From a virus, in IMG/VR virus record IMGVR_UViG_3300045988_038410: DNA of 37,482 bases; one strand, written 5' to 3'. This document shows positions 1 through 37,482 of the stretch, piece after piece; within the stretch, counting starts at the first letter, position 1; each line of letters opens with the position of its first letter. Made by a program: the position numbers and the translations under genes. The notes under the pieces were generated by a model, which ran no database searches, was not told the origin of the DNA, and saw nothing but the letters and a program-made list of their open reading frames with translations.

Positions 1-55
1 GGTGCAAGAGTATCAAGAATTAGATTGAAAAAACTTGCCATAGGTTATGCCCCTT
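1..55. repeat. Terminal overlap copy 1 (identical to 37428-37482)
   Basis: Exact 55-nt match ggtgcaagagtatcaagaattagattgaaaaaacttgccataggttatgcccctt at both window ends. Confidence 0.97.
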
Positions 56-188
56 TCTTTTCGCTCAGTTCGATGTATAAATATCCGCCCGGGCGGGTAT
101 AGATGGGGTCTTCGCCGATGCAGGCATTCTTGATGCCCATCTCACCGACAAACAACTCCTTGAGCTGTTCTTCTCCGACTGTGATCAT
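45..188 (-). CDS. Small hypothetical protein, 47 aa (below the ORF-track cutoff)
   Basis: Translation: MITVGEEQLKELFVGEMGIKNACIGEDPIYTRPGGYLYIELSEKKGA. The ATG at 188 lies 4 nt after the stop of 193..387. The TAA at 45-47 lies 3 nt before the ATG of the junction-spanning gene. It fills an otherwise empty gap in a packed operon. Confidence 0.5.
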   Translation of the reverse strand: MITVGEEQLKELFVGEMGIKNACIGEDPIYTRPGGYLYIELSEKKGA

Positions 189-192
189 TCCG

Positions 193-387
193 TCACCCCC
201 GAATCAGATACAGTGTCTTCGCGTCCTTGACGGCCAGCGCGTCATATTCCGCCCGGTCGAGGACTGCAATAATGTTGATCTGCGCGGATGAGACGTTGCC
301 GCCGCCACTGCCGCCGGGTGACACCCGCAAGGGCGGCAGGTTGAATTGGATATTCGGCTTCCCGCCGATATCAAAGCGGATCATCAC
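193..387 (-). CDS. Hypothetical small protein of the tail-tip module, 64 aa
   Basis: Track ORF that overlaps the stop of 384..704 by 4 nt (coupled). No recognisable motif. Confidence 0.5.
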   Translation of the reverse strand: MMIRFDIGGKPNIQFNLPPLRVSPGGSGGGNVSSAQINIIAVLDRAEYDALAVKDAKTLYLIRG

Positions 388-704
388 AGCACCACCTTAC
401 TGATGGAATCGCTTACGCGGATGCCCTCAATGCTGGTACCGATGACAACCGGCTCCGCGCCGGCGAATTTGATGCGAATCTGGACGGCCTGAGAAGCGCT
501 TTTGAACTGAAAGGTTTCCTCCTGCGTCAGAGGGAACAGGAAGTTTCCGTCTGTGTCCGTCGTGACCTCGCCGGGGTAGATTTTGCGCAGCTTCCCAACG
601 ATGAACTCGATCATCTCAATCTTGGATAGGTCGAGCGGTTGGCCGTCCTGCGTCCCAGTAAATACAATGGCGTACTGGTCGCCTTGCATGATTTTTAGGC
701 TCAT
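384..704 (-). CDS. Hypothetical tail/baseplate-module protein, 106 aa
   Basis: ATG at 704 is preceded by AAGGAGG, so the track start at 749 is an over-extension. The sequence is beta-rich (MSLKIMQGDQYAIVFTG...). Confidence 0.7.
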   Translation of the reverse strand: MSLKIMQGDQYAIVFTGTQDGQPLDLSKIEMIEFIVGKLRKIYPGEVTTDTDGNFLFPLTQEETFQFKSASQAVQIRIKFAGAEPVVIGTSIEGIRVSDSISKVVL

Positions 705-714
705 AGCTACCTCC

Positions 715-954
715 TTACTTTGGCTTGCCGACCTTGCACAGCACCACATAGCTGCCGCTGACGCGGGCGATCAGGACGCGGTTGCCCGCAGCGAAGGTGA
801 TGTCCGGATTGCAGCGGTAGTGCTTCGCAGTTGCCTCGGTCTGGCCGGGGAAGATCAGCGAGACGCCGTCCGTGTACTTCGCGCCGATGGTCGCCAGCGA
901 GAGCAGCGGCGATTCCTGCGGGCTCTCCAGCGTGGCCGTAAACAGATCCATCAT
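715..954 (-). CDS. Hypothetical baseplate-module protein, 79 aa
   Basis: ATGA overlap with the stop of 951..1994. Sits inside the tail-tip gene block. Confidence 0.65.
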   Translation of the reverse strand: MMDLFTATLESPQESPLLSLATIGAKYTDGVSLIFPGQTEATAKHYRCNPDITFAAGNRVLIARVSGSYVVLCKVGKPK

Positions 955-1994
955 GCAATCACCGTCCTTTTTGCTGTGTGCTGCATCATCTGGCCGGCGG
1001 CCAGGGTCAGCGACCAGCCGGTCTCCTCGTAGATTCCAGCCAGTTCCGGGTCGTCGATGGAGATGATGTCCCCGACGCCGTGGCCCGGCTCGTTGAGTGT
1101 CTGAAATGTGATGGTTCGTGCCGCTAACATGGATTCATTCCGGGCGCGGTCTGCGGCGGCCTGAAGCTCATCCTGGCTCGCAATGTTGTCCACACGCTGC
1201 ACATCCACAATGCGCATTTTGCGTTTGAACGTGGACGTGCTGGACGTCGGGGACTCGTTGACCGCCGTGGCCACCATGTCGGCGTCGAGATCTGGGTTGC
1301 TGCAGATTCGGACAAAGACGTTCGGCGCGTTGAAAATGTCCGTCTCGTCGTTGTGATCCGGCCCGATCGGCTGCGCGTGGACGACGTCGGTATCGGAATA
1401 GGCATGATCGATGCGGTCGGCGCTGGGCTGTTCATACGGCTCCAAATGCGCGATGCCGCTGCCGTCGAACCACACGTCGCTGTAATTGATCTCGGCCAGC
1501 AGCTGATTGATAATAGCGAGGTAGGTCGTACCGATCTCCCAATCCTCGCGGTCGGTCTGGAGCGTGGCTGTGGACGGAGCCGCAATGACCAGCCCGATCC
1601 CGGCCTCCGTGAGCATCTGGCGGATCTTCGTAATGTAGGACGTACCGGCGGCAATGTGCAGGATGTTCTCCGTGCGCTGGTTTTGCAGCCGCCAGCAGCG
1701 GTCGTATGCCTCGATCTGGACGACCGTGTTGTAGCGGTCGGTCGCGCGGCTCGGAGTCGCCGTCTGGAAGACGCCCAGCGGCGTCTCCACGCCGTTCAGC
1801 CGCATGACGGGCTGCAGCTCGTCTGACAGCAGATCGACCGTGTCGGGCACGTAGAACCGCCCGGAGAAGCTGCCTTTGATCTCGGCGTCCTTGTTGACCA
1901 TGATATTGGGGTTGTCGCCGCTGCGCCAATGGAGCCGGGCAAACTCGGCTCCGTTGCGCAGGACGTTGACGTGGTAGGAGACGTCACGAATCAA
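951..1994 (-). CDS. Tail-associated (Tal / baseplate hub-like) protein, 347 aa
   Basis: Lies directly downstream of the Dit-like gene. TTG start at 1994 with AAGGAGGAG placed 7 nt upstream. Assignment rests on size and position after TMP-Dit. Confidence 0.65.
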   Translation of the reverse strand: MIRDVSYHVNVLRNGAEFARLHWRSGDNPNIMVNKDAEIKGSFSGRFYVPDTVDLLSDELQPVMRLNGVETPLGVFQTATPSRATDRYNTVVQIEAYDRCWRLQNQRTENILHIAAGTSYITKIRQMLTEAGIGLVIAAPSTATLQTDREDWEIGTTYLAIINQLLAEINYSDVWFDGSGIAHLEPYEQPSADRIDHAYSDTDVVHAQPIGPDHNDETDIFNAPNVFVRICSNPDLDADMVATAVNESPTSSTSTFKRKMRIVDVQRVDNIASQDELQAAADRARNESMLAARTITFQTLNEPGHGVGDIISIDDPELAGIYEETGWSLTLAAGQMMQHTAKRTVIA

Positions 1995-3963
1995 TGTTGA
2001 TCTCCTCCTTTCGGTCGATCTGTTCGATGGTAAAGCTGTAAGTGCTGAAGAAATCGTCAGAGTTTTCCGTGATGCTGGCCGGGTAGCCGATGGTCATGTT
2101 GCCCTCCGGCGTCTTGCAGCAGGTCGGGTGTCCGAGCAGTGCCCTGAGAGACTGCCGCTCCGCGTCGTCCGCGCAGACGCAGGTGATCCGCAGCGCGCGG
2201 GACTTAAATTCGCTTCGCTCCGCGACCGGGTAGGTGTGCCCGGAGAGCTGGACATATTGGATGTCCTGGGACAGGCTCAGACCCGTGCTGCGGTGTGCCG
2301 AAGAATCATAGAGGAAATGCAGCCATTCGCCGCGCTCCATGTCGTAGAGTCGGACTTTGTCTGTGCCGACCGTGACCTCCACGGCCTCGGACAGACTGTA
2401 ATTGTCGCTGTTGTCGTAGCAGCCGCGCACCTGATAGCGCACAACACCAATGCTGGCTGCATCGGTGTAGCTCGGTTCCGTGACCTTTGCGATAGCCACT
2501 CCATTCCGATAGACCAGATAGTAGTCAAAGCTGCCCGGCGTCCAGCTGAGCGCCGCCTCAATGCCGCCCTCGGCGGTCAGCGTGATCGCGCCGCCCGGTA
2601 CGTTTGTGACCGGAAGCGCCGCCGTGCCCCACGGTGACCAAAAGCCGTATTCGTTCTGCACACGGACGCGCACCGTGTAGCTGCCGTCAGCCAGATAGAA
2701 CGGTGCCTTCCACGTCTTCCCGGTGCCGAAGCGCGTACCGGAGGTATAGACGCCGTCGATCTCGACTTGGTAGGCTTGCTGTTCATCCGCTTGCCAGCGG
2801 ATCTCCGGGCGCGGCTCTGTGGACACGATAGACACGGGCGGTGTTGCAGGGGCAGCCAGCACAATAAACTGTGTGGCAGCGCTCCATGCGCCCGCAGCAC
2901 CCTTGGAATTGTACGTCCGCACGCGCCAGTATTTTGTGCCGGAGGTAAACGTCCCGGCAGGAGCCGTCCATGTGTTGGCTGCACCGGTGACGGTTGCCAG
3001 CGCCGTCCATGTGCTGCCGTCCGTGCTCTGCTGCAATTCGGCCTTCGTTTGGGCCGTGCCGGTCGAAATGACATGTTCCCATTTGAATACGTTGTCGGAC
3101 GATCCGTCGAGGACTGCCCGGTCAGGAGCAACCGCAACGGCTGTGGATTCCACATCGGTCAGCGAGAGCGTCATCCAATCGGAGGTCGTGGTGACGCCGC
3201 TGTTCGCGGTCACGCTGAGCTGCCACTGGATGCTGTCGCCGGAAAAAGTATTTGCCGGGATGGTGATGGAGGTGGCCGTGCCGGGCACGTCGATTTCTTT
3301 GACCGTGTCGGATGCAGATTTGCGCCAGCGGAACTTTGCAGACGTGCGAGAAATCTCCGCATAGCAGGTTCCGCTTGCAGCTTCTTTCCATGAAAATACA
3401 TTGCTGTTTGCAGCAACAATTGACCCGTTCGATGGTGCAGCATTAGATATTGTTAGTCCAATAATTTCATCGCCAATACTGACCTCCAAGTAAGGAGGGT
3501 TCGCGCTTCTCGATGATTGCACTGCATACCATGATGAGACATCGGTCATCAAACCACATCTCAAAATTTTAGAAAAACTATTAAATGCATCAACCCATGA
3601 TTTTGAATCATATCCGGTTTTATACAAATACAGGGAATAACTACTGCCGCCTATACGCCCGGGTGCATTTTGGTAATTTAATGTGCTAGCATCGAATGAT
3701 TTACTTATCGGATCAACGCTTCCGACGGTCTCGGTGTGAGCGGGAGAATACAGCGAGCGATAGTACAGATACGATATGATTGTTTCAACCTTCTGAAATT
3801 GATATGCGGCAGGAATTGGCTGAAATGAGACATACATTTTGTAAAATGCTCTATTATTAAGCGCATCAGATGAATATTCTGTCTCTGTGTTAAAGGTAGT
3901 CGTTGGTTGAGAATACAGTGTTGCCGCAGACTGCACCGCTTGGAGCGTTAGCGTTGTACTCAT
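1984..3963 (-). CDS. Distal tail protein (Dit)-like, with a long N-terminal extension of Ig/FN3-like repeats, 659 aa
   Basis: ATGA overlap with the TMP stop. The C-terminal ~130 aa (RLYDMERGEWLHFLYD...FSTYSFTIEQI) resembles the siphovirus tail-family (Dit) fold. The middle holds repeated WxxA / Y.VR beta-sandwich-like units. Confidence 0.65.
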   Translation of the reverse strand: MSTTLTLQAVQSAATLYSQPTTTFNTETEYSSDALNNRAFYKMYVSFQPIPAAYQFQKVETIISYLYYRSLYSPAHTETVGSVDPISKSFDASTLNYQNAPGRIGGSSYSLYLYKTGYDSKSWVDAFNSFSKILRCGLMTDVSSWYAVQSSRSANPPYLEVSIGDEIIGLTISNAAPSNGSIVAANSNVFSWKEAASGTCYAEISRTSAKFRWRKSASDTVKEIDVPGTATSITIPANTFSGDSIQWQLSVTANSGVTTTSDWMTLSLTDVESTAVAVAPDRAVLDGSSDNVFKWEHVISTGTAQTKAELQQSTDGSTWTALATVTGAANTWTAPAGTFTSGTKYWRVRTYNSKGAAGAWSAATQFIVLAAPATPPVSIVSTEPRPEIRWQADEQQAYQVEIDGVYTSGTRFGTGKTWKAPFYLADGSYTVRVRVQNEYGFWSPWGTAALPVTNVPGGAITLTAEGGIEAALSWTPGSFDYYLVYRNGVAIAKVTEPSYTDAASIGVVRYQVRGCYDNSDNYSLSEAVEVTVGTDKVRLYDMERGEWLHFLYDSSAHRSTGLSLSQDIQYVQLSGHTYPVAERSEFKSRALRITCVCADDAERQSLRALLGHPTCCKTPEGNMTIGYPASITENSDDFFSTYSFTIEQIDRKEEINIDS

Positions 3964-5957
3964 CCCGTTGCACCTCCCATTCGAACCACTCTGCGGCGCT
4001 CCTGCACGATGCGGAGGATGTCCTCAAATTCCCGAACCGTGTGGGCGTCGATCGTGATGTTGTAAGTATCGCCGCCGGTCTGGCGCGTTTCCTGCGCGGT
4101 CAGGATGCGCGTGCCCTGCGGCAGGATCGCGGTCTCCGCGCCGTGCTCGCTCAGCAGCGTCCGCCCACCGGGAAACCAGTCTGTGCCGCTGGCGTTTCGA
4201 GTGTAACCCATGGCCTGTTTCCATGCCTCGAATGAGCCGACAACGCCTCCAGCGTTCAGTTCTGACTCCCACTGTTCGCGCAGGTATGCATCACGGTTAC
4301 CGTAATACTTGCCGTTGGCGTAGTACGCGCCGTATCCGGCTGCGTTTGTGGCGGCGTTGGTGTCAGCACCTTCCCACTGTGCCCAAAGGCGTTGTTGGTT
4401 GCTCGGCTGATTCTTGTTCATGCCAAGTCCTGTGCCGATTTTCGTAAACCCACTAGCCCATTTGTCGAAATGCCAGAGAGGTGTTGTGGCCAAAGTGACA
4501 AGGCCGGAAATCACTTGAAGTGTGTCAGCAATCAGCGCGATGACCTCCGACAGAGGCCGCAACGCCTTCGTGAGATTCGGAACAGCTCCATTGGCCAAGT
4601 CATCTGTCGGTGCGATGATGTTTCCAACTGTCTCAAGCAGCATGCCAAAAGAATCCACCAAGCCGGATTCCTTCATTGCCTGCCCGCCGTCCTTGATGAG
4701 CTTCGTGATCTTTTCATAAAATTCCGTGAGGTACGGGGCAAACTCGGCAGAGAGCTGATTTTTCGCGCTCTCCTGCGATTTTTGCAGGCGCTGATATGCG
4801 TCGTCTACCTCCGTCAGAGCCGTCAGCGCCTCGTTGTCCAGAACATAGCCCATATCATGCGCCTCGTCGGCGTACTTTTTCAGCGCGCCGCTGCCTGCAT
4901 CAATCAGTGGGTTCAATTCTTGCGCAGACTCGGACATGAGATCCATGGCCAGCGCGTCCCGCTCCGTGCGATTCTCCATCTGGCCGAGCGCGTCGATCGT
5001 GTCGTAAAAGACATCCTCCGCGCTGCGCAGATTGCCGTTTGCGTCCGTGATGGACACGCCAAGCTTGGCATAGGCTGCCGCCGTGGCCTCATTTCCGTCC
5101 CGCGCCTCCTGCATCTTATTGGTGGTTTCTTTCAGACTGTCCCGGATGCGGTCGGACGAGACGCCGATCATCTCGGCGGCATAATCGAACTCCTGAAGGC
5201 TCTCCACTGACTGCCCCGTGACGCTGGAAAACGTCTTGATTTCCTTGGCATATTCAGCACTTTTCTTCGTCATGGAGATCAGAGCCTTTTCGGTCTTGAC
5301 CACCGCAGCGACCACAAGGCCAAGGCCGGTCACGGCCAGAGCCGCACCTGCATGGATGCCGTTGAGAGATTCCACGGCCTTCTGGGCGCCCTCCGGAAGC
5401 TGGATGCCGAACTTCCCGGCCACATCCGTCAGCGCGTCACCAAGGCCGCGGACAACCTCGTCGTTGCCGGAGAACTCCTCCTTGAGATTGGCAAACAGGC
5501 CTTTGATGCCGCCGCCCTGTTCCTTGGTGTCGGACAGCGCCTTTTTCAGCTTTCCAAAGGCGGTCGTCGTGCCGTCTGTCTCTTTCTGGGCCTTTTGGAG
5601 CGCGTCCTCGTTGTCCTTTAATGCACGCTCCATCTTGACCAATTCGGCCTGTGCGTTGTTGAGCTGCGTTTTCCAGCGATTGGTGCGCTCATCGGCTTCG
5701 CCGTAGGCGGAGGCCGAGGACTGGAGTGCCTTTTCGATCTGCTCGATTTTTTCCTTCTGCGTCAGGATTGTGCGGTCGAGGATGTCGTTTTTCTTGGTCA
5801 GTGCTTCGACGCTGTCCGCGTTATCCCGAAACTGCTCGGACGCGAGATTCAGTTCGGATTTCAGGACGTTCAGGCCGCTCTTGATCTCGGCCAGCGCAGC
5901 CTTGTATTCCCGCTCGCCGTCCAGTTTGATTTTTGAGTTGATACTCGGGGCAGCCAT
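3960..5957 (-). CDS. Tail tape measure protein, 665 aa
   Basis: Long coiled-coil and Ala/Gly-rich protein directly after the chaperone pair. ATG at 5957 is preceded by GGGAGGTG (the track start at 5960 is a TTG). Confidence 0.9.
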   Translation of the reverse strand: MAAPSINSKIKLDGEREYKAALAEIKSGLNVLKSELNLASEQFRDNADSVEALTKKNDILDRTILTQKEKIEQIEKALQSSASAYGEADERTNRWKTQLNNAQAELVKMERALKDNEDALQKAQKETDGTTTAFGKLKKALSDTKEQGGGIKGLFANLKEEFSGNDEVVRGLGDALTDVAGKFGIQLPEGAQKAVESLNGIHAGAALAVTGLGLVVAAVVKTEKALISMTKKSAEYAKEIKTFSSVTGQSVESLQEFDYAAEMIGVSSDRIRDSLKETTNKMQEARDGNEATAAAYAKLGVSITDANGNLRSAEDVFYDTIDALGQMENRTERDALAMDLMSESAQELNPLIDAGSGALKKYADEAHDMGYVLDNEALTALTEVDDAYQRLQKSQESAKNQLSAEFAPYLTEFYEKITKLIKDGGQAMKESGLVDSFGMLLETVGNIIAPTDDLANGAVPNLTKALRPLSEVIALIADTLQVISGLVTLATTPLWHFDKWASGFTKIGTGLGMNKNQPSNQQRLWAQWEGADTNAATNAAGYGAYYANGKYYGNRDAYLREQWESELNAGGVVGSFEAWKQAMGYTRNASGTDWFPGGRTLLSEHGAETAILPQGTRILTAQETRQTGGDTYNITIDAHTVREFEDILRIVQERRRVVRMGGATG

Positions 5958-6552
5958 CAACCGCCACCTCCCATCAGATATGCCGACAACGACAAGCGGG
6001 CGGGCTTCTCCGTCTCCGCAGGAGACTCAGAAACGACACGCCGGCCCGGTGCGCCCATGAGCTTGAAAAACTCACGGTAAAGCGCTACGCACCGCGCCGG
6101 CGTCATTGTCCGCCAGAAAACGGCCTCGTCGTTATGCAGGACATTGATCCAGATATTCAGATACCAAGCGAAGTTCAGGCCGTCGCTGCCGCTTCCTTGG
6201 TCTCCACGTTTTTTGTTTCTTCTTCGGTCGACTCCGCCTCGTCATCGTCCGGAGCCAAGACCGCTGCGAACAGCAGGCCGAACACATCGCCCTGGATGCG
6301 GCGGAACTCCTTCCAGCTCACCACACGGCCGATCTCGCGATCCGTGACGGAGAGATCCAGCCCGGCAGCGTTCGCGGCCTCGTTGACCAGCGCCGCGAGC
6401 AGCCGCGTGAAATTCCGGAAGGAACGCTTCTCATCAAGCATCTCATCCAGTTCGCCGGCCGCCTGAAGATCTGCCAGCACGTTGAAATTGCAGCAGAGCT
6501 GGAGCGTGTGGCCGCCATACTCAAACGGCAGCATTTTCAAACGGAGATCCAT
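5957..6552 (-). CDS. Tail assembly chaperone, -1 frameshift product (gpGT-like)
   Basis: The -1 frame is open from just upstream of the slippery site AAAAAAC (6214-6208) to a TGA at 5959-5957. It encodes ...KRGDQGSGSDGLNFAWYLNIWINVLHNDEAVFWRTMTPARCVALYREFF...GGGG and ends in a TGATG overlap with the TMP start. Confidence 0.65.
6175..6552 (-). CDS. Tail assembly chaperone (gpG-like), 125 aa
   Basis: Located between the major tail and tape measure genes. Has an acidic C-terminus and contains the slippery site. Confidence 0.8.
   Translation of the reverse strand: MDLRLKMLPFEYGGHTLQLCCNFNVLADLQAAGELDEMLDEKRSFRNFTRLLAALVNEAANAAGLDLSVTDREIGRVVSWKEFRRIQGDVFGLLFAAVLAPDDDEAESTEEETKNVETKEAAATA
6208..6214 (-). 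promoter_or_regulatory. Slippery heptamer A_AAA_AAC for -1 programmed frameshift
   Basis: The zero-frame codons are ACA AAA AAC, a canonical X_XXY_YYZ pattern. The shifted frame has no ATG of its own. Confidence 0.65.
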
Positions 6553-6555
6553 GGT

Positions 6556-7167
6556 TTATCCTCCCTCAGTGACTACGGTCGGTTCCGTCGTGAAGCAGGC
6601 GTCGAGCCATGCAATGGCCTCGGCCTCGGTGTCAAACGAGTCCCACTCCATCAAGTGGCCTGCGTCATCGACCAGCGCTTCGCCGGAGGTCGTCGGCGTC
6701 TGGAAGTTGATCTGCTCGCCCATGGTCTGGAGCGTCTTGCTGGGCGGGCCGAACAGCGTCTTGTGGACGAAGATGGCCGTGAACTTCTCCACGCCGTCGA
6801 TCATATCCGGCGCATAGAATCCGCTGCCGACGTACTGTCCGGTCGAGGTCTTGCCGTAGGCCATGCTCTTCACGGTCTTGGGCGAGCCGGAACCGACCGA
6901 ACGGCTCAGCTCATACGCTTTGAAAAGCAGCTTCTGCGTCTCGTCCGGGATATACTTCACGCCCTGACTGACTGTCAGGCCCGTGACCTTCTTCATGTAC
7001 TCGGCCAGCGCGGACTCGGCATAGAGACGCCCCTCCGCGAACTTGAGTTCGAGGTTGGCCGTCATTGCGTCGCCCATGGACATCGGCGTGTCATAACTGA
7101 TTTTCTTCTGCGTTTTGTCGTAATTGTATTTCGCGACCTTCATGCCGCGAAGATCAAATTCAGGCAT
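6556..7167 (-). CDS. Major tail protein, 203 aa
   Basis: Lies upstream of the chaperone pair. Sequence style (MPEFDLRGMKVAKYNYD...) resembles phi13/TP901-type major tail proteins. Confidence 0.8.
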   Translation of the reverse strand: MPEFDLRGMKVAKYNYDKTQKKISYDTPMSMGDAMTANLELKFAEGRLYAESALAEYMKKVTGLTVSQGVKYIPDETQKLLFKAYELSRSVGSGSPKTVKSMAYGKTSTGQYVGSGFYAPDMIDGVEKFTAIFVHKTLFGPPSKTLQTMGEQINFQTPTTSGEALVDDAGHLMEWDSFDTEAEAIAWLDACFTTEPTVVTEGG

Positions 7168-7168
7168 G

Positions 7169-7609
7169 TCATTCTCCTTTCAGAATGTCGGCAGCGACGT
7201 CGGACATTTTGTCGTTGGCCTGCTGCCAGGTGTTGTGTACCGCGGTCGACCAGTAATAGTCTGCCGGGATCTTGCCGCCGGTTCGCCGGCCGTAGTTCAG
7301 CACGAAACCCTTTGTGCCGTACCGCTGCCCACGTTTGTCCTTCCCGTGGATCGTGACGAACATATACGGGACGCCGTTTTTGTCCTTCCGGACGACGCGG
7401 GCTTTTGTGATATGCCGCAGCGTCTCGCCGGTGCGCCGCTGTCGGCCGGGGCTGTTATGTCCGGACTCCACAAAGGCAGATTTTACAGAGGTCAGCATGA
7501 CCTCGGAGCCGGCTGTCAGCATCCGCTTCACGTTCTCGTCGGTAAATAGATCGGCCTTATTCAGCTGCCGGATGGCCTCTTCAATGCCGTCGGTCTCCAT
7601 CTGCGCCAT
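7169..7609 (-). CDS. HK97 gp10-like tail completion protein, 146 aa
   Basis: The N-terminus (MAQMETDGIEEAIRQLNK...) is typical of the HK97-gp10 family. Sits in the neck module. Confidence 0.75.
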   Translation of the reverse strand: MAQMETDGIEEAIRQLNKADLFTDENVKRMLTAGSEVMLTSVKSAFVESGHNSPGRQRRTGETLRHITKARVVRKDKNGVPYMFVTIHGKDKRGQRYGTKGFVLNYGRRTGGKIPADYYWSTAVHNTWQQANDKMSDVAADILKGE

Positions 7610-7944
7610 CAGATCACCTCACAGGGAATGTCCGTGTAGTAGGTGGCTGTCTCGACGTCGTAGGAGTGCTCCGGCATCTGCATCGCGATATGCGCATCCG
7701 CCAAAGCCTTTGAGACTTCGGCGGGGAGCGTATCATCTTCGGTTTGCGTGGCCACGGTCACAACGGCCTGATAGATTGTGGCAAAGGGACGGCCGCTGGC
7801 ATAGGCGTAACGCTCGCCGGTCGGCGTCCAGACCAGATAGCGGAGCAGCGGCTCACCGTCGTTTGTCGTCTCCGGGGCTTGCACTTTGTAGACCGCGTCC
7901 GGCAGGACGGTCTTGAGCGCGTTCTCAATTTTGGAATAGCTCAT
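7609..7944 (-). CDS. Neck / head-tail joining protein, 111 aa
   Basis: ATG at 7944 is preceded by GGAGGGG (the track start at 7965 is over-extended). TGATG overlap with the next gene. Confidence 0.65.
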   Translation of the reverse strand: MSYSKIENALKTVLPDAVYKVQAPETTNDGEPLLRYLVWTPTGERYAYASGRPFATIYQAVVTVATQTEDDTLPAEVSKALADAHIAMQMPEHSYDVETATYYTDIPCEVI

Positions 7945-8266
7945 ATTTCCCCTCCGGTTCCGCAAGGCTTAACGTGTTGATGTCGAGGCCGTCGGCATCC
8001 TGTTCGCGCTGCGCCTGGTCGATGCGATAGACGTGGCCGTCCTCCAGTGTGCAGTATTGGTCAGCCTCGATCGGTGCGTCGAAGACGCTGCGCGGCATGG
8101 ACACCATGCGCACGAGCTTCTGCCCGGCCTGCTTCCCGGCGTAAAACCGGGAGGCGTACACCGTGCGCTCGCAGTAAAAGTGCTGGCTGACGGCTTTGAG
8201 CTTGCGCACGGCAGGAGACCGACCAGGGAGCAGCGTATAGATCGTCAAAATCTTGTCGTAGATCAT
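7925..8266 (-). CDS. Head closure / head-tail adaptor protein, 113 aa
   Basis: ATGA overlap with the stop of 8263..8553. Assignment is by position in the neck module. Confidence 0.65.
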   Translation of the reverse strand: MIYDKILTIYTLLPGRSPAVRKLKAVSQHFYCERTVYASRFYAGKQAGQKLVRMVSMPRSVFDAPIEADQYCTLEDGHVYRIDQAQREQDADGLDINTLSLAEPEGKYELFQN

Positions 8267-8553
8267 CCGCCGTCCCTCATTTTCTCGTGGCACAGCCGGT
8301 CCTTGATCATGATGTCAAGATTCCGGGGGAGTGCCGCCCGCTCGGTGTTGCCGCGGGCACGATACATCCACGCGGCCACGGAGCCGACCAGCATGTCATC
8401 CTCGTCGCTGTCGTCCGCCAGCGTGATGCCGCGCCGGCGGACAAAGGATTCGGCTGTGGTCAGCAGACCGCGCATATAAAGCTCCTGTTGATCAGCGCAC
8501 GACAAAATGCCAAGATCAACCTTCATGTAAGTCAGACGCAGGTCTGCTGACAT
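8263..8553 (-). CDS. gp6-like head-tail connector protein, 96 aa
   Basis: It is the first gene after the capsid gene. The LLTTAESFVRRRGITL...AAWMYRARGN pattern resembles the Phage_connect_1 family. Confidence 0.7.
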   Translation of the reverse strand: MSADLRLTYMKVDLGILSCADQQELYMRGLLTTAESFVRRRGITLADDSDEDDMLVGSVAAWMYRARGNTERAALPRNLDIMIKDRLCHEKMRDGG

Positions 8554-8569
8554 CCCACAGCCTCCTCTC

Positions 8570-10258
8570 TTACGCCTTGGCGGTCACGCTGCCGGAGCCA
8601 ACGGCCACGGCCTTGCCGTCCGCGTTGACCTCAACGACGGTGATGGTCGCGCCGGTCGTGGCGCTCTTGACGGTTTTATTCGCGGGCAGATCCGTCCAGC
8701 TCTTATCGATGGTCTCGCCGTTCGCCACAGGCACGGCCTGACCGCCGACCTGGTATTTCAGCGTGCCGGAGCCGTTGCCGGCCACCGTTACGGTGCTGTC
8801 GCCGGACGCGCCGGTGCCGGCTGCCGTCGTCACGATTAGAGTGCCGAGCGGATCGTTTGCGAGATTCGGCGCGAAGGAGATCGAGGTCGTGGGCGCGGTG
8901 TTGTGGAAGTTCACAAGCACGAACGCTTCGCCGCGTGCGGGCTTGCCGTCATAGCGGCCAATGGAGCGGTATACCGTCATATTGCGGAGGAAGAACGGGA
9001 TATCAGACGACGCAATGGATGCGCCTTCGCGCTCCGACATGCGCATCAGACTGCCGAAGCCTCCGGCGATGTCGTTGTCGGCCATGAAGTCAAGTTCGAT
9101 AATGTCGCCGCCGACGATCGGGAAGGTGTTATTGATGCCGGCAGTGATCGCAGCAGCAGAGTCAAATGCAAGGGCTTTTGCCATCAGCCGGATATGGGTC
9201 TTCCGGTTCATGACCCAGAACACACGGCCGTCCGAATACTTCGGGTCAGCAATGCCGAGCGCCTCAATCAGCGTGCCGAAGAACGCCGCGCCGGAAGTGG
9301 AGTCAATATCCAGTTTGAGGATATGGCTCGAATGCAGATCCTTAAAATCACCCTGGTCGTTATTCCACCACTCAGGCTGCGCAGAAGCAGCAAGACGGGT
9401 GATAAAACCGACCGGCATTTTTTTGCCTGTGCCGTAAACGATCGCCTTGTCCAGCCCGCGTGCGTTTGCTTCGCCCATGGCGTTGAGGATGCTGGTCAGG
9501 AGCTGGAGATCCGAGTCATCCTCAAGCACCGCGTTGGAGATGGCAATGTAGCCGGCGAGCATGTAGCCGTCCATTTCCAGCTGAGTAAAATCCATAACAA
9601 TTTCGTTGATGTTTGCAAGCATCTCAGACCAGACGGCCTCGCAACCAGTTCCGGCGACATTCTGGCGAGCGTGCCCGCGGATGGCCTCACTGTGGACATA
9701 CGGCCACAGTTTGGAGTTCTGGTAGGTCAGATCGCGCAGGATCTGCATGAACTCGGTCGGGATGCCAAGCTTAGCGCCAGTCACGCTGTTCTGCTGCGCA
9801 CGGAGCTGGCGGACCCGCTGAAGGAACTCCTTTGTGCTGTCGCGGGTCAGCAGCGCGTCGCGCTCCTGATAGGTGAGGCCGAACCAACGGCGCTCCGGGT
9901 TGTTGATAGGCATGGAATGATTACTCCTTTCGGTGTTGGTGGTTCCGGTCGGCTCTGCCGCCGGGGGGTCAGCTGCGGGCGGCGTCTGCGCTTCTTCCAG
10001 ACTGCGGATTTCTTCGTTAATCTCGTTGATCCGTTCCTGCACACGGGTGATGTCCGCGGCGTTCGCGCTGCGCTCCTGCTCAAAAGCATTCACAGCGGCC
10101 TCAACGACGCTGCGCTCCTCATCGGTCTGCGCCTCGGCGATGTCATGCTCCAGCTCCGCTTCGCGGGCCGCGAAGCCGTCGCGCGTGGTTTCGAGCGTCT
10201 GAAGCTCAGTCTGCAGCGGTGCAAGACGGCTCCGCAGCAGCAAAACTTTTAATGCCAT
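8570..10258 (-). CDS. HK97-fold major capsid protein with N-terminal coiled-coil (delta/scaffold-like) region and C-terminal Ig-like extension, 562 aa
   Basis: Follows the prohead protease. The N-terminus is a coiled coil followed by a Pro/Ala linker, and the core is of typical length. An extra ~95-aa Thr/Gly/Val-rich beta domain sits at the C-terminus. Confidence 0.88.
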   Translation of the reverse strand: MALKVLLLRSRLAPLQTELQTLETTRDGFAAREAELEHDIAEAQTDEERSVVEAAVNAFEQERSANAADITRVQERINEINEEIRSLEEAQTPPAADPPAAEPTGTTNTERSNHSMPINNPERRWFGLTYQERDALLTRDSTKEFLQRVRQLRAQQNSVTGAKLGIPTEFMQILRDLTYQNSKLWPYVHSEAIRGHARQNVAGTGCEAVWSEMLANINEIVMDFTQLEMDGYMLAGYIAISNAVLEDDSDLQLLTSILNAMGEANARGLDKAIVYGTGKKMPVGFITRLAASAQPEWWNNDQGDFKDLHSSHILKLDIDSTSGAAFFGTLIEALGIADPKYSDGRVFWVMNRKTHIRLMAKALAFDSAAAITAGINNTFPIVGGDIIELDFMADNDIAGGFGSLMRMSEREGASIASSDIPFFLRNMTVYRSIGRYDGKPARGEAFVLVNFHNTAPTTSISFAPNLANDPLGTLIVTTAAGTGASGDSTVTVAGNGSGTLKYQVGGQAVPVANGETIDKSWTDLPANKTVKSATTGATITVVEVNADGKAVAVGSGSVTAKA

Positions 10259-10261
10259 TTA

Positions 10262-10843
10262 CTATGTACCTCCCAGTTTCTTTTTCATGTCGCTGCGCCA
10301 GGCCTCGGCGCGGCGTTTTTCGATTTCGGCCAGATCCTGCTTGCGGGCGCTGACGGACGTTTCCGTGTAGGCCGGAAACGTACAGACAGACACCTCGTAG
10401 AGAGGATCGACCTCTTCGATTTCCCAGCGACATTTTCCGTCGCCGAGATCCACAAAGGTTTCGCGTTTGATGTCAAATCCAAACGAGCACTGGTCAACGT
10501 CACCCCGCTGGACGCGGGCGTAGAGGTTCATGGCGTCAACGTCGTCCCGATTGATTCTGATGCTGCCCCAGAGGCCCCGCTCATCCTGCCGCAGCGTCAG
10601 CGTTCCGGCCTTCGTCCGGCCGAGCACAAGACTGGAATCGTGGTTGATGAGCGCCCGGACATCTCCGGAGACGGAATTGGTAAAAGCGCCCGGCTTTACG
10701 ATCTCGCTCGCGCCTTCCCAAAGCGGGTATTCGCTGTTGAAGACGGAGAAATAACCTTCGATGAACAAATCATCGTTGGCCGAGCGCGTCTGGAACTGCT
10801 GGGCTACGCAGCGCACCTGCCGCTGCTGGCGTTCATTCGGCAT
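10262..10843 (-). CDS. HK97-family prohead (maturation) protease, 193 aa
   Basis: The pattern FIEGYFSVFNSEY...PGAFTNS...LINHD..LVLGR is typical of S78-type prohead proteases. Lies between portal and capsid. Confidence 0.88.
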   Translation of the reverse strand: MPNERQQRQVRCVAQQFQTRSANDDLFIEGYFSVFNSEYPLWEGASEIVKPGAFTNSVSGDVRALINHDSSLVLGRTKAGTLTLRQDERGLWGSIRINRDDVDAMNLYARVQRGDVDQCSFGFDIKRETFVDLGDGKCRWEIEEVDPLYEVSVCTFPAYTETSVSARKQDLAEIEKRRAEAWRSDMKKKLGGT

Positions 10844-12014
10844 TGCCGTCGCCTCCTTCTAGTTTTTTCTGGTTGCCAATCATACCGCGAGGGATGTAGT
10901 TTTCGAGGATGACCAGCTCGTTCAGGCCCTTGCGCGGGCTGAGGCCGAGCCAATCGCGGGCCTCGTTGCCGTCCATCAGGCCGCGGATGTACTGATCGTC
11001 GGCCACGCTGGCCAGCTCCTGCAGAGTGTAGCTGTAAAGCCGGCGTGTGGACATCTGGAAATACATCTCCTCGGAGATCAGCAGTTTTCGCGTCAGTTCC
11101 TGGCAGATGATGTTGGAGATCGTGACTGCCGTGGTGCGGATCATGTGGTTGTGCTCCGCATCGGAATAACTGCCGACGCCAACCATATACGGCGTCACAC
11201 CGACCAAGGAAGCAACCTCGCGTTTGTCCAGTTCCACGCTGTCCTTGATGGCGAGATCCGTCAAGCTCAGGGGCTTGACCTGCTGCACCTCCATCAGCTC
11301 TGCCGGGATCACCCACGGCTCGCCCGCGGAGCTGCCGGACATATACTGATCGACCAGCCGCTTGCGTCCCGCCTCATCAGCAAATTCATCGGCCAGCGCA
11401 TCCACCTTGACGATCACGCTCGGCTTCCACTTGTCGGACATAAAGCCTTTTTTCGTGGCGGCCGCCTGCCGGAGATTCGAAGTCACGTCCCGGAGACTGA
11501 TTCGCAGGCCGATTCCCTGCCAGGGCTGCGCCGGATCGGGCCAGCGTTTGAAATGGAGCACGCTGTCGGACGCATAGCGCCGTCCCTGCCACATGACATA
11601 GTAGGTCAGGCCGTTATCGTCGCTCAGCGCATACGCGCCTGGCATCGGCTCCAGCTCGCTCAGGAGGCCACGCTCCGTGTGCGGCAGGAGAAAGGCACTT
11701 CCGGTCGAGGTCGTCAGCATCGTCCAGACGATCCAGGAGATCAGATCCTTGCGCGTCCCGTGCCGCCACGGGGAAATGTCCATGAAGCGCGCCAGCTGAT
11801 TGCGAACGCGGACGTCGCCGTCATCGGTGTTCCGCATGAGCTGGATCGTAGCGTTTGAGATAATATCAGCGAGGCCGCCGATGGCGGCAAGCACATCCGG
11901 ACTGTCAATTAACCGGGTATAACCGGGAACGGCCAACGTATCAGCGTCGATCGCGCCGATTATCCATTTTTGCAGCGCTGGGTCCATCCCTCTGCGCTGC
12001 GGCTTCACTCTCAA
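10833..12014 (-). CDS. Portal protein (HK97 family), about 393 aa
   Basis: Assignment rests on size and position after the terminase. The track start is a TTG, so the true start is uncertain (GTG at 12008 or ATG at 11987). Confidence 0.85.
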   Translation of the reverse strand: MRVKPQRRGMDPALQKWIIGAIDADTLAVPGYTRLIDSPDVLAAIGGLADIISNATIQLMRNTDDGDVRVRNQLARFMDISPWRHGTRKDLISWIVWTMLTTSTGSAFLLPHTERGLLSELEPMPGAYALSDDNGLTYYVMWQGRRYASDSVLHFKRWPDPAQPWQGIGLRISLRDVTSNLRQAAATKKGFMSDKWKPSVIVKVDALADEFADEAGRKRLVDQYMSGSSAGEPWVIPAELMEVQQVKPLSLTDLAIKDSVELDKREVASLVGVTPYMVGVGSYSDAEHNHMIRTTAVTISNIICQELTRKLLISEEMYFQMSTRRLYSYTLQELASVADDQYIRGLMDGNEARDWLGLSPRKGLNELVILENYIPRGMIGNQKKLEGGDGNAE

Positions 12015-14308
12015 TCTGCATCACCGTCCTTGTCTTTCTTGTCATACCAGCCTGCCGCCTTATTGCTGGCGGTCAGATCTTCGAGATAAGCGCAAACCGC
12101 AAACACCGAGGCATCAAAAAGGTCGATGCGGAGGTTTGGCTCGATTTTTTGATACATGACCATGTCGTCAGCCTTCTCAATGCCGGCAACGTTCTGTACG
12201 CAGTATTCGTACGGCTCCGCGTGCATGTAGTAGAGCGCTCCTTTCTTGGCGCTGGCCTCCAGATAGCGAAAACCCTCGGACTTCCGTGTGAACAGCTGCG
12301 GCTGATCCTTGATTGGGAAGCGTTCCTTCTGCATCTCCACGAAATACTCGCGGCAGAATTTCCGGTCGTGGCCGATGCGGCGGATCTTAAACCCATCGGC
12401 GCGCAGTTTTTTGTACCATTGCACCACATCATGGTGATTTGTGACCTTGTCGTTGGTCATGTCCAGCCAGCCATCCTCTTGCCAGCCGAACAGTGGAATT
12501 TGATCCTGCTGCGCCTTGACGATGGCGGCCGGCCGTGGGAACCATGCGTGCGGAATGATAATGTCCACGCCCTTGTAGTGACCGAAAAGGCAACCGGCCG
12601 TCAGGTCGTGCAGCTTCGAAAGGTCTGTGCCGCCATACCAACGGATAGGCAGCTTCGCGAGTTGCCGATAGTTCCAGTCGTACTTCTCGTCGCTCTTGCG
12701 GAACTCTTGGATGTCAAACCATGCCTTGATCGCGTTCGTTGTGACGTTCAGCGATTTATTGAGGAACTCTGGCCGGAGCGCCGGGTTTTCGGCGGCCATG
12801 GCTGCGTCGTTGATCATGTCCTGCGGGCGAATGGAGTAGCCCCAGCCCGGCGAGGCTGCTTTCAGCACAGCCGGATTATGCAGGTCAACATCGCCGTTTT
12901 CCAATGTCGGCGCGGAGCAGAGGAAGCAGAAGATGCTGTCTGCCGCGTTGCCGGTGACGGTCCCGCGCAGGATTTTCCGGCAATAGTCCAAGTGGCCGAG
13001 CAAAAAGCCGCGGGCATTGGGGCCGTTGGAAGAGATGATGATGACCAATTTGTTGGTGTACGCCTTGGTTGCGTCCTTCAGGATCTGATATTGCTGCGGG
13101 CTTTTGTAGGTGTGGGCCTCGTCAGCGATGACGATGTTGCAGTTAAAGGAATCCTGTTTATCAGGATTCGCGGCAAGGGCGTTGATCGAGATCATGCCGT
13201 CGCCGATGTCCCCGGAAATAGACCGCTCCATGTTGTTGTCGATGATGCGCAGCCCCTGGTTTGGATCGTCTCGGACTGTTACGCCGAGGCGGTTGAAGTT
13301 GTATTTGAGGAAGTCAAAACCTTCGAGCGCCTGTTTCAAAGCGCCGCCAACCTCATAGACTTTAGAGCCGGAGGCACGCTCATACATGGCTAGCGCTCCG
13401 GCCAGAGAGGCCGCGAAGGTCGTCTTGACGTTTTTGCGGGGGATAAAGTCCACAGCTTCCTTGAAGCGCCGGATCTTTGTATCCGGCAGATAAAAACCCA
13501 TCAGGTTGTAGACAATAAACTTGTGATAGGGGAGAAGCAGGAAGGGAGTACCGCGCAGCGGCGTCGCATCGAGGAATTCACCCTGCTGGTGGCAGAACAT
13601 CGTCTCGATGATTGCGATGATGTCGTTGGCCGGCTCTGCGCGGAAATCCCACTTGCCGGAACCAAGATCCGCGACATACCGTTTGCAGGACAGGACAACG
13701 TCTTCGCACAGCCCGGACTCCCCAGAGAGCACCGACTCGACAAAGGCGTCGACGTCGCGCTGATACTGCGCGCCCTGCTCTACGGCGTGGTCGTGCGCTG
13801 CCGTGAGCAGCTGCTCGATCTTGCTGTTCCCGGCCGCGGTCGGCTGGAGCTTCGACCTAGCCTTGTTCAGGCCGGTCGGCGTCAAGCCGAGCTGATTGCG
13901 GAGTGACTGCACCGTCGCGCGCAGATCTTCAACCGCCGTCCAGTATGGGCTTTTGGCCGTGTACTCCGCGCCGGTCTTGTTGACCATGGTGCAGATCCGC
14001 TGCCCGCCCTGTTTCTTCCACTCTTTCTCTGCGCGGGAGAGTTCGCGTTCCGTCTTGGCCAGCTGCTTGATTGTCGGCTCAAATATCTCGTTGTAGGTTC
14101 CGACCAGTTCCATGTCCTTTCGGATCATGTCCTCTCTGGCCAAGTGCTCACCTCCCGCATGTCGGAGACTCTGCCAGGCCCGGCGGCTCCGGGCCCAGTT
14201 AGGAGGATCTGAAGAGGCAATGGCGGCGTTCCCAATGTCGCTGCTGCCTGGCACAGCCTCCGACCGTTCGCGCAGGCGCGTCGTTTGCGCCCGCACTGCA
14301 TGATTCAA
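12011..14308 (-). CDS. Terminase: large subunit (Terminase_1-like) fused in frame to a P27-type small-subunit-like N-terminal region
   Basis: The large-subunit body starts near VESVLSGESGLCEDVVLSCKRYVADL...PRKNVKTT (Walker A-like). Upstream in the same frame, with no stop, is ...TYNEIFEPTIKQLAKTERELSRAEKEW...LRNQLGLTPTG, which resembles the P27 TerS C-terminus. The start could be ATG 14308, 14128 or 14113. Confidence 0.85.
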   Translation of the reverse strand: MNHAVRAQTTRLRERSEAVPGSSDIGNAAIASSDPPNWARSRRAWQSLRHAGGEHLAREDMIRKDMELVGTYNEIFEPTIKQLAKTERELSRAEKEWKKQGGQRICTMVNKTGAEYTAKSPYWTAVEDLRATVQSLRNQLGLTPTGLNKARSKLQPTAAGNSKIEQLLTAAHDHAVEQGAQYQRDVDAFVESVLSGESGLCEDVVLSCKRYVADLGSGKWDFRAEPANDIIAIIETMFCHQQGEFLDATPLRGTPFLLLPYHKFIVYNLMGFYLPDTKIRRFKEAVDFIPRKNVKTTFAASLAGALAMYERASGSKVYEVGGALKQALEGFDFLKYNFNRLGVTVRDDPNQGLRIIDNNMERSISGDIGDGMISINALAANPDKQDSFNCNIVIADEAHTYKSPQQYQILKDATKAYTNKLVIIISSNGPNARGFLLGHLDYCRKILRGTVTGNAADSIFCFLCSAPTLENGDVDLHNPAVLKAASPGWGYSIRPQDMINDAAMAAENPALRPEFLNKSLNVTTNAIKAWFDIQEFRKSDEKYDWNYRQLAKLPIRWYGGTDLSKLHDLTAGCLFGHYKGVDIIIPHAWFPRPAAIVKAQQDQIPLFGWQEDGWLDMTNDKVTNHHDVVQWYKKLRADGFKIRRIGHDRKFCREYFVEMQKERFPIKDQPQLFTRKSEGFRYLEASAKKGALYYMHAEPYEYCVQNVAGIEKADDMVMYQKIEPNLRIDLFDASVFAVCAYLEDLTASNKAAGWYDKKDKDGDAD

Positions 14309-14402
14309 TTTTCGCGCGCACCCGCGCGCCTCGGATCTCTTGCTTTACCCCCTCCGCCCGTTTTCCCGCCGTCGGAAAAGGGGGCCCACTCCGGTGCTTT
14401 TG

Positions 14403-14696
14403 TCAGAACGGCGGCGGCGCATCGGGAGGGGGGATCACTCGCCGCTGCCACGCGAGGCCGCGATCGGTCAGCTTGCCGGTCACGCGGTCGTGGAAGCTGT
14501 TGTGCGCTGCCTGACTCACAGCGATCAGATTCCAGCCGCACCATTGCCAGCCGGGGAAATCTTCCACCGGGTAGACGTGATGGGCAACGGTCGCCAGCTC
14601 GTTCCTGCCGAACCTTGCGGCCTCTCGGCATCGGTACTTGTCACGCCGGAGCACCGCGTCGCGCAGATGCAGCCAGCGTTTGCTTTTGTAATCCAT
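14403..14696 (-). CDS. HNH endonuclease, 97 aa
   Basis: The motif pattern RDKYRC...VAHHVYPVE...NLIAVSQAAHNSFH is HNH-like. It lies immediately upstream of the terminase, as in HK97-like cos phages. ATG at 14696 (the track start is a TTG). Confidence 0.85.
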   Translation of the reverse strand: MDYKSKRWLHLRDAVLRRDKYRCREAARFGRNELATVAHHVYPVEDFPGWQWCGWNLIAVSQAAHNSFHDRVTGKLTDRGLAWQRRVIPPPDAPPPF

Positions 14697-14700
14697 GGAC

Positions 14701-14741
14701 AAATAAAAAGCGCCATGACCTCACGACGGAGATCATGGCGC
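14701..14741 (-). terminator. Rho-independent terminator (minus strand)
   Basis: Stem AGCGCCATGA (14708-14717) pairs with TCATGGCGCT (14732-14741), followed on the minus strand by TTTTATT. Confidence 0.7.
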
Positions 14742-14770
14742 TCATGCCATCCGGCTATCACCTCGGGTGC

Positions 14771-14823
14771 AAAACAAAAGCGCCAAACGATCCTCCGTTT
14801 TCACGGTCAAATCATTTGGCGCT
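14771..14823 (-). terminator. Second terminator-like hairpin overlapping the stop of the KTR gene
   Basis: Stem AGCGCCAAA (14779-14787) pairs with TTTGGCGCT (14815-14823), with a 27-nt loop. It is followed on the minus strand by TTTGTTTT. Confidence 0.45.
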
Positions 14824-15060
14824 GGCACTAACTCGATGGTTTTGGCTCTGGCTCATATTCACGATCGACTCTCGCTTGCACAGCTTACAGTACAGCGGGA
14901 AGTCTGTCAGCACGGTCGTCGGCCGCACACGCTGCTGCGTCGGGCGCCCGCACAACGGGCAAATCAACTTCCCGTCTGCTGACACTAACAGTATATCACG
15001 CCGTTTCTCAGATTGCAAGTCCTTTTGTCGCTCCTTCCCAGTATTTATATATTGTTTCAA
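14812..15060 (-). CDS. Cysteine-rich KTR-domain-like protein, 82 aa
   Basis: The pattern LICPLCGRPTQQRVRPTTVLTDFPLYCKLCKRESIVN matches CPxCG...KTR...FPLYCxxCK of the Cys_rich_KTR family. GC content is locally low. Confidence 0.65.
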   Translation of the reverse strand: MKQYINTGKERQKDLQSEKRRDILLVSADGKLICPLCGRPTQQRVRPTTVLTDFPLYCKLCKRESIVNMSQSQNHRVSASAK

Positions 15061-15075
15061 GTCAAAATATAGATA

Positions 15076-15795
15076 TTAAGTTTGCAAAGCCGGGATTTCG
15101 AAATCGTAGGTCACAAAGGTTCCGTAACAGTTTTCGATACGTTCCGGGAACTTTCCACCCTCAAAGGCCGAAGCGCCTGGCGGCGGCGAGTAGTGCTCGC
15201 CCGGCGCAAGCTCAATGTCGTGACGCTCCGGCTGTACCAGTCCGAGACTTGGCGTCCACATCCGAGCGCCAACCCGGAGTTTGCCGGTCTTGCGCGGCTC
15301 CTTGGTCATGTACTGCGCGACGGCACGATAGCCGCCGAACTCCTCAATGGTCTGCACATCGACAAAGCCCTTGCCCCACAGCTCGCGGAATAATGCGATG
15401 TCGTTGCCCGGCGCGCGCTTGGTTACGAAGTGGTGATGGATGCGATGATCTCCGTGCAGACCCTCCATGACGTACACATAATCAAACGGAAGATCTTCTG
15501 CCCGGCGCGCCTGCCGCAGCTTGCGGAAGTAGGCCGGCTGATTCTTCCGAGCCGTCTCATAGTTCGGTGGAAGGAAGTCCTCGTCATAGGTCAGCGTCAC
15601 GAACCAATCATCCAGTGCAAAGTTCGCGTAAAGCAGAAATTCCAACCGCATGCAGGCAGTCTTAATGTTTACGGCCTCCCGTACAAGGCTCGTCTCAAAT
15701 TGCCGCGACGCCCGTGTCCGCTTTTGCTGCGGAGCCGCGGCCAGCTCAATGGCTCGGAACCGCGTCCCGGCCTGAAGCTCTATCACTCGACTCAT
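15076..15795 (-). CDS. HUH-superfamily rolling-circle Rep-like protein, 239 aa
   Basis: Motif 1-like FVTLTYD, a His cluster HRIHHHFV at the HUH position, and a Tyr motif AVAQYMTKEPRK (YxxK). ATG at 15795 with an AAAGGGATGA SD. Confidence 0.65.
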   Translation of the reverse strand: MSRVIELQAGTRFRAIELAAAPQQKRTRASRQFETSLVREAVNIKTACMRLEFLLYANFALDDWFVTLTYDEDFLPPNYETARKNQPAYFRKLRQARRAEDLPFDYVYVMEGLHGDHRIHHHFVTKRAPGNDIALFRELWGKGFVDVQTIEEFGGYRAVAQYMTKEPRKTGKLRVGARMWTPSLGLVQPERHDIELAPGEHYSPPPGASAFEGGKFPERIENCYGTFVTYDFEIPALQT

Positions 15796-15817
15796 GTTAT
15801 CATCCCTTTCTTTGTGT

Positions 15818-15841
15818 GCCAGCCCGGAGATCCGGGCTGGC
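15818..15841. other. Perfect 10-bp GC-rich hairpin just upstream of the Rep-like gene
   Basis: GCCAGCCCGG-agat-CCGGGCTGGC. No U-tract follows on either strand. Confidence 0.8.
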
Positions 15842-15907
15842 TATATCGTCCGGCTGATCCTCCCCGCCACGGCAATGGCATCCCGCGCGGGCAAAAGTCC
15901 AAATCAT

Positions 15908-16153
15908 TCATGTATCCGACCGGATTGATACCGAGGCCTTGGCTAAATCACAGGATGCCAGATAAAAAGCGTTGGACAAATCTTCGAAAGATTGCGTAGC
16001 CCCCAGAGGCGGTGGAACCATAATCCGACGCAACGCTTCAGCGCAGAGTTTGTCGATGTTTGGGGCACCGGGTGTTTTGCGCATGATCCGGTTGGCTTCG
16101 TTTCGGCTGACCCCGTCGGCCATCAGCAATTTACAGCATCGTTTCCGCGTCAT
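15908..16153 (-). CDS. Hypothetical early protein, 81 aa
   Basis: ATG at 16153 lies 9 nt after GGAGG. The N-terminus MTRKRCCKLLMADGVSRNEA resembles a recurrent Firmicutes-phage small protein. Confidence 0.6.
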   Translation of the reverse strand: MTRKRCCKLLMADGVSRNEANRIMRKTPGAPNIDKLCAEALRRIMVPPPLGATQSFEDLSNAFYLASCDLAKASVSIRSDT

Positions 16154-16313
16154 CTTCATAAACCTCCGTTTCTTCCGATTGCAGCGCGTCCAGCACAGCC
16201 TTTGAGCGGCGATACAGGCTCCGCGCCTTGAGCCAGACAACAACGCCCAGCGCGATCCACTCGATCAGCGCCAGCAGATTCAAAATATCAAGGATCATTT
16301 TCATTTCCTCCAT
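16131..16313 (-). CDS. Small membrane protein, 60 aa
   Basis: One hydrophobic helix (ILDILNLLALIEWIALGVVVWL) followed by an acidic tail. Confidence 0.55.
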   Translation of the reverse strand: MEEMKMILDILNLLALIEWIALGVVVWLKARSLYRRSKAVLDALQSEETEVYEDDAETML

Positions 16314-16343
16314 CCATTAAAACGCCCCCCAAGATTCCCGGCG

Positions 16344-16625
16344 TCATCCCAATGCTGGATTTTCCGGTCGCATGGTATCTTCCGATATTTTCATTTCCTC
16401 AATTTCTTGCTTAATTTTCTCCCATTCTTGAGCATACCACTTGTCACTCCGTGCGCGCCGTTCTTCCGGCGTTTCCGCGAAAAGGTCTACATTCTCCGGA
16501 ATGTCAAGGAGTTTCTTCGCGAATTTCTCCGCCGCAGCCTCCGGCGTTTCCGCGTCTGACTGAAGAAACGCTATCAGCAGCAGCGTATCGAAAACAAGGC
16601 CCCAGTCAGCGGCGCTTTCATTCAC
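16344..16625 (-). CDS. Hypothetical acidic early protein, about 93 aa
   Basis: Track ORF 16344..16649 trimmed to the GTG at 16625, which overlaps the upstream stop by 8 nt. The start is uncertain. Confidence 0.55.
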   Translation of the reverse strand: MNESAADWGLVFDTLLLIAFLQSDAETPEAAAEKFAKKLLDIPENVDLFAETPEERRARSDKWYAQEWEKIKQEIEEMKISEDTMRPENPALG

Positions 16626-16857
16626 CTTCCATCCCTCGTTCCCCCTCACAACTCGGCGTCACCAGCCGTTCCCGGTTCTCGCAAATCAGCTTCTCCGCTT
16701 CCCGCAGCGACACCGGCGAATAGTCCGCTTCACACCCGATCGCCGGTTCCACGAATCCGTCATGCGTTCCGTATGTTCCGGCGTGCTGCGCAAAGTCTCC
16801 CCCGTTTGGAAACCGAATCGCCCAGCCGTCGTGCAGCCGTTCCAGTCGGGCATCCAT
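16618..16857 (-). CDS. Hypothetical early protein, 79 aa
   Basis: ATG at 16857 lies 5 nt after GGAGG. The alternative overlapping frame 16686..17003 looks like a shadow ORF. Confidence 0.6.
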   Translation of the reverse strand: MDARLERLHDGWAIRFPNGGDFAQHAGTYGTHDGFVEPAIGCEADYSPVSLREAEKLICENRERLVTPSCEGERGMEGE

Positions 16858-16914
16858 CCCGACCTCCACGCAGTACCGGTACAGTTCCAGAATCTTCCCA
16901 TACTTCCGCCGAAC

Positions 16915-17202
16915 CTACCCCCGCTTCGCCTGCCGCATCCGCTCCCCATAGGAGCAGAAATCCCGTCCGTTGGTATCAATATCGTGCTCGAAACAGTGCC
17001 CATTCGGACTATCGGTAAGACCGACGTTTCGCTTCCACTTCTGGCAGCCCTTGCAGCGCACCACCGCCACGGCGTCCACGGTAGGCGCTTTATCTATGAG
17101 GTTTATAACCCCGTTCCAGCCAGCACAATATACTGACGGTAATACCTTCCTGCTGCATCTTCCAATGCCAAGCGCGTCGGCATCAATCAGTCTCACGACC
17201 AT
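16915..17202 (-). CDS. Cys-rich early protein (IDADAL...AGWN...CKGC...CSYGER family), about 95 aa
   Basis: The C-terminal 95 aa of track ORF 16915..17442 read like a real protein, and the N-terminal part overlaps the preceding gene. The start is ATG 17202 or GTG 17196, just after GGAGGG. Confidence 0.6.
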   Translation of the reverse strand: MVVRLIDADALGIGRCSRKVLPSVYCAGWNGVINLIDKAPTVDAVAVVRCKGCQKWKRNVGLTDSPNGHCFEHDIDTNGRDFCSYGERMRQAKRG

Positions 17203-17485
17203 TCCCTCCATCCATCTTCGCCCCACAATGTGGGCAATACTTCGATCGCAATTTCTTATACGCAAATTCTTCTCTGTGTACTCTCCTGCTGCGAACCGAG
17301 CAGTACAGCCCAGCGTTCGCGCAATCATCAAGCAAATACCACTCCCCATGCACCACCGGCGCAACGTCGGCGGCGGGCAATCGCTCAATCTAATCCGTCT
17401 GTACGGCTTCAATCTCCGCCCAGCCGCATTGAAACAGTTCAACGCCCCTTAGCGCATCCTCGCGCCTGATATATTCGTCAGCCAT
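17183..17485 (-). pseudogene. Cys-rich zinc-ribbon early gene interrupted by a single in-frame TAG (17392-17390)
   Basis: The reading frame gives ATG(17485) MADEYIRREDALRGVELFQCGWAEIEAVQTD-TAG-IERLPAADVAPVVHGEW...YCPHCGAKMDGGNGRETD. Both halves share one frame and together resemble one domain of the neighbouring paralogues. Confidence 0.6.
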
Positions 17486-17705
17486 CTCTTACCTCCACAT
17501 AAGCCGCCTGGAGCAGCTCGTCCAAGTAGTTTTCGCCGCTGTCACCGATGTAATTACCGTCTGCGCAGTAATACGAATAAGCCGTATATGGCCTAGCCAC
17601 TATTCCTGTATATTCTTCCAAAAGCTTGTTGAACTCTATTTCGCCGCAACACATATTGATGTCTTCAAGTTCTTCGTATTGTGATTTTGTGATAAACTTA
17701 GCCAT
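17478..17705 (-). CDS. Small acidic early protein, 75 aa (paralogue of 18520..18744)
   Basis: MAKFITKSQYEEL...LLQAAYVEVRDG compares with MAKCITKAQFSKL...LLEAAGVEVRDG. ATG at 17705. Confidence 0.65.
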   Translation of the reverse strand: MAKFITKSQYEELEDINMCCGEIEFNKLLEEYTGIVARPYTAYSYYCADGNYIGDSGENYLDELLQAAYVEVRDG

Positions 17706-17970
17706 CGTTTCCCCTCCTCTTGAACTCGCGGCAGGCCGCACCGCAATCCAGCGTCAGCCAGATTGGGTATCCTTTCCCCATATTCGGAGAATAGTCCTTG
17801 TCGCCGCTCTTGAAACAATATCCGTAGATGCTTGCTCCATCAGATCTTTCATAAGGCTTCTTCAATTCTGCACAGAATCTGCATTTTGCGCAGCACTTTT
17901 TCGGAAGCGAATCCGCATTTCCCTCGAAGAAACATTGCTGTTCATCCACCCTTCTTGCCCTCCAATCCAC
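17698..17970 (-). CDS. Cys-rich hypothetical early protein, about 90 aa
   Basis: Track ORF with multiple CxxC pairs (CCAKCRFC, CGAAC). The start is uncertain. Confidence 0.5.
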   Translation of the reverse strand: MDWRARRVDEQQCFFEGNADSLPKKCCAKCRFCAELKKPYERSDGASIYGYCFKSGDKDYSPNMGKGYPIWLTLDCGAACREFKRRGNDG

Positions 17971-18169
17971 AGTCCTTCAAAATCATATCCTTGCGCACCA
18001 TGCAGGCAGCATTTGCCGGAAACACAAACGTCTCATCCGTAGAGCATCGTGCATAGTGCTCGCAGTGGAAGCATTCTCCCAGCACAACCGCGGCCTGAAC
18101 ACCAAGTCCCTCGGCCTGCTTTTCCGGCGGCAAATCCTCCATAAATGCCGTACAATACGTGTCAGCCAT
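17942..18169 (-). CDS. Cys-rich hypothetical early protein, 75 aa
   Basis: ATG at 18169 lies 7 nt after GGAGGG and forms the same ATGGCTGA overlap junction seen at 17485. Confidence 0.55.
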   Translation of the reverse strand: MADTYCTAFMEDLPPEKQAEGLGVQAAVVLGECFHCEHYARCSTDETFVFPANAACMVRKDMILKDCGLEGKKGG

Positions 18170-18527
18170 TGTCATTCCCTCCATCCATCTTCGCGCCGCA
18201 TCCGGGGCAGTATTTCGGCAGAGTCTCCGGATCATCCGTCCCGTCGTCAATGCAGTAATCGCACTCGGAGCAGTGCCACACATCGTAAACCATCTCGCCA
18301 TCGGCATAGCCGTCGGCCTCTCCGATCCAGTGCCCATGCCGCACCGACGCATCATTCGCCCTCTTGTTCCAAGCGTTGATTGCTTCCTGGCGGAAAGTAT
18401 ATTCGCCACTTGTCTGCGAAATATGGCATTTTTGGCAAGAACAAAAATACAAGTCTGTAAACCTGTGCTGAAGCACGGTTATAATAGCTTTCCCGCCGCA
18501 GAACGGGCACGGCTTTAACTTATCCAT
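18162..18527 (-). CDS. Lar-like (restriction-alleviation family) zinc-ribbon protein with C-terminal HGxW / CGAKMDGG extension, 121 aa
   Basis: MDKLKPCPFCGGKA...EAINAWNKRA is the Lar-family signature. The C-terminal YCPGCGAKMDGGNDNG is shared with 17183..17485. Confidence 0.65.
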   Translation of the reverse strand: MDKLKPCPFCGGKAIITVLQHRFTDLYFCSCQKCHISQTSGEYTFRQEAINAWNKRANDASVRHGHWIGEADGYADGEMVYDVWHCSECDYCIDDGTDDPETLPKYCPGCGAKMDGGNDNG

Positions 18528-18744
18528 CCCGCACCTCCACGCCAGCCGCTTCCAGCAATTCAGAAAGGTCGGTGTCCACACTGCTGCCAATGAAATCACC
18601 ATTTTCGTCGTAGTGGTTGTACTCTGTGGTTGGCCGTGATTCTATCCCTGCAAGCTCTGCTAAAATTCTCAAGTACTCATCGTTGTCGAATAACTGGGTA
18701 TGCACGAGTTTCGAAAATTGCGCTTTTGTTATGCACTTAGCCAT
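18520..18744 (-). CDS. Small acidic early protein, 74 aa (paralogue of 17478..17705)
   Basis: Shares N- and C-terminal strings with 17478..17705. Confidence 0.65.
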   Translation of the reverse strand: MAKCITKAQFSKLVHTQLFDNDEYLRILAELAGIESRPTTEYNHYDENGDFIGSSVDTDLSELLEAAGVEVRDG

Positions 18745-19249
18745 CCTTCTTGCCCTCCATTTCCGCCAGCGCCTTTTCAGCTTCTTCGCGGGTTAAAAAT
18801 ACGGTTTTGCCAAATCCATTTAGCGCTACGCCGTACTCCCGCCCTCTGGCCCCTATTGGCTCAAGGCCAACAAATCCGATCTCATTACCGAGGCCGATCT
18901 GTTTTATCTCGCACTCGCTTATATGCTTATCCGTGTCCAGCAGGGCAAACACCCGCTGACCTACCTTGCACGGCAGGACGATCACGCGCCCCTTCTGATC
19001 TGCCACAGCCAGCTCCCGCAGGCGGGCAATCGGCAGGCCCTCGAACTCCATAATCTGTGCGACTGCCTTGCCCATGAGCGCCGCTTCCAATGCCTCGATC
19101 TGCTCCGGTGTCCGTTTGGTGTCCTCATACTGTTTGAGCCGCTCCCAGACCTGCTTTTGGCTGCAACCATCCTTGTATGGGCACGTTGGATACCCGCACC
19201 GCGCAATCTCGCAGAAGTTGCCCTCAAAGGTCAGCCGTTCCATCGTCAA
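18737..19249 (-). CDS. Hypothetical early protein, 170 aa
   Basis: Track ORF coupled to its neighbours. N-terminal Cys cluster CEIARCGYPTCPYKDGC. Confidence 0.65.
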   Translation of the reverse strand: MTMERLTFEGNFCEIARCGYPTCPYKDGCSQKQVWERLKQYEDTKRTPEQIEALEAALMGKAVAQIMEFEGLPIARLRELAVADQKGRVIVLPCKVGQRVFALLDTDKHISECEIKQIGLGNEIGFVGLEPIGARGREYGVALNGFGKTVFLTREEAEKALAEMEGKKDG

Positions 19250-19539
19250 ATCTCCTTTCCATCAACACTTCTTACACAACGTTTCCCGCAATATTTGCTG
19301 TAGGTGTGCTCGATGTGTGCCCCTATGCTAAAAAGAAAATCCGGCAAAAACCGCACTTCGTCCGCCACGTCGATCATTGCAAAGCAGATTCGCATATAGT
19401 CCTTCGGTTCCATGCCCTCCGGCAGCGTGGCCGGATTGAGCACGATGTGCCCCTGCGCCTCTATCTGGCGCTGTGCATCTGCAAATTTCGCCCGATAATC
19501 CGGGTCGCCGGTGATCTTCCCGGCTATGTAAATTTTCAT
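19246..19539 (-). CDS. DUF4406-like (nucleoside 2-deoxyribosyltransferase-fold) protein, 97 aa
   Basis: MKIYIAGKITGDPDYRAKF...VLNPA... is typical of DUF4406. ATGA overlap at 19539. Confidence 0.6.
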   Translation of the reverse strand: MKIYIAGKITGDPDYRAKFADAQRQIEAQGHIVLNPATLPEGMEPKDYMRICFAMIDVADEVRFLPDFLFSIGAHIEHTYSKYCGKRCVRSVDGKEI

Positions 19540-19760
19540 TGTGTCACCTCCATCTGCTCTATCAGTTCGCACAATCCGTCTGTTGTATCGTTACCATAGA
19601 TGAGTTCTTCATAGCCGTACCCGCTTCCGTCGCTCAGCATTTCCACGTCTACACCGTTCCGTTCCAACCATAGCCCCACCTCGCGGTCGAGTTTGGCTGC
19701 CAAACCCGCGTAGAGTGCAATCTGGTGCATTTTCTTTCGGATGTATTTCGGTACTTTCAT
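19536..19760 (-). CDS. Hypothetical early protein, 74 aa
   Basis: Track ORF with good coupling to the downstream gene. Confidence 0.55.
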   Translation of the reverse strand: MKVPKYIRKKMHQIALYAGLAAKLDREVGLWLERNGVDVEMLSDGSGYGYEELIYGNDTTDGLCELIEQMEVTQ

Positions 19761-19772
19761 CTCACCACTCCA

Positions 19773-19934
19773 TCAGCGCCCGTTCAGCTTCCTCAAGGTA
19801 TTCATCCTTCGCTTCTGGTCGGCGCTCATTTCCAGGCATCCGCAGACACCATGCCCAGCAAACGGGAAATCCTCAGATTCACCGTTTGCGCACCGCCGCA
19901 GCGCCTTGATCAGTTCTTCCGGCTTCAAATTCAT
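19773..19934 (-). CDS. Hypothetical small protein, 53 aa
   Basis: Begins MNLKPEELIKALRRCANG.... The ATG at 19934 forms an ATGA overlap with the stop of the PAPS-reductase-like gene. The track version (to 20027) is over-extended. Confidence 0.5.
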   Translation of the reverse strand: MNLKPEELIKALRRCANGESEDFPFAGHGVCGCLEMSADQKRRMNTLRKLNGR

Positions 19935-20809
19935 ATCAAATCCTCCCGAAATTCTTCTAATACTTCCTGCCCCGGAAGCACATCGTTTTCCATCCATGTG
20001 TGGAACACATCGATGCCTGTCTGCCAACTCCCACCTTTTCCAGCCAAGCGCCGCACTTCCAACATCCGATCAAACGCGCGGATATATGATTGCTTGTATT
20101 TCGGCCATATTATAAATTCCTCTATTCTGGCACGTTTCGAAGCTAACGGGCATCCGATACATCCAACCCGCGTGTGGCCGCATCCATAGAGCGGATTCAT
20201 GCAGATCTTCTCAGTCTCCGCGTAGTCCCACACCGCCTTGTTGTCCCATCCAATAATCGGATTTACGACACGTCGGCCTTTCATTTGGCAATTTTCAAAT
20301 TGCATCCGTGTTTCATCATTGTCATTCATCAACGCCAGCCGCTTCCCAACGTCTTTGTGCTGTACTTCCAGCATCCCACGGCCTTTCCGTTTTTGAGATT
20401 CTGCCCAGCGAACACCAGTCGCGACAAATCGCCCTTTTGCGCCACCCTCCTTTAGTTCTGCGCAGCAGTATCGCATCCACCTTGTCGGCGGCATCTTTTT
20501 TTTCGGTATTAAATTCCACATGGTAACGCGCTTCCCGTCCGGCTGGACGTGCGCGTCGATAGCGCACTTTACGCCCTTTTCCTCCATTCGTCGGAATGTG
20601 TCCCGCACATGATAGACCGTTTCCGGCGCATCTGCCGTGGTTAGGGAGTGTAGGACTTCAAATGGAATACCGCTGTTTTCCGCCAGCCGGAGCAGCACAT
20701 CGCTGTCCTTTCCACCCGAGTATGTAATCACAAGCGGCTGCTTATAGAGCTTCAAGCTCTGCGCCGACGCAAACCGCAGCGCCTCAAACGCGCTCTGTTC
20801 CAAGTCCAC
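19931..20809 (-). CDS. PAPS reductase / PP-loop ATPase family protein (DndC/IbrA-like), 292 aa
   Basis: PP-loop motif VITYSGGKDS and a C-terminal Cys cluster CGHTRVGCIGCP. The GTG start overlaps the TAG of the upstream mini-ORF by 1 nt. Confidence 0.8.
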   Translation of the reverse strand: MDLEQSAFEALRFASAQSLKLYKQPLVITYSGGKDSDVLLRLAENSGIPFEVLHSLTTADAPETVYHVRDTFRRMEEKGVKCAIDAHVQPDGKRVTMWNLIPKKKMPPTRWMRYCCAELKEGGAKGRFVATGVRWAESQKRKGRGMLEVQHKDVGKRLALMNDNDETRMQFENCQMKGRRVVNPIIGWDNKAVWDYAETEKICMNPLYGCGHTRVGCIGCPLASKRARIEEFIIWPKYKQSYIRAFDRMLEVRRLAGKGGSWQTGIDVFHTWMENDVLPGQEVLEEFREDLI

Positions 20810-20955
20810 TACAACAACCCCGCTTTCCGGAATCTCTCCACACTCTTACGATATTCCGCCTGTTTTGCTTCCTCATATTCCAGATACAGCTCACACTTGG
20901 CGTGGCATCCCACTGCCCGAGTCGGACAGTCCCGTTCACATGGCGGCTTCACCAT
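20809..20955 (-). CDS. Cys-rich mini-protein, 48 aa (below the ORF-track cutoff)
   Basis: Translation: MVKPPCERDCPTRAVGCHAKCELYLEYEEAKQAEYRKSVERFRKAGLL. The ATG at 20955 overlaps the MTase stop, and its TAG overlaps the next start. Confidence 0.6.
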   Translation of the reverse strand: MVKPPCERDCPTRAVGCHAKCELYLEYEEAKQAEYRKSVERFRKAGLL

Positions 20956-21782
20956 AGCGCCTCCTGCATTTCGTCCTCGGCCTGTTTCGCATGAACTCCT
21001 GCCAGCATTTTTTCTTGTGCAGCTTTGTAAAAGTTCCGGTCGATCTCAAATCCAAACGCATTTCGCCCAAGCTCGGCAGCCGCGCGAAGCGTCGAACCAG
21101 AACCGCAGCACGGGTCAATGACCGTCTCTCCGGGATCGGTAAAAATCTCGATCAACCGCTTCAGCACGCCGACCGGCTTCTGCGTTGGGTGAATCTTCGG
21201 AATCTCCTTGCCGTCGCGTTCCCATGCGAACCAGTCAAAAACCATCTTCCCGGTTCCACGAATTGGCTTGCCGTCCTCTCCAATCTGGCGCCCGTTGTTG
21301 AACTTCGGCAGCTTGTCCCGGTAGAGGACGATTGCGAACTCCGTTGCGCCGACGATGCGCATATTCGCCTTGAGCACCTGCGCGGAATAGTTCTTGCAGA
21401 AGAAGATCTGGAACCAGTTTTTGAACCCGTACCGTGCGCCGTATTCCGCAACCGTATGTATCTGGTCGAACGCGCAGAAGACGATCATCGCCGGTGCCTT
21501 GCCCTTTTCCTTCGGTTCCGGCTTCAACAGCCGGGAGCAGAAGTGCATATACTCAGCAATTTTGAAATAACCGTCCGAATTGAAAAAGCTCTTTTTCGCG
21601 AACTTGCTCTCACCGTTGGAATTGTCCCCGCCGTTATACCACATGGGATTGGAACCGTAGGCATCTGCCCCGATGTTGTACGGGATGTCCGCAATCACAA
21701 GCTGCGCCTTTGGAATCCCATATTTGCGGTAATTCTGGAAATTGTCATGATAAATTTCACAGCGAATCCGTTTAGGCTTCAT
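20949..21782 (-). CDS. DNA methyltransferase (N6_N4_Mtase, beta class), orphan, 277 aa
   Basis: Motif IV-like IADIPYN lies ahead of motif I VIDPCCGSGST. No cognate restriction gene is present. Confidence 0.85.
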   Translation of the reverse strand: MKPKRIRCEIYHDNFQNYRKYGIPKAQLVIADIPYNIGADAYGSNPMWYNGGDNSNGESKFAKKSFFNSDGYFKIAEYMHFCSRLLKPEPKEKGKAPAMIVFCAFDQIHTVAEYGARYGFKNWFQIFFCKNYSAQVLKANMRIVGATEFAIVLYRDKLPKFNNGRQIGEDGKPIRGTGKMVFDWFAWERDGKEIPKIHPTQKPVGVLKRLIEIFTDPGETVIDPCCGSGSTLRAAAELGRNAFGFEIDRNFYKAAQEKMLAGVHAKQAEDEMQEALW

Positions 21783-21797
21783 CCGAAATCACCACCC

Positions 21798-22946
21798 TCA
21801 TGTAATTTTCATCGTGGAAAAAGCTATGTTTCTCTCGGTAATGCCGCCGGTCGTCGTTCCGGAGCAGCCAGCCTTTTCGACCAGCGCCGCCATCTTGGCC
21901 AGCGCGTCCCGGCTGAACCGGGCCAGCTTCGCGGCCTTCTCCGCGTCGCGAGTCTTGACCTTCTGCATCAGGCCGCAGGCGCGGTTAAAGTTTTCCTGTA
22001 CCGCCTGAAAGAAGCTCTGAAAGACGGCAATGTCCGCGTCCGACTGGATCGCCCCTGCCTTCTGAAGCTTCTCGGCGTTTGCCTTTGCAGCCTCAAGTTC
22101 GGCCTGCAGCGTCTCGACGCGGTGCGTCAGTTCGTCTGCGCGGCCCGTGCTGTTTTTCAGATCAGCCATAGCCTTTGCAGCCTCGGCCTGAAGCTCCGCC
22201 TGCTTCTTCTCGGCCTCCCTGCGGCGCTTTTCCAATGCAGCGACGTCGGCCTTGTGCTTTTTCTCCGCCTCTGCCAGCGCATCCGCAACGGCCTTTTCAA
22301 TCTCCGCCGGGTCTGCCGCCTGCACGGCGACCTCGACCGGCCGGTTTTCCAGTTCCGTGATCTTCGCGGCCTGCGCGTCGGTGCGTTCCCTGAGCGCTGC
22401 CGTCTTTTCTTTTTCCGCATCGAGGGCGGAGGTGATGTCGGCCAGCTTCAGCGCCGTGCCCTCACTGGCCGCACGCTCGGCCTCCAGCTGCTTCCGTGCC
22501 TCGTCGCGCTCCCGGATAGCCTGTTCCAGCTCGCGGGCGGAAAGATTCTCCGCATCGACCGCCTCGGCGAACTCTTCGCGCTCTTCGGCGGGCACCGCGA
22601 GCAGCTGTAAAGCGTTCGACACGCTCAAATTTCCCAACGTTGGGAAATTTGAATTGTTTCCATATTCCTTTGCAATCTGCATAAATCTCGCAGCGGAAGA
22701 TTTTGAAAACTCCGTTTCTGTTTTCAGGAAATCAAGCCATCCGCCGTGCCCAACCATAGCCTTTGCCTCGGCAAGGCGCTTGCCGATCTCCACTCCGAAC
22801 CAGACCGTCATGCACTTGGCCTGATGGGACAGATAGCGAATCTCGCTGCCGATGGTCTCTGCCGTCCGCGGCCCTGTTTCCGGCAGCGTCATATCTTTCG
22901 GTGCAGGTGCGGCGTCCTGCAAAATCCGGCTCACATCAAACGGCAC
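21798..22946 (-). CDS. DUF3102-domain protein with long Ala/Glu/Lys coiled coil, 382 aa
   Basis: EIRYLSHQAK...IGKRLAEAKAMVGHGGWLDFLKTETEFSKSSAARFMQIAKEYG matches the DUF3102 pattern. Lies directly downstream of parA. Confidence 0.7.
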   Translation of the reverse strand: MPFDVSRILQDAAPAPKDMTLPETGPRTAETIGSEIRYLSHQAKCMTVWFGVEIGKRLAEAKAMVGHGGWLDFLKTETEFSKSSAARFMQIAKEYGNNSNFPTLGNLSVSNALQLLAVPAEEREEFAEAVDAENLSARELEQAIRERDEARKQLEAERAASEGTALKLADITSALDAEKEKTAALRERTDAQAAKITELENRPVEVAVQAADPAEIEKAVADALAEAEKKHKADVAALEKRRREAEKKQAELQAEAAKAMADLKNSTGRADELTHRVETLQAELEAAKANAEKLQKAGAIQSDADIAVFQSFFQAVQENFNRACGLMQKVKTRDAEKAAKLARFSRDALAKMAALVEKAGCSGTTTGGITERNIAFSTMKIT

Positions 22947-23751
22947 GGTCAGCGCCTCCTCTCAGCATATCGTCCATTGTGACGGGCGGCTCCAAATACT
23001 CCTGCACAAAGCTGCGGTAATCATAGCCGGCGGCGCTGCGCGGGGAATAGATGGCGATGGGCTTGCGCTCGAAGGTCATCTCGTCGACCTTGTCGGTGCG
23101 GCGAATGACCGTCTGAAATACTGGCAGCAGGCCGCAGTCGCGGAGACTGCCCTCGGCCTCCAGCACGACGGGCACGTTGCGCCACATGGTGATGAGAGCC
23201 CCGGCAACGCGGATCTTGGGATTGATGCGCTGCATGTTGTCAATCTGGCGGCTGACATTGGCCAGCCCACGGATGGAAAAGGCGTCGAGCTTGATCGGGA
23301 TGATGACCTCATCCGCAGCCAGAAGCGCCGCGGCGCTCGCTGCATTAAAGGCCGGCGGGCAGTCAAACAGGACGTAGTCGTACTCGTCATCCTCACCGAT
23401 CGTGCAGCACAGATCCGCGAGGACACGGCCATTGACGTGTTGGCTGGTGATTTGGGACATGTCCATGTCCATCAGCTCATCGGAGCCGGGGATCACATCG
23501 ACGCCGGGATAATCCGTTCCGGCGACCAGCTCCGAGACGTACGGTTCGAAGTCGCCGCGCAGGATGTCGGCCAGCGTGACCGTTCCCATTCCGGGCCGCA
23601 CACCGAAGAACTCCGTCGCGTTGCACTGGCTGTCGCAGTCAACCAGGAGCACGCGCTGCTTGTGATCGGCGGCCAGGATGTGGGCCATGTTGACGGCAGT
23701 GACGGTCTTTCCGACGCCGCCTTTCAAATTTAGAATTGCGATTGCTTTCAT
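22936..23751 (-). CDS. parA: ParA/Soj-family ATPase, 271 aa
   Basis: Deviant Walker A motif ILNLKGGVGKT. ATGA overlap with the dnaB stop. Confidence 0.88.
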   Translation of the reverse strand: MKAIAILNLKGGVGKTVTAVNMAHILAADHKQRVLLVDCDSQCNATEFFGVRPGMGTVTLADILRGDFEPYVSELVAGTDYPGVDVIPGSDELMDMDMSQITSQHVNGRVLADLCCTIGEDDEYDYVLFDCPPAFNAASAAALLAADEVIIPIKLDAFSIRGLANVSRQIDNMQRINPKIRVAGALITMWRNVPVVLEAEGSLRDCGLLPVFQTVIRRTDKVDEMTFERKPIAIYSPRSAAGYDYRSFVQEYLEPPVTMDDMLRGGADRAV

Positions 23752-25115
23752 GTGTTATCTTCCTTTCGTTCAAACGGGAAATCATCCGGGAGCGGTTCGC
23801 TTTTTGGAAGTTCCCGGAATTCCTGCATTTTCGTCTGTTGCTGCACTTCCTCGCGGCGCTGCTTGCGCTCGTTCGGCTTATCGCTGAACGTCTGCATTTC
23901 GCCGTCGAAATGGAGCTTGAATGAACCGCCGGCTGCGCCGGTCTTGATCTTGCCGAAGGTGATGATGCGATCGGCATCCTTTACCTTTTGATCCTCGCGG
24001 AACATCAGGAGGACAGTGTCCGCGTCCTGCTCAATCTGGCCGGTGCTGCGGAGGCTGGACATTGTCGGCGGCGGGATCATTCCGTCCTTGTTGCGCTGCG
24101 GCCTCGTCATCTGGCTGAGGGCCACGATCGTCACACCGCACTGGAGGCCGAAGAGCTTGAGCGCGCGGCTGTTCGCGCTGACTCGTTGGAAATCCTCCTG
24201 TTCCCATCGGCTTTTTCCGCTGGACGGAATGAGCTGGACATAGTCGATGTAGATCACGTCGTAGTGGTGCGCCATCGTGTAGAGGCGGATGTCCGTGACC
24301 GTCATGCCGGCGGCCTCAATGATGTCGAGATTACGGCCCGTGAAATCTGTGGAAATGTAGGCCAGTTCGTCCCACTCGTTTTCGCCGAGTTTGTTGAGTT
24401 GGATGGTTGGCAGGCCGATCTGCGCGGCAGCGCAGACCATCGCGTCTGCCAGCTTCCCGCAGTTTGTTTCATAGCTGAAGAACCCGACCTTTTTGGTTTT
24501 TGCCTGCTCTCGGGCCGTGTGCAGTGCAAGAGTGGTCTTGCCGTCCGAGGGATAGCCGCCGATGTAGATGAGGTCTCCCGGCTCCGTCCGGAGGTATTTG
24601 TTGAGCTTGGCAAACTTCCACGGCAGGAAGTCCGGCTTGACGGATGGATCGTGCCGCCGGTAGAAATCTTCCAGTGCCTGTGCCATATTCATGGCTCGGA
24701 TGCCCGGCTTGTCGACCATGATGCGGTTGACCTGATCCAGCGCCGTGCGGATCTCGTCTTCGTCCTCCGCGTCGAGCATTGCGCTGGCTGCGTCCTTGAG
24801 CAGCTGCAAGCGGGCCTCGCTCCGCAGGATACGGCAATACTCGCGGACATTGGCGGCGGTCGGCGTGACCGTGATGATCTGGCCGATCAGGTCGGCGTAG
24901 GCTTTTCCGGCCCGGTCGAGCACCGTCACGGCATCGATCGGACGTCCCTCGCCAGCCAGCGCACGGATCGCATTGAAGATCGTCCGATACTGGCCGACCG
25001 TAAAATAGTCCTCCTTGATCGTCTCCATCACGACGGGGACGCAGCGCGAATCGATGATCATCGAGCCGAGGACAGAAGTCTGTGCGCTGATCAGCGCATC
25101 TTGTTTGCTGGCCAT
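23748..25115 (-). CDS. dnaB: Replicative DNA helicase (DnaB family), 455 aa
   Basis: The N-terminal domain pattern AQTSVLGSMIID, Walker A GGYPSDGKTTLAL and overall length fit DnaB. ATG at 25115 (TGATG overlap). Confidence 0.9.
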   Translation of the reverse strand: MASKQDALISAQTSVLGSMIIDSRCVPVVMETIKEDYFTVGQYRTIFNAIRALAGEGRPIDAVTVLDRAGKAYADLIGQIITVTPTAANVREYCRILRSEARLQLLKDAASAMLDAEDEDEIRTALDQVNRIMVDKPGIRAMNMAQALEDFYRRHDPSVKPDFLPWKFAKLNKYLRTEPGDLIYIGGYPSDGKTTLALHTAREQAKTKKVGFFSYETNCGKLADAMVCAAAQIGLPTIQLNKLGENEWDELAYISTDFTGRNLDIIEAAGMTVTDIRLYTMAHHYDVIYIDYVQLIPSSGKSRWEQEDFQRVSANSRALKLFGLQCGVTIVALSQMTRPQRNKDGMIPPPTMSSLRSTGQIEQDADTVLLMFREDQKVKDADRIITFGKIKTGAAGGSFKLHFDGEMQTFSDKPNERKQRREEVQQQTKMQEFRELPKSEPLPDDFPFERKEDNT

Positions 25116-25888
25116 CACACAAACTCCACGCCGCTGAGATCCACGCGCCCGGCATTGTCGGCTGGGGCTGCACGGTGGAGCTGCGCCAGCTCATCAGGTT
25201 TCAGCTGATATAGACTGAGCCATTGGTTTTCCACGGCACGCTCAAATAGCGCGAGCATATGCTGCGGATCTCCAGAGGACAGCTTGATCAATTTATTCCA
25301 GAGCATGGTTGCTGACCGTTCTGAGACAAGGGGCTTGTCAAGCTCCTTGCGCATCCCCAAAAAGTTAGACATTGCAGCCCGGACATCGGGCCCGTATGTA
25401 TCACACCGATCGAGGAGAGCCGACGCAACAGCGTCAGCCGATTGCGGCTTTTCTTTTTTCTTTTTCTTTTTATTCTCTTTTTTATATCCATCCTTATATA
25501 TAGACGGGGAAGTTTGTCCCCCTACCAGGGGATTTTTATCCCCGTACGTACCGGGACATTCGTCCCCGTACCCATCCTGCGAGGGCGTGATGGACGGCTC
25601 TGCCAGCACTGGCGAGATGTAGCGGATTTTGCCGCCGACCTTGCGGTTTGGCTCGATGCGGACGCGGATGTGTCCGGCCTCGGCCAGCGCCGACACCCAT
25701 CGTTTGACCACGTCCTCGGAGCAGTGCATCGCCTCGGCAAGCTGCGCATTGCTCGGCCAGCAATAACCCTCGCGCCGCATCAGCGACGACAGTACCCCAT
25801 AGAGGATCTTCGCATTGGCCGGGATGGACATATCATCCAGCACCGTGGCCGGGATGACCGACCAGAAGGCGCGAAAATCTTTGCTCAA
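25115..25888 (-). CDS. Replisome organizer / replication initiator with N-terminal wHTH, about 257 aa
   Basis: SKDFRAFWSVIPATVLDDMSIPANAKILYGVLSSLMRREGYCWPSNAQLA is typical of phage HTH replication proteins upstream of DnaB. The probable start is TTG at 25888, after AAGGGGGTGA. Confidence 0.75.
   Translation of the reverse strand: MSKDFRAFWSVIPATVLDDMSIPANAKILYGVLSSLMRREGYCWPSNAQLAEAMHCSEDVVKRWVSALAEAGHIRVRIEPNRKVGGKIRYISPVLAEPSITPSQDGYGDECPGTYGDKNPLVGGQTSPSIYKDGYKKENKKKKKKEKPQSADAVASALLDRCDTYGPDVRAAMSNFLGMRKELDKPLVSERSATMLWNKLIKLSSGDPQHMLALFERAVENQWLSLYQLKPDELAQLHRAAPADNAGRVDLSGVEFV
25447..25572. repeat. Intragenic ori-like region: T-rich tract plus three GGGGA/TCCCC inverted repeats and three TCCCCnTAC direct repeats
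   Basis: Inverted repeats at 25506-25521, 25528-25543 and 25553-25566. Direct repeats start at 25517, 25539 and 25563. A pyrimidine/AT-rich tract spans 25447-25500. Confidence 0.5.
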
Positions 25889-26018
25889 AATCGATTCACC
25901 CCCTTGCAAAACGAAAATTCCGATGATATACTGAAGATGCTTTCAAGTGTCTCGTTCACGGGATACGCAGTCGCTCGGTTGTTCGCAGCAGCCGGGCGGC
26001 TCTTTTTTTCTGCCCTTT

Positions 26019-26465
26019 TCATTCTGAATCCTCCGCATAGCGCAGCGTGTAGGCCGCCGCGATGATGTCGTTCAGCTCGTTCACGATCTGGTCATAGGCC
26101 GGCCGCTCGGCGGTGTCGATCACGCCGTCCTCGGCGATGCGCAGTAGCTCCTTGTCACGGTTCCGGTCGGCAAAGCCAATGATGCGGTTGACCAGCTGGA
26201 TCACGGCCAGCGGAAGCGGCTGGCGCTTCGTGTCCGGCAGTACGTTCAGGCTGTCCGAGGTCTGCAAAAGGTGCTTGTACGCGAACCATGTATCGCCGCA
26301 GGCATTGACCATCAGGCAGACGTGATAGTTGTCCGGGATGCGTCGATTGCCCTCCCATGCCTTGACCGTCTCGACCGACACGCGCAGCACTTCGGCCCAA
26401 TGTTCCTGCGTCAGTTGTGCACTTTTCCGACATGCGGCACAGATATTGATGTATTCTTCCTGCAT
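26019..26465 (-). CDS. XRE-family HTH regulator with unknown C-terminal domain, 148 aa
   Basis: HTH stretch LTQEHWAEVLRVSVETVKAWEGNRRIP. Confidence 0.7.
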   Translation of the reverse strand: MQEEYINICAACRKSAQLTQEHWAEVLRVSVETVKAWEGNRRIPDNYHVCLMVNACGDTWFAYKHLLQTSDSLNVLPDTKRQPLPLAVIQLVNRIIGFADRNRDKELLRIAEDGVIDTAERPAYDQIVNELNDIIAAAYTLRYAEDSE

Positions 26466-26507
26466 GGATTTCTCACTCCTTTGGTGGGATAATATCAGTG
26501 GTGGGGA

Positions 26508-26711
26508 TCATGTGCCCTCCAAAAACCGAATAAATGACGCACGGTTGATCTTGACTCGGTTGTTGACACACAGCGTGTCAAATCCGAGCCGCTCTGGATG
26601 CTCACGAGCCATCAGCCTGATCCAGTGCGGATTGACGCCGATATACGGTGCGGCTTCGCAAGGCGTAATAAAAAACTTCTGGCAGCTCCGCAGTTCATCC
26701 ATCGTAGACAT
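26508..26711 (-). CDS. Excisionase-like / MerR-type HTH DNA-binding protein, 67 aa
   Basis: FITPCEAAPYIGVNPHWIRLMAR...VKINRASFIRFLEG resembles Xis-type HTH_17 proteins. Sits in the early operon. Confidence 0.6.
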   Translation of the reverse strand: MSTMDELRSCQKFFITPCEAAPYIGVNPHWIRLMAREHPERLGFDTLCVNNRVKINRASFIRFLEGT

Positions 26712-26727
26712 TCCTTTCGCTCCTTTC

Positions 26728-26847
26728 TCAAAATGCGCCGAGCTTTTTCAGCTCAATGATCCACCCAAGCAGCGCAAGCGCCGTCAGGGTCGGCTTGATC
26801 CACATGCCGATACGGTATCGGCGTTCCTCTTTCTCTCGATCGTTCAT
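26728..26847 (-). CDS. Small membrane protein, 39 aa (below the ORF-track cutoff)
   Basis: Translation: MNDREKEERRYRIGMWIKPTLTALALLGWIIELKKLGAF. ATGA overlap with the upstream stop. Confidence 0.45.
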   Translation of the reverse strand: MNDREKEERRYRIGMWIKPTLTALALLGWIIELKKLGAF

Positions 26848-27026
26848 ACGCGTGACCTCCGATCATAGTAGCCAGCCAGATACTGATCAATAAAATCTTC
26901 CGCGGGTTCTGCGGAGAGTTCTATTGCAGTTTCGGCAACCGAGCCCAATGCGCGGATTTTTTCCTCGGCCTCAGAGAGCCGCCGCTCTAGGCTCATGACC
27001 TTGCGCCGCAATCTTGGGTCCGTCAT
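26844..27026 (-). CDS. Small coiled-coil protein, 60 aa
   Basis: The ATG at 27026 forms an ATGA overlap with the Cro-like stop. The track ORF (to 27134) overlaps the Cro-like gene. Confidence 0.5.
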   Translation of the reverse strand: MTDPRLRRKVMSLERRLSEAEEKIRALGSVAETAIELSAEPAEDFIDQYLAGYYDRRSRV

Positions 27027-27235
27027 CCGCCCGCCTTCTTTCCGCCGTTGTAAAGATCGTCGATGGTGCAATTCAGCGCTTCGGCCAGACGGCCCACCAG
27101 TGCCCCGCGCGGGAAGGCATCGCCGCTTTCCCATTTTGCAACAGAGCTGCGCTCGACGCCAATGCGCTCAGCAAGCTCACGCTGCGTCAAACCGGCTTCC
27201 TCTCGAATTGTGCGAAGTCCTCTCAAATATTTCAC
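27023..27235 (-). CDS. Cro-like XRE HTH regulator, 67-70 aa
   Basis: HTH stretch LRTIREEAGLTQRELAERIGVERSSVAKWESG. It is the first gene of the early operon. The start is GTG 27235 or TTG 27226 (SD AGAGGGTGA). Confidence 0.85.
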   Translation of the reverse strand: MKYLRGLRTIREEAGLTQRELAERIGVERSSVAKWESGDAFPRGALVGRLAEALNCTIDDLYNGGKKAGG

Positions 27236-27248
27236 CCTCTTTCAATTA

Positions 27249-27353
27249 TGTGGAGTTTCTTCACATTTCGGATTATAAGTGAAGAATCTTCAAATGTCAA
27301 GATATTTTTGTGATATTTTTTCACATTATATTTACTTGTGAATTTTTTTCACT
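27249..27353. promoter_or_regulatory. Four 17-bp operator-like inverted repeats (O1-O4)
   Basis: TGTGGAGtttCTTCACA 27249-27265; AGTGAAGaatCTTCAAA 27278-27294; TGTGATAtttTTTCACA 27309-27325; TGTGAATtttTTTCACT 27337-27353. Confidence 0.75.
27272..27300 (-). promoter_or_regulatory. Consensus sigma-A-type early promoter (Cro side)
   Basis: On the minus strand: TTGACA (27300-27295), a 17-nt spacer, then TATAAT (27277-27272). The spacer is exactly O2. Confidence 0.8.
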
Positions 27354-27358
27354 ATAAT
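27331..27358 (+). promoter_or_regulatory. Candidate repressor-side promoter
   Basis: TTTACT (27331-27336), a 16-nt spacer, then TATAAT (27353-27358). The spacer is O4. The ATG lies 17 nt downstream. Confidence 0.6.
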
Positions 27359-27374
27359 AAAAACAGGTGATGAT

Positions 27375-27701
27375 ATGAGAAACTTCAAAAAATACCGTCA
27401 AATCAACAAAGAAAAGCAAACTGATGTTGCAAATTGGCTCGGAATCGACCGCAGCACCTATGCAAAATATGAAGCAGGGTCTACGGAGCCGCCGTTCAGC
27501 ACACTTGTTAGACTGGCTGAGCACTGGAATACGACCGTTTATGATTTGATGGGATATGAAGATAAAAAAAGCCCCGCCGGGCGGATGCCCAGCGAGGTAA
27601 TTGAAGCTGCTCAAATTCTCAATTCGCTTGATTCTGCGACGCGGCAACGGATGATTGATCTTCTTGTGACGCTGCATACGCAGCAAACAGAGCGGAAGTG
27701 A
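27375..27701 (+). CDS. CI-like XRE HTH repressor (no peptidase domain), 108 aa
   Basis: HTH stretch KQTDVANWLGIDRSTYAKYEAGSTEPPFSTLVRLAEHW. Divergent from the Cro-like gene. Confidence 0.85.
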   Translation: MRNFKKYRQINKEKQTDVANWLGIDRSTYAKYEAGSTEPPFSTLVRLAEHWNTTVYDLMGYEDKKSPAGRMPSEVIEAAQILNSLDSATRQRMIDLLVTLHTQQTERK

Positions 27702-27875
27702 ACCTTGCCCAGTTCTCATCATTCAGGTCGAGCATCATTTCAATAATTTGTTCCATAGCAGCGATTCCCTTTCTTTTCATTTTCAAACCTCATAGCGGTT
27801 GTATTATTTATAATATTATACTATGCAGCATGAATCGACATGTTGCGCAAAATCTTATAGTGATGGAGTGGGAAA

Positions 27876-28820
27876 ATGAATTATACCAAGTACACGGAAG
27901 GTTTCAACTCTGAACGCTGGAGTTTCAACGCTGCTGGCGTAACTTTCCGCAACGAAGATGGGACGGAGCGGCAAGAAATCATCTCGCACTTGTATGGAAA
28001 TACAGAATATACCGTTCGGATTGAACGCTTCGAGTACCAGAAGAATCCTGCCTATCATATACTCGTAGATGGCCAAGTAATAGGGAACGTACCGAAGAAT
28101 GTCGCATCTCAGTTTGCGGAAAAGGAAGACGTGGGCTTTTGGATTTGTCCTGTATCTCTTGGAGTACATGGCGGCCCGGCTCTTGATGATGACTTTGACG
28201 CCGAAGATTTTGATGATGTAGCCGAAGAACTGAGCTACGGAGCGCATGTCGTTGTAAAACTCATAAGCCCCGAAGAGCAAAAGGCAAAGAATATGTCAAT
28301 AGGTGACGATGTGACACTGCACCAAGAACGGCCCGACAACCCTCTTGATCATATCGATGGGTGCGACGAGCTTCTTTTGCCAGCAACTAAGGCTGTCTTA
28401 GATGCGAATGAGGCCTCGACGGCAGTTTTGCAGCGCTCGCTTAAAATCGGGTATTCGCAGGCGGCCAAATTGCTTGACACGATGGAATCCTACAACATTG
28501 TTGGCCCGTTCGCCGGCTCGGAGATCCGGGCAATCTTAGTAACCCGCGAGCAGCTAGATGAGAAAATCGGCAAGCATAGCGTTTCGGAGGAAGTCATTGC
28601 CGATGTGGGACAACCACCACCATCGCGGCCAGCAGCAACAGCCGCTGTATCGAAGGAGCGTCGGACAGCTCTGGCGGCTACGCAGCCGCATGATGAAAAG
28701 CTGCTGCGTGCCCGGCGCTCCGCTAACGCCGCGAGACGGGTGCGAAAAATTGCGCTCTGGATCGCGCTTGCGCTGGTGCTCCTTGCTATACTGATCAGCA
28801 AGTTGCCACCGATATTGTGA
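27876..28820 (+). CDS. HIRAN-like domain + FtsK-gamma winged-helix domain + C-terminal transmembrane anchor, 314 aa
   Basis: HIRAN-like stretch FNAAGVTFRNEDG...QKNPAYHILVDGQVIGNVPKNVA. FtsK-gamma-like stretch ASTAVLQRSLKIGYSQAAKLLDTMESYNIVGPFAGSEIRAILVT. C-terminal helix IALWIALALVLLAILISKL. Confidence 0.75.
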   Translation: MNYTKYTEGFNSERWSFNAAGVTFRNEDGTERQEIISHLYGNTEYTVRIERFEYQKNPAYHILVDGQVIGNVPKNVASQFAEKEDVGFWICPVSLGVHGGPALDDDFDAEDFDDVAEELSYGAHVVVKLISPEEQKAKNMSIGDDVTLHQERPDNPLDHIDGCDELLLPATKAVLDANEASTAVLQRSLKIGYSQAAKLLDTMESYNIVGPFAGSEIRAILVTREQLDEKIGKHSVSEEVIADVGQPPPSRPAATAAVSKERRTALAATQPHDEKLLRARRSANAARRVRKIALWIALALVLLAILISKLPPIL

Positions 28821-28828
28821 TGGGATCA

Positions 28829-28866
28829 CCCCGTCGTCGATCATCCCATCGACGGCGGGGCTTTTT
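28829..28866 (+). terminator. Strong rho-independent terminator
   Basis: A 13-bp stem, CCCCGTCGTCGAT (28829-28841) pairing with ATCGACGGCGGGG (28848-28860), followed by CTTTTT. Confidence 0.85.
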
Positions 28867-29048
28867 GGCCGCTGCAAGCGTGTGGGAGCTGCTTGCAAGT
28901 ACAGATTACACCCCGGGAAGGTGATTTGTCGAGAACCGTAATTTCCTTTTTTGTTCCCATAAAAGTGCTTTTTTTGAAAGGAAGTCGTTTTTTGAAACAA
29001 GATTTGTCTGAAATTTGTCGAAACAAGAAGGAAAGCCGCTATCCGAAC

Positions 29049-29450
29049 ATGACCTATCAAGATTTGGCTAACGCCTCCGGAAAGTCTCTGAAGAACATTG
29101 GTCAATTCATGCGCGGTGAAATATTAAATCCCGGAATCGACACCGTAGGCCCTGTCTGTCGCCTCCTGCATATCTCGCTCGACCGCTTTTTTGACATCCA
29201 CCCGGATGATGTTCCACCGGAATCTGATATCCCGCAGGAGCTTCACGACGCACGGAAGGAAATTGAGCACCTACGTCAAACAGTCGCGTTCTGCCAGCAA
29301 TCCATGAAGTTAAAGCGAAAGATCATCGCCGCGCTGCTCGGCATTGTCTTTCTGGCCGGGATACTCCTGCTCGTCGATCTGCTCAGTCCAAAGATCGGCT
29401 GGGTGCGCGACCATCTGACGGCTGCGATCTGTCTCCGCTCTTGGGGGTGA
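29049..29450 (+). CDS. Membrane-anchored XRE-type HTH protein, 133 aa
   Basis: HTH stretch MTYQDLANASGKSLKNIGQFMRGEILNPGIDTVGPVCRLLHISLDRFF. Transmembrane helix IIAALLGIVFLAGILLLVDLL. The stop lies 4 nt before the int ATG. Confidence 0.7.
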   Translation: MTYQDLANASGKSLKNIGQFMRGEILNPGIDTVGPVCRLLHISLDRFFDIHPDDVPPESDIPQELHDARKEIEHLRQTVAFCQQSMKLKRKIIAALLGIVFLAGILLLVDLLSPKIGWVRDHLTAAICLRSWG

Positions 29451-29454
29451 CGCT

Positions 29455-30567
29455 ATGATCTGCCGCAAATGTAAACAAGACGTTCCGGACGGCCCATTCT
29501 GCGCCCAGTGCGGCGCGAAGCAGGAGAGGCCGGAACGAAGACCAAAAGCACGGGGGAATGGCACCGGCAGTGTCTACAAGCTGCCGAATGGCACATGGCG
29601 CGCCGTTGCTACGATTGGCTATATTCCAGGGCCAGATGGGAAGCCTCTGCGCCGGACGCGAACGAAGAGCGGCTTTAAAACAAAACGCGAAGCGCAGGAG
29701 TATATCCCGCAGCTCCGCGTCCAGCTTTCCGCCTTGTCAGCAAACATCACATTCCGGCAAATCTATGAAAAATGGGAGGCCGAGCACGAAAAGGACGTAA
29801 AGGCCAGCACAATGAATTGCTACAAGGCTGCCTACAAATACTATGAACCGATCTGGTTTGCGAAGATGGCCGATTTAAAGACGGCAGCATTGCAGGCCTG
29901 CCTGGATGCCTGTCCGAAGGGGCGCCGGACGCAGGAGAACATGAAGGCACTGGGGACAATGCTGTTTCGCTTTGCAATGCGCGACGACGTCGTCAGCAAG
30001 AATTATGCGGAGCTGCTCCGTGTGGGCGGCGAGACGCAGGCTGGCCGCGAACCGTTTACCGATGAAGAGCTCGAAAAAATGAAAAAAGCCGTCGGCACAG
30101 TGCCAAGGATCGAGCTTGTGCTCATCCTGTGTTACACCGGCTTCCGGCTTGAGGAGCTGCTCCAGCTCCAGGACACAGATCTCCATTATGATGAGATCAA
30201 CCAGAGCTATTATTTTGTCGGCGGCGAAAAGACCGAGGCCGGTATGCACCGTATTGTGGCCATCAGCCCTAAAATCATTGACTACGTGCTGCAATGGGAA
30301 AAGCCAGGATTCATCTTTTCCGAGGACGGGAAGAAAGTGCAGCAGAAAAAATTCCGAGAGAAATGGTATTATCCGGCGCTGGAGCAGGCAGGAGTGCGCC
30401 GCCTGGTGCCGCACTCCTGTCGCCATACTTTTGCAACCCTCATGAAAAAAATTGACGCGCCGGACGCTGACAAAATGGCCATGATCGGGCACACTTCGAT
30501 GGAAATGACCACACATTACACCCATACCGACCTGAAATCTGCCGTAAATATCGCCACACAGCTCTAA
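29455..30567 (+). CDS. int: Tyrosine integrase with N-terminal zinc ribbon, 370 aa
   Basis: Zinc ribbon CRKC...CAQCG. Arm-binding-like stretch GSVYKLPNGTWRAV. Catalytic-region motifs HSCRHTFATLM and GHTSMEMTTHYTH. Confidence 0.92.
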   Translation: MICRKCKQDVPDGPFCAQCGAKQERPERRPKARGNGTGSVYKLPNGTWRAVATIGYIPGPDGKPLRRTRTKSGFKTKREAQEYIPQLRVQLSALSANITFRQIYEKWEAEHEKDVKASTMNCYKAAYKYYEPIWFAKMADLKTAALQACLDACPKGRRTQENMKALGTMLFRFAMRDDVVSKNYAELLRVGGETQAGREPFTDEELEKMKKAVGTVPRIELVLILCYTGFRLEELLQLQDTDLHYDEINQSYYFVGGEKTEAGMHRIVAISPKIIDYVLQWEKPGFIFSEDGKKVQQKKFREKWYYPALEQAGVRRLVPHSCRHTFATLMKKIDAPDADKMAMIGHTSMEMTTHYTHTDLKSAVNIATQL

Positions 30568-30584
30568 TTTGCCCTCTTGATATG

Positions 30585-30607
30585 GTATGCAACAGAGTAT
30601 GCAATAG
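30585..30607 (+). repeat. Arm-type-like direct repeats, left of the core (2 copies)
   Basis: GTATGCAACAG at 30585-30595 and GTATGCAATAG at 30597-30607. Confidence 0.6.
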
Positions 30608-30656
30608 ACCAAAACAGACCGGTTTAGTCCGATTCATACCAGTATAATTTCGCAAA

Positions 30657-30701
30657 GGAACAAAAGAAAAGTACCGCAAAACATACGTTTTGCGGTACTT
30701 T
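30657..30701 (-). terminator. Rho-independent terminator placed 1 nt after the tRNA-like 3' end
   Basis: A 15-bp stem (30668-30682 pairing with 30687-30701), followed on the minus strand by TCTTTTGTT. Confidence 0.75.
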
Positions 30702-30702
30702 C

Positions 30703-30750
30703 TGGTCCGAGTGACTAGATTCGAACTAGCGGCCTCTTGAACCCCATTCA
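30703..30750 (-). other. attP core candidate: 3' 48 nt of a tRNA-Pro(GGG)-like gene (not a complete tRNA)
   Basis: The minus strand reads TGAATGGGGTTCAAG-AGGCC-GCTAG-TTCGAAT-CTAGT-CACTCGG-A-CCA. This gives anticodon loop AUGGGGU, a T-arm, a 3' acceptor strand implying C1:G72, A73 and CCA. No matching 5' acceptor strand lies upstream. Confidence 0.7.
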
Positions 30751-30768
30751 TTCAGGATGTGTTGATTT

Positions 30769-30810
30769 TACAATAGAAATTTTGTTGTATCTGCAATAGA
30801 TGTGCAATAG
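30769..30810 (+). repeat. Arm-type-like direct repeats, right of the core (3 copies)
   Basis: TACAATAG at 30769-30776, TGCAATAG at 30792-30799 and TGCAATAG at 30803-30810. They have the same orientation as the left copies. Confidence 0.6.
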
Positions 30811-30813
30811 GCG

Positions 30814-31293
30814 TTAGCTGTGACGGAGCACAATCCCATGATAATACCCGGCCATCTTCGCTTCCGCTCCTCCGGCGTCCTTATCCATGAGGAAGGCTTT
30901 GGCAAGGTCGGCATAGAATTCCGGCCGGTCTAGGCCGTACTTGGCAGCTACGCCGTAATAGTCCGAATACATCATGTTCATCGCCGCCCACCAGACGCAG
31001 GACTTCTCATGGACGCCTGCGACGTTGGCCACAGCGTCCGTCTGCTCCATTGTCCAGTGTGCGCCGGTCGTGCCGTCCTCGTTCTTCATGTGCGATACCC
31101 ACTTTTCGGCATCCTCGCGGGTGAATTCCATCATTTTCGTGGACTCACGAAAATGGTCATCGTCCAGTTTGTGCAGCGCACAAATGGCATCCGCGTACAC
31201 CGTGACTTCTTCCGCGCGCCCAAGCGTAGCCGGGCGCTCCATGATCTCATGCAGCTGCTCTTTCAGCTGCTCAATGTAATGTTCTTTTCCCAT
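30814..31293 (-). CDS. Hypothetical protein C of the attP-proximal cassette, 159 aa
   Basis: ATG lies 7 nt after GGAGG, and the gene begins 1 nt after the stop of protein B. Conserved-looking core: HWTMEQTDAVA...WWAAMNMMYSDYYGVAAKYG. Confidence 0.7.
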   Translation of the reverse strand: MGKEHYIEQLKEQLHEIMERPATLGRAEEVTVYADAICALHKLDDDHFRESTKMMEFTREDAEKWVSHMKNEDGTTGAHWTMEQTDAVANVAGVHEKSCVWWAAMNMMYSDYYGVAAKYGLDRPEFYADLAKAFLMDKDAGGAEAKMAGYYHGIVLRHS

Positions 31294-31294
31294 A

Positions 31295-31633
31295 TCACGC
31301 CTCCTGAATGTATTTGTAAAGCCGGTCGACGTCGTTCACATCGAATTTGAGTTCTCCAATGACCGGAATGTTCCACGGGATCTTCTTGCCGTCCACCTGC
31401 GTTCTCGCGGCATTGTAAAGCCGGTCGAGGTCGATGTTGCCCTCTGCATCCATGATGCCCATCATCTGCACTGCCGGGTGATCCTTCAGCGCAAGGATGC
31501 GGCTTTTCCCGCCGTCCATGATGAGCGCCAGCGCGATCCCGGCACCAATGCCCTTGCCGGTTGGCAGGTGCGGGATGATCTCATTGTCGGCGAATTTTGC
31601 CGCGCCTCGCATAGCCTGATCGATCGTTACCAT
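31295..31633 (-). CDS. Hypothetical protein B of the attP-proximal cassette, 112 aa
   Basis: ATG lies 8 nt after GGAGG. Contains a Gly-rich hydrophobic stretch GKGIGAGIALALIMDGG. Confidence 0.7.
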   Translation of the reverse strand: MVTIDQAMRGAAKFADNEIIPHLPTGKGIGAGIALALIMDGGKSRILALKDHPAVQMMGIMDAEGNIDLDRLYNAARTQVDGKKIPWNIPVIGELKFDVNDVDRLYKYIQEA

Positions 31634-31656
31634 AAGGATACCTCCGTGTTAAGATC

Positions 31657-31681
31657 GGGGCGGCTATTGCCGCCCCTTTTT
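31657..31681 (+). terminator. Plus-strand-oriented intrinsic terminator hairpin between two minus-strand genes
   Basis: GGGGCGGC-tatt-GCCGCCCC followed by TTTTT on the plus strand. On the minus strand the hairpin lacks a U-tract. Confidence 0.55.
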
Positions 31682-31683
31682 GC

Positions 31684-32172
31684 TTAAGTCGTCGTGGTGG
31701 TCGTGGTCGGAGCCGTCCAGCTGTTATAACGCTGCATCGGTTCCGGGCAGACGTTGTTGATGGGGATCACCGTCTTGGTCAGGCCCGACAGCGTAGCCAG
31801 CTCGTTCTGCATACAGGACAGGTTCGCCACGGTCTGCGCGTTGACGACACGCTGCTGGCACAGCTGCTCTTCGATGCTGCGAAGCCGCCCATCCGTGTAC
31901 TTGTACATTTCGAGCATCTTCTGATCCGTGTACGTGTTCGCATCGCGGAGCTTGACTTCCGATTCCAGCTCTGCGATTCGTGCCGCCTGAGACGCCTCAT
32001 AGCGGCTTACGAGATGGTTGTCGCTGTTGCTTGCAGCCATCGCCGCTGCAGCCGGATTCGCGCCCCAGCCGCCGAACAGGTTGCTCAGACCGCCGCCAAA
32101 CACGCCGAGGCCCGTGCCGATCGCGCCGAGCGTCACGCCGAGATTCCCCTTGCCGTTGCTTGCGTATTCCAT
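31684..32172 (-). CDS. Hypothetical protein A of the attP-proximal cassette: glycine-zipper-like N-terminus, coiled coil, Cys-containing C-terminus, poly-Thr tail, 162 aa
   Basis: ATG at 32172 lies 7 nt after GGAGGG (the track start is a TTG). Glycine-rich stretch LGVTLGAIGTGLGVFGGGLSNLFGGWG. The protein ends in TTTTTTT. Confidence 0.7.
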   Translation of the reverse strand: MEYASNGKGNLGVTLGAIGTGLGVFGGGLSNLFGGWGANPAAAAMAASNSDNHLVSRYEASQAARIAELESEVKLRDANTYTDQKMLEMYKYTDGRLRSIEEQLCQQRVVNAQTVANLSCMQNELATLSGLTKTVIPINNVCPEPMQRYNSWTAPTTTTTTT

Positions 32173-32280
32173 AGAGTTTCCCTCCAAAAAATGTAGTGAA
32201 CCGGCCAGTTCCTACGTTCAGTATGAGGGAAAATTCCGTCACGAAACAGCCAACGTCTGGGCCAGAAAAAGGCCAAAAAA

Positions 32281-32322
32281 GGCACAAAAAAGAGGCAGAC
32301 ACAGCGCATGCCGTGTCTGCCT
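32281..32322 (-). terminator. Rho-independent terminator ending the late/lysis operon
   Basis: Stem AGGCAGACAC (32293-32302) pairs with GTGTCTGCCT (32313-32322), followed on the minus strand by CTTTTTTGTGCCTTTTTT. Confidence 0.8.
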
Positions 32323-32324
32323 GT

Positions 32325-32534
32325 TTACATGTGCGCGGAAAGTGCGTCCGTGCACCGCTTGATGATGTTTTTTGTACCGTTGAGGGAAAGTCCCTCATGC
32401 TCCGCGATCCGTTCCTGCGTCCATCCGTCGCAGAGGTATCGACGCATGATGTCGCGGTAAGAATCTTTGAGAATCCATTCAGAGATCAAACGCTCCCACT
32501 CGCTGCGCGGCAAGTCTGGCCAGCCGCGCCGCAT
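32325..32534 (-). CDS. Small sigma-70 region-4-like HTH protein, 69 aa
   Basis: GWTQERIAEHEGLSLNGTKNIIKRC resembles an ECF sigma region 4.2 HTH. It is the last gene before the terminator. Confidence 0.6.
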   Translation of the reverse strand: MRRGWPDLPRSEWERLISEWILKDSYRDIMRRYLCDGWTQERIAEHEGLSLNGTKNIIKRCTDALSAHM

Positions 32535-32537
32535 CGT

Positions 32538-33221
32538 TTAGCCTCCTTTGTGATTCAGGATCGGGACATTGCCCTTGTTCGATATTTCGAGATCCAGCGC
32601 CTTTGCAATATCGCGAATTTTAATATAATTCGTACCGTCCTTTAAGATCCGTTCGACCTCGATCTCTTTTCCGTCAATGATCATCTTTGCCTTTGTTACC
32701 ACTTCGTCCACCTCCTCCAAGAGCTTCTTAAAGTCCGCCCATTTCTTTTCGTCAATCAGCGGCAGCGGACACAGTTTCATCGAAATGTCGTAGTGCCGGA
32801 TTGCGGCCTGCACGCCCGGCAGCCGCTTCAGCAACATCTGATAGAGCCGCGCAGCGTTGCGCATCGTCGCTTCCGGAATGTAATACTTGCCAGAAGCGTC
32901 CGTGTGGCTCACCATCTCGATACTGACGGTGTTGTAGTTGCTATACACCTTGCCGAATTTGCCGCTCCTGCCGTCGCCAACCGCCCACGCCACCACGTTC
33001 AGTGGCACACACTGGTAAACGGTATCGCCCTCGTCTACCACGAAATGTGCCGACGCGGGGCGTCCCTCGGAGCCGTTGGCAAAGTATCGGGCATTGCCGA
33101 GCGCCGTCGCGTGCAGGCCGGTATTGGCCGTGTAGTGGAACACGATTGCCCGGATAGCCGAGAGCGGACGCTTGCCGCCCACTCTCGTTGCCCGGATGGT
33201 ATCGTTAATTTTCAGTGCCAT
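32538..33221 (-). CDS. Endolysin: N-acetylmuramoyl-L-alanine amidase (Amidase_2) with C-terminal Cu-amine-oxidase-N-like wall-binding domain, 227 aa
   Basis: Amidase motifs IVFHYTANTG, ASAHFVVDEG and VSIEM. C-terminal stretch IIDGKEIEVERILKDGTNYIKIRDIAKALDLEI. ATG at 33221 lies after GAAGGG. Confidence 0.88.
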   Translation of the reverse strand: MALKINDTIRATRVGGKRPLSAIRAIVFHYTANTGLHATALGNARYFANGSEGRPASAHFVVDEGDTVYQCVPLNVVAWAVGDGRSGKFGKVYSNYNTVSIEMVSHTDASGKYYIPEATMRNAARLYQMLLKRLPGVQAAIRHYDISMKLCPLPLIDEKKWADFKKLLEEVDEVVTKAKMIIDGKEIEVERILKDGTNYIKIRDIAKALDLEISNKGNVPILNHKGG

Positions 33222-33429
33222 TGTCGTCACCCTTCGCGTCCATCGCGTCCTGCGCCTTCTGGCTCTGCGTCCCGAAATAGAACGTGATGACCATCAGGAA
33301 GATCGTCAAGAAGTCTTTCCCTGTGATATCACCCCGCAGCGCCAGCACCGTGAACACCACCGTCAGCAGCAGCGTCACCAGCGACTTCACGCTCAGCAGA
33401 TTCGAAAGCCGTTTCATAATTTTGTCCAT
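33205..33429 (-). CDS. Holin (two TM helices), 74 aa, with a possible upstream alternative start at 33447
   Basis: MDKIMKRLSNLLSVKSLVTLLLTVVFTVLALRGDITGKDFLTIFLMVITFYFG followed by a charged tail. Lies immediately upstream of the endolysin. Confidence 0.8.
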   Translation of the reverse strand: MDKIMKRLSNLLSVKSLVTLLLTVVFTVLALRGDITGKDFLTIFLMVITFYFGTQSQKAQDAMDAKGDDNGTEN

Positions 33430-33446
33430 GTTATGTACTCCCTTCA

Positions 33447-33632
33447 TTATGCTTTTTCCGTCCCTTTGTTCCAAACTTTCATGGCGCCGGATTTTGTGTA
33501 TTTTGCCTCATGGTTTTTCGCGGCAATGTAGCCACAATGTGCGCATTGGTACACCAAGAGATTTTTATCGTCTCCGACTTGTTTCAGCACTGGGAAATAC
33601 CCACATAACGGGCAGGCGTTCAGTTCTCTCAT
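33447..33632 (-). CDS. Lar-like zinc-ribbon protein, 61 aa
   Basis: The pattern CPLCG...YQCAHCG...AMKVWNKG follows the Lar family layout. Confidence 0.55.
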   Translation of the reverse strand: MRELNACPLCGYFPVLKQVGDDKNLLVYQCAHCGYIAAKNHEAKYTKSGAMKVWNKGTEKA

Positions 33633-33647
33633 ATCGTTTTGTTCCTT

Positions 33648-33911
33648 TCAGTCCTTCAACACAATTTCCATGATCTGAGCCACGGAGTCCGGGCCGTATT
33701 TCTCGGCCCATTCGTCCATGAATTTCTGCGCGTACTTCGCGCGGTTTTCATTTTTCGTTTTCCACTGGTAGACGCCGAGCGCCGTCGCCAGCAAGCCGAT
33801 CCACGCAATCGTGACCTCCACCACCGGAAGGCCGCAGGCGCACAGCACGATCAGCACGACCGCAACCGTGATAATGAGCGCCAGCGCCGTCTTTGTGTAA
33901 TTAACTTTCAT
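33648..33911 (-). CDS. Holin-like membrane protein (two TM helices), 87 aa
   Basis: MKVNYTKTALALIITVAVVLIVLCACGLPVVEVTIAWIGLLATALGVY followed by a charged tail. The track start at 34001 is over-extended. Confidence 0.65.
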   Translation of the reverse strand: MKVNYTKTALALIITVAVVLIVLCACGLPVVEVTIAWIGLLATALGVYQWKTKNENRAKYAQKFMDEWAEKYGPDSVAQIMEIVLKD

Positions 33912-34236
33912 GCCGCCCGGCCTCGCACTGCTCTTCGAGCTTATGGAGCGCCTTTTTGACATCCCCATTGCCGCCGCGATTGACGTACTTCTTCCCGGCA
34001 ATCAGCCTCTCCGACATGGGCATCTCGTCCGACATGATCGTGAGGCGCAGGATGCTTAAATACTGCTCATCCTGCAATCTCGTGATCTTGTCGATCTTCT
34101 CGTCGATGGCCTTCAGGTGGGCACTCTGCGCGTCGCCCTTGCCTTTCTTCTTCTGGATCGCGCTGACGATTGCCTGAACGACGGTCGTCAGCGCAGACGA
34201 GCCGAGGATCGCTACAATGATCGTGGTTGCATCCAT
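33901..34236 (-). CDS. Membrane-anchored hypothetical protein, 111 aa
   Basis: ATG at 34236 lies 8 nt after AAAGGAG. N-terminal TM helix TTIIVAILGSSALTTVVQAIVSAI. Confidence 0.65.
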   Translation of the reverse strand: MDATTIIVAILGSSALTTVVQAIVSAIQKKKGKGDAQSAHLKAIDEKIDKITRLQDEQYLSILRLTIMSDEMPMSERLIAGKKYVNRGGNGDVKKALHKLEEQCEAGRHES

Positions 34237-34249
34237 TTCTCTTTCTCCT

Positions 34250-34684
34250 TTATACTTCGGTAAAATACAGCCCCACCAGCTCATGAGGCAGGAACTGAAG
34301 CGTCACCTTGCCGCCAGGCTGCTCGCCCGTCCGTTCGCAGCGGTAGAGCTTGCCGTCCTCCGGATCGGTGTAATACAGGCCGTAGGTGTACTCCATGCCC
34401 TTCGCGGCGGGGATGGGGTCGTCCTGTGTGCCCGCGTGGGTCTCGTCGATGACGGTAAACAGCGCCGGGACTTTGTCCGGCTCCCAGCCCTCCTGTGTCG
34501 TGTGGGCCTGTGTCACGCGATAGAGCCTGTCTGCATAGACCAGCCGGTCGTTGACCTCCACGGCCATTCCTGCCGCCCAGCGGTCATACAGCTCCTTTGC
34601 CTTCACGGCGTCCGCATCCGTCAGGCTGGCCGAAGCCTTGACGATATAGGGCCGCAGATGTCTTGCGCGTTCTGTCTGCGTCAT
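34250..34684 (-). CDS. Hypothetical protein of the fibre module (CBM5/12-like W..P motif), 144 aa
   Basis: YRVTQAHTTQEGWEPDKVPALF resembles carbohydrate-binding 5/12 repeats. ATGA coupling to the upstream gene. Confidence 0.6.
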   Translation of the reverse strand: MTQTERARHLRPYIVKASASLTDADAVKAKELYDRWAAGMAVEVNDRLVYADRLYRVTQAHTTQEGWEPDKVPALFTVIDETHAGTQDDPIPAAKGMEYTYGLYYTDPEDGKLYRCERTGEQPGGKVTLQFLPHELVGLYFTEV

Positions 34685-34992
34685 TCGCTCACCCCCAGTA
34701 AAATATTGATCGCGTTCTCCGCGTCTGTCAGTGGGATCGCCGCGCCCATTTCCTCATAGATGCCCTCTGGTTCTGTGCCTTTCAACGTGTGACCGGCGAG
34801 ATGAAACACTGTGTCCCGGAGCATCTGCTGCTCCGTGCCGTCCTCGTTTTCTGTCGTAACTGCCATCTTCGCACAGAAGCCGTCCGCTTCGCTCTTTTCA
34901 CATAGGATATAAAACCCGTCCGGATGATAGCGAATGGGGACGACACTGTCTGCGTATCTGGCAAAAATATTTTTGCTTGCAATTCTGTACAT
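34681..34992 (-). CDS. Hypothetical protein of the fibre module, 103 aa
   Basis: Track ORF with an ATG start that follows the fibre gene. Confidence 0.6.
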   Translation of the reverse strand: MYRIASKNIFARYADSVVPIRYHPDGFYILCEKSEADGFCAKMAVTTENEDGTEQQMLRDTVFHLAGHTLKGTEPEGIYEEMGAAIPLTDAENAINILLGVSE

Positions 34993-35015
34993 ATTCGTTC
35001 TTGCTCCTTTCTGGA

Positions 35016-36227
35016 TTAAAAGCAGAAGCCGAAGGCCACGCCACCGGCACCGCTGGCGTGGTAAGCGTTCGCGGTGCCGTTGCTGTTGACCAGGCAGAAA
35101 TACGTGGAGGAGGTGTCAAGCGGCGAGCGCTCCCACCAGTAGTCTGCAGAGCCGTTCCGCTTCTTGACCTTGCTGTTGCCCGCCTTATAGTAGTCATACT
35201 GCGTGCCTTCGCCTGCCGCCGAGTAGCTGGTCGATCCGAAGATTTCGACCTCGCTGAGCAAAAACAGCTTGTCCGACACCGTCTCGATCGTCGAGCTTGC
35301 GCCGCCCACGGATGCCTTCTTGCTCACCTCGCGGATGCCGTTCTGTACCTCCGTAGGCATGAGCGCCAGAATCGCAGGCAGATGCGTCGTGCGCATTGCG
35401 CTGTTCTTCCAGCCGCCGGAGTTCGTGTCCGAGCTGTTCATAGCCTCTGTGGCGGCGTAGCAGTCGTGCAGCTGGAAGGTCAGCGGTGCCTTCCCGCCTG
35501 CGGTGTAGGCGTCGTGGTTCTTGCCGATGATGTCCACCTGATAGCTCGCGCCGTTGATGGTCATCGTCTTGCTGTTGCCCACCACCCATGTGCTCGGCAC
35601 GCTGCCAGAATGACACGCCGCGATGATGGAAGCCCAACTGTTGTTCGCAAAGTTGTCATTCAGGAAGCTCAATGTCAGCGCGTAGGAGGTCGTGGAGGAC
35701 ACAACATTGACGGAGCCACTCGTCGTCTGCCCGTTCTTTGTGGCGACGATTGTATATGTGCCGGTTTCCGTTACGGTAAATACTACCGTTCCTGTGCTGG
35801 TTTTCGTCTGTAAGGTCGTGCCGTTCTTCTTCAGTACGACGGACGCGCCGGATTCGACCGTTACCGTGATCGTCGCGCTAAAGAACGTCAGCGACGTTGT
35901 ATAGCTATCCGTAAACGTGACGCTTTTCGTATCGGACGTTTTCCCGTTCAGTGTCGCCTTGACGCTCCATGTACCGGCCTCCGGAACAGTCAGCGTACAC
36001 GTTCCATTGACCGATGTGCCGGAAACAGACAGACTTCCCTTCGTAGCAGTAACGGTTGCACCAGAGTCCACAGACACGACGATCTTCAATTCCGTGCCGG
36101 TCTGAATCGCCTGAATGGCCGTCACAAATCCGTCCGGGTATACAAGCAAATCCGATGTGCCGCCCTTCTCCCGGATAGCTGACGCAACCTTTGTCAGGTC
36201 GGTTGTATTTGTCAAAAGCTCTGCCAT
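35016..36227 (-). CDS. Tail fibre / receptor-binding protein with Ig-like repeats and DUF6273-like C-terminal domain, 403 aa
   Basis: Thr/Ser/Val-rich beta repeats in the body. The C-terminus GGWKNSAMRTTHLPAILALMP...DKLFLLSEVEIFG...YWWERSP...GVAFGFCF follows the DUF6273 pattern. Confidence 0.7.
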   Translation of the reverse strand: MAELLTNTTDLTKVASAIREKGGTSDLLVYPDGFVTAIQAIQTGTELKIVVSVDSGATVTATKGSLSVSGTSVNGTCTLTVPEAGTWSVKATLNGKTSDTKSVTFTDSYTTSLTFFSATITVTVESGASVVLKKNGTTLQTKTSTGTVVFTVTETGTYTIVATKNGQTTSGSVNVVSSTTSYALTLSFLNDNFANNSWASIIAACHSGSVPSTWVVGNSKTMTINGASYQVDIIGKNHDAYTAGGKAPLTFQLHDCYAATEAMNSSDTNSGGWKNSAMRTTHLPAILALMPTEVQNGIREVSKKASVGGASSTIETVSDKLFLLSEVEIFGSTSYSAAGEGTQYDYYKAGNSKVKKRNGSADYWWERSPLDTSSTYFCLVNSNGTANAYHASGAGGVAFGFCF

Positions 36228-36424
36228 CAGAAGCTACCTCCATTCGCGTTTGCGATCTCTACAGCCGCCCATGTGCCGGACACAACACGCAGGAATTTTC
36301 CATTGTCCGAAGTAGTGACCGTGGGCAGCTCCTTCGTGCCCCATGCGACCTTGTTGTTTTGAACGTCAGACACCGCCTGATCGATCTCTGCGCCGGTGTG
36401 CGCGCTATTGTATTGGTCTGCCAT
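36227..36424 (-). CDS. Small tail-fibre-associated protein, 65 aa
   Basis: Begins MADQYNSAHTGAEIDQAVSDV.... TGATG overlap with the fibre gene. Confidence 0.6.
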   Translation of the reverse strand: MADQYNSAHTGAEIDQAVSDVQNNKVAWGTKELPTVTTSDNGKFLRVVSGTWAAVEIANANGGSF

Positions 36425-36428
36425 AAAA

Positions 36429-36806
36429 TCACTCCTTCATGCAGAGAAATTCCCTGCCGTCTGCCGTCAGCATGGTCTTGGTCGTGCCGGACGGCACAAA
36501 ACCATAGTTATCATTCCAGCTTCCGTCCGCGCCCTGTGCGTAGAGGGAGATTCGATATTCTCCATCACCGCTCAAGAGAAAATCGTCGTAGACCTCAAAG
36601 GTTCGCTCCGTCCCCGCCGGGGTCTGGGAAAAGGACGCAATGAGCGCCCCTTTCCCTCGCCCCCAGTCCTCGCCGGTTTTTGTCGCGCGGCATTCAAAGG
36701 CCGTGTAGGCGATGTCCGACGAGAATTTAACGGTGATGGAATCGTACCCGGAGACTGCCGAAATCTTATTCCCCGTGATGGTGAACGTCAGTCCCGGCGC
36801 GGCCAT
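36429..36806 (-). CDS. Hypothetical structural protein, 125 aa
   Basis: ATG at 36806 forms a TAATG overlap with the upstream stop. Beta-rich sequence. Confidence 0.6.
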   Translation of the reverse strand: MAAPGLTFTITGNKISAVSGYDSITVKFSSDIAYTAFECRATKTGEDWGRGKGALIASFSQTPAGTERTFEVYDDFLLSGDGEYRISLYAQGADGSWNDNYGFVPSGTTKTMLTADGREFLCMKE

Positions 36807-37468
36807 TATGCCACGCTCCAAGTCCCGGCAGCGTTCTTCACAAAGACCTTGATGATCTTCGTGCCGTCGCCGGAGGATGCCGTCGCAAGGTCAGCGCCCT
36901 TGATGGTGACATCAATCGCTGTGGCCTTCTTGTAGCCGCCCTTGCTGCCGCTGGTGTTTGTGGAGCCGCCAGTGGTCGGGATCTGCGTGCCGGCGTCGTG
37001 GAGGCTGCTGGTGCTCGGCACGACACGCACAGTGTATTCCTCGAAGTCCACGTCGCAGGTGAAGGAGAACGCGCAGGTGTCGAAGCCGGTAACTTTGGAG
37101 ATCCTGGTCTTGTCGGGGCCAGTGATCGTGACCACCGGAACCGCAGTGTTGACCGTGATGGAAGCTGTGACCGCAGCCGTTTCGTTGCCGACGTCGTCCC
37201 GCACCTTGATATGTACGGTTTTCAGTCCATCGCCTTCCGTCAGGATGATGGACTTGCTGGCCGCGAAGGTTTCCCACGATGCATCCTCTTCCGTTGCAGC
37301 CGCTTTGATGCCCCAGATCTTCATCTGGTAGCCGGTCTTGGCTTCATCCGTCAGCGTGATCGTTGCGGTGACGGTGTTGCTGGTTGCATACGTCGCGCCG
37401 CTGTTGAGCTTCAGTGTCAACCCAGACGGTGCAAGAGTATCAAGAATTAGATTGAAAAAACTTGCCAT
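36806..37468 (-). CDS. Ig-like-domain structural protein, 220 aa; spans the circular junction
   Basis: The ATG at 37468 lies inside the terminal overlap and is equivalent to position 41. The pattern TVTATITLTDEAKTGYQMKIWG...HIKVRDDVGNE is beta-sandwich-like. Confidence 0.7.
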   Translation of the reverse strand: MASFFNLILDTLAPSGLTLKLNSGATYATSNTVTATITLTDEAKTGYQMKIWGIKAAATEEDASWETFAASKSIILTEGDGLKTVHIKVRDDVGNETAAVTASITVNTAVPVVTITGPDKTRISKVTGFDTCAFSFTCDVDFEEYTVRVVPSTSSLHDAGTQIPTTGGSTNTSGSKGGYKKATAIDVTIKGADLATASSGDGTKIIKVFVKNAAGTWSVA

Positions 37469-37482
37469 AGGTTATGCCCCTT
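37428..37482. repeat. Terminal overlap copy 2 (identical to 1-55)
   Basis: Exact 55-nt identity with the window start. Confidence 0.97.

What the first reader, a model, noticed from the sequence alone, without database searches (positions are those of the whole stretch)
27876..28820. Repressor-side gene encoding a HIRAN-like + FtsK-gamma + tail-anchor protein: candidate new prophage-encoded exclusion or DNA-sensing factor
This 314-aa ORF lies on the repressor side of the switch, between the CI-like gene and a strong terminator (28829-28866), so it is predicted to be made in the lysogen.

Read from the translation:
- Residues ~15-95 look like a HIRAN fold (FNAAGVTFRNEDGTERQEII...QKNPAYHILVDGQVIGNVPKNVASQF). 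HIRAN is a module known to bind 3'-OH DNA ends.
- An acidic linker follows (DDDFDAEDFDD).
- Residues ~175-240 match the FtsK/SpoIIIE gamma winged helix (ASTAVLQRSLKIGYSQAAKLLDTMESYNIVGPFAGSEIRAILVT versus the canonical LQRxxRIGYNRAARxxDxxExxGIVGPxxGSKPREVLV). That domain reads KOPS and activates XerD, but here it has no translocase motor.
- A C-terminal hydrophobic anchor closes the protein (IALWIALALVLLAILISKL).

The 5' half of the gene is about 43% GC against about 60% for the phage, which suggests a moron. I know of no characterised phage protein with this architecture. One hypothesis is a membrane-tethered DNA-end plus DNA-motif reader that blocks incoming DNA. Another is that it modulates Xer/FtsK.
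Basis: partly seen in the sequence, partly recalled or inferred. Interest (0 to 1): 0.7.

Follow-up and report, generated by a model that had tools for sequence, protein, structure and literature searches.

The report
Membrane-anchored HIRAN-like/FtsK-gamma prophage protein
A gut Clostridia prophage carries, right after its repressor gene, a real and conserved gene for a membrane-tethered protein with two DNA-binding-type modules; it most likely protects the lysogen from incoming DNA, but its function is untested.

Summary
The 314-aa ORF (27876-28820, +) is real and under purifying selection. It lies between a CI-like repressor gene and the only + strand terminator in the region.

- **FtsK-gamma:** confirmed (Pfam E=2.6e-17, residues 164-223). 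There is no translocase motor.
- **C-terminal anchor:** supported by hydropathy. A TM helix spans residues about 291-309, preceded by a basic stretch.
- **HIRAN:** supported only as remote homology. Pfam HIRAN does not hit the protein, and a confident AlphaFold model matches no solved HIRAN. The N-domain profile does reach bona fide HIRAN-repeat proteins (hhalign 94%). The canonical NPYD-NAI motif is replaced, and the domain is strongly acidic.
- **Acidic stretch:** the "acidic linker" is a loop inside the N-domain, which runs to about residue 150.

The N-domain defines a large uncharacterised family of at least 1131 clusters. Most members are membrane-tethered on the cytoplasmic side. They typically sit in the repressor-to-integrase slot of Clostridia prophages, or as lone morons.

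The gamma domain is an optional add-on. Related phages fill the same slot with gamma-less variants, which argues against a role with Xer or the integrase.

Best reading (about 0.4): a lysogen-expressed, membrane-tethered factor for superinfection exclusion or defence. It is a new variant of a known kind, of moderate interest.

The parts
27876..28820 (+). 314-aa ORF: tail-anchored membrane protein (HIRAN-like domain, FtsK-gamma winged helix, flexible linker, TM helix).
   Evidence: Eight full-length homologue clusters. dN/dS is 0.16-0.24 overall.
27865..27872 (+). Shine-Dalgarno-like GGAGTGGG; the GGAG core ends 7 nt upstream of the ATG.
   Evidence: Read directly from the sequence. All homologues start MNYTK.
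27876..28325 (+). Residues 1-150: divergent HIRAN-superfamily beta-barrel domain. Conserved residues are G21, V22, N26, D28, G29, R32, Q33, A59, G70, G99 and Y121, plus aromatic positions F24, F52, Y54 and Y60.
   Evidence: AF2 model has pLDDT 89.9 and pTM 0.83. 1131 representative clusters match the profile. 10 of 107 relatives hit Pfam HIRAN. hhalign gives 94% to a HIRAN repeat of P0087. No Pfam HIRAN hit for the protein itself and no PDB fold match.
28182..28232 (+). Residues 103-119: acidic loop LDDDFDAEDFDDVAEEL (net -10) inside the N-domain, between its last two core strands.
   Evidence: Low pLDDT (52-69) flanked by strands with pLDDT above 90. Charge. An acidic loop of variable length is present across the family.
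28365..28544 (+). Residues 164-223: FtsK-gamma winged-helix domain. The recognition helix reads Y193-S-Q-A-A-K198-L-L-D201-T-M-E204.
   Evidence: Pfam PF09397 E=2.6e-17. PDB FtsK gamma chains E=2e-6. dN/dS 0.08-0.21.
28551..28688 (+). Residues 226-271: Pro/Ala/Ser-rich variable linker (flexible tether). It ends at a recombination breakpoint shared with gamma-less relatives.
   Evidence: pLDDT below 50. dN/dS 0.58-0.77. DNA identity to L014/L015 begins at 28688.
28689..28802 (+). Residues 272-309: basic juxtamembrane helix (net +5) followed by the TM helix (residues about 291-309). Five residues (LPPIL) follow the TM helix.
   Evidence: Hydropathy and charge. Predicted helix 272-308. dN/dS 0.07-0.11. 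The same tail occurs on P0014.
28829..28866 (+). Intrinsic-terminator-like hairpin (13 bp, 9 GC) plus T-run that closes the transcription unit.
   Evidence: It is the only + strand terminator-like site between 26900 and 30900.
27780..27807 (+). Weak promoter-like site (TTTTCA-16-TATTAT, 9/12) in the CI-to-ORF spacer. Read-through from the CI promoter (27331-27358) is also possible.
   Evidence: These are consensus matches only.
27375..27701 (+). Context: CI-like Xre-family repressor gene (108 aa, no S24 peptidase domain), immediately upstream on the same strand.
   Evidence: Pfam HTH_19/HTH_3. PHROG transcriptional regulator/repressor.
28992..29450 (+). Context: gene for a membrane-anchored Xre-like HTH protein (133-152 aa), conserved between the ORF and the integrase.
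   Evidence: Conserved in relatives.
29455..30567 (+). Context: tyrosine integrase.
   Evidence: Pfam Phage_integrase E=5e-15 and Arm-DNA-bind_4.

Best explanation
The gene is a lysogeny-module 'moron' of a temperate phage of gut Clostridia.

**Proposed arrangement.** The product is inserted in the cytoplasmic membrane by a single C-terminal helix. About 290 residues face the cytoplasm. These comprise an acidic, divergent HIRAN-superfamily beta-barrel, an FtsK-gamma winged helix, and a roughly 60-residue flexible tether.

**Proposed mechanism.** I propose that the protein is made in the lysogen, either with the repressor or from its own promoter. It would act at the inner face of the membrane on incoming nucleic acid or on the nucleoprotein complex that brings it in. 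The HIRAN-like pocket and the gamma wHTH would capture and hold that material. A superinfecting phage genome could then not circularise, replicate or be expressed. This is superinfection exclusion or defence without an enzymatic effector.

**Shown here:** the ORF, the domain architecture, the predicted topology, purifying selection on the three modules, and the conserved position next to the repressor. The modular family and the optional nature of the gamma domain are also shown.

**Inferred:** expression in the lysogen, nucleic-acid binding, and the protective phenotype.
For: **Position**
- The gene is on the same strand as the CI-like repressor and directly downstream of it. No + strand terminator lies between them, and a strong one lies right after the gene.
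- All close homologues and N-domain paralogues occupy the same slot: repressor, this gene, HTH-TM gene, integrase.
- Distant family members in Clostridia MAG prophages also sit between an HTH or HTH+S24 repressor and a tyrosine integrase. Others are lone opposite-strand genes inside structural modules, a classical moron position.
- In Firmicute prophages this interval is where membrane-associated Sie proteins are found (PMC7693887).

**Membrane tethering**
- 125 of 162 family members have TM segments.
- Charge bias and TM parity place the domain in the cytoplasm in most of them.

**Nucleic-acid-type modules**
- The gamma domain is confirmed.
- The HIRAN superfamily link is supported.
- Gamma and the HIRAN-like domain co-occur in three different orders: the window type, P0114 (TM-gamma-N-domain) and P0031 (N-domain-gamma).

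**Parallels**
- A faecal phage contig encodes an HTH repressor-like gene followed by a protein of 2 TM + FtsK_gamma + Mrr_cat nuclease.
- Canonical HIRAN relatives match PADLOC PDC-M03B, the partner of a HipA kinase. HIRAN there has been proposed to sense phage DNA ends.

**Selection**
- dN/dS is 0.07-0.21 in the N-domain, gamma and anchor, but 0.58-0.77 in the tether.
Against: - There is no experimental evidence.
- The protein has no enzymatic or pore-forming effector domain.
- PADLOC, Pfam, NCBIfam and PHROGs give no functional assignment for the protein itself.
- The canonical HIRAN 3'-end-binding motif is not conserved. The N-domain is strongly acidic (net -15; family mean -8.5), with R32 the only conserved basic residue. 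The gamma domain is net -2. DNA binding is therefore not assured.
- No solved HIRAN structure is matched by Foldseek.
- The cassette exchange seen between relatives includes the repressor. The variability of the slot may therefore reflect immunity swapping rather than an arms race on this gene.
- Expression in the lysogen is inferred only from gene order and consensus promoter/terminator matches.
- A strong convergent promoter-like site lies inside the first 32 nt of the gene.
Confidence: 0.4

Rival explanations
1. Lysogenic-conversion factor that is unrelated to incoming DNA. The acidic HIRAN-like domain binds a host protein or small ligand. The protein would alter host physiology at the membrane (for example division, sporulation or envelope functions) to the benefit of the lysogen.
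For: - The N-domain is strongly acidic, with a conserved aromatic/polar pocket (F24, N26, D28, R32, Q33, Y54, Y60, Y121) rather than a basic surface.
- Paralogues in the same slot carry extracytoplasmic C-terminal domains, which suggests membrane-associated or trans-membrane roles (P0009, P0012/13).
- No defence model hits the protein.
Against: - The recurrent fusion to the DNA-binding FtsK-gamma domain, in three different orders, points to nucleic acid.
- Homology to HIRAN, whose characterised members bind DNA ends.
Confidence: 0.2
2. Membrane tether for the phage's own or the host's DNA. The protein would anchor prophage, phage-replicon or chromosome DNA to the membrane for replication, segregation or maintenance. 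This resembles phi29 p16.7 (comparison from my own knowledge of that protein) or a helper of the phage's ParA-like system.
For: - A membrane anchor combined with a sequence-reading wHTH.
- The phage encodes a ParA-like ATPase and DUF3102/ParB_N proteins as well as DnaB.
- The gamma domain resembles that of a Clostridia-type FtsK (about 50% identity, same YS-AA-D-ME helix).
Against: - The gene lies on the repressor side, not in the replication module.
- Gamma is dispensable in otherwise near-identical phages.
- Canonical KOPS/SRS motifs are not enriched in the phage genome: GGGNAGGG 0 against 4.0 expected, GAGAAGGG 1 against 1.2 expected.
- Many family members are lone morons in structural modules.
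Confidence: 0.12
3. Regulator of site-specific recombination or of FtsK. The isolated gamma domain would activate or inhibit host XerD-type recombinases or the phage integrase, or compete with host FtsK/SpoIIIE for its guide motifs.
For: - Isolated FtsK gamma is sufficient to activate XerCD-dif recombination in E. coli (PMC3130261).
- The gene lies two genes upstream of a tyrosine integrase.
Against: - The TEKRKA motif implicated in XerD contact is LDANEA here (PMC2965235).
- The KOPS-reading Arg1300 is Lys here and Leu in P0114. The preceding Asn-Arg are Ser-Gln (PMC2680272).
- Phages L014/L015 share 96.5% DNA identity across the anchor, the HTH-TM gene and the integrase, yet carry a gamma-less protein.
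- The minimal paralogue is N-domain plus anchor only (P0010/11).
Confidence: 0.08
4. Abortive-infection sensor-effector, or induction sensor. The cytoplasmic modules would sense phage DNA or DNA damage. The output would be either membrane permeabilisation through oligomerisation of the TM helix, or inactivation of the S24-less CI repressor.
For: - 'Sensor domain + TM' is a common logic in single-gene defence systems (my own knowledge).
- The CI here lacks an autocleavage domain.
- The N-domain head is exchanged together with CI as one cassette.
Against: - A single TM helix with a 5-residue external tail is a poor pore former.
- Family members also occur next to S24-containing, self-cleaving repressors (L019, L038).
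- Family members also occur outside lysogeny modules.
Confidence: 0.1

Closest known systems
FtsK/SpoIIIE gamma regulatory domain (PF09397; PDB 2j5o, 2ve8/2ve9, 2j5p)
   Same: Residues 164-223 are a clear sequence match to the 63-residue winged helix (Pfam E=2.6e-17; PDB E=2e-6). The helix-3 frame G-Y-x-x-A-A-x-h-h-[DE]-x-M-E and the GPF-GS wing seen in a Clostridia-type FtsK are shared.
   Different: - No alpha/beta motor and no N-terminal polytopic membrane domain.
- The domain is anchored by a C-terminal helix.
- The KOPS-reading residues are changed (N-R to S-Q, R1300 to K).
- The XerD-contact TEKRKA motif reads LDANEA.
- The role of stand-alone gamma genes in phages is stated to be unknown (PMC8190038).
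HIRAN domain (PF08797): HLTF/Rad5, bacterial HipN/HipL, and PADLOC PDC-M03B
   Same: - Same order of secondary-structure elements: a beta-barrel core with two helices, compared with a six-stranded barrel plus two helices in HLTF (PMC4666394).
- Shared motifs GV[TS]F, RQ, IGxVP-xxA and GG...YG with the canonical HIRAN repeats of P0087.
- Relatives hit Pfam HIRAN and PDC-M03B.
   Different: - Below Pfam detection for this protein.
- NPYDxNAI is replaced by [EY]xYxGxPAY.
- Extra N-x-DG insert, N-terminal hairpin, internal acidic loop and C-terminal extension.
- Strongly acidic.
- No Foldseek match to 4xzf, 4s0n or 3k2y.
- No adjacent HipA kinase.
Membrane-associated superinfection-exclusion proteins of Firmicute prophages (Sie2009 and relatives); P22 SieA as a Gram-negative analogue
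   Same: Encoded in the lysogeny module between the repressor and the integrase. Predicted to be membrane-associated and prophage-expressed (PMC7693887; PMC10883804).
   Different: - No sequence similarity.
[quoted passage not shown]
- This protein is tail-anchored with about 290 cytoplasmic residues carrying two DNA-binding-type modules.
- No phenotype is known.
Uncharacterised TM + FtsK_gamma + Mrr_cat protein of a human faecal phage contig (MT839334, locus L044)
   Same: A membrane-anchored FtsK-gamma domain encoded directly downstream of an Xre-type repressor-like gene.
   Different: It carries a restriction-endonuclease effector domain and N-terminal TM helices, and it lacks the HIRAN-like domain. 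It is also uncharacterised.

Membership tests
FtsK/SpoIIIE DNA translocases | Gamma winged-helix domain (PF09397). | tested here: met
   Pfam E=2.6e-17, 62.7 bits against a cutoff of 30.6, residues 164-223. PDB FtsK gamma E=2e-6.
FtsK/SpoIIIE DNA translocases | RecA-like alpha/beta motor (PF17854 + PF01580) and N-terminal polytopic membrane domain. | tested here: not met
   No such Pfam hit at E<=1. A genuine FtsK (L043) gives both at E=1e-27 to 1e-67 in the same tool. The only hydrophobic segment is C-terminal.
FtsK/SpoIIIE DNA translocases | KOPS-reading residues of helix 3 (E. coli R1300, E1303, E1306). | tested here: inconclusive
   These align to K198, D201 and E204. The preceding N-R is S-Q. 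Residue roles come from PMC2680272. A Clostridia-type FtsK also has S and D at these positions.
FtsK/SpoIIIE DNA translocases | XerD-contact motif TEKRKA. | tested here: not met
   It aligns to L175-D-A-N-E-A180. The motif's role comes from PMC2965235.
HIRAN domain (PF08797) | Match to the Pfam HIRAN model above the gathering score. | tested here: not met
   No hit even at E<=1. The closest gamma-bearing paralogue P0031 reaches only E=0.009.
HIRAN domain (PF08797) | Homology detectable by profile methods. | tested here: met
   - The N-domain profile retrieves proteins with Pfam HIRAN domains (10 of 107).
- P0087 has 4 HIRAN repeats (E=4e-41) and is hit by the profile at E=6.8e-13 in a 1.8-billion-protein library.
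- hhalign gives 94% probability, E=1.2e-7, over 100 columns.
- The profile covers the canonical repeat 76-174 at 26 bits.
- That repeat hits HLTF HIRAN 4xzf at E=0.0018.
HIRAN domain (PF08797) | HIRAN fold (six-stranded barrel with two helices), as shown by similarity to solved structures. | tested here: inconclusive
   The confident model (pLDDT 89.9) has a compatible order of strands and helices. Foldseek against PDB gives nothing below E=0.16. Against BFVD, a protein labelled 'HIRAN domain' appears only at E=0.034, TM 0.40.
HIRAN domain (PF08797) | 3'-end binding pocket residues (HLTF Y72 and Y93 stacking; the NPYDxNAI motif). | tested here: inconclusive
   From the chained alignments, NPYDKNAI corresponds to EYQKNPAY. 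The Asp is not conserved (family consensus Gly). Aromatic positions F24 (98%) and Y54 (94%) are conserved near the positions of Y72 and Y93 (PMC4666394). Registers are uncertain by one residue.
HIRAN domain (PF08797) | Binding of DNA 3' ends. | not testable with these tools
   Needs EMSA or anisotropy with 3'-OH against 3'-blocked substrates.
Prophage superinfection-exclusion membrane proteins (functional class) | Encoded in the lysogeny module, between the repressor and the integrase. | tested here: met
   Window. Relatives L001-L016. Distant members L017, L019, L020, L025, L030, L032, L038 and L039.
Prophage superinfection-exclusion membrane proteins (functional class) | Membrane association. 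| tested here: met
   By prediction only. The TM helix has a KD mean of 2.65, with a positive-inside bias of +5 on the N-terminal side. 125 of 162 family members have TM segments.
Prophage superinfection-exclusion membrane proteins (functional class) | Expressed from the prophage, and blocks infection or DNA entry of other phages. | not testable with these tools
   Only the promoter/terminator layout is consistent with this.
PADLOC PDC-M03 (HipA kinase + HIRAN protein) | Match to PDC-M03B models and an adjacent HipA-family kinase. | tested here: not met
   The window protein has no PADLOC hit at E<=1. No kinase is among its neighbours. At least 5 of 107 more canonical relatives do hit PDC-M03B.

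The most novel reading that the evidence does not exclude
The N-domain would define a large, unrecognised family of membrane-tethered, cytoplasm-facing HIRAN-like sensors. This family would form a widespread prophage-encoded defence or exclusion system of gut Clostridia, built on a common chassis of HIRAN-like head plus membrane anchor. Exchangeable reader modules (FtsK-gamma, Cys-rich Zn-type, extracytoplasmic domains) would be plugged in. In this reading the FtsK-gamma domain has been co-opted from the host translocase to recognise incoming or host DNA at the membrane.
Probability: 0.3. Interest if true: 0.75.

Novelty: new variant of a known kind. Interest (0 to 1): 0.5.

Why it matters
If the protein does exclude or sense incoming DNA, three things follow.

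- It would give a first function to stand-alone FtsK-gamma genes of phages. Their role is explicitly stated to be unknown (PMC8190038).
- It would give a first function to a family of at least 1100 clusters (at 50% identity) of membrane-tethered HIRAN-like proteins. No Pfam, NCBIfam or PHROG annotation covers this family.
- It would add an effector-less, membrane-tethered DNA-capture mechanism to the known repertoire of prophage-encoded exclusion. It would do so in gut Clostridia, where phage-host biology is poorly accessible.

It also shows how a host chromosome-segregation module, the gamma domain, is reused by mobile elements. Here it is fused with HIRAN-like, Mrr nuclease, RdgC and small-terminase partners.

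Tried and rejected
- **Foldseek with the full-length AF2 model** (pLDDT 62, gamma poorly modelled from a 15-sequence alignment) gave only noise. I re-modelled the N-domain alone with a 47-sequence alignment. That gave a good model but still no PDB match.
- **N-domain profile against PDB sequences:** nothing. hhalign of the profile against a 47-residue HLTF fragment gave only 22% probability.
- **Word-indexed homologue searches** with the gamma region alone and with the tail alone returned nothing. This is probably a limit of the tool with short queries. These two searches were wasted.
- **Tail peptide scan of viral contigs** found only the two known close relatives.
A1 worked.
- **The best 'phage' tblastn hit to gamma** (MT835804) turned out to be a genuine 897-aa bacterial FtsK on an unverified 'phage' contig, not a phage gamma protein.
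- **Canonical KOPS/SRS motifs in the window:** no enrichment. This gives no support for a self-DNA guide-motif role.
- **Rfam** on 26800-30900: nothing above chance.
- **PADLOC, NCBIfam:** no assignment for the protein.
- **Literature 'HIRAN' word-start search** mostly matched 'Hirano'. Two FtsK-gamma papers were not held.
- **The idea that low GC marks this gene alone as a moron** is rejected. The low-GC tract covers the whole switch, CI and N-domain cassette.
Full report
**1. The observation**

The ORF is present exactly as stated: 27876..28820, + strand, 314 aa. It has a GGAG Shine-Dalgarno 7 nt upstream of the ATG.

It is a real gene. Eight homologue clusters of 307-314 aa (68-98% identity) keep the full reading frame, and all start MNYTK. 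Nei-Gojobori dN/dS against three relatives is:
- 0.12-0.19 for residues 1-150;
- 0.08-0.21 for the gamma region;
- 0.07-0.11 for the C-terminal anchor;
- 0.58-0.77 for residues 226-271.

So there are three constrained modules and a relaxed spacer.

The hairpin at 28829-28860 plus its T-run is the only + strand terminator-like site between 26900 and 30900. The upstream gene (27375-27701, +) is an Xre/CI-type HTH protein without an S24 domain. A Cro-like HTH gene (27023-27235, -) diverges from it across a spacer with face-to-face promoter-like sites. A tyrosine integrase lies at 29455-30567 (+).

GC of the first 450 nt is 46.7%, against 56.4% for the window. The low-GC tract (about 27000-28300) also covers the switch and the CI gene.

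**2. Domain claims**

*FtsK-gamma.* Confirmed. Pfam PF09397 gives E=2.6e-17 over residues 164-223. Solved P. aeruginosa and E. coli gamma domains match at E=2e-6 and 1.4e-4. No motor or alpha domain is detected, whereas a genuine FtsK scanned with the same tool shows them.

*Anchor.* Residues about 291-309 have a Kyte-Doolittle mean of 2.65. They follow a +5 basic helix, and five residues follow them. This predicts a tail anchor with the bulk of the protein in the cytoplasm.

*HIRAN.* Pfam HIRAN does not hit the protein even at E<=1. A profile of the N-domain finds nothing among PDB sequences.

A 47-sequence alignment gave a confident AlphaFold model of residues 1-151 (pLDDT 89.9, pTM 0.83). 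Foldseek against PDB gave nothing better than E=0.16. In BFVD the significant matches are uncharacterised gut-phage proteins. A protein labelled 'HIRAN domain' appears only at E=0.034, TM 0.40.

Sequence profiles do connect the domain to HIRAN:
- The N-domain profile retrieves 1131 representative clusters at E<=1e-3 from 1.8 billion proteins.
- 10 of 107 of these hit Pfam HIRAN.
- One of them, P0087, carries four HIRAN repeats (E=4e-41). The profile hits it at E=6.8e-13. It aligns to the N-domain profile over 100 columns at 94% hhalign probability.
- The canonical repeat of P0087 matches HLTF HIRAN (4xzf, E=0.0018) and lp_0118 (3k2y).
- The N-domain profile covers that same canonical repeat.

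Shared motifs are GV[TS]F, RQ, IGxVPxxxA and GG...YG.

I conclude that the N-domain is a divergent branch of the HIRAN superfamily, with these differences:
- The hallmark NPYDxNAI is replaced by [E]YxYxGxPAY, so the Asp is not conserved.
- An N-x-DG insert, an N-terminal hairpin and a C-terminal extension are added.
- The domain is strongly acidic (net -15; family mean -8.5). Its one conserved basic residue is R32. Its conserved aromatics are F24, F52, Y54, Y60 and Y121.

In HLTF the bound dinucleotide is stacked between Y72 and Y93 (PMC4666394). F24 and Y54 may be the counterparts of these residues, but the register is uncertain. Binding of DNA 3' ends is therefore possible but not established.

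**3. The family and its genomic setting**

Among the 162 sequences in hand, 125 have TM-like segments. Charge bias and TM parity break down as follows:
- 49 have two TM helices before the domain.
- Of 40 with a single TM after the domain, 32 have more Lys+Arg on the domain side.
- Of those with a single TM before the domain, 17 against 7 have more Lys+Arg on the domain side.

This pattern puts the domain in the cytoplasm in most members.

Paralogues sharing only the N-domain (about 50% identity) carry different partners:
- anchor only (P0010/11, 204 aa);
- TM plus an extracytoplasmic domain (P0009);
- TM plus a Cys/His-rich C-terminus (P0012/13);
- N-terminal TM plus the same tail anchor but no gamma (P0014).

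All of them sit in the same slot of related phages: Cro-like (-), then CI-like (+), this gene, an HTH-TM gene and the integrase.

Distant members in MAGs of uncultured Clostridia, Eubacteriales and Lachnospiraceae lie between an HTH or HTH+S24 repressor and a tyrosine integrase (L017, L019, L020). Several viral contigs show the same layout (L025, L030, L032, L039; L038 has an HTH+S24 repressor upstream). Four others are lone opposite-strand genes inside structural modules (L031, L033, L040, L041).

The gamma domain co-occurs with the HIRAN-like domain in three different arrangements:
- N-domain, gamma, TM (the window type);
- TM, gamma, N-domain (P0114);
- N-domain, gamma (P0031).

This suggests a functional link between the two modules.

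**4. Mosaicism**

Phages L014/L015 are 96.5% identical in DNA to the window from 28688 to 30700. That stretch covers the last 44 codons of the gene, the terminator, the HTH-TM gene and the integrase. They also match at 27035-27088, but show no similarity in between.

The exchanged cassette therefore contains the switch, CI, a small antisense unit, and the head of this protein (N-domain plus gamma). One breakpoint lies inside the linker. Two consequences follow:
- Gamma is not needed by the integrase or the rest of the backbone.
- The variability of the slot may partly reflect immunity swapping.

**5. Gamma details**

Aligned to E. coli gamma, the helix YNRAAR(1300)IIE(1303)QME(1306) reads Y193-SQAAK198-LLD201-TME204. 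The TEKRKA motif reads LDANEA.

R1300, E1303 and E1306 contribute to KOPS reading (PMC2680272). TEKRKA appears to contact XerD (PMC2965235). Isolated gamma can activate XerCD-dif (PMC3130261).

A Clostridia-type FtsK (L043) has YSRAARIVDEME. The phage domain thus resembles its host type (about 50% identity) but has lost two arginines.

Canonical KOPS/SRS motifs are not enriched in the window.

**6. Interpretation**

The best-supported reading is a lysogen-expressed, membrane-tethered, cytoplasm-facing nucleic-acid-binding protein that acts in superinfection exclusion or defence.

The supporting context:
- It occupies the repressor-integrase slot, where Firmicute prophages carry membrane-associated Sie genes (PMC7693887).
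- The family has a moron-like distribution.
- Another phage contig encodes a membrane-anchored gamma + Mrr nuclease protein downstream of a repressor-like gene.
- Canonical HIRAN proteins serve as partners of HipA kinases in the candidate defence system PDC-M03, where sensing of phage DNA ends has been proposed.

The weaknesses are that there is no effector domain, both modules are acidic, no defence model hits the protein, and no expression or phenotype data exist. I give this reading about 0.4.

The rivals are:
- a non-DNA lysogenic-conversion role (0.2);
- a DNA-membrane tether for maintenance or replication (0.12);
- an abortive-infection or induction sensor (0.1);
- Xer/FtsK/integrase modulation (0.08). 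This last is disfavoured by the motif changes and by the gamma-less variants on the same backbone.

**7. Novelty**

Each module belongs to a known superfamily, and the genomic slot is a known home of exclusion genes. But the N-domain family has no Pfam, NCBIfam or functional PHROG annotation. I found no description of the architecture HIRAN-like + FtsK-gamma + tail anchor. The role of stand-alone phage gamma genes is stated to be unknown (PMC8190038).

I rate it a new variant of a known kind, with interest 0.5.

Noticed in passing
window 27572-27907, - strand: A complete small antisense unit lies between CI and the ORF. It starts with a strong extended -10 promoter-like site (TTGAAA-16-TG-TATAAT, 27907->27880) inside the first 32 nt of the target gene. 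Next come a GAGG RBS and a 53-aa ORF (27780..27619) that overlaps the CI 3' end by 83 nt. A terminator-like hairpin (27597->27572) inside the CI coding region closes the unit. Relatives have a small - strand gene called at the same place (53 or 36 aa). There is no PHROG hit. It could be an antisense regulator of CI or an anti-repressor, and it would collide with CI-to-ORF read-through.
   Followed up: partly
window 28992-29450 (+); alternative ATG at 29049: A conserved gene between the ORF and the integrase encodes an Xre-like HTH, a coiled coil and a C-terminal TM helix, i.e. a membrane-anchored HTH protein of 133-152 aa. Homologues lie directly upstream of N-domain-family genes in unrelated contigs (L029, L032). 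It may be a functional partner of the ORF.
   Followed up: partly
L044 (MT839334.1) 1894-3774: A human faecal phage contig encodes an HTH_3 repressor-like gene followed by a 310-aa protein with two TM helices, FtsK_gamma (E=4e-24) and an Mrr_cat restriction endonuclease (E=1e-29). This is a membrane-anchored gamma-nuclease fusion that looks like a defence gene.
   Followed up: partly
window 27088-28688, compared with L014/L015: There is an immunity-cassette swap. Flanks are 96.5% identical, but there is no DNA similarity across the switch, CI, the antisense unit and the head of the ORF. The right-hand breakpoint lies inside the ORF's linker, at about codon 271.
   Followed up: yes
L043 (MT835804.1) 1589-4282: An 'UNVERIFIED Bacteriophage sp.' GenBank contig encodes a full-length 897-aa bacterial FtsK (alpha, motor and gamma domains). 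A D-alanyl-D-alanine carboxypeptidase-like gene, judged from its sequence only, lies next to it. The contig is probably bacterial DNA rather than phage.
   Followed up: partly
whole window: The E. coli-type KOPS motif GGGNAGGG is absent on both strands (0 found, 4.0 +/- 1.9 expected from shuffles). This is a mild depletion of unclear meaning.
   Followed up: no
relatives L001, L003, L005, L007-L009, L014 (the equivalent genes would lie upstream of the DnaB-like gene 23748-25118 in the window): Phages of this lineage combine a tyrosine integrase with a ParA-like ATPase (CbiA/AAA_31), a DUF3102 or ParB_N protein, and a DnaB helicase. This is an unusual mix of integration and partition functions. 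I did not scan the corresponding window ORFs against Pfam.
   Followed up: no
P0012/P0013 (loci L007-L010, 6001-6873): Paralogues in the same slot have an N-domain, a TM helix and an extracytoplasmic C-terminus ending in a Cys/His-rich motif (HxxGCS...CxxCHP). One source names it 'Metal binding domain of Ada', but there was no Pfam hit at E<=0.01.
   Followed up: no
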